Notes under the pieces: generated by a model
Told to the model about the DNA's origin: nothing
Database searches by the model: none
What the model saw: the letters and a program-made list of their open reading frames with translations, nothing else
In this document: one piece after another, positions 1 through 64,000 of the stretch
How the letters are laid out: each line of letters starts with the position of its first letter
How positions within the stretch are numbered: position 1 is the stretch's first letter
Program-made: the position numbers and the translations under genes
Origin: Leucoraja ocellata
Taxonomy: Eukaryota
Assembly (NCBI GenBank): GCA_036785375.1
Contig: JAWMAR010000148.1
Location: 4,960,001-5,024,000 of the forward strand
DNA length: 64,000 nucleotides
Reading direction: 5' to 3'

Positions 1-185
1 CCACATCGGACTAGAGGGTTAACTGGCCACTGTAAATCACCTCCAGTTTGTGGCTGAATAGTAGAATCTGAGGAGAGTTGATGAGAATGTGGGGAGAATA
101 AACTATCGGGTTAGGGTGGCTGGACCTTTGATGTTCGGCACCGTACCATTTGACCGAAGGCTCTGTTTCTATGCTGTTTGACTCT
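1..185 (+). mobile_element. SINE 3' half
   Basis: Similar to the 3' part of the other SINE copies (GGTTAACTGGCCACTGTAAAT...GAAGGCTCTGTTTCTATGCTGT). Confidence 0.55.
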
Positions 186-3100
186 TAACTTCAACTATAA
201 CTCAAACAAAGCCGAGTTTGAAGATTTGCTGACAGCAGGTTTGTATTTTTTCACCAGGTTCTGGTGGAAATAACTTTAACAAAATTACGGATTTTGAAAA
301 ATTATGTTATGGATTATCATCAGGATAAGTAGCTTAGAAAATTGTACAGAAGTAACGAGGAGTAAACCTGCTTCATTATTCTTGATTCAGCAAATTATGC
401 ATTAAACAAATGGAAGGAAACACTTCTTTAGTTAAAGAGTTAAAATCCATGACTGAGAGCTTCCATTTTGCTGGCAAATTGAAAGCTTATGAATTCAATT
501 TAGAGCAACTAACTTCTGGTTGATTAGTACAGTATGAATTCCAGGAGAAATGGTGAGGTCAAGTTCCTCACAAGTTGCAGTTCAAAGTTTAAATAAAAAA
601 TACAGGTATGTTAAAATGTAAACAAAAAGCAGAACTGCTGCCTCAATGTTAATACCAGCAGTTTGATAGAACTTATGTTCCACAACAGTAAAAGCATTAA
701 CAAGATACAGGGTTGAATTCTAAGCTATCATTTGGGTGATCGGTATATTTCAATTTTCATGTTTCTACTCTGGCAAGCATGCAAAGTTTTCTTCGGTAGC
801 CTTGAAGATGTGATTGACAGTGTTGGTTGTTGAAAGCAAGCGCTGTGAGTGGGGCAAAGAACTGCGGTGAGCTTTTGGTAAATAGCCAAGTTCCCTTCCA
901 TTCCTGTGTATTTGCACACTTACAGATGACTTGGTTCAAGATAGGCATTGGCAGGACCATGACTTGGGATACCTGCCAACCCACTTGCCAAGGGGAATAT
1001 GTGACCCAGAAAGAAAAGAAAATTGAAGTAAACATTTGAACGCAATCATACTCGGTACATAAACACCCTAAAAGAAAATGTATATCATTTTCAAAATCTA
1101 GTTGAGATTCAGTTTTGGTCCTGGGTTTGATGGGCCTTAGCAATATCAAAATGTGGTACTTATTCTCAATATTTCTCCCTTCAATTTTCTGCAGTAGAGA
1201 CCATCTTTACATGCCTTTTCCAAGTGTAATGATATGTATCCGTGGATGGTTGATAACAAGAATAATATAATTAAGTCTTAAGTTGTGTTCACTTGATAGT
1301 CGCCATAGTTGCACTCCAATAGGTCTACTGAATCATCATTGAAGAATGGAAAGCATGACTTGTTGCCCCTCGTGACATAAAAAGCATTGAAGCCTTACTG
1401 GTGTTTTTAGCTGAGTCTTTATTATCTGAGCCATTGAGAAGTTATCATTGTGATCTTGTGTAATAAACTGCAGTTTAAAAAAAAAATCCACCATTGATTG
1501 CTGTTCATTGATCAACAAAGAATGTCAAATGGAGCTGGTGTTAAAACTGAGCGGAAATATCTCTGCTGTAATAAGTAGAGTTATAGATGACTGGATAATA
1601 GACGAGTTTCTGAAGGGATGGTGTGACTTGTGTTGAAAAGTTGCAAAGTAAGTATATTTTCTACGTACTCTCCTCAATGTATATATCCTCAACGTACTTT
1701 GAAGCATATTTATAATGTAACAAATATAATTAACAAAACGGTTCTCCCAGGCAATATTGTTGAATAATTGCTGATGGTATAAAAAGCATTTTGCCCTGTT
1801 ATCTATTATGACTGCCATGTACCCATGAAGATCTGCTATTACTCATTATCAAGGAATAAATGAACTCTGCCTTAATTAAGAGCTTACTTTATATAATAAA
1901 AATGTAACTATATATCTTTGAAGCTATAAACATTTAAAATTGAAATAGGATGCTTTGAAAAGGCTCAAATTCCTCTTCTGAGTGGAGAAGACAATAATTT
2001 CTACAGTTTTGCAACTCCTCCTCTGACCTAAGTCTGCTAAGAGAGAGCAGGATTGTTTAGTGAGCTCCATCTCAATATTAATTTAATTTAATTTAATTCA
2101 ATTTAATTGTCATTTGGACCCCTTGAGGTCCAAACGAAATATCACTAGGTTGGCTTATATTACTAGTTATTATGCACATCATGGAAAAAAATTAACGAGT
2201 GAAATATTGAAAGTTGGAAGGTAAAAGATTTATCATGTTTTCACACAAGCAATAATTTTGGAGTAAGGCGGCAGCTTCATAGAAAAATGTAGCACCAATC
2301 TCACTCAGCAAGATGCCACAAAACACAGTAAGGTGAAGGAGGGATTATTCTGTTTTTTGTTAGTGTTCCTTAAGGAAGGGATGTGTCTCACTGGAAGAGC
2401 TTTGAGTAGTAGCTGGGGATTATTAAACGTTTATCAGAACAAACAAACGTGGGGTATAGGAAGGAACTCCAAATGCTGGTTGATACCACAGATAGACACA
2501 CAAATCTGGAGTAATTTAGCTGGTCAGCAAATGGAATTTAGCAACTCTGGAGAAAAGGAATAGGTGATGTTTTAACTGTCTGTGGAACTGTCCCAACCCA
2601 AAATGTTCCCTATTCCTTTTCTCCAGAGATGCTGCCTGACCCGTTTGAGTTACTCCAGCATTCTGTGTCTATATTCAAACAAACATGAGCTTGGAATAGT
2701 TTCCCATTCAAATGATGGAGTCCTCAACTTTACCCTCATTCCTCACTATTACAACTTGTAGAAAAACACAGTTTACATTTATGTTACTATGACATGATGG
2801 CAAGAAGTAAAACATTTTGAAATAATTTGCAGCTAATTTTAAATAATTGGTCCACGCTGTCAGGGGTGGTGTTGGAGGCAGATACTATAGTGGCATAGAA
2901 GAGGTTTCTTGATAGGCACATTGATATGGATTATGTGCAGGAAGAGATTTGCTTAACTTGGCATCATGTTCAGTTTAGTTTAGTTTATTGTTTATGTGTA
3001 CCAAGGAACACTGAAAAACTTTTTTGTTGTATGCTATCCAATCAGTGGAAGGAGTGTACATGGTTACAATCAAGCCATCAACAGTGTACAGATACTGGAT

Positions 3101-3394
3101 AAAGGGAATAATGTTTAGTGACAGATAAAGACTTATTATAGCTAGTTCAGAATAGATGTTGTGAGCTACAGGGCCGGTTCCTGTGTTGTACTGTTGGCAG
3201 ACATGCAATTTAGCAAAGGATCTGAAAAGCAGGAAGGGAACAAGAATCATTTTTAGCACCTTTTGCATTGCATTTGTGACTAGTATCCTGCAGCATGAAA
3301 ACATTGCAAATAGTAGATTTACCAGTTTGAAGATCTTTGGCAATGTTGCACAAGGGAGATTGGCCAAACGAAAGGAGTACATGAGATCCAAGGC

Positions 3395-4200
3395 AATTTG
3401 GCGACTCAAACAAGCTTGGTGATGGGAGGCAGAGAGTGATGGTCGAGGGTTGTGATCGGAAGCCAGTGATCGGTGGTGTACCGCTGAGATTGATGATGGA
3501 TCTCTTGTGTGTTGTATACCTCAGCATTCTGCCATCAGTATAGGAGGTTCACAGGTGACATGATGATCGGCAGTGTTGCGGAGAGCGAGGAAGAGTCTAT
3601 GTCTACAATATCGATCCATTGGCCAGACGGACAAAAAAACTGGCAGATACAATGTGATCTTTGAAAAGATATTATACTTTGGGTGAGGCAAAACTCAATG
3701 AATGGTGGGATCTTAGGGAAAGATTCGGGAACGAGAGGATCTTTGTGCGCATGTCAAAAGATCCATAAAAACAGCAGCATGGGTAGATACATATAGACAG
3801 CAGCATGGGTAGATGCATTGGTTAATAAGGCATATAGAATAATCTTGTTTAGTTGAATAATAGAATTTATAGGGAGGTTATAGTACAAATATATTAAATA
3901 TTAATTAGGCTGGGTCAGAATACTGGGTCAAAGCATAGAAGATGATGAACAAAGTACTGGTAAATGGAACTCGCTGCCTGAGGAAATGGTGACGGTAACT
4001 TGCCCAATCAACACTGGATTGGACAGGGTAGATGCAGGAAAAAAGGTCCCGATATTGGGGGAGTCCAGAACCAGGGGTCACACCGTTTAAGAATAAGGGG
4101 TAGGCCATTTAGGACTGAGATGAGGCAAAACTTTTCACAAAGAGAGTTGCGAGTCTGTGGAATTCTCTGCCACAGAAAGCAGTGGAGGCTTTTCCACAGA
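3395..4200 (+). mobile_element. Decayed CR1-clade LINE fragments
   Basis: RT-region-like remnants (GGCAGAGAGTGATGGTCGAGGG...GGTGTACC) and the 3' ORF2 motif SRTRGHRLRIRGRPFRTEMRQNF. Confidence 0.65.
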
Positions 4201-4324
4201 TGTACTGCTGCAAGTTACAGATCTCATTAAACGTCCAGAGGACTAAGTAGCCAACTTCCTTCCATGCTCCTGTTATTGGAATCATATGTGGATATGTACT
4301 TCATTGTCAATTAAAGATTCATGT

Positions 4325-4800
4325 AGTCATGGGGCTGTACAGCAAGGAAACGAGCCCTTCAGCCAACCTTGTCCATGCTAACCAGGTTGGCATACTAGAC
4401 TAGTCCAATTTGCCTGCATTTAACCCATAGCTCTCTAAACCCTTCCTATCCATATATCTGTCCAAATGTATTTTAAAAGTTGTGATTGTATCTACTTCTA
4501 TAACTTCCTTGGGCAGCTCATTCCAGACAGTCTACCTTCTGTTGAAAAGATTGCCCCTGAGGTCCCACTTAGATCTCACATCTCTCACCTTAAGCTGAAA
4601 CCCTCTAGTTTTAGAATCCTCTACGCTCAAAAAAGGCTATGAAGTGTTCACTTTATTCATACCCCTCATGATCTAGTACACTTCAATAAGGTTACTCCTC
4701 AGCCTCCTATGTGCCAAAGAAAAACGTTACAGATTTTCCCTTTAACTCAAGCCCACAAACCCAGTTATCATCTTGGTTAATTTCTTCTGCACCCTTTCCA
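4325..4800 (-). mobile_element. CR1-clade LINE 3' fragment
   Basis: Reverse complement of the CR1 3' end seen repeatedly in the window. Confidence 0.6.
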
Positions 4801-5989
4801 ACTTGTACTTGTGCCATAATCACAACAAATCCACCTTTGCTTTCTGTATCAATGCTAAATATCTCCAGTAAATTTGACAAGGACATTATCTTAGATACTG
4901 CCTGCCACTCTTGGCACTTGGAACCATGTATTTTATGCAGAGATTCGAACGTAATGATAATATTTACATGCTACACAAACGTGAGGGAAGAACAAATTAG
5001 TCCATTGGATATCTATGATTTGTGCATAGGGTAAACCAGGTGAAAAGATTCCTGATTGCTGCTGATTCTCCAGTTGTTATTCACTCCAGCTACATGCAAT
5101 AACATTTATGAAATGATCCACAAACCAGATTGTGGGATGGGAATTATGGTGTTCACTGCATAGTTATTCATGTTTTAAATAATCTTACAACATTGAAAGT
5201 ATGTGGCAAGCGCACTATTTTAAAACCAGAAACTCGAACATTATTTTATTAAATTAAAGACATCTGCACTGTTGCATTTGCTTGTGTGTGTTTGTTCTTT
5301 AGGAATGATTATATCGTGCACTCATTGTTGATATTGCTATTGCTTGATTAATATCTCGCTGTCCTGAAAATAGAAATAATGTCAAGAAGCTTAGTAATTG
5401 CCCTGCTATTGCACATTTATCCTCACCAAGAAGCACAAATAAGACCTGTGTATTTTGCTGATTTTCTGCCCCCCCCTACCCAGACACAGTGATAGACTTT
5501 CTAAGTGATTGTCCATGGGTAGGAATTCCTTGCCAATGTGGTCATCTTCCTTTCATGTATGTTCAGACAGTTAATGAAGCCAACTTATTTTACCACAGGG
5601 CCAATCCAGTTCTCGCACAATGCCAGAAATATATGCTTTCCAGAAGAAGTCACACGATAACAATCAGATGGTGAACTTTGGATGATTTTCTCTCTGCTTA
5701 GCTTAAGTTCTGAAGCTAATTCTAACAACCCAATCACAGAGCTGGCTGGGATTAGTTCACTGAGTGTACACGACTGATCTAATAATTCAGGATCCTCCTG
5801 ATCTATTTACCTTGGTGTTATATTAAATGACAGTATTACCTGATGGGGCAAGAAAAGGAATGCTCACAATGAATATGAAGAGATACTTGCATTCATTGCC
5901 ATTCAGAGCGGGTAACACAATGTGACAAATTGATTAAACCAGTTACATGGATTGCTCACCAGTCTCCAGCTGCCCCTCCACACTGCCCA

Positions 5990-6240
5990 TGGATCACCCG
6001 TTCTCCCTAGTTCTGTACTATCCCAATTTTGCATCCACTCCCTACATACCAGGGGCAATTTTACAGAGGCCAATTAACCTGCAAACCCGCACATCTTTCG
6101 GGAGTGGGAAGAAACCGGAGCATCCAATAGAAGCCCACTTGGTCACAGGGGAAACGTGCAAACTCCACACAGACAGCAACTGAGGTTAGGATCGAACCTG
6201 AGTCTCTGGTGCTGTGAGGCAGCAGCAGCTGTGGCTCGGT
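5990..6240 (-). mobile_element. SINE copy
   Basis: CCAATTAACCT...GGAAGAAACCGGAGCA...CAAACTCCACACAGACAGCA core. Confidence 0.8.
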
Positions 6241-8210
6241 TAAAGAGGCAGAATACAGATCACAAACATGGTTCAGATTTATATTGTTGACTTTTTTCAA
6301 GATATCTGGAATTGTACCCCTTAATTTTAGCTTAACTTGAAACTGGAGTTAAACCATTGATTTTTTGTGCACTCGGAGCACTATGTTCATAGCTCATAAG
6401 TTTAGGAGCAGAATTAGGCCATTCGACCCTTCAAGTCTACTCCTCCATTCAATCGTGGCTGATCTATCTTTCCCTCTCAACCACCTTCTCCTGACTTTGC
6501 GCCATAACCCCTGATACCCGTACTAATCAAGAATCAGCAATACTTTGCTGTCACAATAAAGCAAGGAAAAAGAGGATTTTCACTGAAATTAAACTGTGAC
6601 AATTGATAATTTTGAGCTGACTGCACTTGGCTAAGATTTGTTATTTTTTTTAAAGTTGCAGTTCGTTACAGGTTTAACTTTCCGTGTCTTCAGTCAATGA
6701 GTGGAGGAAATAAGCAGCCGAGGAAAAAGGGTTTCCTTACTTCCTGGACTCAAGTGTGTCTCCTGGTGGGTTGCTTAAGGAACTGTTGACATTCTTCGCA
6801 ACTTTAAACCCAGAGTGTTCAAGCCAGCCAGGTGCACAGGGCAGGCTGGCGAGACGGAAAATTACATGATAAAGGATTATGTAGCGTTGTGGACCAACAT
6901 AAGCTGTCCTTTTGTGGAGCAGAAGTGCAAGTGACGCAGATTGATAAGTTTATTTGTCACAATCCAGGTTGCAATTCCCTTTCTTATAAAAATATAAGAT
7001 TTTGTTGTTTTACATTTTGACCTAAAAATGGGGAATTTGGGCTGTCTTTACTTTATTTTTTCCTTTTTATTTTCATTTTTATTTTCATCTTTATACACCA
7101 ACTGTCAGTTTTTGGAGGCAAATGCGTTATTTTTTACCATTTAATTTGTTGCTTTACTTTAACATTTTGTATTAATGCTGTTAATATAGTATCCTCGTTG
7201 ATTAAATGTTAATGGACAAACTCTACACCATTTTTATTTAACTACATGATATTGTTCATTATTTAGTTTCTTTTAAGTAATGCCTTTGACTTGTTGCTCC
7301 ATTAAGAAACTCCATTGTGAGTTTATAAGCTATTGCATTATACTTGCAATTTCTACAGCTGTTAAAGCCATAACTGTGTTTTTGAGCAATCACACCTCCA
7401 CTTTATTGCACATTGCAATCATAATCCCTGTTTATCTTTTATGGCATTGTTTCAAAATGCTGTAAAACCATAAATAATATTCCTGAAATTGGTTCCTTAT
7501 TAAAATAATTGAGGTCATTCTAAACTTGGTTCTCTTGTTAGCTCTTCAGAAATCAAACCTTGTTAACCATCCTTAGACAGTACTAGAATAATATTCAGGT
7601 ATAAATGTGATGTTATTTCAAGCAGATCCAGACTTGAAACAACCGTCTCTGAATGTGCGTAAAATCACAGTACTTTAAAAAGGAATGTATTTGGAATAAC
7701 AAATGCATGTCGCTTTACCTATTTTTCAACCATATAGATATAATAAATTGCTGTGCAAATTGTTTTAATATCCCCACTAAAGAAATCTAGCATTATCAAC
7801 AGTACAAGCTGATGCAAAAGGCAAATTCACCAAAACCCACTTTCCCGGTAATTTACTTTTCAAATGTCTAGTCACATGAAAAGCAGATAACTCTAATGAT
7901 TTTTACTTCAGTCTAAAGTGTTATCTGATATCTCTGTTTCTTGTCAGTTTGAATAAAAGGGATAATTTCTGCAAACGTTTGCCAGCTGTCAACTAATACA
8001 TTTGCAGAACTAAAATATGATGGTTACGTATCGCTGAGAGCTACACATTTAACAAAAAACCAGCACCAGATGTTTCAAACTCGCATAAATGATTTTGGAT
8101 AGACACTCAATTTGCTTTGTAAAACCTAGTAAACTTGAAATTATGCACTCATTTGATTTGTTAAACCCCTTTAATCTGTATCTTTCCAAGCTAATTAAAG
8201 TATTACTTAC

Positions 8211-8499
8211 AGTAATTGCAGCTGGGATTAACCGTGCCTTTGATTTTGCCCTTTTTATCAATCCTCAGATAAAACTGTGTCCGACAGAAAAGTTTTCGTA
8301 TTCTTACATCTCCACCTTCCATGTAGTCGTAACTTCTGGTGTGCCGCTCAGGACTGGTGGAACAGTTCACGCTTGCAGCTAGTTGTTCTGGAGTCATGTC
8401 ATTGCAAGCGATAGACACATTCCCTGCTAGAAGGATACAATGAAAGTATAGTTTGTACAACAAAGTTGGCAGGATCCATATCTGCATCCATTTGCGCAT
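8211..8499 (-). CDS. FGF7: Fibroblast growth factor 7 (KGF), first coding exon; the remaining exons are not seen and presumably lie left of the window
   Basis: Translates [96 protein letters not shown]: a signal peptide plus the FGF7-typical CNDMTPEQ and [14 protein letters not shown] motifs. It ends at a phase-1 GTAAGT donor (8210-8205); 289 nt. Confidence 0.97.
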
Positions 8500-8817
8500 T
8501 ATAGTGCACTGCTCCGGGTTCTCTTGAGCGACATGCTGCAATTTAAATGACAAATCGGATGAATGTTGCTAGTTTGAGGTCCCAGCTTCTGCCTGGATTC
8601 CGTGACCTTGGATCTCTTTTATTTGTGGCACTAGCAGTTTAGAATGTGTTTAAGCTTTCCTGAGAAAGTTTATGATGCTGAGCCAGAGTTTCTTCAGAGA
8701 AGTGATGCACTGTCAATTTTCACTATAAACAGTTCAGTTTGTAGTACTCTGGAATGTCTTGATCCTCTTTGCCATTAGAATTTTCCTCTTGTACAGAGAG
8801 TTTTGACGATAGTAAAG
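8500..8817 (-). other. FGF7: 5'UTR portion of the FGF7 ATG-containing exon
   Basis: Candidate acceptor CTTCTGCTTGCAG with CAG at 8820-8818 on the minus strand. The boundary is inferred, not proven. Confidence 0.6.
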
Positions 8818-9421
8818 CTGCAAGCAGAAGTATCACTTAACTTTAACAAGCCATTACAGTCAGCTGTTACAAATAAATTACAACCATGGCAACATGCTTG
8901 GAGGTGTATACCAATTTTTTTTTAAGTTCTAGTTAGTTGCCAGTTTTCACTTTTAAAAATAATGTAAAACCCAAAACTAGAAAAGATAGCTTGCTTTTCC
9001 AAAAGTTGCTGTGTGCTACGATATTAGTCTTTTATCTGTAATTTAAAAAGTATGATATTTGCAGCATGGAATATGTTCTACATTACTATTCCACTGCTGT
9101 TTCAACTGCTCGGCTAAACCCTGCTGCTTAATCAATCCTCCCGGCTTCTGTACACTTGTCATCTTGCATTCATTCATTCAAAAGTAATCACAACATATTT
9201 TATGTGGTAAAAATCAAATGCTTTCCATGGAATTCTCCCATGTTTCCTAAACACAATTCACGTTTCGCTGTATCGACTGGCTGTAAGCATTCACAACTAC
9301 CTCGATGTCAATCCACATGTTTAACCTAAGTCAGTCTAATGCAAAAAAAAAAAAAAATTCCCTTGGCAAAATAGTTTTGTAGAAATAAATGCAATACTGT
9401 ACAATTACTGATAAAACTTAC

Positions 9422-9600
9422 TTTTGTTTACGTTGAAGACAGACTGTGCACAGAAACAATCCATTGTTTTCCCCTCTTCACATCAGCAGCTTGTGTGTCA
9501 TTGTGGACTATATCCCAGCTCAGGAAGATTCCAGCTGAATCATAATTGTTTCCATAAATCAAGTGTTAACACGAGAGGGATTTTCTGGGCATCATCAGCC
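9422..9600 (-). other. FGF7: FGF7 5' non-coding exon 1 (5' end approximate)
   Basis: The minus strand reads TTGATTTATGGAAACAATTATGATTCAGCTGG, which matches my recollection of the mammalian FGF7 leader. It ends AAACAAAA|GTAAGT (donor 9421-9416). Confidence 0.75.
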
Positions 9601-9620
9601 TGTTGTTGTGCAGTTCTGTT

Positions 9621-9645
9621 CAATAAATGCCTTTCCCTGACCTCA
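9621..9645 (-). promoter_or_regulatory. FGF7 core promoter: CRE/ATF-like TGAGGTCAG followed by an AT-rich TATA-like box
   Basis: Minus-strand TGAGGTCAG (9645-9637), then CATTTATTG (9629-9621), immediately upstream of the putative exon 1. Confidence 0.6.
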
Positions 9646-11699
9646 CTTGGAAGTAATTAGATCTTAGCCAGTCAGCTGTCAGTTGGCAACACGAACAAAG
9701 GAGAAGTGAGGTTTCCTTTGTCAGATGTCCACATGGTCATCCGAGGGAGCTATGAACTCAGAGAGGGCTTTCTCATTTCCACACCATGTCTCCTTTCTTT
9801 ATTCTCTGCTCTGTAATTCCATTCTGCTACAATCATGGGAGTAATAACGTGCAGTTCTCCACCACACATATTCCCAGCTAGGGAAAACAAACCATTCATT
9901 TTCTCTTCATATTCATTGTGCTTTCCGGAACTATACATTCAGCCACTGAAGGTAATTGAGTGCCTTCTGTTATGTATAAAATTTAACGTGCTAAAGCAAC
10001 TGAAAATCTTCATGTGGTCTATTATTGGTATGTTAAATTTAAAATATTTCCCTTTATCAAGTAAGATAGCAGCTGGACAGATTACACTATCTAGTTTTTT
10101 CTATTCAAAACTCTGAATGTTACATATTTCTTCTTGCGTATGGCATGCGCAGCCTAAAGTTGTAGGATAACTTGTTCTGTTTGATCTTCTGTTTGTGCAT
10201 GCCTGGTCGATTGCAATGGTCGAAACAGGGTGAATGTTGCAATCTCCCACCTCAATGTTTCATACGATGCCTACTGGCATATTGCCCTGTGGAGGTTTCT
10301 ACTTGAGGCACTGCGGGGAAAAGATTTGCTTGCTCTCGTGCTCCAAATCTTTTTGAAGCTGCGTAGTTATTATACCTTTTGGATTGATCTCGCAAATTGA
10401 GGGACACTTCAATTAGAGTGGCAATCAATAATCTCAACTCTTTGATTATCAGGAACATCTCTTATCACAGTCCATTAAGGCAATGGTTTTATGAATATGC
10501 CAACCAATAACTCATAAATGCTGTTGCCGTGAATGAGTTATGTGCTTTCATATAAAGGAAGAGTTCCTGGACATTAATTGGGCTGAAATAATATGGATAT
10601 GTGGTTCCAGGTAGGATCAGATGTATCTGAAAATTAATTGAAAGCCATGATAAGTTAGTGTTATTTTCTACACGCATATAATTAACAATCAACCTTGTAC
10701 AATAACATCTTCCTTCATCCCCTGCACATTTAATCTAATTAGTACAGTTTTTTTTAAATAGCCACCATATTTTAGATCTAGTAAAACAGGTTGGTGAGCT
10801 ATTAAAAAAAGCTGATGATAAAAGTATATCTTTTATGGAGCTGTAAAAACAAAGTTTCCATCAGAGTAGCACATGTTTTTATATTGATTATATTTCATCA
10901 CTTGACACATGCAAAACTTTCCTATTATAAATTTATTTTCATGTGCTTCCCTCTGTGAAAGAACTATGAGTTAAGAGCCTGACAAACATCCTACCAGTCC
11001 ATAAATGTTTCTAGAGCTACTGTCATGAGCTACTTGAAAGTAGCACTTGGCATGTGCTAAGTGACCCACATCCTGATGCATTTTTATTTTCGTTCCCCGA
11101 CACATTTTCTCCCCTTTTTTCTCTGGGCAACTCAACCCAGTAAATTTCCCTCTAGACACTGTGTATCTATCATACATCACTTGCCTCTCTTCTTTTCAAA
11201 TAGTTTCATAGTAGGGCAACTAAGTTGATGAACAAACATCAGTCTGCAATATTACCTATGGATTACCAAAGCCTCTCAAAATTGTAAATACATTTTAACC
11301 TACTTGCTTGCAGTCATGATACAAGTAGTTAAGTAATGGTATTTGCCTTGCATTTTGCCACTCAACCAATATTTCCAGTCATAAATCCAGATTTTCACAT
11401 TCGGCTTGTTGTCTGTGAGTACAATTTTGAACTCCCTCACTATCAACCAGGCCAAACAATGAAAAGTGCACAAGTATCTCACATTTGGTAAGAAAGATTA
11501 CGTCGAAAACAGCAACTGTTAAGATCTTGAATTTTGTTTACCTGTAAAAGAAGTTTGATTGAAGCTCATTGAAATGTCATTAGTTTTCAACGATGAGAAA
11601 TTATCTGAGAATAAGAGAAAATGATCTAAATGTCTTTTAACTAACCTAACCTTCACTAAACTAACCTTGGTTGTGGGAAATTCAATGGTCACTTACACT

Positions 11700-12860
11700 A
11701 ACCTGCTCTAATCAAGAAAAAGCACCATTGATATATTAAAGGCAAATCATGCCTAGATTGAGTTTTGTGATGAGGCAATAGAGAGAATGAATTAAATGGA
11801 CATAAACACAATCAAATCTAATGGACTACGAGGGGAAATGGTGGTATAGATGTGACAGGATGTGCAACAGTTTAAGACAGGAACTGAGAGATGGTGAACA
11901 ATTATTTCTTAGATTGAAGCAATCTGTTCCCGACTGTTCAATGCTCAGAAACTATTTTGCTTGATGTATGCTACTGACTTCAGCCTGCATTTACAGATCT
12001 CTATTTTATAATTTCCAAATGATACAGAACTTGGAAAAGAACAATAAGGAGGTTAGTGATATACCTCCAAAAGCAAGCAAGAATAATGACCATAAAATGC
12101 AGATGAAAGTTACTGCAGTGGGAAGTTAATGTCGTGATTTGCAAAGTAATATTAATGTGCTAGGAGGAACAAGGGGAGTCAATAAACCAAGTGAGTGTGT
12201 GGATATCTTTGAATGTGGTAGACAGTCAGAATCTTTTCTCCAGGGTGGAATTGTTATAGTCTAGGGTGTAGCTTTAGGGTGAGAAGGGAAAAGTTTAAAG
12301 GAGATGTGCAGGGCAAGTTTTTTTACAGCCCAGTATGTGCTGCCAGGGTTGGTGGTGGAATAAGATATGGTAGCTACATTTAAGAGGCTTTTAGAAGGAC
12401 CTTAGGGAATTGATATGGATAATGAGCAGGCAGAGGAGATTAATTTAACTATGCATCATGTTTGACATGGACATGATGGGCCGAAGGGCCTGTTCCTGTG
12501 CTATACTGTTCTATGTTCCAAATATCTTTAAGGAAGAATCTTCTGTGGCAGAAAGCTTGGGAAAGTTAAGCTAACTCATGGTAAACTTGACTTTATAAAT
12601 AAAGGCATAGTCCATAAAAGTAAGGAAATCACATTGAACCTTTAAAGGCATTAGTCCAGCTTTGCTGTTGTAATGTTCAGCATTGTGTTCAGTTCTGTGC
12701 GTTGCACTTCAGATGGAACGTGAAGTACTTTGAGTCTAGGTTTAATGGCTCTTGGGTTGAAGGACATGAGCTAAGAGGAGAGATTGGGCAAGCTGAAGTG
12801 GTTCATCATCGAATAGAAAAGGATGAAAGTTGATTTGCTGTTTAAAATTATGAAAGGTTG
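11700..12860 (+). mobile_element. Decayed CR1-clade LINE fragments
   Basis: 3' end GTAGACAGTCAGAATCTTTT...GGGCCGAAGGGCCTGTTCCTGTGCT flanked by degenerate ORF2-like sequence. Confidence 0.6.
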
Positions 12861-13770
12861 TGGGTGAAAGGAAATAGAACATTCAAATTGTGATCAGAAG
12901 TCGGTAGTTAGTAGTTATTTGATGAATACACAAATGCTCCGTTCGTAAGGTTTGTAAGTTTTGAATTAAAAAAGTAGTCTATGTTCACTTATCTCCCATC
13001 CCTGAGTCCGATATTTCCCTTCTATCCTGGATTCCAATACGCTTTCACCGAAACCTTGCCTATTTCCTGTGCTCCATAGATGCTGCTGCACCCGCTGAGT
13101 TTCTCCAGCATTTTTGTGTAACCTGCTTGATTGTTGCCCCATGCATCAACAGGAAGGTACAGGAGAACGGCTAAAAAAATGAAATAGTAGATCAGAGCAG
13201 GAAACCCAATGTCTGACTACATTATTAACATGTTTGATCCGTTTGTATTTCTGATCAATGGTGACTTCCAAGATGTTGAGGGTGGAGTCAGCAATGATAA
13301 TGCCATTGGATATCAGGTGTAGTCAGATCCTTCCTTGTTGGAACCACAAATAATATAGACCATTTTTCAGCTTGTGGTTGGATTATGGTGTAGGCATTTA
13401 AGCCTGGGCTGCATCATCATCTTTGGAGTTGTAAATGGGGTTGAAATTATGTCGTCATTGGTAGGTCTTCACTTCTGATGGAAATGGAAACAATGCAATT
13501 AATGATGCAGTTGTAGTTGGTTGTGCCCGGGACACTTCAGAGATGAGAGCAACTCTCAACAAAGATGGGAACAACTTCAGAGATGACCCGCTGATTGACC
13601 CGACAAAACATCCTCCCTTGACGCCCATTGATTTTAATTTTACTAGTGCGCCTTGTCGCCATATACTGTTAAATTCTGCCGTGTTGTCAAGGGGGTGTGA
13701 CTCTGACTTCATTACTGGAGATTAGCTCTTGAGACTAAGGCTGGGGTGAGATCTGGGGTCACGTTGTCCT

Positions 13771-14425
13771 GGTGAAACACAAACTGAGCGCCATATCAGA
13801 TTTGCCGAGCACTTGCGCTTGATCTGCCAAAGCCTACTGGATCCCCCATCTTAACGTTCCCATGCCGACCATTTTGTGCAGGGCCTCTTACTGCCAGAGT
13901 GTGGCCACATTCAAACTGGAGGAACAGCACCTCGTATCCCACTTGAGTAGCTTGCAACCCAATGGTATGAGCTGAATTCTCTAATTTTAGGTAATATCTC
14001 ACCCCATTCTTTCTTGTCTCTTCCCTTCTCCCTGACCCTGATGCACAACAATTCTCCATTGATCCCACTTCCCCACCCGTTCAATCCCTCCTTCCACCAA
14101 TATCCCTCCCTCCAGTTTACATTTCACTGCTGTAGACATAATCCCAAACTTTCAGACCTCTTCCCTCCTTCTCAACACCTTTGTTGTGTTCTTTAGCCCA
14201 CTTTTGTCAGCCTTATGTCTCCTTTTTATCTCTTGCTTTTGTCCACCCATCTGATAATCAAAACCTTATACCCAACGATCACTTGTCCCACCCCCCAGCT
14301 CTTTTCCAACTCTCCCTCCCCACCACACTCAGCCTGAAGAAGGGTCCTGACCTGAACAATTGCCTGTGCATGACCTCCAGAGATGCTGCCTGACCCAGTG
14401 CATTACTCCAGCACTTTGTGTTCTA
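13771..14425 (+). mobile_element. Decayed Penelope-like retroelement 3' fragment (GIY-YIG endonuclease C-terminus, pyrimidine-rich tail, terminal repeat)
   Basis: Frameshifted pieces RFAEHLR and FKLEEQHLVSHLSSLQPNGM...EFSNFR* (stop 13992-13994) resemble the Penelope endonuclease end. They are followed by the CTGAAGAAGGGTC...GATGCTGCCTGACCC repeat. Confidence 0.7.
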
Positions 14426-14559
14426 CCGTAACGGATTAGATACTTTCCAGCTCCAGAATGCAAAACTGGCTGGAAGAGGTATTGGCACCACTTCTGAACA
14501 CAGAACATTTCAGTTACATCAACCCTTGTACATAACACGATGGAATTCATGTCTTTGAC

Positions 14560-14860
14560 TTTACTTTGATTTAGAGATAAGGCATAGGTAGAAACAGGCC
14601 CTTCGGCCCACGGGTCTGTGCCGACCAGCAATCAGTAGCGGTATCTTATACACACTAGTGACAATTGATCATTTACAGAAGCCAATTAACCTACAAATCT
14701 GTATGTCTTTGGAATGTGGGAGGAAAGCGGAGCACCCGGAGAAAACCCACAGGGGGAACGTACAAACTCTGTACAGACAGCACCAGTAGTCAGGAACGAA
14801 CCCGGATCTCTGGTGCTGTGAGGCAGCAACTCTATCACTGTGCCACTGTGCTACCCATGA
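14560..14860 (-). mobile_element. SINE copy
   Basis: Same family core with head and tail. Confidence 0.8.
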
Positions 14861-15289
14861 TCACACTTAGGATTTGGGGTTATCTGCATTAGTATGGCGG
14901 TTATCGATTTATGGTTTGTTTATTTATTTGAGTGTATTGTGTTTATAGGCCTGTTATTCTGCTGCACCCAGTTTAAATATTTTACTGCCTACTATATCGA
15001 GTTTACAAACGGTTTTGTTCCCTCTCTATTCCTGAGAAGCGGAACATCATGCCAGGATTCTCAATGGCGCAATCACCAGTGCAATGGAAATGTTTAGCAA
15101 CAATAAATTAATTGGGAAGATTATGACTCATTATGGCAAGTTGCACTCCGATCAAGTGCAGTTCAATTAACGTACTAGTAGAACCTTCGTGTCACATTCT
15201 TCTCTGATTTCAGATTTCACTAAAACTTGGTGTGACAACTGTACTAGAATATTTTCTCAAGCATGTGGTGAGGTGGCATGGTATGGGAG

Positions 15290-15620
15290 GCAAAGATAGG
15301 GTAGACAGTCAGAACTTATTTCCCAGGGTAAAAATGCCCAACGCTAGAGGGCATAGCTATAAGGCGAGAGGGGGGAAATTCAATGGAGATGTGCAGGCCA
15401 AGTACTTTTTTTATACAGTGTGGTGGGGGCGTGGAACACATTGCCAGTGGTGGTGGTGGGGTCAGACACAATAGTGACATTTAAGAAGCTTTTAGGTATA
15501 TGGAAGGGAATAGAAAAATATGAATGATGTACAAGCAGATGAGATCAGTTTTACCTGGCATCATGTCCAGCACAAAGATTGTGGGCAGAAGGGCCTGTTC
15601 CCGATGCTTTACTGTTCCAA
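15290..15620 (+). mobile_element. CR1-clade LINE 3' end
   Basis: DRVDSQNLFPRVKMPNARGHSYKARGGKF is a typical CR1 ORF2 C-terminus. Confidence 0.75.
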
Positions 15621-16189
15621 GTGTAATCCTTGCCCCTGGTTACAGTGTCTGGCATCAATGTATGCCAAGGTTATTTGCATATTAAGGACACAAAGTGGAT
15701 GTGGCAGCATCTCTGGAGAACATGGATAGGTGATGTTTTGGGTCGGGACCTTCCTTAGTATTTGCACACAGTTGTTGATTCTTATTGGTTAAAATTCAAA
15801 AATATTAAACAATTTGGTTACATGATAAACAAGAGCTTCCTTGCAGAAACATTTATATTTGTTTAATTCAGGAGAAGGTCCAACTTAACTAATAATGATA
15901 TAAAAGATGGACTAGTCATTTAATATAAATTAGTTTCAAATTTGAGGATAATGAATTAGAAGCAAGACTGGATGTGTAGTATTTGGATGATTATCTGTAG
16001 GTATTCCTACTACTTAATCATTTTTGTTAGTAGAGCAAGTGCATTTGTGAAATGCTGCTGAGAGACCTGGGTGAGTAACGGTGGTGCATTTTTGTTGATT
16101 CACATCACCGCTGCAATGAAGGAAGGAGTGAATGCTTTGTGTGGTGGATGGCGTACCAATCAAGTATGGACCATTCAAACAGATGGGAT

Positions 16190-16445
16190 TGCTTGCTAGT
16201 GATCCTGACCTCTGGTCTTGGCTGTGTTGAGCTGTGTTGTCGGTGTTGAGCTAGCATATTTTCTCTCTGATTATGTGAGTTGCCTCCCACGTCTCAAAGA
16301 CCTACAGATTCGTAGGTTAATGGGCCTCTGTAATTTGCCCCAAGTGTGTAGGGAGTGGATGCAATATTGGGAAAACATAGAACAGAAATGATTGTTGTTC
16401 AGCGTGGGGAGGTGGGCCTTAAGGCCTGTTTCCATGCTGTACCCC
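16190..16445 (+). mobile_element. Degenerate SINE copy
   Basis: GTAGGTTAATGGGCCTCTGTAATTTGCCCC...GGCCTGTTTCCATGCTGT. Confidence 0.65.
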
Positions 16446-17874
16446 TTCAATAAAAACGACTATCCTGCTCTTTTAGCCTCAGTGTCCATTGCCTGGTCCA
16501 GTTAATGTTTATGGTGAAAAATGAATCCCAGGGACTTGATAATGGTAGCGGCGTTAGACTGTTTCATGCTGGAGGAGGTCTTGCCCCAGCACTTCAGAAG
16601 CATAGACATTATGTACCACCATAGCCCATGCCTGAATGTTGTTTGGATCTTGTTTCATGCTTCACTTTGCAAGGAGTTGCAACTTGACATAGATCAATGT
16701 GATCATTATGCAAATGTCCCCCACCTCTAACCTAATAATTATAAAATCCATGTAACTGATTTAATTTTAATTTGCTGCATTTTTTGAATATCCTCTTCCA
16801 GCATTGGGAAATTGTAGTCGGTCAACTTCTCCGTTTTGTTTTTACCTTAAATGTTTATTAGTTTAAAATATGCCAAGTGTTGGCACATCAAACATATTTC
16901 ATAGGAAGAAAACACTAAATAATAAGTGATTAAAGTTTACAGTAGCTGAGGAATTTTGGAGCCTCGGGCACCATGACCCCCCCGTGTGAGTCGGCCTAAT
17001 TATTTTCCCCCTTATATACAACAAATGTAATTACTGACAAAAACAAAAGAATAGCACATTTAAAAATGGTTTAATCAATACAAAATAATACCTGACAATT
17101 GACTGCTTGTTGTTGCAATTTCTCTAAATTTTTTAAACTCTGAGTAAGTCTTTTTATCTTATTGTAAATTAGATGCCAGTGAAACAGCTGTAAAAATGCC
17201 TACTGTGGTTGAGTTTAAGCTCTTGATGTGACAAACTCCATGTAAAGTTCCAATGTGGGTGTCAGACACACAACCTGCATCTTCCTTGTGACTGGTGCAT
17301 TCAAACGCATACAATTCTCAATGTTTGAAGTGATTTGGCAAATGGTAAGGTGATACTATTCTATGTTTGAAATCATTTGAAGTTATTCCTAATGGAACAC
17401 CCAGTGGGAGAGCATGCAAACTCCATACAAACAGCACGCAGGCTCAGAGTCGAGGCAGCAAGCAGCTCCAGAACTGTGCCATCCGCAAACTGTCTGCCTT
17501 CATTTGCAGCTTTCTTTTTCTGAATCTGTACTCAGTTTCTCTTCTGCCTGTCAAGTTAGATCAAACCTTCACCAACATGACGAACAAGCTTGCAATAGTA
17601 TTGGTGCTAATCTCACCGAGATGGCACCCCTCAACCTTCCCCCCCCCCCCCCCCCCCCCCTTCATCTGACCCATTCAGATTCAATCTTCCCCAGAACTGA
17701 GCCCAGTGCCCCAAGAATTCGAACATTTAAAGGTAACTTCTCATTATATTAATTTCAGTATTTTGTTGGTATATTCTATACACATAATTATGATTGGCGA
17801 AAATGCCTCTTATTTCAATGCTTTTTAATTAACGAACAGCTGTAACCTGGATTGAACAGAACAGAACAGCGCAG

Positions 17875-18215
17875 ATAGATAGAATGGACAGGGTTGAGGC
17901 ACAGAGTATTTTTAGCCAGAGCAGGGGAATCAACCAACGAGCGGCTTTAAGGTGAAAGGGGAAAGATTTAATAGGAACCTGAGACAACTTTTTCGCACAG
18001 AGGGTACATGGCGGGTATATGGAATGAGCTGCCAGAGGGGGTAGTTGGGGCAGCTGCTATAACAACATTTAAAAGACATTTGGATTGGTATATGGATAGG
18101 AAATGTTTAAAGGGATGTGGGCCAAACATGGGCCGGTGAGACTAGTGTAGCTGAGGTATCTTGGTTGGCATGGGCAAGTTGGGCCGAAGGGCCTGTTTCC
18201 ATGCTGTGTGACTCA
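17875..18215 (+). mobile_element. CR1-clade LINE 3' end
   Basis: TTTAAGGTGAAAGGGGAAAGATTTAATAGGAACCTGAG...GGGCCGAAGGGCCTGTTTCCATGCTGT. Confidence 0.75.
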
Positions 18216-19424
18216 GTAACAAGCCCTTCCATCCACAATGTCAATGCCGAACGTGGTATCAAGATAAACTAATCTCATCTGCCTGTACCTTGGTAAGTTA
18301 TTTAAATATAATATTTTCATTCTTATGTGTTTTGAAACAAAATGTAACTGAAATTATATATAAAAATATAAACCTCCTTGATAAAGTAAATAGTGTAACC
18401 ACAAAGTGAATTATAATTTAAAGATGTATTTTTACATGAATAATATATTAGTTGCTTGATTTAAAAAAAAAAATGCTGTCCTGTGTAATTATTTTTCTTA
18501 CCTTCCTGGAGTACTACCAAAAATCGCCTGTTCACTCTTCATGCCATTTGCTTATCAAAAACGTAGTGAAGCGCAACATCTGTGGCAGGCTCTTTGTTAG
18601 CTGAAATAAACTCTCTGCGAGATCACTATAACATTCAGGGTAAGAATAAAGCACTGTGTCCAGGTAGTTAGAATGCCTGTCATTAGCTTGTCTATTTGCT
18701 AGGCTTTTCATCTAAGTAAACTATTTAGATCCTTCTAATGGTAACCTGTCTGAATTCACCTGGGAGATAGGTACTTGTGTGACCATTGTGGCACAGAGCT
18801 TAACACTGTTGCTTTGATGATGTATTTCAATGATGAACTGAGTCCCTTAACTTCAAATAACCGAACAAAGGTTGATTCAAACAGGAATATTATATAATGT
18901 CCTTAAATTATCAATATCTCTTTATATTCCTAATTAAAAAAAACTAAGCCAAGTGTAGAATTTGACATTTAATAATGTATTCTTACCAATGTAAATGGTT
19001 AGTATAGCCCTTTGATTTAAAACTGGATAAATTCCAAGGTTGGGTATCAAGCTTACTTTAAAGTAGATTGCACATTGGTATTCGTAGAGCTGTGCCACGT
19101 TACTTGTTGTGTGGTGGAACTATAAAGGAATAAGATATCAAAGGAATAATACAAAAAACTATTCAATATGAAGTTTGATTTCAGTCATCATTTTGCATTT
19201 TTAGTGGAAAGAATTACTAGCTATTAACAAAGAAAGTGGTTTATACAATATTAAAAATTAAGACATTTATTTTCATCTTCCGATGTGATCCTAATATCTC
19301 CATACCATCCCCCACTTAAAATCTTAGATAATTTTGACTTTATCAAAAATATGATAACACTCTGTGATAGTTCAGGGAAATAATTTTCAATTATAAATTA
19401 TCACAAAATTATTAACAGTTGAAT

Positions 19425-19800
19425 TGGTTTAGTAATGTCACGTGTACTGAGATGCAGTGAAAAGCTTTTGTTTGCACGCTGTCCAGTCAAATCTTACCAT
19501 TCATGAGTGCAATCGAACTATACTGAAGTACAATCGGGTTGTACACAAATACTACAGAGAAATGCCAGAGTACAGAATATATATTTACAGCATTCTAGCA
19601 TTGCACTTACAGAGAAAATGGCTAACGTCTGCAATGAGGTAGGTTGGAAGATTGGGAGTACACCCTAGCCTATGAAAGGGCCATACAGTGGTCGGATAAC
19701 AGTGGGGAAGTAGCTATTCCTGCATCTGGTGGTGCATGCATTAAAGCTTTTAGACCTTCTAGTAACAGTAGAGTGGGAAAAGAGGGAATGGCCAAGGTGA
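19425..19800 (-). mobile_element. LINE 3'-end fragment; related copies at 2975-3130, 26400-26470 and 37915-38110
   Basis: Shared TGTCACGTGTACTGAG..CAGTGAAAAGCTTTT motif in several copies. Confidence 0.55.
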
Positions 19801-21574
19801 TAAAGGTGTACGTAATGCTATAGCGGCACGGTACCCGTGAAGTTCTAATATGCTTTCATAATCTGTTTATCATTAACTACTGTCTTCACTACTTTGACAA
19901 TTAGGATTTGGCACATTACATGAAGATCAAATTCATCTAAGCTGGCAGATGAAGTGCTAAATCATTGCTTCCGCATTGAAATGTTTGGAAAATCATTGAC
20001 CTTAAGTTGCAGGATTTTGATCCATAATTCAGTTTGATTATGTGGTTTGATTCAGCAATCTGGTCCAAACACTCCAAGTTGAACAATGCCATGAAAAAGC
20101 AGTGTTCCTTTGCTTTTGATTATTTGACTGCAGAAACAAATCACACTTTAGGAGACAAAGTTTTAACATCTGACGCTGCAGAAAGATTTTAAGATATCTT
20201 GGAGATGTCACGAAAAAGCACTACTTTTCATTGCATATCTTGTGAAAAATTGTGCTGTGCATCTGTTATTCTCCACTTCTCTTCCCATTCCACCTTGCAC
20301 CTGCCCCTAGAGTCAATTTCATCTGCAATCTCTTCATTCTGCGAATCACAAGAAAACGAGAAGGGGCCTGCGTTGAAGGAGCTCAGCCAGGGGTCTTGTA
20401 GAGGGCAAAACACAAAGTGCTGGAGAAACTCAGCGGGCCAGGCAGCATCTTGAGAGGGAATGGATAGAGACCCTTCGGGTTGGGACCTTCTTCAGTCTGA
20501 CCTGAAACGTTGTCTATCTATTCCCACCAAACCTGCTGCCTGACCCATTGAGTTCCTCCAGCACTTAGTGTTTTAAGGATGATTCCAACAACCGCAGTCT
20601 CTTGTGTCTCCGGCTTGTAGAAGCCATTGGGCCTGGCACAGTACAGCCACAATACAGCAAGTTCTAATCTTGCATGGTGACCGGACTCCACCAGCTCAGT
20701 TCTATATTGGAATAGAACCTAGGCCTAGCCTTTTGTGCTTCTGGATTTTGAATTGAACCCTTGACCTCTTGACTTGGAGGCGTGTGAGCTAGCAACAGTA
20801 CTGCAGCTGATACCTGACAAGGTGACCTGGTAATCTGCTGTATCCAGGCTCCCCACTCTCTGACTTACAACTAAAATACTTTTCAGTCTGTCAGCAGCCT
20901 TGTGTTTTTCCTGGAGAATGCCACTTGGATTTGCATTCAATGGATCATATCTTTAAATATCACGGAAGAAGCCATTTTCTTGCATAATGCCCGACTTCCA
21001 TTATAATAACTTTGCTTTTGAAATTATGTTGGGGAGAAAAAAAAGATTTGAAAAAGGTACAGCGCGGAGATAATTCTGCGGGAAAGAGTTATTTTGGTGT
21101 TTTTACTTTTGTAGAAACAGGTGGACCCAATAGGATAATTTATTTGGCTTGAAACTGACTTTAGATTCCAATGGCTTATGCTTGGAGCTGAAATTATCAT
21201 TGCTGTCTGCAAGCGATTGTGGAGAAGTGATTCATGCTCCTGACATGTTCTAGAAACATACCGGGAGATGATTGTTTTGCTGTTGTGCCTGAAGGAGAAT
21301 TCCTACAAAGTCATTAATTTATATCTAGGTCTGATGCTTCACTGCTTGTCATTTTTTAAACATTTGTGTTGGATTCTAGCTGGACCAATAAAATGTTTTT
21401 GATTTAAGCAGTGCTGTTTTTTTGTAGACCAAATGTGCACGATTAATAAACCAGCCTGTCACATGGTGGGAAAATTAAATAATGATGTTTCGTTTTCTGG
21501 AGGTGCCGCAACGCCGTTCCAATGCAATACAAACACAAAACAAACGGAGAAATTGTGTAACAATTTGGAGCAGC

Positions 21575-21865
21575 ATCGAGGTGCAGCACAGCACCAGAGA
21601 CCCGGGTTTGATCCTGTGTACGGGTGCTGTCTGTGCGGAGTTTGTACATCCTCCCTGTTACTACCTGGATTTTCTCCGGGTGCTCTGGTTTCCTCCCACA
21701 TTCCAAAGACGTGCAAGTTTGTAGGTTAATTATCTTCTGTAAATTGCCCCCTGGTGTTTAGGATGTGCAAGTGGGATAATATAGAACATGTGTATGGGTG
21801 ATTGATGGTCAGTGTGGGCTCAGTGGGCTGAAGTGCTTGTTTCCATACTGAATCTCTAAAACTAA
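21575..21865 (+). mobile_element. SINE copy
   Basis: GACCCGGGTTTGATCCTG...GGAGTTTGTAC...CTCTAAAACTAA. Confidence 0.8.
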
Positions 21866-23335
21866 TATACAGAGTTCCTCTCTGTAGAGCGTCAATAATT
21901 CTGAGGTAATAATTTTGCGGCCCATTTTACTCTTAGCTTTAAGCATTCTTTAAACTTTTATCATTATTGTGTTATGATAAAAGCTATAATCATCTAATAG
22001 ATAATCTTGTATCCAATGGCAGTAACTTTTAATGTCTGGTTCCATTACTCCATCGCTGAGTTTGGTTACATTTTCCTACAGTCGAAAGCCAATATGAACT
22101 CATCATCTTTGGTATCTGGAATCTTGTGGCTCTATTTTCAGCTCCACATGTGATCCATTATAGTTACAAAGAAGATATTAATTATGATTTGCTGCAACTG
22201 TCCAAAGCTGAACACGGCTCCACAATGTTTATTAGTAACGAGGATAGACCAAAGGATTATTTGTATTTGGTTGCTATGTGAATGGTCCTACCATGGCAAC
22301 ATATTACCAGTTGGCCTAAGAGGGCATCTATTGGGCTTTTGAACTGTACCACAAGATGACTTGCTATTTCACTTCAGAGTATCATGGTTTAACCATCGAT
22401 GGTGTAAAACACAGTCATGTGCAACTAGATGAGATCAAAATGGTAAATCAGTATCCTTGAAGGAAATTGCAAAATGGATTGGCCGTTGTCATTGATGTTT
22501 TATTTATTATCTTGGTGCCATTCATAAATAGCCAGATTTATTGAAATTGATTTGCAAGTTGTCATGATGGACTTTGGTATTAGTGCCTCTGGATTACTAA
22601 TCCAATTTGTCAATCTGAACCCGCAGTCACACACTCACATTGCATTTCATCTTAAACATTAGCTTTCATCTTCACACATTTATTTTTGTATTATGTTGGC
22701 AACATTCTGATAGTTTGGGGGTAATTCAGCAATCCTTTTGCCCACTCATCATTGTTCTGAATTTGCACTTTAAATGTGGGCATTCCTGGTCAATAGTTTG
22801 GATTGGATGTTGTTTATCATGAATCTGACAATCTTGCGGTTCAGACAAATACCAGGTTCTATCATGCTCATGTATGCCAAATAATAGATTAGATTACCAA
22901 TAATAAAAGTTGCCTTTGGAATGACAATGGCATTGCTAGTTTGTCTGGATTATTTAACGTGTATGCCCCCCAGTGGTCCTCCCATGTGAAATAAAACATT
23001 TTAAAACGCTGACCAAGTGCAGATGTTTTTTTTCATCTGTTATTTCTGGTCTCGACAACAAGAAATGGTGGCGTACTTGGCTAGTGTTATAAACACCATA
23101 AATGCATCTCATGTCATAGTTCTAGGAGCGACAGTATGGCTTTGATTTGCATCAAATGAATCCTAATTTTAAATATGTAGATTAAAGCCTATTTTGGATC
23201 ATGCTTTGAAGATAGACATGTACAGGTTTCTTTTCAGCATACATCCAGGAGGCATGTACAGGTACCAGCCTGTGGTGACAGGAATCTACAGAATGACCTG
23301 CTATGTTTATGTTAATCTGAAACTCTTAATTTTCC

Positions 23336-23625
23336 CTTTAGTTTAGTTTAATTCCGAGATACTGCATGGAAACAGGACCTTTGGCCCACCGATTCTGTGC
23401 TGACCGATTACCCACACACTAGTTCTATCCTACACACTAGGGACAATTTCCCAAAGACAATTAACCTACAAACCTGCACGTCTTTGCAATATGGGAGGAA
23501 ACCGGAGAACCCGGAGAAAACCCACAAGGGCACAGGGAGAACGTACAAACTACGTACAGTCGGCACCCGTGGTCGGGATTGAACCCAGGCAGCAACTCTA
23601 CTGCCGCACCACTGTGCTGCTGTAC
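23336..23625 (-). mobile_element. SINE copy
   Basis: TTTAG-repeat tail plus family core. Confidence 0.8.
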
Positions 23626-24177
23626 CTCCAGAAAACATATCCGGAAACATGCATATATGCTAAATTATGAATTAGCCCTCTGCTGTTAATATACCCTCTT
23701 AATTCTGAATGTTGTTATAATCTGGTTCTGCAAATGTTTTGGAGAATGGGTCCCATGAGATAAACCAGTGTGTTGTTGTTCAGACCATGGTGCTAGAGTC
23801 GAGGATGTCAATACTAACGGGCTATTTACTTTTTTAATTCATATTATGAAAGATCAATACATTGATTTATAAGTTCTATTAAATTCAGTGAGCTAAATTT
23901 CCTCAGGCCAGACTTTGATGAACGTATTTGTGATTTATTTTTTTTTCTCCCTACACTCTAAATTCACCATGTACCTTGTTTCATCTCTACCTTCAAAAAA
24001 ACCTCCTAATCTTCAACAATATCTTCAGATCCATTGTAATTCTGTTCCCATTTGTTATTTTATTTTTCTCCACCCGAGGCTATATGTAGCAATCTGTGAC
24101 ACCTCGCGGGAACACCATAGAAATATAAGTCTTCTGATCTTTTCATTATATTATTGCTTTTGGCTTGGGAAGGACAG

Positions 24178-24318
24178 CAGAGGGGGGGTGGGGAAGAGGA
24201 GCAGGGGGGGGTGGGGAAGAGGAGCAGAGGGGAGTGGGGGACAGGAACAGAATGGGGTGGGGACGAGGAGCGGGGGGGGGGGGGGAGAAGAGGAGCAGAG
24301 TGGGGTGGGAGAGAGAGT
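24178..24318 (+). repeat. G/A-rich low-complexity tandem repeat
   Basis: Imperfect units of GGGG(T)GGGGAAGAGGAGCAG. Confidence 0.85.
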
Positions 24319-25029
24319 GAATTTCTTTTTGAATGACCAATTTAAAAAGTCATTCAGTAACTTGCTCTGCTTGCGTGACCTTGTCATTTCATGAGGGGCA
24401 GGAGCAGTGATGGTACTGGCATGTCACCAAAGAGCGGTCAGTCTCCTCTCCACTATTTACGTTGAATAATTTAACTTCTTGATTGTTTCAAACAACATGG
24501 AACGTTCAAAAATCAAAGAATGCAGAAAGTCGGGTGCTTTAGTGAGGATGGATATCTTGGTGGTATCCTGCACCTTTACCTAACCTACCGAAATTTCCGT
24601 AGCAAGAGGACTATTTGTGAATGGTGCAGGAAATAAGGAATGCAAAAGCAATTTCAAGTACCATTGTATATTTATTTATTCCCTTCAAGGATGACAATAT
24701 ACCATTTTGATCCCTTCTGGCTACACATGATTGTATTTTGCATTATGTGTTTAAATAATGATACTCGGGGTGGAATAGCCAGTCATTTTGTTGTACAGTT
24801 TACAAGCCGTATGGATATCCTCTGAGGACAACTGGTAATAGACGATAAATGTTGCCACATTAGGACCATCCAGATATCCAACGCTTTGGTCCATCCTTGT
24901 ACAAGTAAGCAACTTAAAGTCTCGTTAGCCTTTGGACAGTTGGAGTATATCAAATTTTTGTTGTTGTCAATATAATGGTTGAATATCATGATGATTTATC
25001 AAATCTATACCCATGTCCCTGAGGAATGT

Positions 25030-25230
25030 CTGAAGAAGGGTCCCAACTTGAAACGTCGGCTGTTCATGACCTCCAGAGATGCTGCCTGACCTGAGTCTGA
25101 AGAAGGGTCTCGACCCGAAACATCACCCATTCCTTCTCTCCAGAGATGCTGCCTGTCCCGCTGAGTTACTCCAGCTTTTTGTGTCTATGCTGCCTGGCCT
25201 ACCGAGTTACTCCAGCACTGTTTGTTTTAC
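25030..25230 (+). repeat. Penelope-type terminal repeat with a second copy nested inside; two hammerhead-like cores
   Basis: CTGAAGA...GAAAC at 25030 and at 25097; insert 25093-25186 flanked by ATGCTGCCTG(A/G)CCT. Confidence 0.75.
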
Positions 25231-27702
25231 CCATGTTTTTTGTAGCTCACATCCACAGGAAACATTGATTACTGTGCAGAAGGGTATGACATTTCTTCAT
25301 GGAATGCAATGGCTAACCACAGGGCCAGATGGTGTTGGGGACGGAGCTTAATTGACCTTGACTGAAAAGCTGGGACAAGTTACAAATCATTACTAGGTAT
25401 TAACATAATCTGAAAGAGCAAAGGTAATGTTAGAGCACTTATACTGAAGGACTGGACTTCCTCCACTTCCGACTGTAGCTCAAGATGTCTTAAAGCACAT
25501 TTTACAGCCAATGAAGTCTTTCTACACGTGGGCATTATTATAATGTAAGAAACATGGCTGGTGATTTAGGCTGTAAAAATTGCTGCCATTTGGAGTCTAT
25601 TTATATTATTTCCAAAAGTTCATTTGAGTAGATGTTAGACCCTTGACTGCTGCCAAGCTGTTCATGATGAAGAAGAAAAGATCATAAATATTACTTTCAA
25701 GATCAATTCTTTAAATATTTGTCAGATTTATGGCATAATTCCCACTCTAGAGATGTTTAAAACATCTTGTGAGATTGTTTCCTCGGTGTTTGATCATGCA
25801 ACAAGCACAACTAAGAGCAAACCCAAGGTAAACACAAAGTGTTGGAGAAACTCAGTGGGCCAGCACTTTGTGTCTATCTTGAGTGTAAACCAGCTTCTGC
25901 AGTTCCTTTCCACATCTAAGAGTGAACCTATCTGAATTTGGTCTTATTACGCTGATATAATCCGAAGCAATCCCTTAAAGCTAAAAGGCTTGAATAAAAA
26001 GGCAGTAAACAGATGTGGCAACTGCTTGTGAAAGGGAAATGTTATCCAAATGAGAAGATTTTGTTTATTGAAGCGATCTAACATGTTGTGTATGCTCACC
26101 TTACAAATGGTGTTGGCCTGTTTTCGGAAACAGGCCAACACCGTTAGATTTGGTGGATTCACTCTGACGTCAATCTGAGACAGTTAACACGCCTGTAATT
26201 GAGCCATAATGATGTGTGTATAAACTGATCAAATGGAGGGCAGGCTGCATGACTGGACAACAAGACCAAGAGTTGATTCAATCTGTCTTTGAGTGTGTTC
26301 TTAATTCAGCAGGAATACACAAATGAAAGACATCTTTTTCAATAGTCCAATTCCACTTCTGAGTTCATTACAACATGTAAAATAACAATGGTTCAATTAT
26401 GCTTTTATTGTCATTTGTGTGAAGAGCAAATACACAGTGAGATTATTTCTTTACAAACAGTCCAATAGAGTATTGCCAACCCTACGCACATCTCCAATTA
26501 GCAACTTGTACTGATCCTCCATGCAAGAGGCAAAAACAGAACAAATACTGTTTAATAACCTCCTCTGAGCGATCCTGAATATTGTTCACAATACTAATAA
26601 CTAGAGTTTGTCAGTGGAACAAAATTGTAACTATGATAATTTTTTTTGTTTTTAATGCTAAGATGATTCTAAATATACTTAACCAGTTACTATCACTGAC
26701 TGTTCTTCGCCATTCCCCACTGTGAAAATCTATTAAAATAAGAATTTAAAAGTAAGAATGTTAAAAGATAAATTTATTGTTGGAAATATCAATGAGGGCT
26801 ACAGTAGGCATGGTAAGATTAGTTGCTGCTTAAATCAATTGTATAATTAATGCCATATAACATTGAGTTTTTTATGACAACTTCAAGAACTAAGTGCCCA
26901 GGATTTATGACTGAATGATCTACTATTTTACCAATGTGCACACATAATGAGTCTCTGAGTTAATTTGGATATTTTGGATCCCCATTCAAGAAAATTGCCC
27001 TGAACGTTAGGATCCAAGTATGTTTTGCTCAGAGTATTACAATCAAAGCAAAATCTGAAAAGAAAATTTCAACCAAAGAGTTCCATCCAGAGATTAATCC
27101 AAATTCTACGTTTATTAGTGAAACATTAAGAGTGATGTACATGTTCTTTGGTTCTTTAGATCTCCATTATGCCTCCTCATTTCTCCTAATCAACCTTGTT
27201 TTTTCTCAAGTCAGCCAATTACTTGTACCCACTTTTTTAACATTACTCCTCCACCGCCCCTCTCATACATCCCAATGTCACAAGTTTGTGAGTGGTTCCA
27301 TATTTTTTAAATTATAAACAATTAACATAAACCAAAACTAAATATTAAATCAGGATATAGTCCGTTTCCTGGTGCTTACGTTGGAGATAATGGTAGAGGC
27401 AGGGCAGCCATTAGGAGCAGCTGCTAAGAATAAGAAAAATATTTCCTAATAGACCTTTCCCAGAAATTACTATGTTGTTTTTTTTTTAAACTTTTAACCA
27501 TCTATAAATGTTCTGAGCAGGACTCATTCTGTGCAATTGGGAGACCCCAATTGCCAAGCCTATATGTGATGATTAAAATATGCATTGTGTTTCCCTTTGA
27601 GAAAGAGAATTAAAGCAAAAAGGGTGAAACAGCAAAAAAGAACATCTTATGATTCAACATTCAATTTTGAAGAATCACTGTTCATATTTTTCTCTCTCCC
27701 AG

Positions 27703-27803
27703 CTTCATTACAGTTCAGATACAACATGGATGACTTGGTACCTGATATTTGCAATGTGGTAAAGGAACTACCACCTCGAAAACTACCACCTCCTGTGATT
27801 GAG
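27703..27803 (+). CDS. FAM227B: FAM227B internal coding exon
   Basis: Strong acceptor TTTTTCTCTCTCCCAG; 101 nt, phase 1 to 0; SLQFRYNMDDLVPDICNVVKELPPRKLPPPVIE; donor GAG|GTACAT; joins in frame to the exon at 31104. Confidence 0.75.
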
Positions 27804-28304
27804 GTACATTCACTGTTTCGGGAGCCTTTCTTGAACAGTAGGGCTTTGTGGATAAAGGGCAGAGTTGTTGTGGCAGGGGACTAGTTCCAACTTACTGGCA
27901 TTTGAGTGAACATCAAGCCAAAAGGATGGAAGGTTAAGATACTGGCAAGTTCAGGATGCCCTGTGAAAGCCCACACATTACACAAGATAAAAAGGAGAGA
28001 AATCTGGCATAAAAAACATTTTGCTCTGTAAAACAAAACAATATATACTCTGTTAGCAACATTGGACAACACCGAAACTCGTCTGTGTTGCTATTTATGG
28101 GAGAGCGGAGGGTGCAGTGGAGTTTAAAACTATTTTTGTGGTGGATTTCATTGTAAGGACTTATGAAACCTATTGTACAAAATATAATAAGAAATAAGCA
28201 GAATATTTTTGGTTGCAGGTTTGTTCAGCACTCATTTAAAAATAGGTCTGAGATTTCCAGCCTACCTTTAGATTTGTGCATATTCTGTAGACATATTTGC
28301 TGAA

Positions 28305-28830
28305 ATACGTAAAATTATGAGAGTCATAGACGGGGTAGACAGTCAGAACCCTTTTCTCTGTTTCGAAAAATTAAATACTAGAGGGCACAGCTTTAAGGTG
28401 AGAGGGGAAAAGTTGTATCCTTTGACAGCCGCCTTCATGGTCTGCAACTCCACAAATGTTGATATCGTCTGCAAACTTAGTAATCAACCCATCTACATTC
28501 ATATCAAACAATGAGGTACCAGTGCTGATCCCTGCAGAACACCACTGGACATAGACCTCCAGCCAGAACTGTCCTGTATGCTATGTCGAAGCCAGTTCTG
28601 AATACAGACTGCCATGTCACCTCTACATCCTAATCTTCTGGATCAGCCTACCATGAGAGAACCAACTGCCATGCTGACCCTTGTATAGACAACATCTATT
28701 GCCTACTCTCATCGATCACCTCTGTCATCGTCTCAAAAAAAGAATTGAGTTTGCAAGAGAAGAACGGCCTTGCATAAAGTTATCCTGACTGTCCCTAATT
28801 AGCCTTTTTTCACCTAAATGTGAGTAAAGC
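28305..28830. mobile_element. Two abutting CR1 fragments in opposite orientations
   Basis: Plus-strand MRVIDGVDSQNPF...TRGHSFKVRGEK to about 28415, then a minus-strand RT-region remnant. Confidence 0.55.
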
Positions 28831-28972
28831 CTATGTTGGGTTTCCAGCTTCTGGAGTTTATTGATTTCCATTGTGATAAAAGCATGCCATTTCCGTGTAT
28901 TGACAACACCATGTCAGCCAGTGAGTCGGAAGTGGTTGTTGTGAGACATAATAGAACTAACAGCAAGTACAA

Positions 28973-29559
28973 TGGCGCAGTGGTAGAGCTGCTGCCTCAC
29001 AGCGCCAGAGACCCAAGTTCAATCCTGACTACGGGTGCTGTCCTATAGTTTAGTTTGGAGATACAGCGCGGAAACAGGCCCTTTCAGCCCACTGGGTCCG
29101 CTCCGACCAGTGATCCCCGCATATTAACACTAGGGACGATTTTTACATTCACCAAGCCAATTAACCTACATACCTGTACGTCTTTATGTGGGAGGAAACC
29201 GAAGATCTCGGAGAAAGCCCACGCAGGTCACGGGGAAAACGTACAAACTCCGTACAGACAGCACCTGTAGTCAGGATCGAACCTGGGTCTCCGGCGCTGC
29301 ATTAGCTGTAAGGCAGTAACTCTACCGCTACGCCACCGTATCGGTCCGGAGTTTGTACCCTCTCCCCTGTAATCATGTGAGTTTTCTCTGGGTGCTCTGG
29401 TTTCCTCCCACATTCCAAAGGCGTGCAGGTTTGTAGGTTAATTGACTTCTGTAAATCGCCTCTAGTGTGTAGGATGTGAAAGTGGGATTATACAGAACTA
29501 GTGGTCGATGGTCGATGTGGGCACGAACGGGCTGTTTCATGCTGTATCTCTAAACTAAA
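28973..29559 (+). mobile_element. tRNA-derived SINE (HE1/V-SINE-like) interrupted by a second copy
   Basis: A-box TGGCGCAGTGG, B-box-like GTTCAATCC, core GGAGTTTGTAC...GGTTTCCTCCCACA, and TAAAC-repeat tail. Confidence 0.8.
29047..29339 (-). mobile_element. Full SINE copy nested antisense in another SINE
   Basis: Reverse complement of the same SINE family, from tail (TAGTTTAGTTT) to head (CTACCGCTACGCCACCGT). Confidence 0.85.
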
Positions 29560-31103
29560 GCAAACCATCCATTGTTTAGCAACTTTAATTTACACAGACA
29601 GAGTGGAAATTCCAGGAACTTCCGTAAGTAGCAAGTGTAACCTCTCCAGTAAAATGCAATATGGACGATAGTTACAGAGGATATAAAGCAACTGGGAATA
29701 CAGCAAATGGCAGAACTGAGGGAGGAAAAAAGAGATCTCAGAGAGTCATACAGCTGGAACAGTTTACAGTGAAAGACAAATGCCCTGGTAGTTTCCAGCC
29801 TTCTCTTAAAATTACCTGAACAGGCATTGTTGAATATTATGTCTGAAAGACAACCGTAAACTAAGTGGCATGCTTCCAATGGAAAAACCTGGAACACCTC
29901 AGCGGTTAGGTAACCTCTAAAAGAGAATTTCAAAATGAGTGGAGCAGATCTTGCTGGTCTGGTCTTCCCAGCTTGGATCACCACGCATGGTCACTCCATG
30001 CCCCTATTTCAGTCTACATGGCTGGCCCACCTTGATGGCCCAAAGCAAGACTCCAGTGGTACAAACTACAGGAGCAGGACTCTGTCATACACTCATACAC
30101 ACTCCGTCCCTGAATCTGCCCTGAAATATTTAGTCCTGGAAAGGCTTTAAATCATTTCAGAATCATTTAGAAACATAGAAATTAGGTGTAGGAGTAGGCC
30201 ATTTCTCCAGTTCTGTTTGCCCTTTTTTTAGAAACAAGGAACTGCAGTTGCTGCTTTGTACCAACAACAGACACAAAGTGCCCGAGTAACTCAACGGGTC
30301 AGGTTTGGGTCAAAATATCACCCATTCTTTTTCTCCAGAAATGCTGCCTGACCAGCTGAGTTACTCCAGCATTTCATGCCTATCACAGCGAAATAGCTGA
30401 TAATGCAAATGAGATGTGTTCCTGCGGTCATTAAATATGTTCCACCTTCTACAGCCAGGTCTTTGGGGCAACTCCCTCACAATTAACCTCTTTGACAACC
30501 TCCTATTGGTACGTCATGTTCAGATCCAGAGGGGTTCATCAGCGTACAGGGCCACTCCTCTGGCCTCCCCGCCCCTTTAACACAGATTTTAAGGTGTAAG
30601 TGAGGTGGCCACTGCTTTGTTTAGCTCGAGGTGGACACTTTGCAATGCCCCCCCAACAGCAATCACCAACACCTTAAAGAGCTCGGTGATAACTGTGCCA
30701 GTTACATGCAGCTGGGATTAGAAATTCTGCAATTATCAGCAATGGCAGAAATGGTGAAATCATTCCAGAAAGGCGTGAACGTGAGATTTTGGACACAAGA
30801 TTCATGTACAGGTACCAATTTATCAGTGGAACAAACTGACCTTGGTTTTCTATCACCTCTGACACTCATGACATTTATATCACCATTTCAGTGAGCGATT
30901 TTTAGCCCAGGAACTCTTATATAAGGTTCGTAATGGAGTTTAAGCAGAATTGAAGCAATATAAAGAATATAATTTGTTTTGAGGGTGATGCACTATTTGT
31001 TAAACTGAAAGCTCCTCCAATACTGTAATTTCCTGAAAAGAAACAAAAATCATTAAATGGTGTATATTAATTAACTAGTAATATTCACTCTTTGCCTTTA
31101 CAG

Positions 31104-31264
31104 TCAGCCTACGCTGGTCGAGGCCCAGAATTCAAACACATTCGCCTCAGGCTTTCTGGTCGCAGCCCCCTGGTCGCTCACTTCCTCAACATGAAGAAGG
31201 TGCAGGGTAGAAGTTTGGGCACCGTCGGAACAACACTGAAACACAAGGAAATTTCCAAACAGCC
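31104..31264 (+). CDS. FAM227B: FAM227B internal coding exon
   Basis: Acceptor TTTGCCTTTACAG; SAYAGRGPEFKHIRLRLSGRSPLVAHFLNMKKVQGRSLGTVGTTLKHKEISKQP resembles the FAM227B GPEF...GQSPLI..YL segment; 161 nt; followed by the U12 donor ATATCCTTT; syntenic with FGF7 and GALK2. Confidence 0.88.
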
Positions 31265-31469
31265 ATATCCTTTCATTGTATCGAGTCTGAATGTCTTTCT
31301 AACAAAATATTGCCTTTACCCCAAATCGGATGGAAAGTTCAATTTTATGCACTAGTAATATTGGGCCAAGTTGGGCACAATCTGATGATCAAAGTTGTTA
31401 AAAAAAAAAAAGCAATTCAAAAGGATTTATCCTTTTATAATTACTAAAAACAGTTACACATTTCTTGTG

Positions 31470-31765
31470 AGAGGAATAGATTGGGCAGATGCCCAGAGTA
31501 AGTAAATTGAGGACCAGAGGACATAGGTTTAAGGTGAGGAGAAAAGATTTAATAGAAATCTGAGGGGCAACTTTTTCACATAAAGGTTGGTGGGCCTAGC
31601 AACATTTAAGAAACTGTTAGACAGGTACATAGATAGGATTGGTTTTGAGGGATACGAGCCAAACGCAGGCTGGTAGGTAGGACTTGTGTAGCCGGGATAT
31701 GTTGGCCAGTGTAGGCAAGTTGGGCCGAAGGGCCTGTTGCCACGCTGTATCACTCTATGACTCTA
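31470..31765 (+). mobile_element. CR1-clade LINE 3' end
   Basis: ACCAGAGGACATAGGTTTAAGGTGAGG...CTCTATGACTCTAT tail. Confidence 0.75.
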
Positions 31766-31974
31766 TATACAATTCAGTGATAAAAGTAAATTAAATCATT
31801 TAAGATTAAGTAAAATGAAACACACCTGGTATTACACATTTACATTTTTGATTAGGTAAGCAAACCAATTTGAAATGTTGGGTTTGCAGAACCATGGGTG
31901 GTATACAGCTGAGGGGCTGAATAAATCCGGCCTCTCACTTCAGTTTGTTTGGGGTCTGACCTCAGTCTCAAAGG

Positions 31975-32240
31975 TTTTAGTTTTAAAGATACAGCGTGGA
32001 AACAAGTGTTTCAGCCGATCATTGATCATCCGCGTAGTTGTTCTAAGTTATCCCAGTGTTGCATCCTACACATGAGGAGGAATTTTACAGGAGCCAATTA
32101 ACCTACAAACCTGCACGTCTTTGGAATGTGGGAGGAAACCGGAGCACCCGGAGAAAACCCACGCAGTCACAGGGAGAACGTGCAAACTCCATACAGACAG
32201 CACCCATGGTCAGGATTGAACCCGGGTCTCTGGCACTCTA
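31975..32240 (-). mobile_element. SINE copy, target of a MITE insertion
   Basis: Family core, interrupted at TAA 32239-32241. Confidence 0.8.
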
Positions 32241-32241
32241 A

Positions 32242-32376
32242 TGCCCCTGTCCCACTTAGGAAACCTGAAAGGAAACCTCTGGAGACTTTGCGCCCCACCC
32301 AAGGTTTCCGTGCGGTTCCCGGAGGTTGCAGGTAGTGGAAGCAGGTAAGGAGACTGACAAAAACCTCCGGGAACCT
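32242..32376. mobile_element. Truncated Harbinger-type MITE inserted in a SINE
   Basis: TAA followed by TGCCCCTGTCCCAC (same terminus as the 46814 element); internal inverted repeat GGTTCCCGGAGGTT/AACCTCCGGGAACC; right TIR missing. Confidence 0.7.
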
Positions 32377-35300
32377 GGTTGTGCCACCCAGGTCAAGCAG
32401 TAAATAAAGAGGGAGATTAAAAGCATTGGTGTCAGGCCTCCAGCTGCTCTCTTGATTTCTATGCTGCACAGTTCAAGCAAGCATGTCGGAGATGAGCTGA
32501 TCTACAAAGAGAGCATTACCAGCAGGACTCCACAGAGCCTCAGTAGTTCTAAACATATACAGAATTACGTGGCCAATATCTATTTATGCGTGTTCTACCC
32601 ATATAGATTTAGATGGAACACATTTGAAATATAACCGATACAAAATAATTTAAAAGGTAGGATTCTAAAAAGTATAAACAAACAACTTAATTGATATAAA
32701 TATTTGAGGGATATAATGGGTGACTATTTTGAGTTTTCATAAGTTTTGTTTCCATATTGACATCCCCATTCAACTATAAGATTAATAAGTGACTGTAAAG
32801 ATAATGCAGCTCTTAAAAATAATTAGGACATAAGACATTAATTTGTTAAATTAGCTTCTTTGACATGCACATCAGACTTAAAATAGGAAATGCAGATTCA
32901 CAAAATGCAGATAAACTTTAGATGCATTTATCCTAGTAATGCTAATCTGTCAACTTTTGGTAACGTGGACTTTGTTCTGTACATGAATTGCTTTAAAAAT
33001 AATAGTTGAAAATATCATGGCTGAATTTGGAGATTTTCATAATTTTCCGAAACATCATTATGTTGAATGTCGCTGGAGGAAATGAGGAAAAGTACTTTGT
33101 AGCCATGTTGCCTTGTACCCAACTACATCTGTGGTCCCCTGACACCAAGGAGGCATCGTAGTTTACATATTAAACTAATGTCTTTCGGAACTAAAGATCA
33201 TCTTAATTAGTATTATCCTTCCTAAATGTGTAATTGCTTCCAGCAGACAGGTTTGCCAGATAGTCAGATCAAATCAAAGTTTAGATGGTTTCCCAAGGCA
33301 GTGTCTTCATTCAAATCATCATCTTTGTTATCTTCATTGCATCACCTCTCGTTGTTTGGCAAAATATTCCCAGCAGATAATTTACAACAGTTTACACGAA
33401 ATTTAACCATATCAAACATGCAAGCCTCGTGCAGAAAGAAAATGACTGGCATGTAATCTTTCAAACTTTATATGGTCTAAAGTCCAATGGCAAGGGTCAT
33501 TTAAATGCAATATAAACATTTATGTTTTATCCAAGAGCATGGTGCTCATTTTTCTAAAAATGAAACTCAACAGTTAACAGTGCTTTACTGTCCAGTCTTA
33601 TTAAAACTGCTTCTGACATTTTCAAGCTTTACAAAGCAACTTCTGTCATCTTTATGTAAGATTGGTTAAGGAAAGGCTGATGCCTAAACAAAATAAAATA
33701 CCACAGAGTGAGATTAGATATGGTGATTACTGTATATTTAGTGGATTGTTTGGAAGTAATCTTCAAATTCAGCAAAAAATTAAAAGATGTCAATCTGGTG
33801 CAGTGACTTGTCATTCAAGTTTATACATCAGAGTGTTTATGTTCCTTCCAACAGCAATCTGTTTTTTCGTGCAAAGATTGATGCTTATTTACTTGGGCAC
33901 AACTGACTTGTTGGTTGAGATTTTTGAGATGGGAATCCTTGGGCAAGATAAGTTTCTGTTGTTGAAGTGGGGTGCTGCTGTATTAATGTTCAAAGGAATG
34001 TAGGAAAAGGGGGACACCAGTTGGCCTTTTAGACCAGCTCCCCAGATGTGTACTGCATGTTGGCTCTTGCTTGGCTGTTAAGAACAGCTGTGTCTTTAAC
34101 ATCTGGATGCTTGTCTGCTAGTTCCTTGGTTCAAAACAGAGAATGTGCCATTGTCTATCTTGTGCACTTTCTGCAGATAAATACACTTACATTTATTTGG
34201 AGATGCAAGGAACTGCGGATGCTGGAATCTAGAGTAAAACACATAGTAGTGTAGTATCTCAGCAGGTCAGGCAGCATCTCTGGAGGATGTGAATGGGTGC
34301 AGTTTTGGATTGAGACCTTTCTTCAGACTAAAGAAGGGTCTTGACCGAATCCCCGCCCAGCCATGTCTTGCAGAGATGCTGCCTGACTCGCTGAGTTACT
34401 CCAGCACTTTGTTTTGCCATAAACCTCTTGATATTGTAAGACTTGGCACAGCATTTGTAAGATTGTATGTGTTTTGAATGTGCCTAGTGAGGGCAATGCT
34501 AACTGCAAAGAGAGCAAAAGAAACTGAATACCTCCAAATCGGGTCTTGTATTGACAAGTAACAGCCTTGACAGTATTAATGGCTTTCTTCAATTGCTTTC
34601 TAGTTGACTTGGTGCTGAAGTGGAGCCATCTATTTGGCCACATTTCAGCCATGATTACTTGTGTGTAATTTTGCAAAATGGAACCCAAGCTTGAGCACAT
34701 TTTCTATTTACCTACCAAGTTATACCCAACAAGGAAATGAGGGAATCCAAGGCCACTTTCTCACGTATCAAGTGGTCTCATTCTTTTCTTCTTCACCTTA
34801 CCATAAGCTAATGCACTATTGAAACGAGGATCTCTCAGAATCTTAGACCCCTGTATTCAATGTTGACGTAGGAAATTCAGTGAGAGCCAAATATAAAATC
34901 AGCTAAGTATCTCATTATACAGTGCTAAGATCTGGTACTATATTGAAGAAAATGTTTAACTTTCATTGTTATTTGGTCCAGGCAGGAATATTTAGACTAT
35001 TTAATACCAGGTAGTTATGAATGAGATATTTAACTAGATGATAGTTTCAATGTGTCTGTTCTTTCTCATAAGGTATTGAATTAAAACCAAAATAAGATTT
35101 GGAATTTAGATTTCTTCATTAATCTAAAAATAATCTAATATCCATGTTTTATCTGGATAATACAACTTCATTAAGAGGACTATTAACAAAATATGTTTTA
35201 ATGGTTATTAAATGGAAAAATACATTTACTTATTGTGAAAAACATATTTCTAAAAAAGCATTTCACTTTAAGACCATTATTGGAACAGAGTGGCTCAGTG

Positions 35301-35805
35301 TTCAATGGACATTTGTGGGGGGGGGGGGGGAAACACTTAATAGTAATGGTGTTGCTGTACCAATATGACTTGTATTTAAAGATTATTCTTTGTTTCACCT
35401 TTCCATCAACCTAAACCATTAATCTATAATTTGTTGGTGGGCTGTCATGGTGGTATGAACTTGTGGAAAGTAACGTACAGCTTGAGGTTGGCCTGCAGCA
35501 TGAGTCTAATTTAGTCCTCGATTTAAGTTTTTAATTAATTTGGCGGTGATTAAGCTTCCAATACTAAGCCTTGACCTTTAACGATGCTGTGTTCATTATC
35601 TCAAGAGATTTCAAAATTATGTTGACTAGCATTTGGACCCCATTTGAAAACATTTGCCCATGTTATTTTTGGCACTGTTTGTTACCTTGTCCTATGTCTT
35701 TAAGCATGAAACTCTAAGATTAATGAGACAACATAATGAATCAATTACTGTCGTAGGACACTAAATAGTCCTTAAATGTTTTAACTTTAACTGAAGTCAA
35801 TGCAC

Positions 35806-35883
35806 AGCACTCCATCCAACCTACCTCGAAGTTATCAAAGAAGCTGAGACTTTCAGCAAAGTTCTGCTACAGAAAAACATTGA
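35806..35883 (+). CDS. FAM227B: FAM227B internal coding exon
   Basis: 78 nt, phase 2-2, (P)ALHPTYLEVIKEAETFSKVLLQKNI, matching the FAM227B PTY..VIKEA motif; GTAAGT donor at 35884. Confidence 0.88.
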
Positions 35884-35934
35884 GTAAGTTAACAAATCAT
35901 CACTTATTTTGATTTAAGGCTACATTAGACATAA

Positions 35935-36135
35935 AATAAAACAGCATGGAAACAGGCCCTTCTGTACATCATGTGCATGCCGACCAAGTTACCCCATCTA
36001 ATCTAGTCTCATTTGCCGCTGTTTGGCCCATATCTCTCTAAACGTTTTTTATCCATGTACCTGTCCAAATGTCTTTTAAATGTTGTTATGGTGTCTGCCT
36101 CCTCTGGCAGCTCTTCCCATTTACCTTTCACCCAC
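35935..36135 (-). mobile_element. CR1-clade LINE 3' end
   Basis: Reverse complement of the same 3' end, between two FAM227B exons. Confidence 0.7.
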
Positions 36136-36210
36136 TTATGAGAAATCTCGTGATCCATATTTTAAAGAATATTATTGCTGTTAATCAGTGGGCTCTCTTC
36201 TTCCTTATAG

Positions 36211-36285
36211 TGTACATGAGCAAACCAAGAAGGAAGTTGCAAAAATAAAGTGGGACCAGAAGCAGTTTAACAAAAGAATTGACAG
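36211..36285 (+). CDS. FAM227B: Probable FAM227B coding exon (coiled-coil-like)
   Basis: Strong acceptor CTCTCTTCTTCCTTATAG; 75 nt, phase 2-2, in frame: (D)VHEQTKKEVAKIKWDQKQFNKRID; donor AG|GTTTGT. Confidence 0.7.
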
Positions 36286-38529
36286 GTTTGTACTGCTACT
36301 GATAAAATGTTATTGGTCAGTGTAAGATCTTATTCAGCGCGTGAAGTAATATGTCAACCGCTGACTGTATTAGCTTTAATGAAGCACATTAATAGTGAGA
36401 TGAGAAATGTAGCCCCTAGGTTCAGTCAATACAGAATTTATTCCAACATCCAAAAACATGCATTACTTTACCAGGGGAGTGATTTCTTAAAATACTCAGT
36501 ATTTGTAAATATACGCCACTAGCAGTAAGAACAGGGGACAGCATACAACTCAAGACACTGTAGATGCTGGAATTTTGAACAAAACACAAAGTGCAGGTCG
36601 AACTCAGCGGGCAGGGACTTTTCTTCAGACTTCCTCCATCACAAAAATGGTCCCGACTCAAAATGCCGTCTGTCCATTTCTGCCCACAGCCACTGAGTTC
36701 CTCCAAAACAAATTTTAGCATAAAATCGAATTATGTTTTTAAGCAACTTGTGGAAAATAGTTAATCTAAAAACATTTAAATTATTTAAGAAGTGGGGCGG
36801 GCATAACGATCAGGTTTACTAAATCACTAGATAATTACGCTCGCTCTTATTCTAAACTCTCTCACCATTTGGGAATTAATTTGGCTCTTAAACATTTTCC
36901 AGGATTTCACTTATGTGTGAATAATTTCCAAATACATACAGTAGAACTTTAATAATCTGGTATGCTTGGGACTTTGAAAATGCTGGACTAGCAAATTTTA
37001 ATGTTGCTTTTTTCACACGTTACATCATGGTACAATCTAATGAGTGAGATTAAAGGGAGTTTGAAATTTACTTGTACTCCAGATTCTTTTCCAGTCTTCA
37101 AGCCAATCCATGTTTTTGACCCAGGGCGTTTTGGACCCAACCCCTTGCTCCAACCACGCACATTGTACTGACTCCAGATTACAATCTGGAACAAAATTAT
37201 ACTATACATTTTGTATTTATTTTTCAAGGAGTTAGCATTTGTACTCTCTTGTGCTACTCACCTAACAATAAAAGTGTGCCAAGTTATTATTTTTTTCTAT
37301 GGCCTCCTTTCTTTTCAGCTGACGTTCACTTCTTAAGACTGAGAAAGTGGATGGAAATAATTTGATACTTTGTTTATCTGGACATTACATTGTCTTTGAT
37401 GAGGTAGCGAAGAATAGGTTACTTAGCCCGATGGTGTAATGGAGTAGGAATTTGTGACACTAGGATTCAGTTGCACCACCATGATGCTGTGGTAAATGTA
37501 TAGGGTTTAGCCCAGAGGCATGGCGAGGTGTCACCCAGAGGTCAGTTGCTATTTACCCATCTTTGTGATTTGGATAATATTAATGTGAGAACTGTCCATA
37601 AGTTGGGAAATAAAATCAATGTCAAAAAACCTTGTATCCTTACAGCATCAAAGATATAATGACAGATATATTTAACAGATAAATGTAGTGGTGACAAACA
37701 ACACACTTTTTTGATTGCCAATAAAAGCTGTGGATAGATTTGGATATTATTAGGAACAGAACATTAAATATTCATCACCAATTAGAAATTGTAGCTAATG
37801 TTAGCAAGGTGTTGGGTTTAATTTTTTAAGAACAATGTAGAATGAATCGAAGAACACCATTTTGTCAGGCTTTCAGTTAGTTCCAAGGACTAGACTGCCC
37901 ACTTTTGGTTCTTCAGTTTAATGGTTGAGTTTATTGTCACGTGTACTGAGGTACAGTGGAAAGCTTTTGTTGCGAGTTATCCGATCAGCAGGAAGACAAT
38001 ACATGATTACAATCGAGACATTTACAGTCTATGGATACATGACAAGGGAATAACTTTTAGTGCAAGGTAAAGCCAGCAATGTCCGATCAAGGATAGACTG
38101 AGGGCCACCTCTGGATGACTATCTCTTTGGTGAGCCATGAGAATAATTCTTGGGTGAAATGTATCTTGGTTAATTAGATGACATTACAGTGCATGTGTCA
38201 AGGCTGGGAAACAGGTAAATTGTTTCACACTTAGATGAGTTGAGATTCTGAATAGTATTCAATCGCTTCCAATCAACAGTGAAGGTTGTGTGTATTGAGT
38301 GAGAACAGACCTAGCATGGTACAACACCCTCCACACTTGAATACGTGTCCTAATCTAATGTGAACAAGTAGACTATCCTTTTAGTACTGGCAGCAGCCTT
38401 TGGAACATTATCACAAAATGTATCATCGCCTTTAGGAATGACCAAGAGAAAAATAAATAAGAGGGACTTTACCTAACAATAGATAACTAAAAAAATATTT
38501 TAAAATCATGAAGTCAATTTATTATAGAG

Positions 38530-38650
38530 TTTGTACATCTCTCAAGGAAAGAAAGTTAACCTATTTTCTCTACATTATGCAAGACTGAAAAATGAGCTGA
38601 ACCAAAATGGAAAATCACTTGAGTTGGCAAGTAAGACGCTCCTCAAAATG
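38530..38650 (+). CDS. FAM227B: Possible FAM227B penultimate coding exon
   Basis: Open frame LYISQGKKVNLFSLHYARLKNELNQNGKSLELASKTLLKM with donor ATG|GTATGT. It stays in frame only if the distal AG of TATAGAG is used. Confidence 0.45.
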
Positions 38651-38895
38651 GTATGTATGCATTAAAATAACTTCTAATTGTATTCCATTCATTGATACTA
38701 TTTGAGTTCTATTATTCACTTTGTGTAACCGATACATTAAGCTCTATTCTGTAATCACACAATGAAAAATACATCTGTACTCGTCTGATTTTTAAAACAG
38801 TTTATTCCTGTTGAGACATTACCTGCAAAAGTAGGTGTGAGGATAATTCATGTGATCCATGCATGTATCCTTATTAAGTTTAACTTTTTCTGCAG

Positions 38896-38901
38896 GATTA
38901 G
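38896..38901 (+). CDS. FAM227B: Possible FAM227B terminal coding bases (GAT TAG), followed by 3'UTR
   Basis: Strong acceptor TTTAACTTTTTCTGCAG; phase 0 gives Asp-stop; downstream ATTAAA (~39252) and AATAAA (39650). Confidence 0.4.
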   Translation, partial: D

Positions 38902-39715
38902 GAAGTATATTACTAATTTTCAATTACAATATAGAAAGTAAGCATAATACATCCACAATATGTTTACATCTCAAAACCATTTAAAATCCTAAAATGGTTT
39001 ACTTCCGTGGAATGTACAGGTGTCTTCAGAAACAGATTTGTTTTACAGTAGGTAAATAATGCTAAATAATGACTGTACAACTCCTCCCCCTTCTGTTGTG
39101 GGGTAGACCGACTCCCCTTCTCCCCCCCCCTCCCCTCCCCAATCCTGGACTCTCCACTCGTCACTTCAATTTCATGTTGTGTTCTATTGTTGGAGGTCCT
39201 GTCCATGAGATGAGTTGTAGTTTTAGATCCCTATCTTCATATCCAGTTTATATTAAATTGGTAGAAATGTTTCTATAAAATATTCTAGTCTTAATTTTAT
39301 CAGGAATATAAAAGGAGGAACAGTTTGCATATGTTTAAGAACAACATTTCTTTCCTCTCATAATTGTTGTCATTGTTTGTCATTAGACCACATCTGAAGC
39401 TAATAGCGGGCAAAAGAACGAGAATTTGCCCAAGCCGGAAGAGAGAAAGAAACGAGAATAATCTGTACAGATCGGAATCCTTGCATCAATTACAATTTGT
39501 TAAAGCCTCTAGTAAACCACTAAATATTACAACTTATCTTGCTACAAAAACAGCATTTTGAGGAATGGTACCAAGAAAAAAAATTAAAAGGTTATTGCAG
39601 AAATGTTATATTGCGAACAGCCTTATTTTCTTCCAGGAATATGATTTTGAATAAATGCATCCTAATAATACAAACAAAAGGGGGAGAATCTAATTTCCTT
39701 GTTCTGGCACTTTAC

Positions 39716-39923
39716 TTAAACCTCGCGATACACTGCAGCTCCTCCGCCAGGCTGGGTGGCAAACAGATGTTGTGTCTGCTTAGCTGCTCTTTGACCATCA
39801 GCTTTGTAATAGATTTCTTGCACCTTTGCCAGAAAGCTGTCCAGCTTGTTGGTGGGCACCATTGACACGGTGCAGCCACCCCAGCCAGCACCAGTCAGCC
39901 GCGAGCCCACAGCACCAGACCGT
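39716..39923 (-). CDS. GALK2: N-acetylgalactosamine kinase GALK2, last coding exon
   Basis: [23 protein letters not shown]...[16 protein letters not shown], containing the GHMP kinase motif [12 protein letters not shown]; acceptor TGTCATTTCAG; TAA at 39718-39716. Confidence 0.96.
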
Positions 39924-42900
39924 CTGAAATGACAAAGAGTAAAATAAAATTAACCTTCGACAGAAGCTAAACATCACTCTTGCTTCTGGTTTTGTGGGAA
40001 TTCATTTTTAACTGGCTTTTTCTTTTGTGTATTGAGCAAGGATGTTGATGCTTGTGGAATGGAACATGTTTCTCTAATGGGCAGCAGACCATTCAAAGCA
40101 GGCTTTTTATCTTTGCAATTTGTGGCAAAATAAAATCTGATTTTGTTTTTTAAGAAATTGTCAGCTACTGCTTTGAGAGAAAAGTGGAGTTAAAGTTGCA
40201 GATCAGCAATCTTTCCCCTGAAATCTTAGCTCTATTTCTAAGTCCAGGCGAAGGGTTTCAATTCAAACTGTTGAGCGTCCCTCCCAAAGTTTGCTTTTTG
40301 CTTTCTGTCTTAGTTCCAAAGACTGTGACTTGGAAACATTAAATGTATTTTCTTTCCACACATGCCTGACTAGCTTAGTTCTTCCAACATTTGCTATTTT
40401 TTCGTGTCAGAGTGCTATGAATGCTGCCATAGTTTGCATGCTACAAAGGAGATAATTTGCAATTTGAAAGGTTTCCGAATTAATAGCACAATCATTGACT
40501 AGAGGGACAAAGACAGAGGGCATCAGTCTGATTCTGCTCAACAGATCAGTGCCCTACTCCAACCGTTACTTTACTCTGTGCAAGGTGAGTTACATAACAT
40601 AGGAAACTTGCCAACTCTGTTTAAAGTAGTGGATCCATATGACATTATGTCGCGGCAAGGAAACAAATTAATGCCCATCCACTGCAAATGCCAGTCATAG
40701 CCCAGATGCATTAGCAGTTACTCTTCAAGTAGCGTTCATTGTTTTCCAAAAATATAGTTTGGGGTCCTTCATTAAAAGAAAAATGCATATGAAATAGTTA
40801 TGCATTGTTAAGCTACCTAATAATTTGTAATACATCTCACCACTCATCTAAGGACAGAGCCTGTCTTTAACCTGGATCATGTAGCAAATAACAGTCAATT
40901 AGTAGAGTACATTTTTGTAATGTAGAATGACATACATGCCTGGTGTGCAGCTTTTTAGGTTTCCCCGAAACAAAAGCTTCAAAAACGCAGATTATCTTTC
41001 AAAAGTCGAGCATTCCTCATACTTTGTGTCAATAATCTGCAGGCATTCAGGACTGTGGGAGAGTTTTTCAGGACACCTGACCCTGTGCATAATGTAACTT
41101 TTCCTTTCGGCAGCCCATATTTTGTTTCCCTGACTTGAGGAAACCAAATTAATATCGCTCAAACGTAAGAAGAACAATGCACCTTTCTGTCTGGGCCTGT
41201 TATTTATTACATTTTTGTTTGACGTGATAAAAAGATACTTATTTAAACATGGGGCAGATTTAACTTGGAGACTGCTTTCTTACACAGTGTGCTTCCATCT
41301 GAATTACTAGAGATATCTTAATATTTGATCATTAATAAAGCCTGAATTTTTAACCTGATATTTGTACTGGTGTATTATTTGGAATTTCTGACCTAGATTC
41401 CTGAGCTCTGGAACATGATAATTTCTTACAATAAAACCAACAGAACACAAATGTATACTCAACAAAACATTCTCACAGACTGTGACCTCTTCATAAATTA
41501 AAGAATAGCTATAGAGTAATTAACCGCCTGCCTGTAATACAGTGTACTGAATAATCAGCTATCTTGAAATGTTGTTTGCAGCTGCTAGTATAGTTCAGCC
41601 CTTGCACACAAAGCTAGCTTGCTGGAAGGTGCACATTGGAGCTAACTTAAAACGACAACCAAACTGAAAACCATTTGGGAAAAAAAAAGACTTCATAAAG
41701 TTGTAAAGGAAATATATACAATGGCCCTTGTCAATGTTTTCAGAAAGTAGGGGAGAATTGTTCATCAAACATGATCTTGCATGAAAATGCTTCCTGTTGG
41801 CAAATGTAATAGCTGACAGAAGGGACACAACTTAATGTGGACAGTATTTTCCCATCGGTCTGTTCCACACTTATTCTCAACCGTTCTAACCTTTACAAAG
41901 AAAGAATTTTGCAGTGAATTTCAATACTGTGGGATATGGGTTTAAGCTGTAGCATGCAATGCTAAACCTTTTCTGCACATTAAATTTCACTTGAACTATT
42001 AACTTGTCCAAACTTCCTGAAATAATCTACAATCTAAATAAAAATCAGATTTTTCTAGCATGTTCAAATGACAATCCATGTCCCAAATTTGCAAGACCAG
42101 CTCCCATTCATATACAGTAAGTGCTTTCTCCAACCCTGATACCCTATGACTTGCCTTCCACAGCCATCTGTGGGAATGAATTCCATGGATTCACCGCCCT
42201 CTGGAGATAAAGATGAATTTCTTTAGCCATTCTAAAGCTACATCCCTTTATTCTGAGGCTGTGTTCTCTGTCGCACATTCACCCACTACTGGAAACATGC
42301 TCTCCACATCCATTCTATCTAGGCCTGTCATTATTTGGTAGGTTTCAACAGGCCCAGAGCCTTCAAATGCTCCTCACTTTTAACCCCCTCTGGACCCTCT
42401 CCAATGCCAACAGTCAATTAAACTGGCAATTCCATGAAGGAAACACCATATGATTAGATTTTTCTGTGTAAAAACGGAGTATATTTTGAATAAAAATGCA
42501 TTTATTACTTTCCTTCTGTGAAAGATTATTTTACATATATCTCACTCATTTCAGTAATTGTATTGCCAATCCACAGAACTGAAATTGGTGAAATCTTTCC
42601 TAATAAACGTAAAATAGTATAGAGCAAATAACCAATTCATTGCCTTCCATTGAATGCTAATATTTCTGTTCTATTTTTACAAACTATCTTTGCTTCAAAT
42701 ATAATTTTCAGATTGGCTTCAAAACTAAAGTGCTGTGGTTACATTGACATTAAACAGACATACTCCAGGATTATGCTCTGAATGTCATGTCTAAATTACT
42801 CCTTCAATAAACTCAGATAGCATTACGCCTTGTGGTTACTCTAATTGTTGGCTATAAACAGAGTTTGGATTTTGTTATTTTGATGCCATGGAAAATGTGA

Positions 42901-42970
42901 AACAATATATTCCTAAGTAGAATGAACGTATAATCAAATCATTTAGGTCTTACTCTTTTGGAAAACTTAC

Positions 42971-43172
42971 AGGCAGACATCCACCAGTTGATCAAGTTCT
43001 GGACAGCTGCATTCGTACATATCCCGGCAGCTGAGATGACTCTGATTCATCAGGTCCCCCAGCAGTTGCAATGCATTGGCAGGTGTCTCATCACAAACTC
43101 TCTTGAATTCGACAACACGTCGGGCTTCACTGTAAACATGCTTCGCACGCTGATAAAGTTTAAATGATGGCA
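42971..43172 (-). CDS. GALK2: GALK2 coding exon
   Basis: [27 protein letters not shown]...[31 protein letters not shown]; 202 nt with AG and GTAAGT boundaries; phase 1 to 2 fits both neighbours. Confidence 0.97.
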
Positions 43173-44377
43173 CTGAGTAAAAAAGACAATACACTTATCA
43201 ATGAAAAATATCTTCAATTAACATGTTCATTAAATCATAGATGAATGCAAATACAACTGAAATTAACAATGCAGTTCAAATCACCACTGGAGCTGAAATT
43301 ATGACTTTGGCTGGCAATGTTCTCTTCCAGTTATGCGTCGTTATTTCAAAGAAAAATTCATTGAAATGTGTTGCTTCTTTATGATCATCTTCCCCTTCTG
43401 TAATAAATTCCAGCAGTCAAAACTCCGTTGGTACTTTGTGAATTTACAGCTTTAATGCAGAGATAAGAAGCCTCCACTTAAAAGAAATGACAACTTTAAT
43501 ATTTATTGAAAGTTCATAATTTGAACGACATAGTTTCTGATTTGTAAGGTTGAAGCTGACCCAGAACATTCAATTCTCTCAATATAATATAACAATGTGA
43601 TATAGATGAGAATATGTTCAGTCACAAGTGATCAGTGTATTACAATGAAACAAGAATGGTTTCTGGTTAGACTGCAATTTAACGCTGTGAACTATTTAAT
43701 TTGTACGAATTAAATTCTAAGCAATAACCAGAACAACATTTGCTACTTTCAATACTTGTATCTCACTGGAAGAGATTAAATAAATAACACCATGTATAGG
43801 TCAATGTACTTACATTGAAAATGAAAGATCTACACTTTATGCATACAGGTTTATTTAGATTATGGAAAAGGATGAGTGAAAGACTGGTCTGCACATAGAC
43901 CAGCTGGGCAGTACAGCAAGATGTGATGAATTTCATGTTAAATGGAGATGCAATTGAAGACAGAAATCCTGCAACAGCAAAGTACTGTATCTTAGCAGGA
44001 CCAGCAATGTGGGATCCACACATTAGAAAACGCTACTGATCGCATCAATATACGTCATCAAGGACGGGCTGTTTCATTTAAATAGTTCAGAAGATATTTA
44101 CCTGCCACTCAGGGTAACTTACATACGCAAATTACTGAAGACATCAACAGCTAAGACATCTAATTGCTCCAGAGAATGCTGGACACACACACAATACAAT
44201 TAGAAACATAAATGACTGGTGATCATTATGCAAGAGGCTATCACCTATCTCAAGGGACCTCAGTTTCTTAAAATGTACAGAAATTACTCAGATGAAGATC
44301 AGGTGACTTGGGTGGGATGACTAACGCAAACATTTACCATAAAACAATAATGATCCCAAATACATATTTAGGCTTTA

Positions 44378-44383
<6 letters not shown>

Positions 44384-44410
<27 letters not shown>
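44384..44410. repeat. (TA)n microsatellite
   Basis: About 13 TA units. Confidence 0.9.
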
Positions 44411-44413
<3 letters not shown>

Positions 44414-46813
44414 TATGTAGACATGAATAATATAGAATGAATGGATCCTCCAGGATCTAGTGAAAACAAGAACTACAAGTTTAATGACCAACAATCTTAA
44501 GATGCACGGGGCACAGTCTGGTCATTGCTGCAAAATCCTTCCCCATCACCAACTCAAAATTGTCAAAGTGGGAAATGCAGGCGGAATAGTCGACAATAGC
44601 CTGGCAGTTAGTTAACATTTCAGGTTAACCCAAAACTGTTTCAACCCGAAACGTCTCCTGTCCATTCCCTCCACAGGTACTGCCTGACGCTCAGAGTTCC
44701 TGCGCACTTTGCTTTCCGTTCAAGTTTCCCACATCTGCAGTCTAATGTCTACAGTCTGACAGTCAGTGGAATCAAGACCTGGAGCAGTAGTCGAAGCAGA
44801 TGCAATAGAAACATTTCAAATGACATTTAAAATTAATTTGCCCGGGTACATGAATAGGAAAGGTTCAGTGGGACATGGACAAATGAGACTGGCTTAGATG
44901 GGGCATCTTCATTGGCATAGACACATAAAAGGGCCCTTTGGCCCAACATGCTGTATTACTCAATGACACTATGATAACATTGAGTATATCATATTTCACT
45001 GATATGGCAGAACCCCAAAGGTAGGAGCACAGAGATGGCCAGGAGGAGGCTAGTGTCTCTAGAAGCTTCCAAAATTAACTCCAGACTCCACAAAGTCTCA
45101 TAGATCCAGACCAAACACAGACAAGGAAATGATCTAATGATTCACAATTCTTCCAATCCGTCTATGGGTATTCCTTAAAATTATTTTCACGGAAAGCAGA
45201 AAAATAAATCATCATGGTTGATTTAAATGGCAAAATGTCTCAAAAATCCGCTGCATGGAACTTGGGAAAACCCTTGCATCTGAAATTAGTTATTTTCAAA
45301 ACATAAACAGATTAAATGCCTGGTGATGTAAATATACACAAAGAAAATAAAATTCTTGGCTATGATCGTTCGCAACCTCAGGACATCCCATAGCTCTTTA
45401 AAGATAATTAAGCACTTTTAAAGCACAACGGTATTGCAGCAAATGTGGCAGCTAATTTGCACAGAAAACTTACACAAACAGAAGGGGGATAACAACTTTG
45501 GAGAGTACTTCGACTGTCATTGATCAAAGGTGACGGGGGAAGAAAGGGAGATGGGCTATGGATATAGGGAGTAAAAGAGTGAAAGAAAATGAGAGGGACA
45601 GTGAGAGAGTGTGAGAGAGGAGAGCAGGGTTATCAAGCCTAGAAGGCCACATCTATCACAGTTTGGAGAGATACCACCTCCTACCTGACTTTGATAACCA
45701 GAGTCTTCAGATTTTCCATGGGATCTTTAATAGTCTGAAAGGCTGACTGAGAATTTTTATTACTAGTTTTGTGTCTAGGTTGCTGCTTCTGTGGAGGTCA
45801 AGGTAACCTTGACTCCCAATGTCCTTGTTGCGAGATCTTTCAATCTATTGATGGCTGTTTTCAATGCACTGACAGAGCCTCCAATGATGAAATCTCTCCT
45901 TATTTCAGTCTTAAGTGGACTAACTCTTACTTTGAGAGAATGATTACCTATTTTTGATTCCTCAACCAGGTGTACACCCTTCCCAGGAGTGTGCAAGGAG
46001 TGCAGATGCACGTGTGGACACTTGTGAGTGTAAGAGAGAACATGGCAGCATGAAGGATTGATACCTATATGGCTGTTGTGCTCATGTTCACAAATGTGGT
46101 CAGATCATGAAACTTCTTCCCGCACTGATCCATTGTCATGGGTTCTCAGTGCAGGCAATGACTCTGTTAGACATCTCCTACCATGTCTTGCTAGTTGACA
46201 CATATCAGGGTCTCTCATCCCTTCTTGTGCACAAGATCTCCCTCCTGGGTCTCAATCTCTGCCTTAATGTCCAGATGGGTGAAGGAGGTGCATACTCCAT
46301 CTCCACCATAGCTCTCTTTCCTCCACTGTCACCATCATGGTCTACTGCTGTGTGGATGCCAAGGGAAATGTACCATTAAGGGCTTATGCCCTCCACAGTA
46401 ACGTAGTACCCCTGATGCTAAATTGGATGAGGCTCCTTCGGGAATGGCAAATTCTGAATGATTCTGGTACAAACTATGGCATTGAGTTTTTTCCCCATTG
46501 AAGAAAATTGGTTTTGGCCAATTTCGCGCAGATTTCTCAGGAGAAAATTGCAGGAAGTGGAGGGCAGTTGCAGGGGAGAAGAGGCCCATGCATTAGGGTG
46601 GTTTCCAATTCTGGCATCTGCTTTTGAAATATTTCATGGAACAATAGAAATGAGGAGCAGGATTAGGCTATTTGTTTCTTTGAGCCCATTCTACTATGAC
46701 TGATCATTCAGTTTTGTTAACACTGATCTCAGGCACATATATTATTAAACCTTTTAGTTGCTCATTTATATCTGGAAAACCCTGTGTTTATCAGGGAAGA
46801 ATGGGAATACTAA

Positions 46814-47097
46814 AGCCCCTGTCCCACGATGCGAGTGCTCTCCCGAGTTAAAAAAAAATCAAACTCATGGTACTTCCTCACGAGTATTTTTTTTCCTCTT
46901 GGAAACTTTTCACACAGTTGAAAAAACTTCACGAGTTTCCGCGTTTCCAGAGTACCTGCCGTTAGCATTACGAGGCGCTACGAGACATCCACGAACTCCG
47001 ACGTTCCCGCTACGAACATTCTACATACTTACCATGAGTGAATTTTTTTTAAACTCGGGAGAGCTCTTGGGTAAACTCGCATCGTGGGACAGGGCCT
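46814..47097. mobile_element. Complete non-autonomous PIF/Harbinger-type MITE
   Basis: TIRs AGCCCCTGTCCCACGATGCGAGT and ACTCGCATCGTGGGACAGGGCCT (1 mismatch), long subterminal inverted arms, TAA duplication at 46811-46813 and 47098-47100. Confidence 0.88.
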
Positions 47098-47515
47098 TAA
47101 CTAAGAACAGTGGAGACACAAGAAACAGTAGATGATGGAATCTTGAGCAAAAAACAAACTGCTGGAAGAACTCAAGCGGGTCAGGCAGCATCTGTGGAGG
47201 GAATGGACAGCTGGTGTTTGGGGTCCGTATCCTTCTTCAGACTAATTAATTTGTGGGGGAGAAAACTGGAAAAGGGAGCAGGGAAAGGCAAATACGATAT
47301 ATCGATTGGCAGAAGGATGGAGATAATGACAAAGACCGAAAGGAAATGAGGTAAGGTATGAGGTAAGGAAAGAGAAGTGAAATATAAAGCCAAAGGGTGG
47401 GATATGGGTGGAACTGAACAGGATGGAGGGGAAAGAGGAGGATAACAAGAAAATATGGAATTCGGGGAAGGGAGATGAGGGCAGAGTAGAAAAATGAGCT
47501 TGGTAACTTTGGTAG

Positions 47516-47670
47516 ATACAAAATGCTGGAGTAACTCAGTGGGACAGGCAGCATCTCTGGAGAAGGAATGGGTGACGTTTTGGGTCCAGACCCTTCTTCA
47601 GACTGAGTTACTCCAGCATTTTGTATCTACCTTCAATTTAAACCAGCATCTGCAGTTCTTACCGACACAT
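47516..47670. repeat. Short inverted-repeat element with 16-bp TSD
   Basis: TTGGTAACTTTGGTAG at 47500-47515 and 47671-47686. Confidence 0.85.
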
Positions 47671-50600
47671 TTGGTAACTTTGGTAGTGGGAGCCGATGGG
47701 AGAACAAATCATTTGCAGTGCGTAACTTTGTATTCTTACCATAAAGCCAGTAATGTATGTTAAGTTTACCATATGTCCAAGTGCTCCATAGAATGAAGAT
47801 ACATATGCTGTATATCAGATTGTGAAGTAGTGACTCTGGCAGGCCAAAGAGACAGCAATGAGTTGAAGTTGTAAGTGATCATAACCAATATTGAGTTCAA
47901 ATATTATGACTGCTAAATAACGAGACAGAAAATAGCTTTTCTAATTAGTTTTGTCACAGTCTGTTCTTCTGGACACTGAATTACATACTGTAAAACATAA
48001 GCTTTCCAAAGAAAAATTAACAGCTGTTTCAATTTACTCCCAAATTACTTTCTCTTCTGGGAATATATGTGTACCCAAAAGCCAATAACAAAACCTTAAT
48101 CGTTTAATTAGGCATTTACAAATAGACTTCTCAAAAGTACTTAAATTAACCAAAAATGATATTATTAAGAATAGTGGAATTATGAAAGCAGTAATTCTTC
48201 AACTTTTCTGAAAATGACTGCAAATTAGTTAGCAGAACAGCAAACTAAATATCGGGGGGGGGGGGGGGGTTCAGCCTGAATCCTGCAGGATATACTTACC
48301 CCTAAATGCTGTCTCTATAAAAATATTTCTCAATAGCAAGGCAGGCACGAGGGGAGCTGATTTCACAGTGCACACTCATTCAAGGCATAACTGAGTTGCG
48401 TGAGAAATTTCCATATCTCACATACCCTTGTAAATCACAGTTGAACAGTAGTAACCCAAAGAATGAAGAAAGCCATGGCTGGTTTTAATTTTAATGCTGC
48501 ATCCTTGCCAATGGCTGGGACTGATTCAGAGACTATCCTTTGGTAACGCAGGGCTTTATAAGCCAGATCACCTCAAAATACTTTATGATTTTGGTGCTCT
48601 CGTCACGTTATGCATTACGGGCCAGGGTGGTGTTCCAACTGCTGGCCGCGTACCAAGAATTACTCAGGAGGTCATGAAAGCTGTTTAGCGTGATTAGTCT
48701 GAGCAATTCTGGAGTAAACAACACACATCAACTGTACACCATATTTCTCTTTAAACATCATTGAAATTAACATTGTAAATGCTGCTTGATAGAAGTGGGA
48801 AAACTAAAAATCAAACTAATGCCTTTAAAGTATTTAGAGAATTAAAGTATTCAGAATTTGCCAGTTTTCTCAAAGCCGCCTGAACATTGACAAGTTGTAT
48901 TTTTTAAAGACAGATTTACTGTCAGGTCAAAATAACCTGAGAGAGGGAGTTGATGATCAAAATGCCGCACTACAACTGACATTGAAGTGGGACATCCGTG
49001 TCATTGAGTCCCAGAATGTAGGTCCACATGTCTGGTTCTCCCACTTCCCCCACACCCCACCCCCAGAAACTCCACTTCTCAGTCAGGTTGCCTGGGGGGG
49101 GGGGGGGGGAGGTGGGGGGGCTACATTGAAAAATATAATCTCCAAAAAACGAGAAGTAAGAATGGCAGGCATGCCAACCTGGGTCACAAAGTCCAAAAGA
49201 CTACTAATGTACAACACGTGCATGGCCCAGGGGATACTTTGTCTGTCAAATTTCTGGAAAGAGCGTAGTGTGTGGCAAGAGGAAAATTGACATTGTATTT
49301 AAGTTGGGGAAATAATTAAACGTAACGGTAAAGAAACTTATTTACAGAAAAAAAGTGAAACTTTCAGGATGGCCATTACTGGAACGCCTATACACTTCTA
49401 TAGTTAAATGTAATTTTGCAGCCAAGGGCTTCCTGGCTCAAATGCACTACCGAAGTAACTCTCTCTCACACACACACACACGGGAATTACTGTAACCACA
49501 CTGCAATCTACTGAGCTGCTAAATGAGTATTACCATCTGGTTTAAAGTGAATACTAGGTTTGCTTAAAAGGAACGGTCCAATCCAGAGAAAATGCACACT
49601 CTTTACTGGGCCTGGCTTTAGAATTAAACTCCTCTTGCTGTTTCTTTGCTGTTCTCTTCAAGTGAGCATCTTTGCACACTAAATAATGTTCCTTTTATGT
49701 TTGCTGTCTTTCCAAAATATTCCATCAAATCAGTGAAATAGGCTCAGCCCTTTACACACTATAAGCAGAGTGTAAATAATTGCAAAAAAATAGAAGTCCA
49801 CATTCTTTTTAAATTGTCAAACATTAAAAAAAATATTATTTTTGGAAGGATTTAAATATCCATTCTGAAAATGGATTTAGGAAAATGAAATTAAAGAGTA
49901 GAAGTGGATTTGCTTTACAACGTGAGACTACAGCAGACAAAATGCAACTTATGACCGACTTATAATAGTTACGAAATTACACTAAATTCAAAAGTAATTC
50001 AGAAGAAAATTCAAAGGAATACATGTTTTGTACATATTTGTGCGCGATGCAAGAAAGCACCATTTCTCCAAGCAGCCCACTAATAAACTAATCAAGGTCT
50101 TTAGAGGATTTGTTGAAATTATATTCTATGCAATTTTACTGTGGCAGGTAGACCAACAAATCCCAAATAATAAGCAAAACACAAAGTGATGGTGGAACTG
50201 GGACAGGCAGCATCAGTGGAGGGAAGGAATGGATGACGTATCGGGTTGAGAGAATGGTCTAGACACAAAAGTCACCCATTCCTTCTGTCCCGCTGAGTTA
50301 CTCCAGCATTTTGTGTCTATCTTCGGTTTAAATCAGCATCTGCAATTCCTTCCTACACAAGTTCCTCCAGCCCATTTCTTTTTTTACTCAATGATGAAGA
50401 ATTGGTGTATGAGGTCTAAAATACAATTCATAATAACGTGAACAATTGTGCTAGGTAATTCAGGAGATTAGGGATGAAATTCTTTAAACTAGTTACTGGA
50501 GGCAGCAGAAACCGGAGAGAGTTTCCATGCTTCCAAGGTAAGAACCAAACAGAGCGCCAGGAGTCTTCCATTATTTGAATCTGACAATTTACTGCAGTTA

Positions 50601-51789
50601 AGCTAACTTATACCCACTAGACTGGGAAAAATCAGGGAAATTGCCTGCAGAAGGAACTTAGTGGTATCCGCATGCCATAATGTGATCTGTTCTAAATATC
50701 CATGAAAGAGCGATCTTCATTACTTACCTGATCCACCCTCCTCCTCCACCAATCTTCTCTCCCCCGCTAACTCTTCTGCCAGTCTATCCTTTATTACCTG
50801 GACCCACCTATCACTTGCCAACTCGTGCCTCATCCCTTCCCTTAGCCTCTTTCTAGCAGCTATCGCTCCTCTACTCCGTCAGTCTGAAGAAGGGGTCTTG
50901 ACCCGAAAAGTCTGTCCATTTCCCTCCACAGATTCAGCTTGACATGCCGAGTCCCTCCAGTAGTTTTGAACATCTGCAGTCTCTTGCGTCTGTGTTCTCA
51001 TTCCTAGTTGATTGTGGGCTAGTGGACCTTACAATTAACTGCAGAACTCCTAGGCTTGGATATTGCTTGGGGAATAGTTGGGGGGGGGGGGAGAAGAAAA
51101 TCAACTTCCAATTGTTTCCAGTGTGTCTATAGGAGGGTGTGAACATGTGGCCTTCAGGCAACACTGACAACATTTGGCTGTGGCACTCATTCAACAGCCC
51201 GCTGGCAATTTATATTCAGAGATGAAGAATGGGCGCTTGATAATGGAGAACAGATATCACCTGGCAGTCAGCAGCAATTACCAAGTATGGAACGGAGGAC
51301 ATTTGACACACGGGTCTCTTCGGCACTATACCTTCACTTAGACGTTGGCTAATCTTGTCTCCCCTTAAAAACCAAGTTCAGCCCAGAAGTCACAGTCTGC
51401 AACTTATAACCTCATACTTATTACTCTGTAATCTTCCTTGTCAATTGTAGCCACACTCATTTTAATAAAATACAATTGTTTTGAAAGAATTTTTGATCAT
51501 TGCTTTTAAATAAAAACTCACCATCTAATACTAGGTGTAAACTTTGTATATCTACTATACCATGAACGGTGACAGATAGCTCTGCTCTTATGCCTTGCAT
51601 AAAGATTACTTGCATTGATTTAATACAGAACTCACACTCTAAATTAAGCAGCTTACGTTATTTATTATCATACCATTTCAAGATCTTTTTTAAAATCTAT
51701 TTTTCTCAATATATTTTTAAAAGGTATAATTTTGATTCAAACGGTGAGTGTTTGGTACTTTATGGGATTACAACAAAAATATGGAAAAG

Positions 51790-52065
51790 CACTAGAGACC
51801 CAGGCATGATCCTGATTATTGGTGCTGCCTGTGTGGAGTTTGTACGTTCCCCCTGGGACTGCGTGGGTTTTCTCCGGGTGCTACGGTTTCCTCTGCACTC
51901 CAGACATGTGGGTTTGTAGGAGAATTGGCTTCTGTAAATTGCCCCCAGTGTGTAGAATCTGAAAGTGGGATACCAGGGTACGAGTGCACTGATGGTGAAT
52001 GGTTGTCATGTCTCGGTGGGCGGAAAGGCCCATTTACACGCTCTATCCCCAAACTAAACTAAACC
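51790..52065 (+). mobile_element. SINE copy
   Basis: Family core and AAACT-repeat tail. Confidence 0.8.
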
Positions 52066-53142
52066 ATGAATGAATAAAACTATGAAATACAACTGCAAAT
52101 ACAGACAATAATTGAAATTCTGCTTAAGGACTGATTCATTTCTTCAGTGAAAGCATACAGTTTATCTTCTTTGTATCCCAGAATGAGAGGACGACTCTTT
52201 AAAAAAAAAAAAAGACAACTGCCTGACCTATTGTGCTGGAAGAATTTTAAAACAGAGCTAGATAAATTCTTGACCAGTATGGGTGTCAAGGATTATGGGG
52301 AGAAGGCAGGAGAATGGGGTTAAGAGGGAGAGATAGATCAGCTACGATTGAATGGCGATGTATACTTGATGGACCAAATGGCCTAACTCTGCTCCTATCA
52401 GTTGTGACAATGAATGCTCTTCTACAGGAGCGTCTCAGTCCTACTTCCCGCAGAATGCAACAGATGTTAACTTGCCTTCACCCTGAGCAAAGAACCCTTG
52501 ACATTAACACTAAGACCAACATTCTTCCAGCTCGGTAGGTCAGCCAGTTGTCTTTTTTTTTTTAATTAATTTTTTTTTTTTTTTAAATTAATTTTTATAA
52601 AAGAGTCACCCTACCATTCTGGTTATGAAGATGTACTTCATTTTGTTCCCACTTAAACCATTACTATAAGAGATATCAGGAAAATTTGTGTAATACACAC
52701 AATTCTCAGTAATTTACACCATTACGAGCAGATTTACAATCAATTAATTGTATGGCCCACCCACCCACCACTGCCTGTGACTGTTTTTGCTATAAATGAT
52801 TATCACTTATATCAGCAATATAGTTTTACTTATTACATATTGGTATTAGTCATTACCTACATATTATTAAATCAATTTTCAAAAATAGAAGGCAATTTTC
52901 TAGAAACAACTACAGGGTACTGACTACTTTTGATCAGGACTTAGAAGTTTAGGAAAATACCTTTAAGTGACGTTTTATAGCGTCCTTTCAAATACATCAT
53001 GATTAAAATGGTAGGACTACTGCATCAGCAATCAATATGACAGGGCATTATACAAAGAAAAATAGGTTACCAAGCATACAGACCAACATTTTTTTTTTGA
53101 TGAACTAATGCCATAGAACAATATGAATGAATCATTTTATCT

Positions 53143-53455
53143 TAGTTTAGTTTAGGGGCACAGCATGGAAACATGCCCATCAGCCCTCCGAGTTCAAGCC
53201 GACCAGTGATCACCCACACACCAGTCCCAAGCCAAACCATTTTTGCATCCTACACACTAGGGACAATTCATAGAAGTCGGCAATTAACCTGAAAACTGGC
53301 ACATCTTTGGAATATGGGAGGAAACCAGAGAAAACCCACACAGTCACAGGGCGAACGTACAAATTCACCCAGACAGCACCCGAGGTCAGGATGGAATCCA
53401 GGTCTCTGGCGCTGTGAGGCAGTGGCTCTACCATGTACACCACTGCTCTGCCCAC
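53143..53455 (-). mobile_element. SINE copy
   Basis: Family core and tail; forms an inverted pair with the 51790 copy. Confidence 0.8.
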
Positions 53456-54589
53456 ACATCGTTTTTTTCCCCGAATATGTAGTACTGCCATGGTATGGTT
53501 GTGATATCTACTTGCATAAAAATGTTAAAGCATTTCAAAAACTTAAGTCAGATATTGTAGAATGTTTCAGTAACATTGTGGGATGAGATTTTAAATTGAT
53601 GAAACAAGTCTGCAACAATCTCCTAAATGAATGCCGCCTGGTGGTGTTTACCTGCATTACATTTGAATTATTTAATGGGTAAAATATCGACATTTGAATG
53701 AAGAAACAAGAAACTGCAGAAGTTGGGATCTTGAGCAAAAAAACAAAGTACAGAAGAAACTCAGCGGAATAGGTGTGGAGGGAATGGACAGATGACATTT
53801 CAGGTAAGGACCTTTCATCAGACTGTAGTAACCCTTCTTCACACAAGTCATTTAAAGGCCAGCTGGTCAGAATTCAGGATCAACATTTTCCTGTGAGGAA
53901 GGTGTGGATGGCAAAGTTCAGGAACATTGGATGATGAGAGACGTTGAAATTTAATCACAAAGAAAATGAAGTATATGGAGATTATGGAAGCTGAAATAGG
54001 ACTATGCCTTTGAGGAACACAAAGAAATCAGGTGAAAGCTTAAACAGGTACCAGGAAGGCTAAAAGCAGCCATGAAATGTGCTCTGCAGGTTTAACTAAA
54101 GAGAATCCCAGGGAACTTCGTACATACATTAAGAACAAGGGAGTAACTAGGGAGAGGGTGGGACCACTCAAGGACAAAGGAAGATATGAAGCCAGAGGCA
54201 GTAAGTGAGGTTCTAACGAGTACTGTCTACTCCCTCCACTGATGTTGCCTGACCTGCTGAGTTCCTCCAGCACTTTGTCTTTTGCTCAAGATTCCAGCAT
54301 CTGCAGTTACTTGTGTCAGGGGAAGTAAGCATGGTACTAAATGATAACTTCACATCGGCAGTCACCAAGTAGAGAGAAGGGCCTTTTCCTGTGCTGTATT
54401 GCTCCATGGTCTTCCTCACATCAGCTTAATTCTACTCAAAAGTGAAAGTGATATCAATTATTTTCATAGCAATTATGGCCCAAGGTTAGATTTCACAGAA
54501 TGTTGTGAATACAACAAGCAAACAGATAATTTCTTCTTACTGCTGCAACTTAATTATTTAAATATTTGCCGCATTGATATACAGAGGAA

Positions 54590-55325
54590 TCTTGTGACAC
54601 AAGTCCGAAAGTGCTGAAAGTGGCTACAGTTGCAAAGAAGGTAAATTGCATACTTATCCTTCATCTGTCAGGTCATAGGGGATAAAAGTTGGGAATTCTT
54701 GTTCCAGCTTAGGTGACGTTTGATGTAATGTGTACAGTTCTGCTAGCCACACTATAGGAAGAGTGTGGAAGTTTTGGAGAGGGTGTAAAAGAAGTTGAAC
54801 AGGATATTGATGGATTGGAGTGTATTAGCTACAAGGAGAGGTTTCACAAACTTGGATTGTTTTCAGTGGAGCATTAAAGGCTAAATTATAGAAACATACA
54901 AAATAGGTGCAGGAGTAGGCCATTTGGCCCTTTGAGCCAGCATCGCCATTCAATATGATCATGGCTGATTGATCATCCAAAATTGACCTGATAAGAGGTA
55001 TATGAAATTATGAGAAGCACAGATAGGGTAGATGGTTGGAGTCTCTACCCCAGGGTATTATCGTCAAATACTTGAGGGCATTGGTTTAAGATAGAGGGTG
55101 AAATTTTAAAGGAGATGTACAAATCAAGTTTTTTTTTTTCACAGAGATTGGCAAGTGCCTGGAACACAATGCTAGGGCCAGTGGTAGAAGCAGATACGTC
55201 AGCAATGTTTAAGAAGCATTTAGACAAGGAATACAGGGACACCGACCATCTGCAGACACATGGGATTAGTTTAGATCGGCGCAGACATCGTGGGCTGAAG
55301 GACTTGTTCCGGCACTGTGCTGCTC
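54590..55325 (+). mobile_element. CR1-clade LINE 3' fragment containing a short antisense LINE-tail insertion (~54885-54980)
   Basis: CR1 ORF2 3' remnants (GTGTACAGTTCTG, GGAGAGGGTG, FFSQR...WN) interrupted by TAGAAACATA...GGAGTAGGCCATTTGGCCC. Confidence 0.7.
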
Positions 55326-56019
55326 AATGTAATAATTTATCTATAACATTAGAAAGTGCAATTCACGTTAAAATGCAGAAAATTAGACAAAACAAAGAAA
55401 AACTAATGGGAATGAAAGCACAATAGCTAAGTTATTGGACTAGCATTAGAGGACTGGACTATTGATCTCAAAACATAATTAAATCCTGCCATGGCAGATG
55501 GGAAATTTAATTCAAAATAATCAAATGAATAAATAGTTATCATTAATGGTGACACATGCAAGTTCTCACTGCTGTGGCTCATATTCAAATCATTTATTCA
55601 CACTTCAGGTGAGGGGAATCTACAAGGGACCTCAATCCTGTATTCTCCCCACAACTCCCTATCCACACGCACGCACACACACGCAACTAAAGCTTATAAG
55701 GCATATTAAGCCAACATTTCATAACTAATACTGAATCTTGTTCGGTAAAAGTTTTAAAAGTTATGAAACCATACAAGATGTAATTAAGATATCAGCTCTG
55801 ATCTACTTTAATGGTGAAACAGGATAGAGGCCAGATTGCAATAAATTGCATGACCTTCAGTGCATTAAACACATTGATAAATATAATAATATAGATAATG
55901 AGTCTGATTTTTTTTAGAAATTGTTGTTACAAAGTTTGATAAATACTTTAACATTTGTTTTTCACTTTTACTTTTTAATGTGATGAATTTTGAATGTTGC
56001 AATATTTAGTTACTCATGA

Positions 56020-56231
56020 AGATACACAAAATGCTGGAGTAATTCAGCAGGACAGGCAACATCTCTGGACGGAAGGAATGGATGACGTTTCAGGTCGTGA
56101 CGCTTCTACGAGAAGAAAAAAAATTGTTTTTTAAATCATTTTTTCCAGTGATGCAATCTGTCCCGCTGAGTTACTCCAGCATTTTTTGTTTATCTTCAGT
56201 GTAAACCAGCATCTGCAGTTCCTTCCTACAC
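56020..56231. repeat. Short inverted-repeat element with 16-bp TSD
   Basis: ATTTAGTTACTCATGA at 56004-56019 and 56232-56247. Confidence 0.85.
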
Positions 56232-56364
56232 ATTTAGTTACTCATGACTCTCCAAACCAAAAGAATGCTATTAAATAAGATTTGACCAGCACCTCTGGAC
56301 CTGTGTGCCTACAAAACAAAGTTCAGGACATAACATACAAGTCAGAGTTTGACCGGGGACTCAC

Positions 56365-56572
56365 CATCCTGTGTGTTCTGAGTGAGAATGTTGCATAGTT
56401 CCTTCTGGCTTATACCAAGGCACTGACAAACCTCCTCCCTGCTGTAAGGTTCCGGGTGCAGCACTTGTTCCACAGTTGAAAGCATTGTCTCCAGATCCAC
56501 TCCAAGTCCATGCTGCAAGTCTCCCAGTTTTAAAAGTTTCTGCCACTCAAGCCCTTTAGCTTTTGCTAGGAC
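56365..56572 (-). CDS. GALK2: GALK2 coding exon (not in the ORF track frame)
   Basis: [69 protein letters not shown]; 208 nt; acceptor TATTTAG, donor GTGAGT; phase 0 to 1. Confidence 0.95.
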
Positions 56573-56792
56573 CTAAATACCAAAAGAAGGCACACAGTTA
56601 ATATTACACAGAGAAACAAGGAACTGCAGATGCTGGAGTCCTGATTAAAAACACAAAGTGCTGGAGGATCTCAGCAGGTCAGGAAAACACCTGTGGAGGG
56701 AATTGATAGGTGACATTTCAGGTCCAGGCCATTCATCTGAAGCAGAATCGTTGTCATTCAATTCCTCTCTACAGATACAGCCTGACCCACTG

Positions 56793-57107
56793 ACAGCGCA
56801 AACTGATGTGACAGGAGAATTTGGGTGTCATTTTACAGTCACAACTGTGCCTTTACCTGTCTGCACATCTGTACACCCGCAGCGACGGCTGCGGAGGGTT
56901 GAGGTCCCGACCACGGGGGTAAATGGAGGAGGACTGACCAAATTTTGTGCCTTCCACCATAGTGATGAATGCTGTGGCGGATGTTTGTATTAAATTTTTA
57001 GTGTGTTTGTGTGTGTTCTTTATCATTGTATCGCTGCTGGCAAATTCATTTCACTTGCACTTGATGTGCAATGTGACGAATAAAGCTGTATTGTATTGTA
57101 TTGTATT
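56793..57107 (+). mobile_element. 3' end of a non-LTR retroelement with AATAAA and a TGTAT-repeat tail
   Basis: Ends GAATAAAGCTGTATTGTATTGTATTGTATT and interrupts a Penelope-type terminal repeat. Family not determined. Confidence 0.55.
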
Positions 57108-58004
57108 ATAGTTGGCTACAAAGGTCCATTGCAGCCGTCTCCTCCTCTAGAACCCTCCAAACCTCTTCATTAAGATATCTATAAGATTAATCTCTGTTCC
57201 ACCACATAACTAAGCTTCTATTCATTGCATCAGCAAATTTCTTTTGCAGCCTTTCTATGGTCTGTCTATATATCCTTTGCACACTCAAGCCGGGAATAAT
57301 TTTATAATTCTGGCTTATCTGAGAGGGATAATTCTATATTTTTTAAATTCAGTACCCCTGTTAGAAAAGTAGATTGGGCAAGCAGTAGAGCTATTGGCTC
57401 TCAATAAACACACTCGCCATTTGTCTCACCAAGTTAACCAAGTATAAAGTAAGAATGTGTAGGAAGGAACTGCAGATGCCGGTTTAAACCGAAGATAGAC
57501 ACAAAAAGCTGGAGTAACTCAGTGGGACAGGCATCATCTCTGAAGAGAAGGAATGGGTGACGTTTCGGTTCGAGACCCTCCTTCAGGCATAAAGAAAGAA
57601 TGTTCACATGGACATTATCATGGCGTTATGGATTTACCTGTAGTATTGGGAGCCACAACTTGATGTAGCAAAAGCAGAATAAAAATACCTCCTCCTGAAG
57701 TTGCACAAAGTGAGATGTAGCAACCATGCTGCTTATTTATTTTTCATACTAGAATAACATTTATACCATTAGATTAGGACGCTGGACTGATTAGCAAAGG
57801 AAAAGGCATGCTGTTATGAAGTAATAATTCACACTCCACAAATCAATAAGATTATTAAATGTTTGGAAAAGGATTTTAACTGTTGGAGGAAGATTTCTGA
57901 GGAAAGAAAACATTGCTACCAGCAGCTTGTTACATTCTAATTCTTACCAAGCTAGCTTTCAGCTCTTCATCTCCATAAATGCAAGCTTATCCCTAACTGG
58001 TTGT

Positions 58005-58340
58005 TCAGAGATACAGCACGGAACCAGGCCCTTCGGCCCACATAGTCATGCCACTATTGATCACGCATTCACACTATTTCTATGTTATCCCACACTTTCT
58101 CATTCACTCCCCCCACACACCCAGGGGCTATTTACCGAGGCTAATTATCCTACAAACCCCGCATGCCTTTGGTATATGGGAGGAGACCGGGGAACCAGGA
58201 GGAAACTCACGCGGACACAGGGGGATCGTGCAAACTCCACACAGACAATACCCAAGGTCAGTATCAAACCCAGTTATCTGGCGATGTGAGCCAGCAACTC
58301 TACCAACCGCATCAGTGTGCTGCCCTTTGTGCCACTGTGC
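58005..58340 (-). mobile_element. SINE copy
   Basis: Family core. Confidence 0.75.
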
Positions 58341-61319
58341 CAAAACTAGCTCGTTCTCTATATAAGCAACACCATAATTTAAAAAATCTTCACCTTGTTT
58401 AAAAGCTCCTTTCTAATCTCACTCTGCTTAACCATGTAACCTTCTCTAGCCTAGAAACCACAGATATTGCTTTCTCCTATTTCTAGCCTGTTTTCCATCC
58501 ATTTCTCATCTTTCCATCATTGACAGCCACGTTTCCAATTATTTCAATCAGAAGTTGTGAAACTCGGCCACAAATCTCTCAGACCCTTTTTAGTAAGTTT
58601 GTGAAGCACCTCTTTATTTAACCACTTAGCCATCTCTCCAAGGTGCTTGGCATTGTTTTGTTTGATAACTGTTCCTTCAAAGCAATTTACTGTGCTACAT
58701 AAATGAAACCCATTGGTGCCTTTGAGTCGAGAATTAGAAAGAGACTAATTATTCTACAAATTCACTGGGAACGATCCCTGTATCTGGCTCACATGGATTA
58801 TATCGACTGGGCTTTTCCCAATTTTTCTCCTTTGATATTAAGATTACTGTCAGCATGCTCTTTACAACCTTCCTAATTTATTTCCCCCCACAGTTCGTGT
58901 ATGGCACCTCATCCAAGAGAATTATGACACTGCACAAATCACACTGCTAGCATTTTGAATACTTACCAGAACAATATAATACAGCAACCCAAAATATGCA
59001 GAAAGGATCAAGATTTCAGTTCCAGGCGATCCATCCAAACACATTTCTCTAGAGGCAAGTGTCTAATATTTTCTATCATCTTGATTCATGGGTTTCAAAC
59101 TGACGTCAAGTGGGTGTCGATGTTCTCTCTGTGCCTCTTGTGCTACAACCTCACATTCCCACTCTCTGTCTAATTAATGATAGCCCATTGGTGCTGTTAA
59201 CTAATGCACGATAAATTAATTGTGCCAACTTTCGGGTTGTCTGGCAGCTCTCTGCATGTTGTTTTGCCAACGATCATGTACACTTGAAAGTTAATGGGAT
59301 GCCACAACATTGTTGAAAGGTTAGGATGAGGCTTAACATTCCCGGGAATGCAGCCATTGGGGAAAAAGTGCACGCACTCCCTTCCTAATATATGCATTCC
59401 ATTAGAAAATTTATGAAATCATCAGATTTGCCAAATAAGAAATCAGTGAACAGTATGTGGCAAAGCACTGCTCATCTGAGAACTCTGTCATCATAAGCAA
59501 ATCAAGAGGAACCAGGCGCACAGACTGTCAGAGCTGCAGAAACTCTCATTAGCACAGGCAAAGCAAACTCTTTCCTGAACAAAATGGCAAATCATTCATA
59601 ATATTGTGTATGGAGCCAAGCATTAATAATTATCTGGGTTAGATGTGTCCAGTTTTTTGTGGCCAGGACATTGTTGGGCAGATGTCAATATTGTAGCTGT
59701 GCTGAGCAGTTTAGCTGAGCATCTTCCTTGTTCTGGAGCACCACATTTATGCTGTTGGGGGGGACATATACTACGTCCCATACACCCGGCTGTTTCTTGA
59801 TATTATTTGGAGTTAAACAGATTGACTGAAGGAGGATAGTAACCACAAAAAGCTAGAGTAACTCAGCAGGTCAGACAGCATCTCTGGAGAAAAGGAATAG
59901 GCAATGTTTCGGGTTGAACCCTCCAAATCAAAATGTCTTCCAGGTATGCTACCTGACCCAGCACTGTGTGTTCTGCGCAAGATTCCAGTATCTGCAGTTC
60001 CTTGTGTCTACATTTGACTGAGAAATGTATTGATGAGCACCTAAGGAGGAGGTTAAGAATACCATTCGCTCCGTCCATCTTTCAATGGTGAGCACTGAAA
60101 GCAAAATCATCAATAGTGCTCTAATCTAATAAGCAAACAAAAGGCTGTACAGCACCGAGAGCTAGAAAAGAACAGGTCTCACAGAAAACTTCATCTTACC
60201 ACTGTGAAAGTCACTTTTAAGGGTCCTTTCTGAAGTCCAGAACTACTAGAAAATCTCAGGGTAGAGAGATTCTGTCATCATTCACATGCCTTCAATTTGT
60301 GGATTTCAACAGCAACACTTCTTGTCAAATGGAATGCAGGTAAAGGTGAAATTGTACATATTGACAAGAAAGGAAACAATAGTATATTCTCTAAATTAGG
60401 TGAACTTGCAGAGTCCCAAGAAGGCAACCACATCTTCCAACAATTTGATGATGATTGTAGTAAACTGACTGGGTCATAATTATTGGACTTTTGTGAGGAC
60501 AACACACACACCTTAGCTTCCCTAATTCCCAATAGAACCTGCATTCTACTTTTTATGGCTCATGCACTGTGGAAAGTTGACCACGTTACCCATTACAGAA
60601 CCCACAAAGCCAGAGTGGATGTATGTCATCCTTGATCCCTAAGAATTGATGAAGATGAAGTTATATAAAGCACTGGTGAGGGACTGGTGAACATTAAGAT
60701 GACGATAAAGATGAAGACATCTTCGAAGACCCCAGATCCCTCTCCACCCAGGCCTCTGCAAATTCTCATAATTTAGATCATACGTTTTTTTCCCCCTTTC
60801 CTATTACAATGGACAATTTCACACTTTCTCATCTTATATTCTGTTTGTCAAACCTTTACCGATGCATTTAAGTGCTGGAGGAACTCCGCGGGTCAGGCAG
60901 CATCTGTGTAGGGAATGGACAGGCGAAATTTGGGGTCAGGCCCCTTCTTTGGTCTGATGGAGTAGGGGGCAGAAAGCCGGAAAAGAGAGATGGGGAAGGA
61001 CCCAGGAATGGGAGACGAGTGTACAAAGCTTTGTCTTTTAACTAGACGTGTATACTTGTAACTAATTGTGTACATTTCAGTTTGACTTCTTTCACATAAA
61101 GGTGTTTGCCTCAGTTTTTACTCCATGGCAAATTCTGAGCCATTAGCTAAACTAGTAGTTCACAAAAACAAATGTAGTCAATGGGTCAAATTACCGACAC
61201 CATATACGAGTATCTAGTGCTGTCCTTTGGAATACCATGTGAAATACCATGAGAAATTATTATTATATAACATACAACTGTTGTTTGTCAGGAAAAGCAA
61301 TAAAATTGAGCAGTGATAC

Positions 61320-61472
61320 CTTTGCAGCAATTCGACACTCCACTACTCTGATATTGAAGTGAGTTGTTGCAGCTTTATTCATTTCTTTGCAACTATTCGC
61401 AATCACGAAAACTGCTCCGTTTGGAACCTTTACATTGGTGGCACGGAGTGGGTTGAATTCAATCAACTTGGC
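61320..61472 (-). CDS. GALK2: GALK2 coding exon
   Basis: [51 protein letters not shown]; 153 nt, phase 0-0; acceptor TTTATCTTTCATAG, donor AAG|GTATCA. Confidence 0.97.
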
Positions 61473-63721
61473 CTATGAAAGATAAAATGGTCATTTGTAG
61501 ATATGTAACAGGTAACACCATTCGACATGTATGTTTAGACCAACCTGTACGAAGCTTTGCGTTACATAACAACAATATCGCACGCACCTGCAATATTTGT
61601 AGACCATGGCTCAGAGTATTTCATGGTAATAATCCCTTTCCCTTAAAGGTTAAAGGCAACGAGAACAAAATGAGGAAATAATTTCACGTTGACTAGCTCT
61701 CTGTTAGCCAATCAAAAATTGGACAGGAATAAGGCCAGCAAGTCGGTTTTCATTAAAACAAAATAAATGAAGTAGTGATTTCAGAGATGTTTACGAATAT
61801 GAAGAGATGTCAAGAAGGCCACTTGATAATTTGCATAACATGAAAGCATTGAAACATGATTATGCATAAATAATTTGGGACAGAGAGAAACAAAATTACA
61901 AAGAGAAAATTATGAAATCGCAAAGGTCAATGATTGAAGCAGAGACCATGTCTGCATTTCAGTTCGATAAGAGGCTGGGGCAACGGGAAATAATGCGATT
62001 TGAAAACAAGTCTGGCTGGTTATTGCTTGGGTGGAGGAAGAACATTCATATGGATTGGCTGGGCTGTAATGGCACATGTCCATACCGCAATTACTTCCCT
62101 TTGATACAAATGGCCTCAGTACACATGGACGGCTGTGGCAGTTCCACTCTGGTTTTCTTTCAATTACCTTCTGCTTAAACTGTAAAGAGAGACCATGATT
62201 ATGCCCTATGTGGTCAAATGGCTCCCAAGTCACTCGTACATTAAGAATAAACAGCGCAGTTAGGCACGAGCACTGCATCATGTTATCATGAGTCAGCATT
62301 TTCAGTCGAAGAACAGAGAATGAAATAAAAAGATGTTTGTGTGACAAATATTTGGCAGAACTGGAAAAATTTTGTTTTTTATTTTCCACATATCCTTGGT
62401 CTTCTGAATCTGAATAAGAACATGGGCAAAGAACAGATGTACTTCGAGGCTCCTGGCAGCCATGGGTGTTCCAGGCAATTATGAATTTTCAGCTGACCCA
62501 ATGTTCCACTCCATGTGATTTAAATTATATGTTCGAAGATCACGCACTGCATGGATCTCAATTAAAAACATGAAAGAAATGTACCATGATTGCAAGGTTT
62601 GTAGATGGGATGCTTTCAGTTGGCAGAATGTCCTACTGTTGTACAACTTGTATAAATAATTAATTTGTACATTGCAATCAAAAACTATTGCACAGTCCAG
62701 TACAAAGATCACCCATAATAATCTTTTGAAGACTACCAGAGGGAAAATAAAATAAACAAATTAAACTCCAGTTTATTACAACCTCCTGGGACCTTTGACT
62801 AGTTGTTAATAATTCAATTTTAAAAGCAAATGCTGCTCAGCAAGCGGTTTAGAGATTATCATTTGTCAGTCCGTGTGAAATTCATGTACTGTACATGGTC
62901 TAATGACATTTCATCATGGATTCTATTTCACTCATGGTAACTTGCAAGGATAAACACTTCATAAAATAGTATCCGTCCTTCAAATTTACTAAGCAATCAC
63001 AGCATGTTGTCACCGACAGGCCACCTTCAAAGATGAGCATGATAACACTAAAATCTTCATGCTTCATGTAGTGCACGGTGACTTCACTTTCATGTGCCTG
63101 CTACATGGAAAGACCATAGAATCAACGGCAAATTTTCCAATGATATGAACACACACTTATAAAGCTTGTGAACATCGTTCGAATTTGATGGTTCCTTCCT
63201 TAAACCTACTCATCATTTCTCTGGACAATCATTTATTACCAGTTCAGCTGCAAAGCTTTCTTCACCGCAGCTACCAAACAATTACCAACTTCATGAACTT
63301 ATCCCTTCTATGAATATTTCACAAAGACCAATGCTAGAAATCTTCTGAAAAACATGTTAGTACTTGCTGAAGCAGAATAACAGTGCATATCCTCAAGCAC
63401 TTTGTGTCCTTTTTTGCAAACCAGTATGTGCAGTTCCTTGTTCCTACATCCAAGAGTGCTTCTGGATACTTTTTCTGCTATATTTCTAAGAGTAACTGAT
63501 CGAGAACATGCAGATAATGTCTCGATCTTTTCTCAATATGGTGAAAAAAATGTTCATACACCAATCCCAAGATACTTCCATGCTTTGTGCGAAACCTCTC
63601 TCATGTACTTAATGATATTAGGGTATTTTAGGAGAAACTGATTACCTGACATGCAACACATATCTGAAGAGGATGGTCTGAGCATCTTCTGACTTTTCAT
63701 TTCTATTATTGGGTATGTTTA

Positions 63722-63895
63722 GAAGGAATTGCAGATGCTGGTTTATACCGAAGATAGACAGAAAATGCTGGAGTAACTCAGCGGGTCTGGCAACATCTTT
63801 GCAAAAAAGGAATAGGTGACACTTCGAGTCACCTATTCCTTTTCCCCAGAGATGTTGCCTGACCCGCTGAGTTACTTCAGCACTATGTGTCTATC
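63722..63895. repeat. Inverted-repeat copy of the same element; other copies at about 2452-2675, 20405-20610, 30232-30380, 34203-34415, 50176-50360, 57459-57588 and 59845-60012
   Basis: Arms GATAGACA...AAAAGGAATAGGTGAC and GTCACCTATTCCTTTT...TGTCTATC around a 7-nt loop. Confidence 0.8.
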
Positions 63896-64000
63896 CATTA
63901 ACGGGTATGATAGACTCAGCAATGATAATGCAATAGTAGGTAACTAGATTTTCATGTTAGAGATGACCAATGTTGGGCAAATTTGCAAAATAAATGTTAT

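Follow-up and report, generated by a model that had tools for sequence, protein, structure and literature searches.

The FGF7 start and its spliced leader

The window (the whole stretch of 64,000 nucleotides of Leucoraja ocellata DNA that was analysed) encompasses the beginning of an FGF7 gene on its minus strand, where the main ATG, in the context ataATGc, opens an exon of 96 codons that shows 93% identity to Mustelus FGF7 and has FGF7 chains as its top matches in the PDB. Two downstream FGF7 exons are located on the same contig (G000:C148:4941542 and 4934859); DTWD1 was compared with the window and gave no match, and FGF7 synteny has no support from DTWD1. Directly ahead of the main ATG lies a short upstream open reading frame (uORF), the final A of whose TAA (8501-8499) is the A of the FGF7 start codon (8499). 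The uATG stands in the context agcATGt, with A at -3 and T at +4, and the contexts of the uATG and the main ATG are equal, as both have A at -3 and neither has G at +4. This 11-codon frame had been read in the initial annotation, the second haplotype of the assembly carries it in identical form, and a uORF ending in TAATG on the FGF7 start is confirmed as real. The features of the region, all on the minus strand, are as follows.

8211..8499, minus strand: first coding part of FGF7, from the signal peptide to the start of the FGF domain, with a GT donor at 8210
8497..8501, minus strand: TAATG stop-start overlap
8534-8499, minus strand: uORF, 11 codons and TAA, with its uATG at -35 and in the +1 frame relative to FGF7
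8536..8558, minus strand: acceptor-like tract whose final CAG stands one base ahead of the uATG
8580..8584, minus strand: TGGGA, resembling TURBS motif 1, at -85 and upstream of the uATG
8500..8817, minus strand: leader part of exon 2, 318 nt, with an extra uATG at 8775 (13 codons)
8818..9421, minus strand: intron 1, 604 nt, GT..AG
9422..9575, minus strand: exon 1, with five uATGs; its extent is the reach of the contigs, and the true start may be further upstream
9462..9464, minus strand: exon-1 uATG B, acaATGg, in strong context; present in the bird-type locus
9520..9555, minus strand: exon-1 uORF A, 11 codons, tttATGg; present in the bird-type locus

The evidence for splicing was taken from intron-skipping contigs of related shark runs, the kind of run (RNA) being guessed. 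Contigs in all four related runs (four studies) skip a GT..AG intron between 9422 and 8817; the joint 8817-9422 is exact in runs X4, X17 and X20 (three studies), and run X18 joins 8817-9425 with three other letters between. Single contigs (X4 record 22 and X18 record 9) lead from exon 1 into exon 2 and through both the uORF and the main ATG, and the uORF is part of the spliced FGF7 leader, upstream of the CDS. The ATG and TAA of the uORF are unchanged in all four runs, and one run differs inside the uORF at 8518, a change that is non-synonymous in both frames when read by hand. The spliced leader is at least 472 nt long and contains seven uATGs, the one at -35 being the last.

The peptide of exon-1 uORF A begins METI in both the L. 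ocellata and the bird-type (L009:421) loci, and at the corresponding site of the teleost-type locus no such uORF was seen. It may be a separate conserved-peptide candidate, and its position points to likely homology with the human FGF7 uORF that Ji et al. 2015 found translated (NM_002009:127-174), a different uORF of the same gene that lies about 1 kb upstream of the one studied here and likely corresponds to 9555-9520 of the window. According to the accessible part of PMC4739776, the human uORF is translated, is conserved in mouse with a Ka/Ks of 0.24, and belongs to a list of uORFs translated more than three-fold above the CDS; for FGF7 this human catalogue lists the exon-1 uORF alone and no uORF at -35. 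Few ribosomes may reach the -35 uATG, six uATGs lying further upstream. Other variants of the FGF7 leader are given in PMC8270899 and PMC13663528.

Exon-1 uATG B also opens FGF7 isoforms that are predicted to arise in other species by alternative splicing. The predicted isoforms that begin at exon-1 ATGs (P0005, P0008, P0020, P0027 and P0029) splice in frame to inner acceptors, which lie before the uORF in the carnivore isoforms (42-residue extension), inside the uORF in the marsupial isoforms (18 residues) and inside the signal peptide in the shark and bird isoforms. Splicing of this predicted kind can bypass the uATG or shorten the signal peptide. Upstream of exon 1, the non-coding stretch 9597-9757 (minus strand) aligns with the bird-type locus at about 79% identity (161 nt) and with the teleost-type locus at 78% (98 nt) and is likely the FGF7 core promoter; just upstream of it, 10127-10235 is a fragment of a high-copy transcribed repeat with a very deep pile-up of contigs.

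When the 300 nt ahead of the FGF7 start were shuffled 20,000 times with dinucleotides preserved, a stop-start uORF of any length came up in 2.6% of cases, and across five 300-nt leaders the share ranged between 1.6 and 4.0% (20,000 dinucleotide shuffles each). In a single genome the chance of such an overlap is low, not tiny, and the overlap is uncommon, not meaningful alone; the uORF is placed above chance because of its conservation across loci, not from the shuffle odds of one genome.

Conservation of the uORF in FGF7

A scan of metagenome contigs gave three FGF7 loci, of which L007 (teleost-type, up to 94.8% identical to teleost FGF7) and L009 (bird-type, 100% identical to bird FGF7 over 95 aa) were used and L008, which begins at the gene and has no leader, was excluded. 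The alignment that the initial annotation had called for, of the uATG at -35, the frame and TAATG, found all of them kept in both loci (2/2), with the same 11 codons, and with L. ocellata this makes three of three FGF7 loci; the bird-type locus has a second in-frame ATG at -26. The ungapped identities of the three FGF7 pairs at -35..0 are 28, 21 and 25 of 36, the value of 28 being that of the L. ocellata-bird pair, and they are 8-9 of 36 at -107..-72. Invariant columns among the three loci number 7 of 36 at -71..-36 and 14 of 30 inside the uORF, with no indels, and the onset of conservation is at the uATG. All five ATG and TA bases are invariant (p about 0.02 at the block's own rate), and the ATG alone is not exceptional at that rate (p about 0.10).

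For other lineages, mammals among them, the comparison was made through predicted proteins whose main frame extends back into the leader, for which 461 proteins were screened; a protein was counted if it had an M-x-[K/R/N/I/E]-W start and at least 16 residues ahead of that start. A Tyr, His, Asp or Asn followed by a codon starting with G was scored as allowing the ATG, and Ile, Leu, Val or Met at -1 as allowing the stop. Among the distinct FGF7 read-through leaders, which span carnivores, a rodent, primate-type, snakes, frog-type and teleost-type, a Met at -35 is allowed in 15 of 16 and a stop at -2 in 16 of 16, the lone exception at -35 being a splice form from a marsupial, whose splice junction falls within the uORF. 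The chance per random pair is 0.034 for the Met at -35 and 0.23 for the stop at -2, figures that apply to independent rows, the present ones being related and selected for an open main frame. Such proteins show compatibility only and cover no leader with a closed main frame; in some of them a TGA seems to have been translated as Trp. A region-limited homologue search returned two proteins. The claim that the uORF is conserved to mammals is partly supported: it holds at the DNA level in position, length, frame and TAATG for L. ocellata, the teleost-type and the bird-type loci, and for mammals these indirect protein-level data are compatible with it. The human peptide given in the initial annotation, MLFMNTRSTTL*, fits the residues allowed by the primate-type record P0123 (99.4% identical to a human KGF fusion record) at 12 of 12 positions, as compared by eye at the protein level. 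The residues TRS..L, which had been taken as shared, are not conserved, as the bird uORF reads TQN..L and the teleost uORF PHC..L.

These leaders keep the position of the ATG, the A at -3, the frame and a stop that coincides with the start or follows shortly after it, while the peptide is free to vary. Stalling of the ribosome by the nascent uORF peptide, or an action of that peptide in trans, would agree with the M-(x)-L-F-M/I/L start found in bird and teleost FGF7 and in L. ocellata FGF10 and FGF22, and with the final Leu retained in FGF7; against it, the L. ocellata peptide differs after the Met at 7 of 10 positions from bird and at 9 of 10 from teleost, and codon position 2 is the least conserved of the uORF (3/10). 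Across the three non-independent FGF7 pairs 2 synonymous and 23 non-synonymous changed codons were counted, and with these numbers a conserved-peptide uORF finds no support; we regard it as hardly credible.

The uORF might also be a by-product of a block kept as an old coding exon start (a 3' splice site with an exonic enhancer) or as an occasional in-frame N-terminal extension, which seems unlikely while deserving some weight. In its favour, a CAG acceptor-like site precedes the uATG in four of the five leaders (L. ocellata and teleost FGF7, L. ocellata FGF10 and FGF22; the bird leader has CAT), behind pyrimidine-leaning tracts with 11-14 of 20 pyrimidines that resemble the used acceptor (12/20), and the CAG may be the mark of an old exon start; predicted carnivore and marsupial isoforms (P0005, P0008) start at exon-1 ATG B and include the block, partly or entirely, in frame; and the L. 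ocellata-bird changes, six of eight of which fall at main-frame third positions, comprise 4 synonymous and 4 non-synonymous ones when read in the main frame, against 0 and 7 in the uORF frame. However, the bird-type locus with CAT instead of CAG still keeps the ATG, no splice joint was found at the acceptor-like tract in the related shark contigs, which use 8817 (rare forms are lost from contigs), neither of the teleost comparisons shows the third-position bias, and conservation sets in at the uATG. The teleost-type main frame is moreover closed by a TGA at -24, and the open stretch of the main frame contains no in-frame ATG in any of the three FGF7 loci. A conserved in-frame extension was tested and found unsupported, and the block is more conserved (28/36 between L. 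ocellata and bird) than an open frame would require.

Upstream ATGs of FGF10, FGF22 and an FGF3-like gene

In L. ocellata the FGF10 gene (L005/L006) is 94% identical to catshark fgf10a, and a further gene (L003/L004) is here termed FGF22 because it lies facing POLRMT, at a distance of about 160 kb, on the contigs of both haplotypes, FGF22 and POLRMT being syntenic in human. In genomic DNA, uATGs are present at -47 and -35 of FGF10 and at -41 of FGF22, all in the +1 frame; the first uATG of each stands behind CAGC as in L. ocellata FGF7, and an A at -3 is found in all five first uATGs (three FGF7 loci, FGF10 and FGF22). Both paralogues read CAATG, with the uORF frame entering the CDS and ending in a TGA at +18, and the five +1 frames are alignable with gaps of 6 and 12 nt and have a common C-x-N-G tail. 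The chance that both paralogues have a +1-frame uATG within 50 nt that stays open to the start is 0.025. The uORF element predates the split of FGF7, FGF10 and FGF22, because an alignable uATG in the same frame and context is found in all three; it is older than the initial annotation had proposed (the gnathostome ancestor), as FGF10 and FGF22 share the element.

The stop-start of FGF7 and the overlap of its paralogues are a one-base difference. The bird-type and teleost-type FGF7 loci retain the TGA at +18 behind the TAA, and L. ocellata FGF7 has lost it. Since two paralogues have the overlap against one with the stop-start, and since the leftover TGA remains in FGF7, parsimony suggests that the overlap form is ancestral, and a change of C to T at -2 would have created the FGF7 TAA. 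Among the distinct FGF10 read-through leaders, classed by motif, a Met at -47 is allowed in 11 of 14 and a stop at -2 in 0 of 14, with Thr at -1 in all, and judged from these predicted leaders the base at -2 looks fixed in FGF7 and in FGF10, a different one in each; the extended FGF22-like leaders are compatible in one of three, a weak result. A stop at +16..18 is compatible with 15 of 18 FGF10, 24 of 35 FGF7 distinct N-termini and 3 of 11 FGF22-like proteins, which is no more than suggestive of a stop that is needed in FGF10 and free in FGF7. It is a doubtful proposal that a pre-duplication element was re-tuned by one base, with a dead-end overlap in FGF10 and a UAAUG restart without TURBS in FGF7, the two states having persisted since and the stop of the overlapping frame having helped to freeze the signal-peptide start M-x-K-W-x-L-T that the genes share; if it holds, FGF7 and FGF10 would make a naturally matched pair in which to study coupled termination-reinitiation in cells.

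Mouse int-2 (Fgf3) is reported to have an out-of-frame AUG ahead of its start. In the FGF3-like gene found here (L012:6609-6626, G000:C24), an out-of-frame ATG in the +1 frame is located at -8, before CACAATG, and opens 5 codons; all five extended FGF3-type proteins end in G-H-A-T-M, which is compatible with this uATG. All four subfamily members may be gated; an FGF4-like gene has no such uATG within 200 nt. At L012:6617-6899 of this haplotype the signal-peptide ATG of the FGF3-like gene and the remainder of exon 1 are in different frames, representing either an assembly error or a real frameshift.

Probable leaky scanning and the alternatives to it

The FGFR2b ligands FGF7, FGF10 and FGF22 are secreted and dose-sensitive; gland and limb defects result when FGF10 is haploinsufficient. 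The reading that we favour, and consider probable, is a repressive uORF common to FGF7, FGF10 and FGF22 that acts independently of its sequence and is passed by leaky scanning. Ribosomes starting at the uATG would be lost to the growth-factor frame, there being no spacer before the main ATG, and FGF7 would be made mostly by ribosomes that scan past the uATG; the uORF would accordingly have to be translated and would lower FGF7 output, and the stringency of start-codon selection, or splice forms lacking the uATG, might tune that output. Because the contexts of the uATG and the main ATG are equal, a good share of the arriving ribosomes may be expected to start at -35. Leaky scanning is favoured because the one-base overlap probably precludes ordinary reinitiation, overlapping uORFs (oORFs) are usually bypassed and there is no DENR effect. 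In the accessible parts of the sources, reinitiation of the ordinary kind is something that an overlap of 1 nt "likely precludes" (PMC5972666), oORFs as a rule regulate negatively and are passed over through leaky scanning (PMC10275272), and Denr knockdown in NIH3T3 leaves the translation efficiency (TE) unchanged for Fgf7 (log2FC -0.05, adjusted p 0.98) and Fgf10 (log2FC -0.21, adjusted p 0.52) (PMC6547434). The log2 TE values of control NIH3T3 cells in the same part of PMC6547434, read without the genome-wide distribution, are -0.48 for Fgf7 and -0.14 for Fgf10; such near-zero values do not suggest severe repression of either gene.

The initial annotation had named two mechanisms, a leaky-scanning gate and termination-reinitiation coupling, and it is the second that loses support. 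In the coupled form the uORF would relay and delay ribosomes that restart at the overlapping or nearby main ATG, the TAA of FGF7 having tightened the coupling. This improbable mechanism draws on TAATG being the classic stop-start pentamer (PMC5972666, accessible part), on a stop at -2 being allowed in every FGF7 leader examined, on the FGF10 and FGF22 stops still lying within 18 nt of the ATG, and on the Borna disease virus uORF, which represses X, yet X comes mostly from termination-dependent reinitiation (PMC2766071, accessible part). Against coupling, the paralogues have no stop-start overlap, and TGGGA within 150 nt is present in one of the five leaders, that of L. ocellata FGF7, where it varies even among close sharks, base 8582 being altered in runs X17 and X18 (two of the four related runs). 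No conserved RNA structure was found at -61..+39 of three sequences (consensus energy -6.35 kcal/mol; 1 of 13 pairs with two-sided change; folding z -0.54 to +1.29), and there is no DENR dependence in the accessible part of PMC6547434, a point tempered by coupled restart not needing to use DENR. TURBS-type coupling found no support, as FGF7 has the overlap and neither a conserved UGGGA, nor the structure, nor a long upstream ORF, the uORF having only 11 codons.

Delayed reinitiation of the ATF4 kind, in which ribosomes translate the exon-1 uORF, rescan and bypass -35 under eIF2-alpha phosphorylation, would make FGF7 stress-inducible and is very unlikely. The leader does have the arrangement of a short exon-1 uORF (translated in human; present in L. 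ocellata and bird) followed by a uORF closing on the start. However, the bypass window is only 35-47 nt wide and the upstream uORFs end more than 220 nt earlier, so most ribosomes would be re-armed before the gate; in addition, uORF A was not seen at its site in the teleost-type locus, and Denr knockdown had no effect in the accessible part of PMC6547434.

Several known systems are comparable to the FGF7 uORF, as far as the available parts of their descriptions go. The last uORF of human SLAMF1 (UGAUG; PMC5972666) also overlaps the main start by one base in a cellular mRNA with several uORFs, but it has 29 codons and a UGGGA-like sequence, whereas the FGF7 uORF has 11 codons and no conserved UGGGA. 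The TURBS stop-restart systems of influenza B segment 7 and the caliciviruses (PMC5972666) have the UAAUG pentamer in common with FGF7, yet they require a long upstream ORF, motif 1 and a structured TURBS, of which motif and structure are not conserved in FGF7. The Borna disease virus X/P uORF (PMC2766071) ends at the next start, and removal of its uAUG raises the downstream protein; unlike the FGF7 uORF it is viral, helicase-regulated and of demonstrated reinitiation. Out-of-frame oORFs (PMC10275272, PMC11057154) are likewise short, out of frame and without a spacer before the main ATG, and in the accessible part of PMC11057154 oORFs occur in 15.0% and uORFs in 34.4% of human 5'UTRs. In contrast to typical oORFs, the FGF7-family uORF has the same position and frame in sharks, birds and teleosts and in all three paralogues, and FGF7 appears fixed for the stop-start and FGF10 for the overlap.

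In the literature searched, which left subscription papers mostly outside, no account was found of the FGF7 -35 uORF or of its sharing among FGF7, FGF10 and FGF22, nor any Ribo-seq or mutant data that show it translated or active; the supplements of PMC11057154 gave no match for this uORF. What is new is the deep and cross-paralogue conservation, the class of mechanism and the uORFs and oORFs themselves being familiar, and the human uORF may be present in Ribo-seq catalogue lists beyond those covered.

In the 1990s, the removal of ATGs just upstream reportedly raised the output of human KGF (FGF7), and we know of no cross-species or cross-paralogue analysis in the KGF and int-2 leader work of that time. 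If these reports are real, repression by the uORF is supported and the human element was already known, with the deep and cross-paralogue conservation remaining new. If the repression has been kept across jawed vertebrates, there is a single ATG whose loss should raise ligand output, and this ATG would be a site at which to look for non-coding variants and a possible target of oligonucleotides that block the uORF. The TAATG/CAATG pair offers a ready comparison of whether a one-base stop-start after a short cellular uORF permits restart, which the accessible part of PMC5972666 left open for SLAMF1. A second in-frame Met stands at codon 5 (8485-8487, minus strand) in L. ocellata and teleost FGF7, just past the uORF stop, and is a possible restart site; the position is Ile in tetrapods, and the Met there is the start of some predicted teleost proteins.

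Follow-up and report, generated by a model that had tools for sequence, protein, structure and literature searches.

Short head-to-head repeats in a 64-kb window of the Leucoraja ocellata genome are probably insertions of a Penelope-like retroelement

Introduction

The described systems closest to the repeats reported here are endonuclease-bearing (EN+) Penelope-like elements (PLEs) of the Penelope/Poseidon and Neptune clades, which combine a hammerhead in the pseudo-LTR (pLTR), a head-to-head, 5'-truncated partner and a variable target-site duplication (TSD) (PMC4209133, PMC3846280, PMC8557442) with a tail of 30-40 nt at one end and very short insertions (PMC3846280, PMC8557442, PMC9977147). 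The pLTR hammerhead is described as minimal, with an extra base before stem II, and hammerhead copies in opposite orientation are reported 100-700 bp apart (PMC4209133). The account of rotifer PLEs includes an inverted truncated partner, a TSD of 8-10 bp, a 31-bp tail on one of the inverted pLTRs, and solo pLTRs (PMC3846280). A one-sided tail and non-autonomous PLEs are also described in PMC8557442, which states that the formation of the inverted repeat and the one-sided tail is unresolved, and de novo PLE insertions have a reported median length of 128 bp (PMC9977147).

The best biochemical parallel is the Poseidon element of Anolis carolinensis (PAc), whose protein is reported to cut and extend both strands and is modelled as a dimer, whose reverse transcription (RT) begins at two internal positions delimiting the tail, and for which ribozyme cleavage is dispensable (PMC11167929). 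The PAc starts are placed about 110-120 nt downstream of stem II (PMC11167929); the tailed end of the repeats studied here lies ~120 nt from stem II. Metazoan non-LTR retrozymes share with our copies a non-coding, hammerhead-bearing, PLE-related character and TSDs of more than 4 bp, and are described as head-to-tail tandems with a ribozyme in each unit and a circular RNA (PMC7229834; bioRxiv 10.64898/2026.07.22.740005). Our copies, in contrast, stand head-to-head or singly, and their motif is minimal and mostly broken.

Our literature search returned no paper on this family or on the per-insertion pairing of two RT starts, and none on hammerhead ribozymes in elasmobranchs; an entry for the family in Repbase, Dfam or the supplement of the chondrichthyan retrozyme preprint is nevertheless likely. 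The repeats are real and abundant, and are most likely explained by a known class, the Penelope-like elements. An initial suggestion that they form an under-described class is not supported, as their anatomy is that published for PLE insertions (PMC3846280, PMC8557442, PMC4209133). Their value is practical and mechanistic and lies in the use of a pairing rule and a fixed 5' boundary as a test, the insertion anatomy itself being already known.

Results and Discussion

Arms of one short unit in the window

An iterated profile applied to the window, the whole 64,000-nucleotide (64-kb) stretch of DNA analysed, found 39 arms of one unit of ~135-136 nt, distributed over 25 loci and occupying 3376 bp (5.3%). 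The unit is oriented by the strand bearing the ribozyme motif, and the copies are non-coding. The high copy number claimed by the first-pass annotation is borne out, its "more than ten copies" being too low. Twelve of the 25 loci are head-to-head pairs. Single or nested arms account for 14 of the 39, and four arms extend upstream into a longer element. One younger and at least one older subfamily can be distinguished. The index locus and representative others are listed in Table 1. Compared with EN+ PLEs as described, the window copies mostly consist of the pLTR end only, stopping at a fixed point before the hammerhead, their TSDs reach 16 bp, and their density is about 25 loci per 64 kb.

Table 1. 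Features of the index locus and of other representative copies (window positions)
Feature	Position	Strand	Remark
Left TSD copy	47500..47515	+	last 5 bases (47511-47515) also belong to the arm (microhomology)
Untailed ("short-end") arm, unit ~1-95	47511..47606	-	reaches fixed 5' boundary just before hammerhead
Minimal type I hammerhead motif	47574..47604	-	predicted inactive in index copy
Index hammerhead, first part	core 47601-47595, extra base 47594, stem II 47593-47590/47585-47582	-	
Index hammerhead, second part	GAAA box 47581-47578 with G12 -> A, cut site after 47574	-	
Head-to-head junction	47602..47606	.	4-5 bases common to both arms; alignment overlap and direct reading
Tailed ("long-end") arm, unit ~69-136, 5'-truncated	47602..47670	+	
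Tail of ~39 nt, one end only	47632..47670	+	
Right TSD copy	47671..47686	+	
Pair with exact 16-bp TSD: short arm (-) and tailed arm (+) separated by ~22 nt of filler	56004..56247	.	
Complete tailed arm, single, 15-bp TSD (1 mismatch)	57444..57603	-	
Pair, tailed arm left, 12-bp TSD (1 mismatch)	2440..2687	.	
Older arm hosting nested young untailed arm (25093-25186), 14-bp TSD	25028..25227	+	
Pair, tailed left / untailed right, decayed 16-bp TSD (3 mismatches)	63702..63909	.	
Long copy: pyrimidine-rich stretch and broken frame (13750-13995) precede unit (14331-14426)	13750..14426	+	
Older-subfamily long copy adjoining index element, extends upstream of hammerhead	47111..47321	-	

One tailed and one untailed arm in each pair

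The 3' ends of the 39 arms are bimodal, with 15 at unit 87-106 (untailed arms), 19 at unit 127-136 (tailed arms), four shorter, and a single one between, which is an alignment run-on into a TSD. Every one of the 12 pairs consists of one tailed and one untailed arm (0.5^12 = 2.4e-4), and the rule holds for nine of nine when three decayed or composite pairs (36552, 50172, 56618) are left out. Unpaired arms, by our own count, comprise seven of each kind. In the index element, the left TSD is followed by a minus-strand untailed arm that reaches the boundary, then by 4-5 shared bases, a tailed arm beginning at unit 69, and the right TSD. Its two arms form a perfect stem of 30 bp (47511-47540 with 47602-47631) that includes the last five TSD bases.

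Such pairs resemble the products of LINE-1 twin-priming, in which second-strand priming yields an inversion with junction microhomology and a variable TSD. Twin-priming arms, however, abut and end in poly(A), whereas the arms of the window pairs overlap by 19-88 unit positions and lack poly(A).

Proposed mechanism

We consider it probable that an endonuclease-bearing Penelope-like retroelement left these repeats as very short insertions, with the fold-back formed at integration. The copies are assigned to PLE-derived insertions because they show four PLE cis features: a minimal hammerhead, an inverted 5'-truncated partner, a one-sided tail and a variable TSD. The unit would correspond to the first ~135 nt of the pLTR transcript region, laid out as the boundary, the minimal hammerhead, ~65 nt, a first RT start (~97-100), a tail of ~36-40 nt and a second start (~135). 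The element protein would cut both target strands ~8-16 bp apart, giving two free 3' ends and the TSD, and each free 3' end would prime a cDNA, with the untailed start and the tailed start used once each. The two antisense cDNAs would point inward, toward the 5' end of the RNA, and would often run off that end just before the hammerhead, probably at the transcription start. Microhomology-mediated repair would join the two into a head-to-head hairpin between TSDs, and one priming event would leave a single arm. The fold-back would thus arise during integration, with no master passing it on, and the hammerhead would be passively carried and then decay. Counting against a separate start for each strand, the anole work reports start sites that do not differ between strands; no treatment of their pairing per insertion was found in its account (PMC11167929).

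A more specific form of this mechanism is conceivable, though we hold it with considerable doubt: the copies may be integrated "strong-stop" products, one dimer-bound RNA having been primed twice at its two starts by the two ends of a staggered double-strand cut, with strand displacement and run-off at the capped 5' end just before the hammerhead. If true, this would account in one step for the tail at one end, for the inverted head-to-head arms and for why tiny copies of PLEs in general are in excess, and natural records of strong-stop products, making up about 5% of the window, would number some hundreds of thousands in the genome. One RNA template may have served both arms, but two arms of a pair resemble each other more closely than arms from separate loci at only two of the 12 loci (47500 and 63715), the other ten being uninformative. 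In a family this dense and sharp-ended, both the tailed/untailed pairing rule and the 5' boundary can be counted over very many loci, and the regular ends offer a usable test of how PLEs copy themselves.

The 5' boundary and the long copies

Among the 34 arms considered for 5' ends (the four long copies and one nested remainder being excluded), 12 start at unit 1-6 (p 4e-6 versus uniform). In the four long copies of the window, the boundary consists of a pyrimidine tract plus AG and no TATA box was found, so that it could equally be a splice acceptor or a transcription start. In D. virilis, the intron is reported to end at helix I (PMC4209133) and the start to lie 46 bp before the intron (PMC2377424).

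Outside the window, a degenerate hammerhead pattern identified 38 metagenome loci. A TATA-like hexamer starting 30-38 nt before the motif occurs in six of 26 non-redundant outside loci compared with 36 of 553 background windows (p 0.008, for a window picked after seeing the data), suggesting that transcription begins at the boundary itself in the TATA-bearing outside families.

The same boundary is what a dedicated short master would produce, that is, a SINE-like non-autonomous element that would span unit 2-136, contain both RT starts and a promoter of its own inside the unit, and be mobilised in trans by a PLE, its fold-backs still forming insertion by insertion. Its sharpness fits such an element, as does its resemblance to the initiator-element consensus. 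None of the ~15 young arms extends upstream, the four that do being older, and non-autonomous PLEs are known from published descriptions (PMC8557442, PMC9977147). On the other hand, 582 X17 contig records, among the 24 rows listed of 13,757, continue upstream of the young-arm boundary into a C-rich tract, showing that there are long copies resembling the young unit; moreover, where TATA boxes lie upstream of the unit, as in the outside families, mini copies would be left without a promoter. We regard a short master as unlikely, and retain direct insertion from a longer PLE as the preferred reading.

A link from the long copies to a PLE coding region is so far a lead. In the long copy at 13750..14426, the broken frame at 13750-13995 resembles, by eye, the order of residues in a GIY-YIG C-terminus when compared with the outside locus L026, and we treat it as a candidate remnant only. 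This is a short, frameshifted piece for which the references are only distant. Protein database searches for a GIY-YIG identity gave three candidates each, none of which scored; there was no match in Pfam or PDB, the representative protein library returned two unrelated low-score matches only, and the best ESM Atlas values (0.89) were for other families and below the lead threshold. Searches of the long-copy region against the outside loci with tblastx and phmmer gave no match. Frameshift-aware scans of 13750-13995 with single proteins were blank, and a profile of 65 fish GIY-YIG sequences scored 32 against shuffled maxima of 39-53.

In the outside locus L026, the hammerhead motif lies ~680 nt downstream of a 396-aa ORF with a Pfam GIY-YIG domain (E 2e-5, above cut-off), and the relatives of this ORF are fish proteins, several with RT domains. 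Fish PLEs on four of these contigs (L014, L022, L026, L033) share with the window family the core motif, an upstream GIY-YIG ORF, two 3' ends and a mini head-to-head copy. They differ in that they show no detectable DNA or protein similarity to window positions 13500-14450, have a tail of ~65 nt and, in several cases, carry a TATA-like box upstream. Eight rows among 34 distinct matches had an inverted partner no more than 400 nt away (L035 being entered twice and four rows lacking upstream sequence). One of these loci, L022, contains an untailed arm reaching the boundary and a truncated tailed partner, a mini pair built like the index copy, and L011 contains another untailed/tailed mini pair. 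Outside the window family the one-of-each rule does not always hold, as the L035 pair is tailed/tailed (171/171). At the four fish mini-copies examined, no TSD could be identified.

Junctions between arms

Two to six overlapping bases mark the junction in seven of the 12 pairs, and a gap or filler of 5-22 bases in the other five. The junction is distinct at each of the 12 loci, and the fold-back was therefore made per insertion. The description of the repeats as a family of fold-back elements is not supported, every pair having its own junction and arm lengths, with no fold-back master being copied.

Inversions could also arise by self-priming on an antisense template or by snap-back of a single cDNA, the tail then coming from endonuclease resolution. 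This route is a published proposal for head-to-head PLE junctions with palindromes (PMC3846280, PMC8557442). The 5' boundary is near-palindromic, and the two arms of the index copy match exactly over 30 bp and have in common one base absent from all other arms. The index anatomy, however, implies a short cDNA without the tail and a tailed cDNA truncated at unit 69 and so without positions 1-68, and a simple snap-back cannot build the index copy from these. Independent truncation of both arms and the gap or filler at five of 12 junctions also argue against it. We judge a snap-back origin improbable, and joining of two separately primed cDNAs remains the reading that we prefer.

The hammerhead motif and RNA evidence

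The 5' part of the unit contains a hammerhead core, one extra base, a four-pair stem II, a GAAA box, a palindromic helix III and a two-pair helix I. Fifteen young arms give a consensus that matches the minimal type I hammerhead perfectly, including the extra base before stem II. All core bases are intact in just one of the 18 arms that span the core, the host arm at 25028, whose stem II includes two wobble pairs; in the index copy, G12 is replaced by A. A ribozyme-like centre had been proposed for the repeats at first reading. The ribozyme-like part exists, but it sits at the 5' end of each arm, and appears central in pairs because the arms meet head-to-head.

A scan of the window at Rfam gathering thresholds gave no matches. 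Free-energy folding of single copies favoured an alternative hairpin over the hammerhead, a result uninformative on ribozyme activity because it is expected for a dimer-dependent minimal motif. The exact 27-nt motif of the window had no matches in metagenome contigs or in viral contigs, and the degenerate motif had none in prokaryote genomes.

The hammerhead and the long TSDs together raise the question of a non-LTR retrozyme, in which a ribozyme-processed monomer or a circular RNA from tandem repeats would be the mobile unit. Animal retrozymes have been tied to PLE pLTRs, one chondrichthyan genome being included (bioRxiv 10.64898/2026.07.22.740005), and 2128 RNA reads join a ~66-nt part of the unit head-to-tail. 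The part so joined, however, omits the first half of the ribozyme. No hammerhead tandem array occurs in the window, the sole 1.9-copy match being a nested insertion, and the motif is minimal rather than canonical, with 17 of the 18 cores broken. Copies start ~30 nt upstream of the cut site, with only one of the 34 arms starting around it, at unit 30-36. The retrozyme reading is already largely refuted, we give it very little chance, and the retrozyme-like label of the first-pass annotation is not supported, since the window has no head-to-tail array with a ribozyme in each unit, nearly all cores are broken and the 5' ends lie off the cleavage site.

In the oligo-dT poly(A) RNA run, there was no pile of molecule starts or ends, and no reads fell in the unique bin beside the index element. 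RNA depth over the repeat was near-equal on both strands, which is uninformative on expression of the index copy.

Target-site duplications

All five direct duplications proposed at first reading were recovered with the same coordinates, lengths and mismatch counts, the repeats at 47500/47671 and 56004/56232 being exact over 16 bp. At the index locus the TSD is counted as 11-16 bp because its last five bases are also arm sequence. The repeat at 25079/25187 was considered as a possible element-internal repeat and this was rejected, as it flanks the young arm at 25093-25186, which has inserted into an older family member (25028-25225), and is a true TSD of that arm.

The duplications exceed chance, as judged against control pairs whose left and right ends were taken from two different loci. 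Direct repeats with a score of at least 8 were found at ten of 21 curated loci and in five of 418 mismatched-end control pairs, and a score of at least 12 was reached at three of 21 loci and in no control pair; curated ends were set by eye with knowledge of the repeats, which favours the observed side. The four long copies were excluded from this set because their upstream ends are undefined. With uncurated locus ends, a score of at least 12 was found at three of 25 loci and in none of 220 controls. TSD length among the significant cases varies from 8 to 16 bp, as the claim of variable long TSDs had it.

The strong hairpin (DNA fold z -8.9), small size and high copy number of the repeats suggest a MITE derived from a DNA transposon, an identity with almost no remaining likelihood that is refuted by the variable TSDs of 8-16 bp and by single-arm copies with their own TSD, and further opposed by unequal ends with a tail at one end only and by 12 different inner junctions with no uniform copies of one master. 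The first-pass annotation was right to set this identity aside, and its proposals of a Penelope origin and of retro-insertion are likewise supported, in contrast to its fold-back family, retrozyme likeness and under-described class. Hairpins of this kind are easily misfiled as MITEs or SINEs, and this would hide a large PLE share of the genome.

Copies in other organisms

Twenty listed sequencing runs of seven organisms cover part of 46000-50000, and four of 24 runs were aligned to 46500-58500. Among the 24 rows listed of 13,757, family-wide breaks at unit 99-100, the untailed end, account for 598-858 records per run at 47518 and 632-773 at 50324, and breaks at the tailed end for 513 records at 56235. 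Joints between repeat ends were taken to reflect unique spacers lying between distinct copies and were given no structural meaning. The runs of organisms C, E and G showed no empty site among the 15 joints listed of 22,544, and they carried the right end of the insertion. Contigs of these three organisms start inside the tailed arm, at 47641, 47643 and 47631, respectively, and continue for 1.8-2.5 kb into the unique flank; they differ at 43, 64 and 119 letters. The index insertion is thus shared, on right-end contigs, to about 4.7% divergence, X17 alone bridging it under a 31-letter rule.

Arm ends and nested copies

At four tailed arm ends (47670, 56233, 57456 and 25915), 1-4 letters, A/T-rich, are common to the end of the tail and the first bases of the target-site duplication (TSD), and at the untailed ends 47511 and 56017 the arm end and TSD have 3-5 letters in common. 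These common letters may reflect primer-template pairing at both of the proposed reverse-transcription starts. Insertion of a Penelope-like element (PLE) into its own pseudo-LTR has been reported, and the placement of young copies within or abutting older copies of the same family, at 25028-25227 and 50172-50359, is in line with such insertion. At 53700-53845, a lone old arm is followed by a short second hammerhead-end piece in the same orientation.

PLE-type loci outside the window

Among the metagenome loci matching the degenerate hammerhead pattern, six (L005, L018, L019, L025, L033 and L036), representing several unrelated PLE-type families, have a TATA-like box that precedes the hammerhead by about 31-36 nt, a spacing which suggests that transcription in these families likely starts at the 5' edge of the ribozyme. 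The head-to-head pair in locus L035 is an exception to the rule, seen in the window, of one tailed and one untailed arm per pair.

Transcribed tandem form

In 2128 poly(A) RNA reads (run X24, leaving the window sequence at 47524), the PLE-unit family appears as a head-to-tail tandem of about 66 nt (unit positions ~25-90), lacking the first half of the hammerhead. This tandem is a transcribed PLE-derived minisatellite located elsewhere in the genome of the RNA donor.

Other features of the window

The FGF domain exon matches FGF7 (E 2.6e-19) better than FGF10 (1.7e-11) in the PDB comparison; the window comes from a jawed vertebrate, whose FGF7 locus it represents. A second dispersed family, about 180-230 nt long and found at nine places (dispersed-repeat groups D2/D3/D9), is a candidate vertebrate-wide SINE core by its appearance. 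When translated sequences are compared, fish contig L018 matches this family too. Three further stretches belong to other high-copy repeats, and a joint between two of these on opposite strands, 52311/54969, occurs in 1549 RNA reads.

Coordinates of repeats, the outside pair and the host exon
Feature	Position	Strand	Remarks
Second dispersed family	6041-6233, 14672-14837, 21579-21810, 23428-23620, 29186-29475, 32017-32257, 51788-51893, 53270-53433, 58113-58305		
Further high-copy repeats	52266-52397, 54888-54969, 6403-6534		
Head-to-head pair	L035:1801-2159		tailed/tailed, near-perfect 171 bp, 15-nt centre
FGF7 coding exon	8203-8568	-	Pfam FGF; PDB comparison
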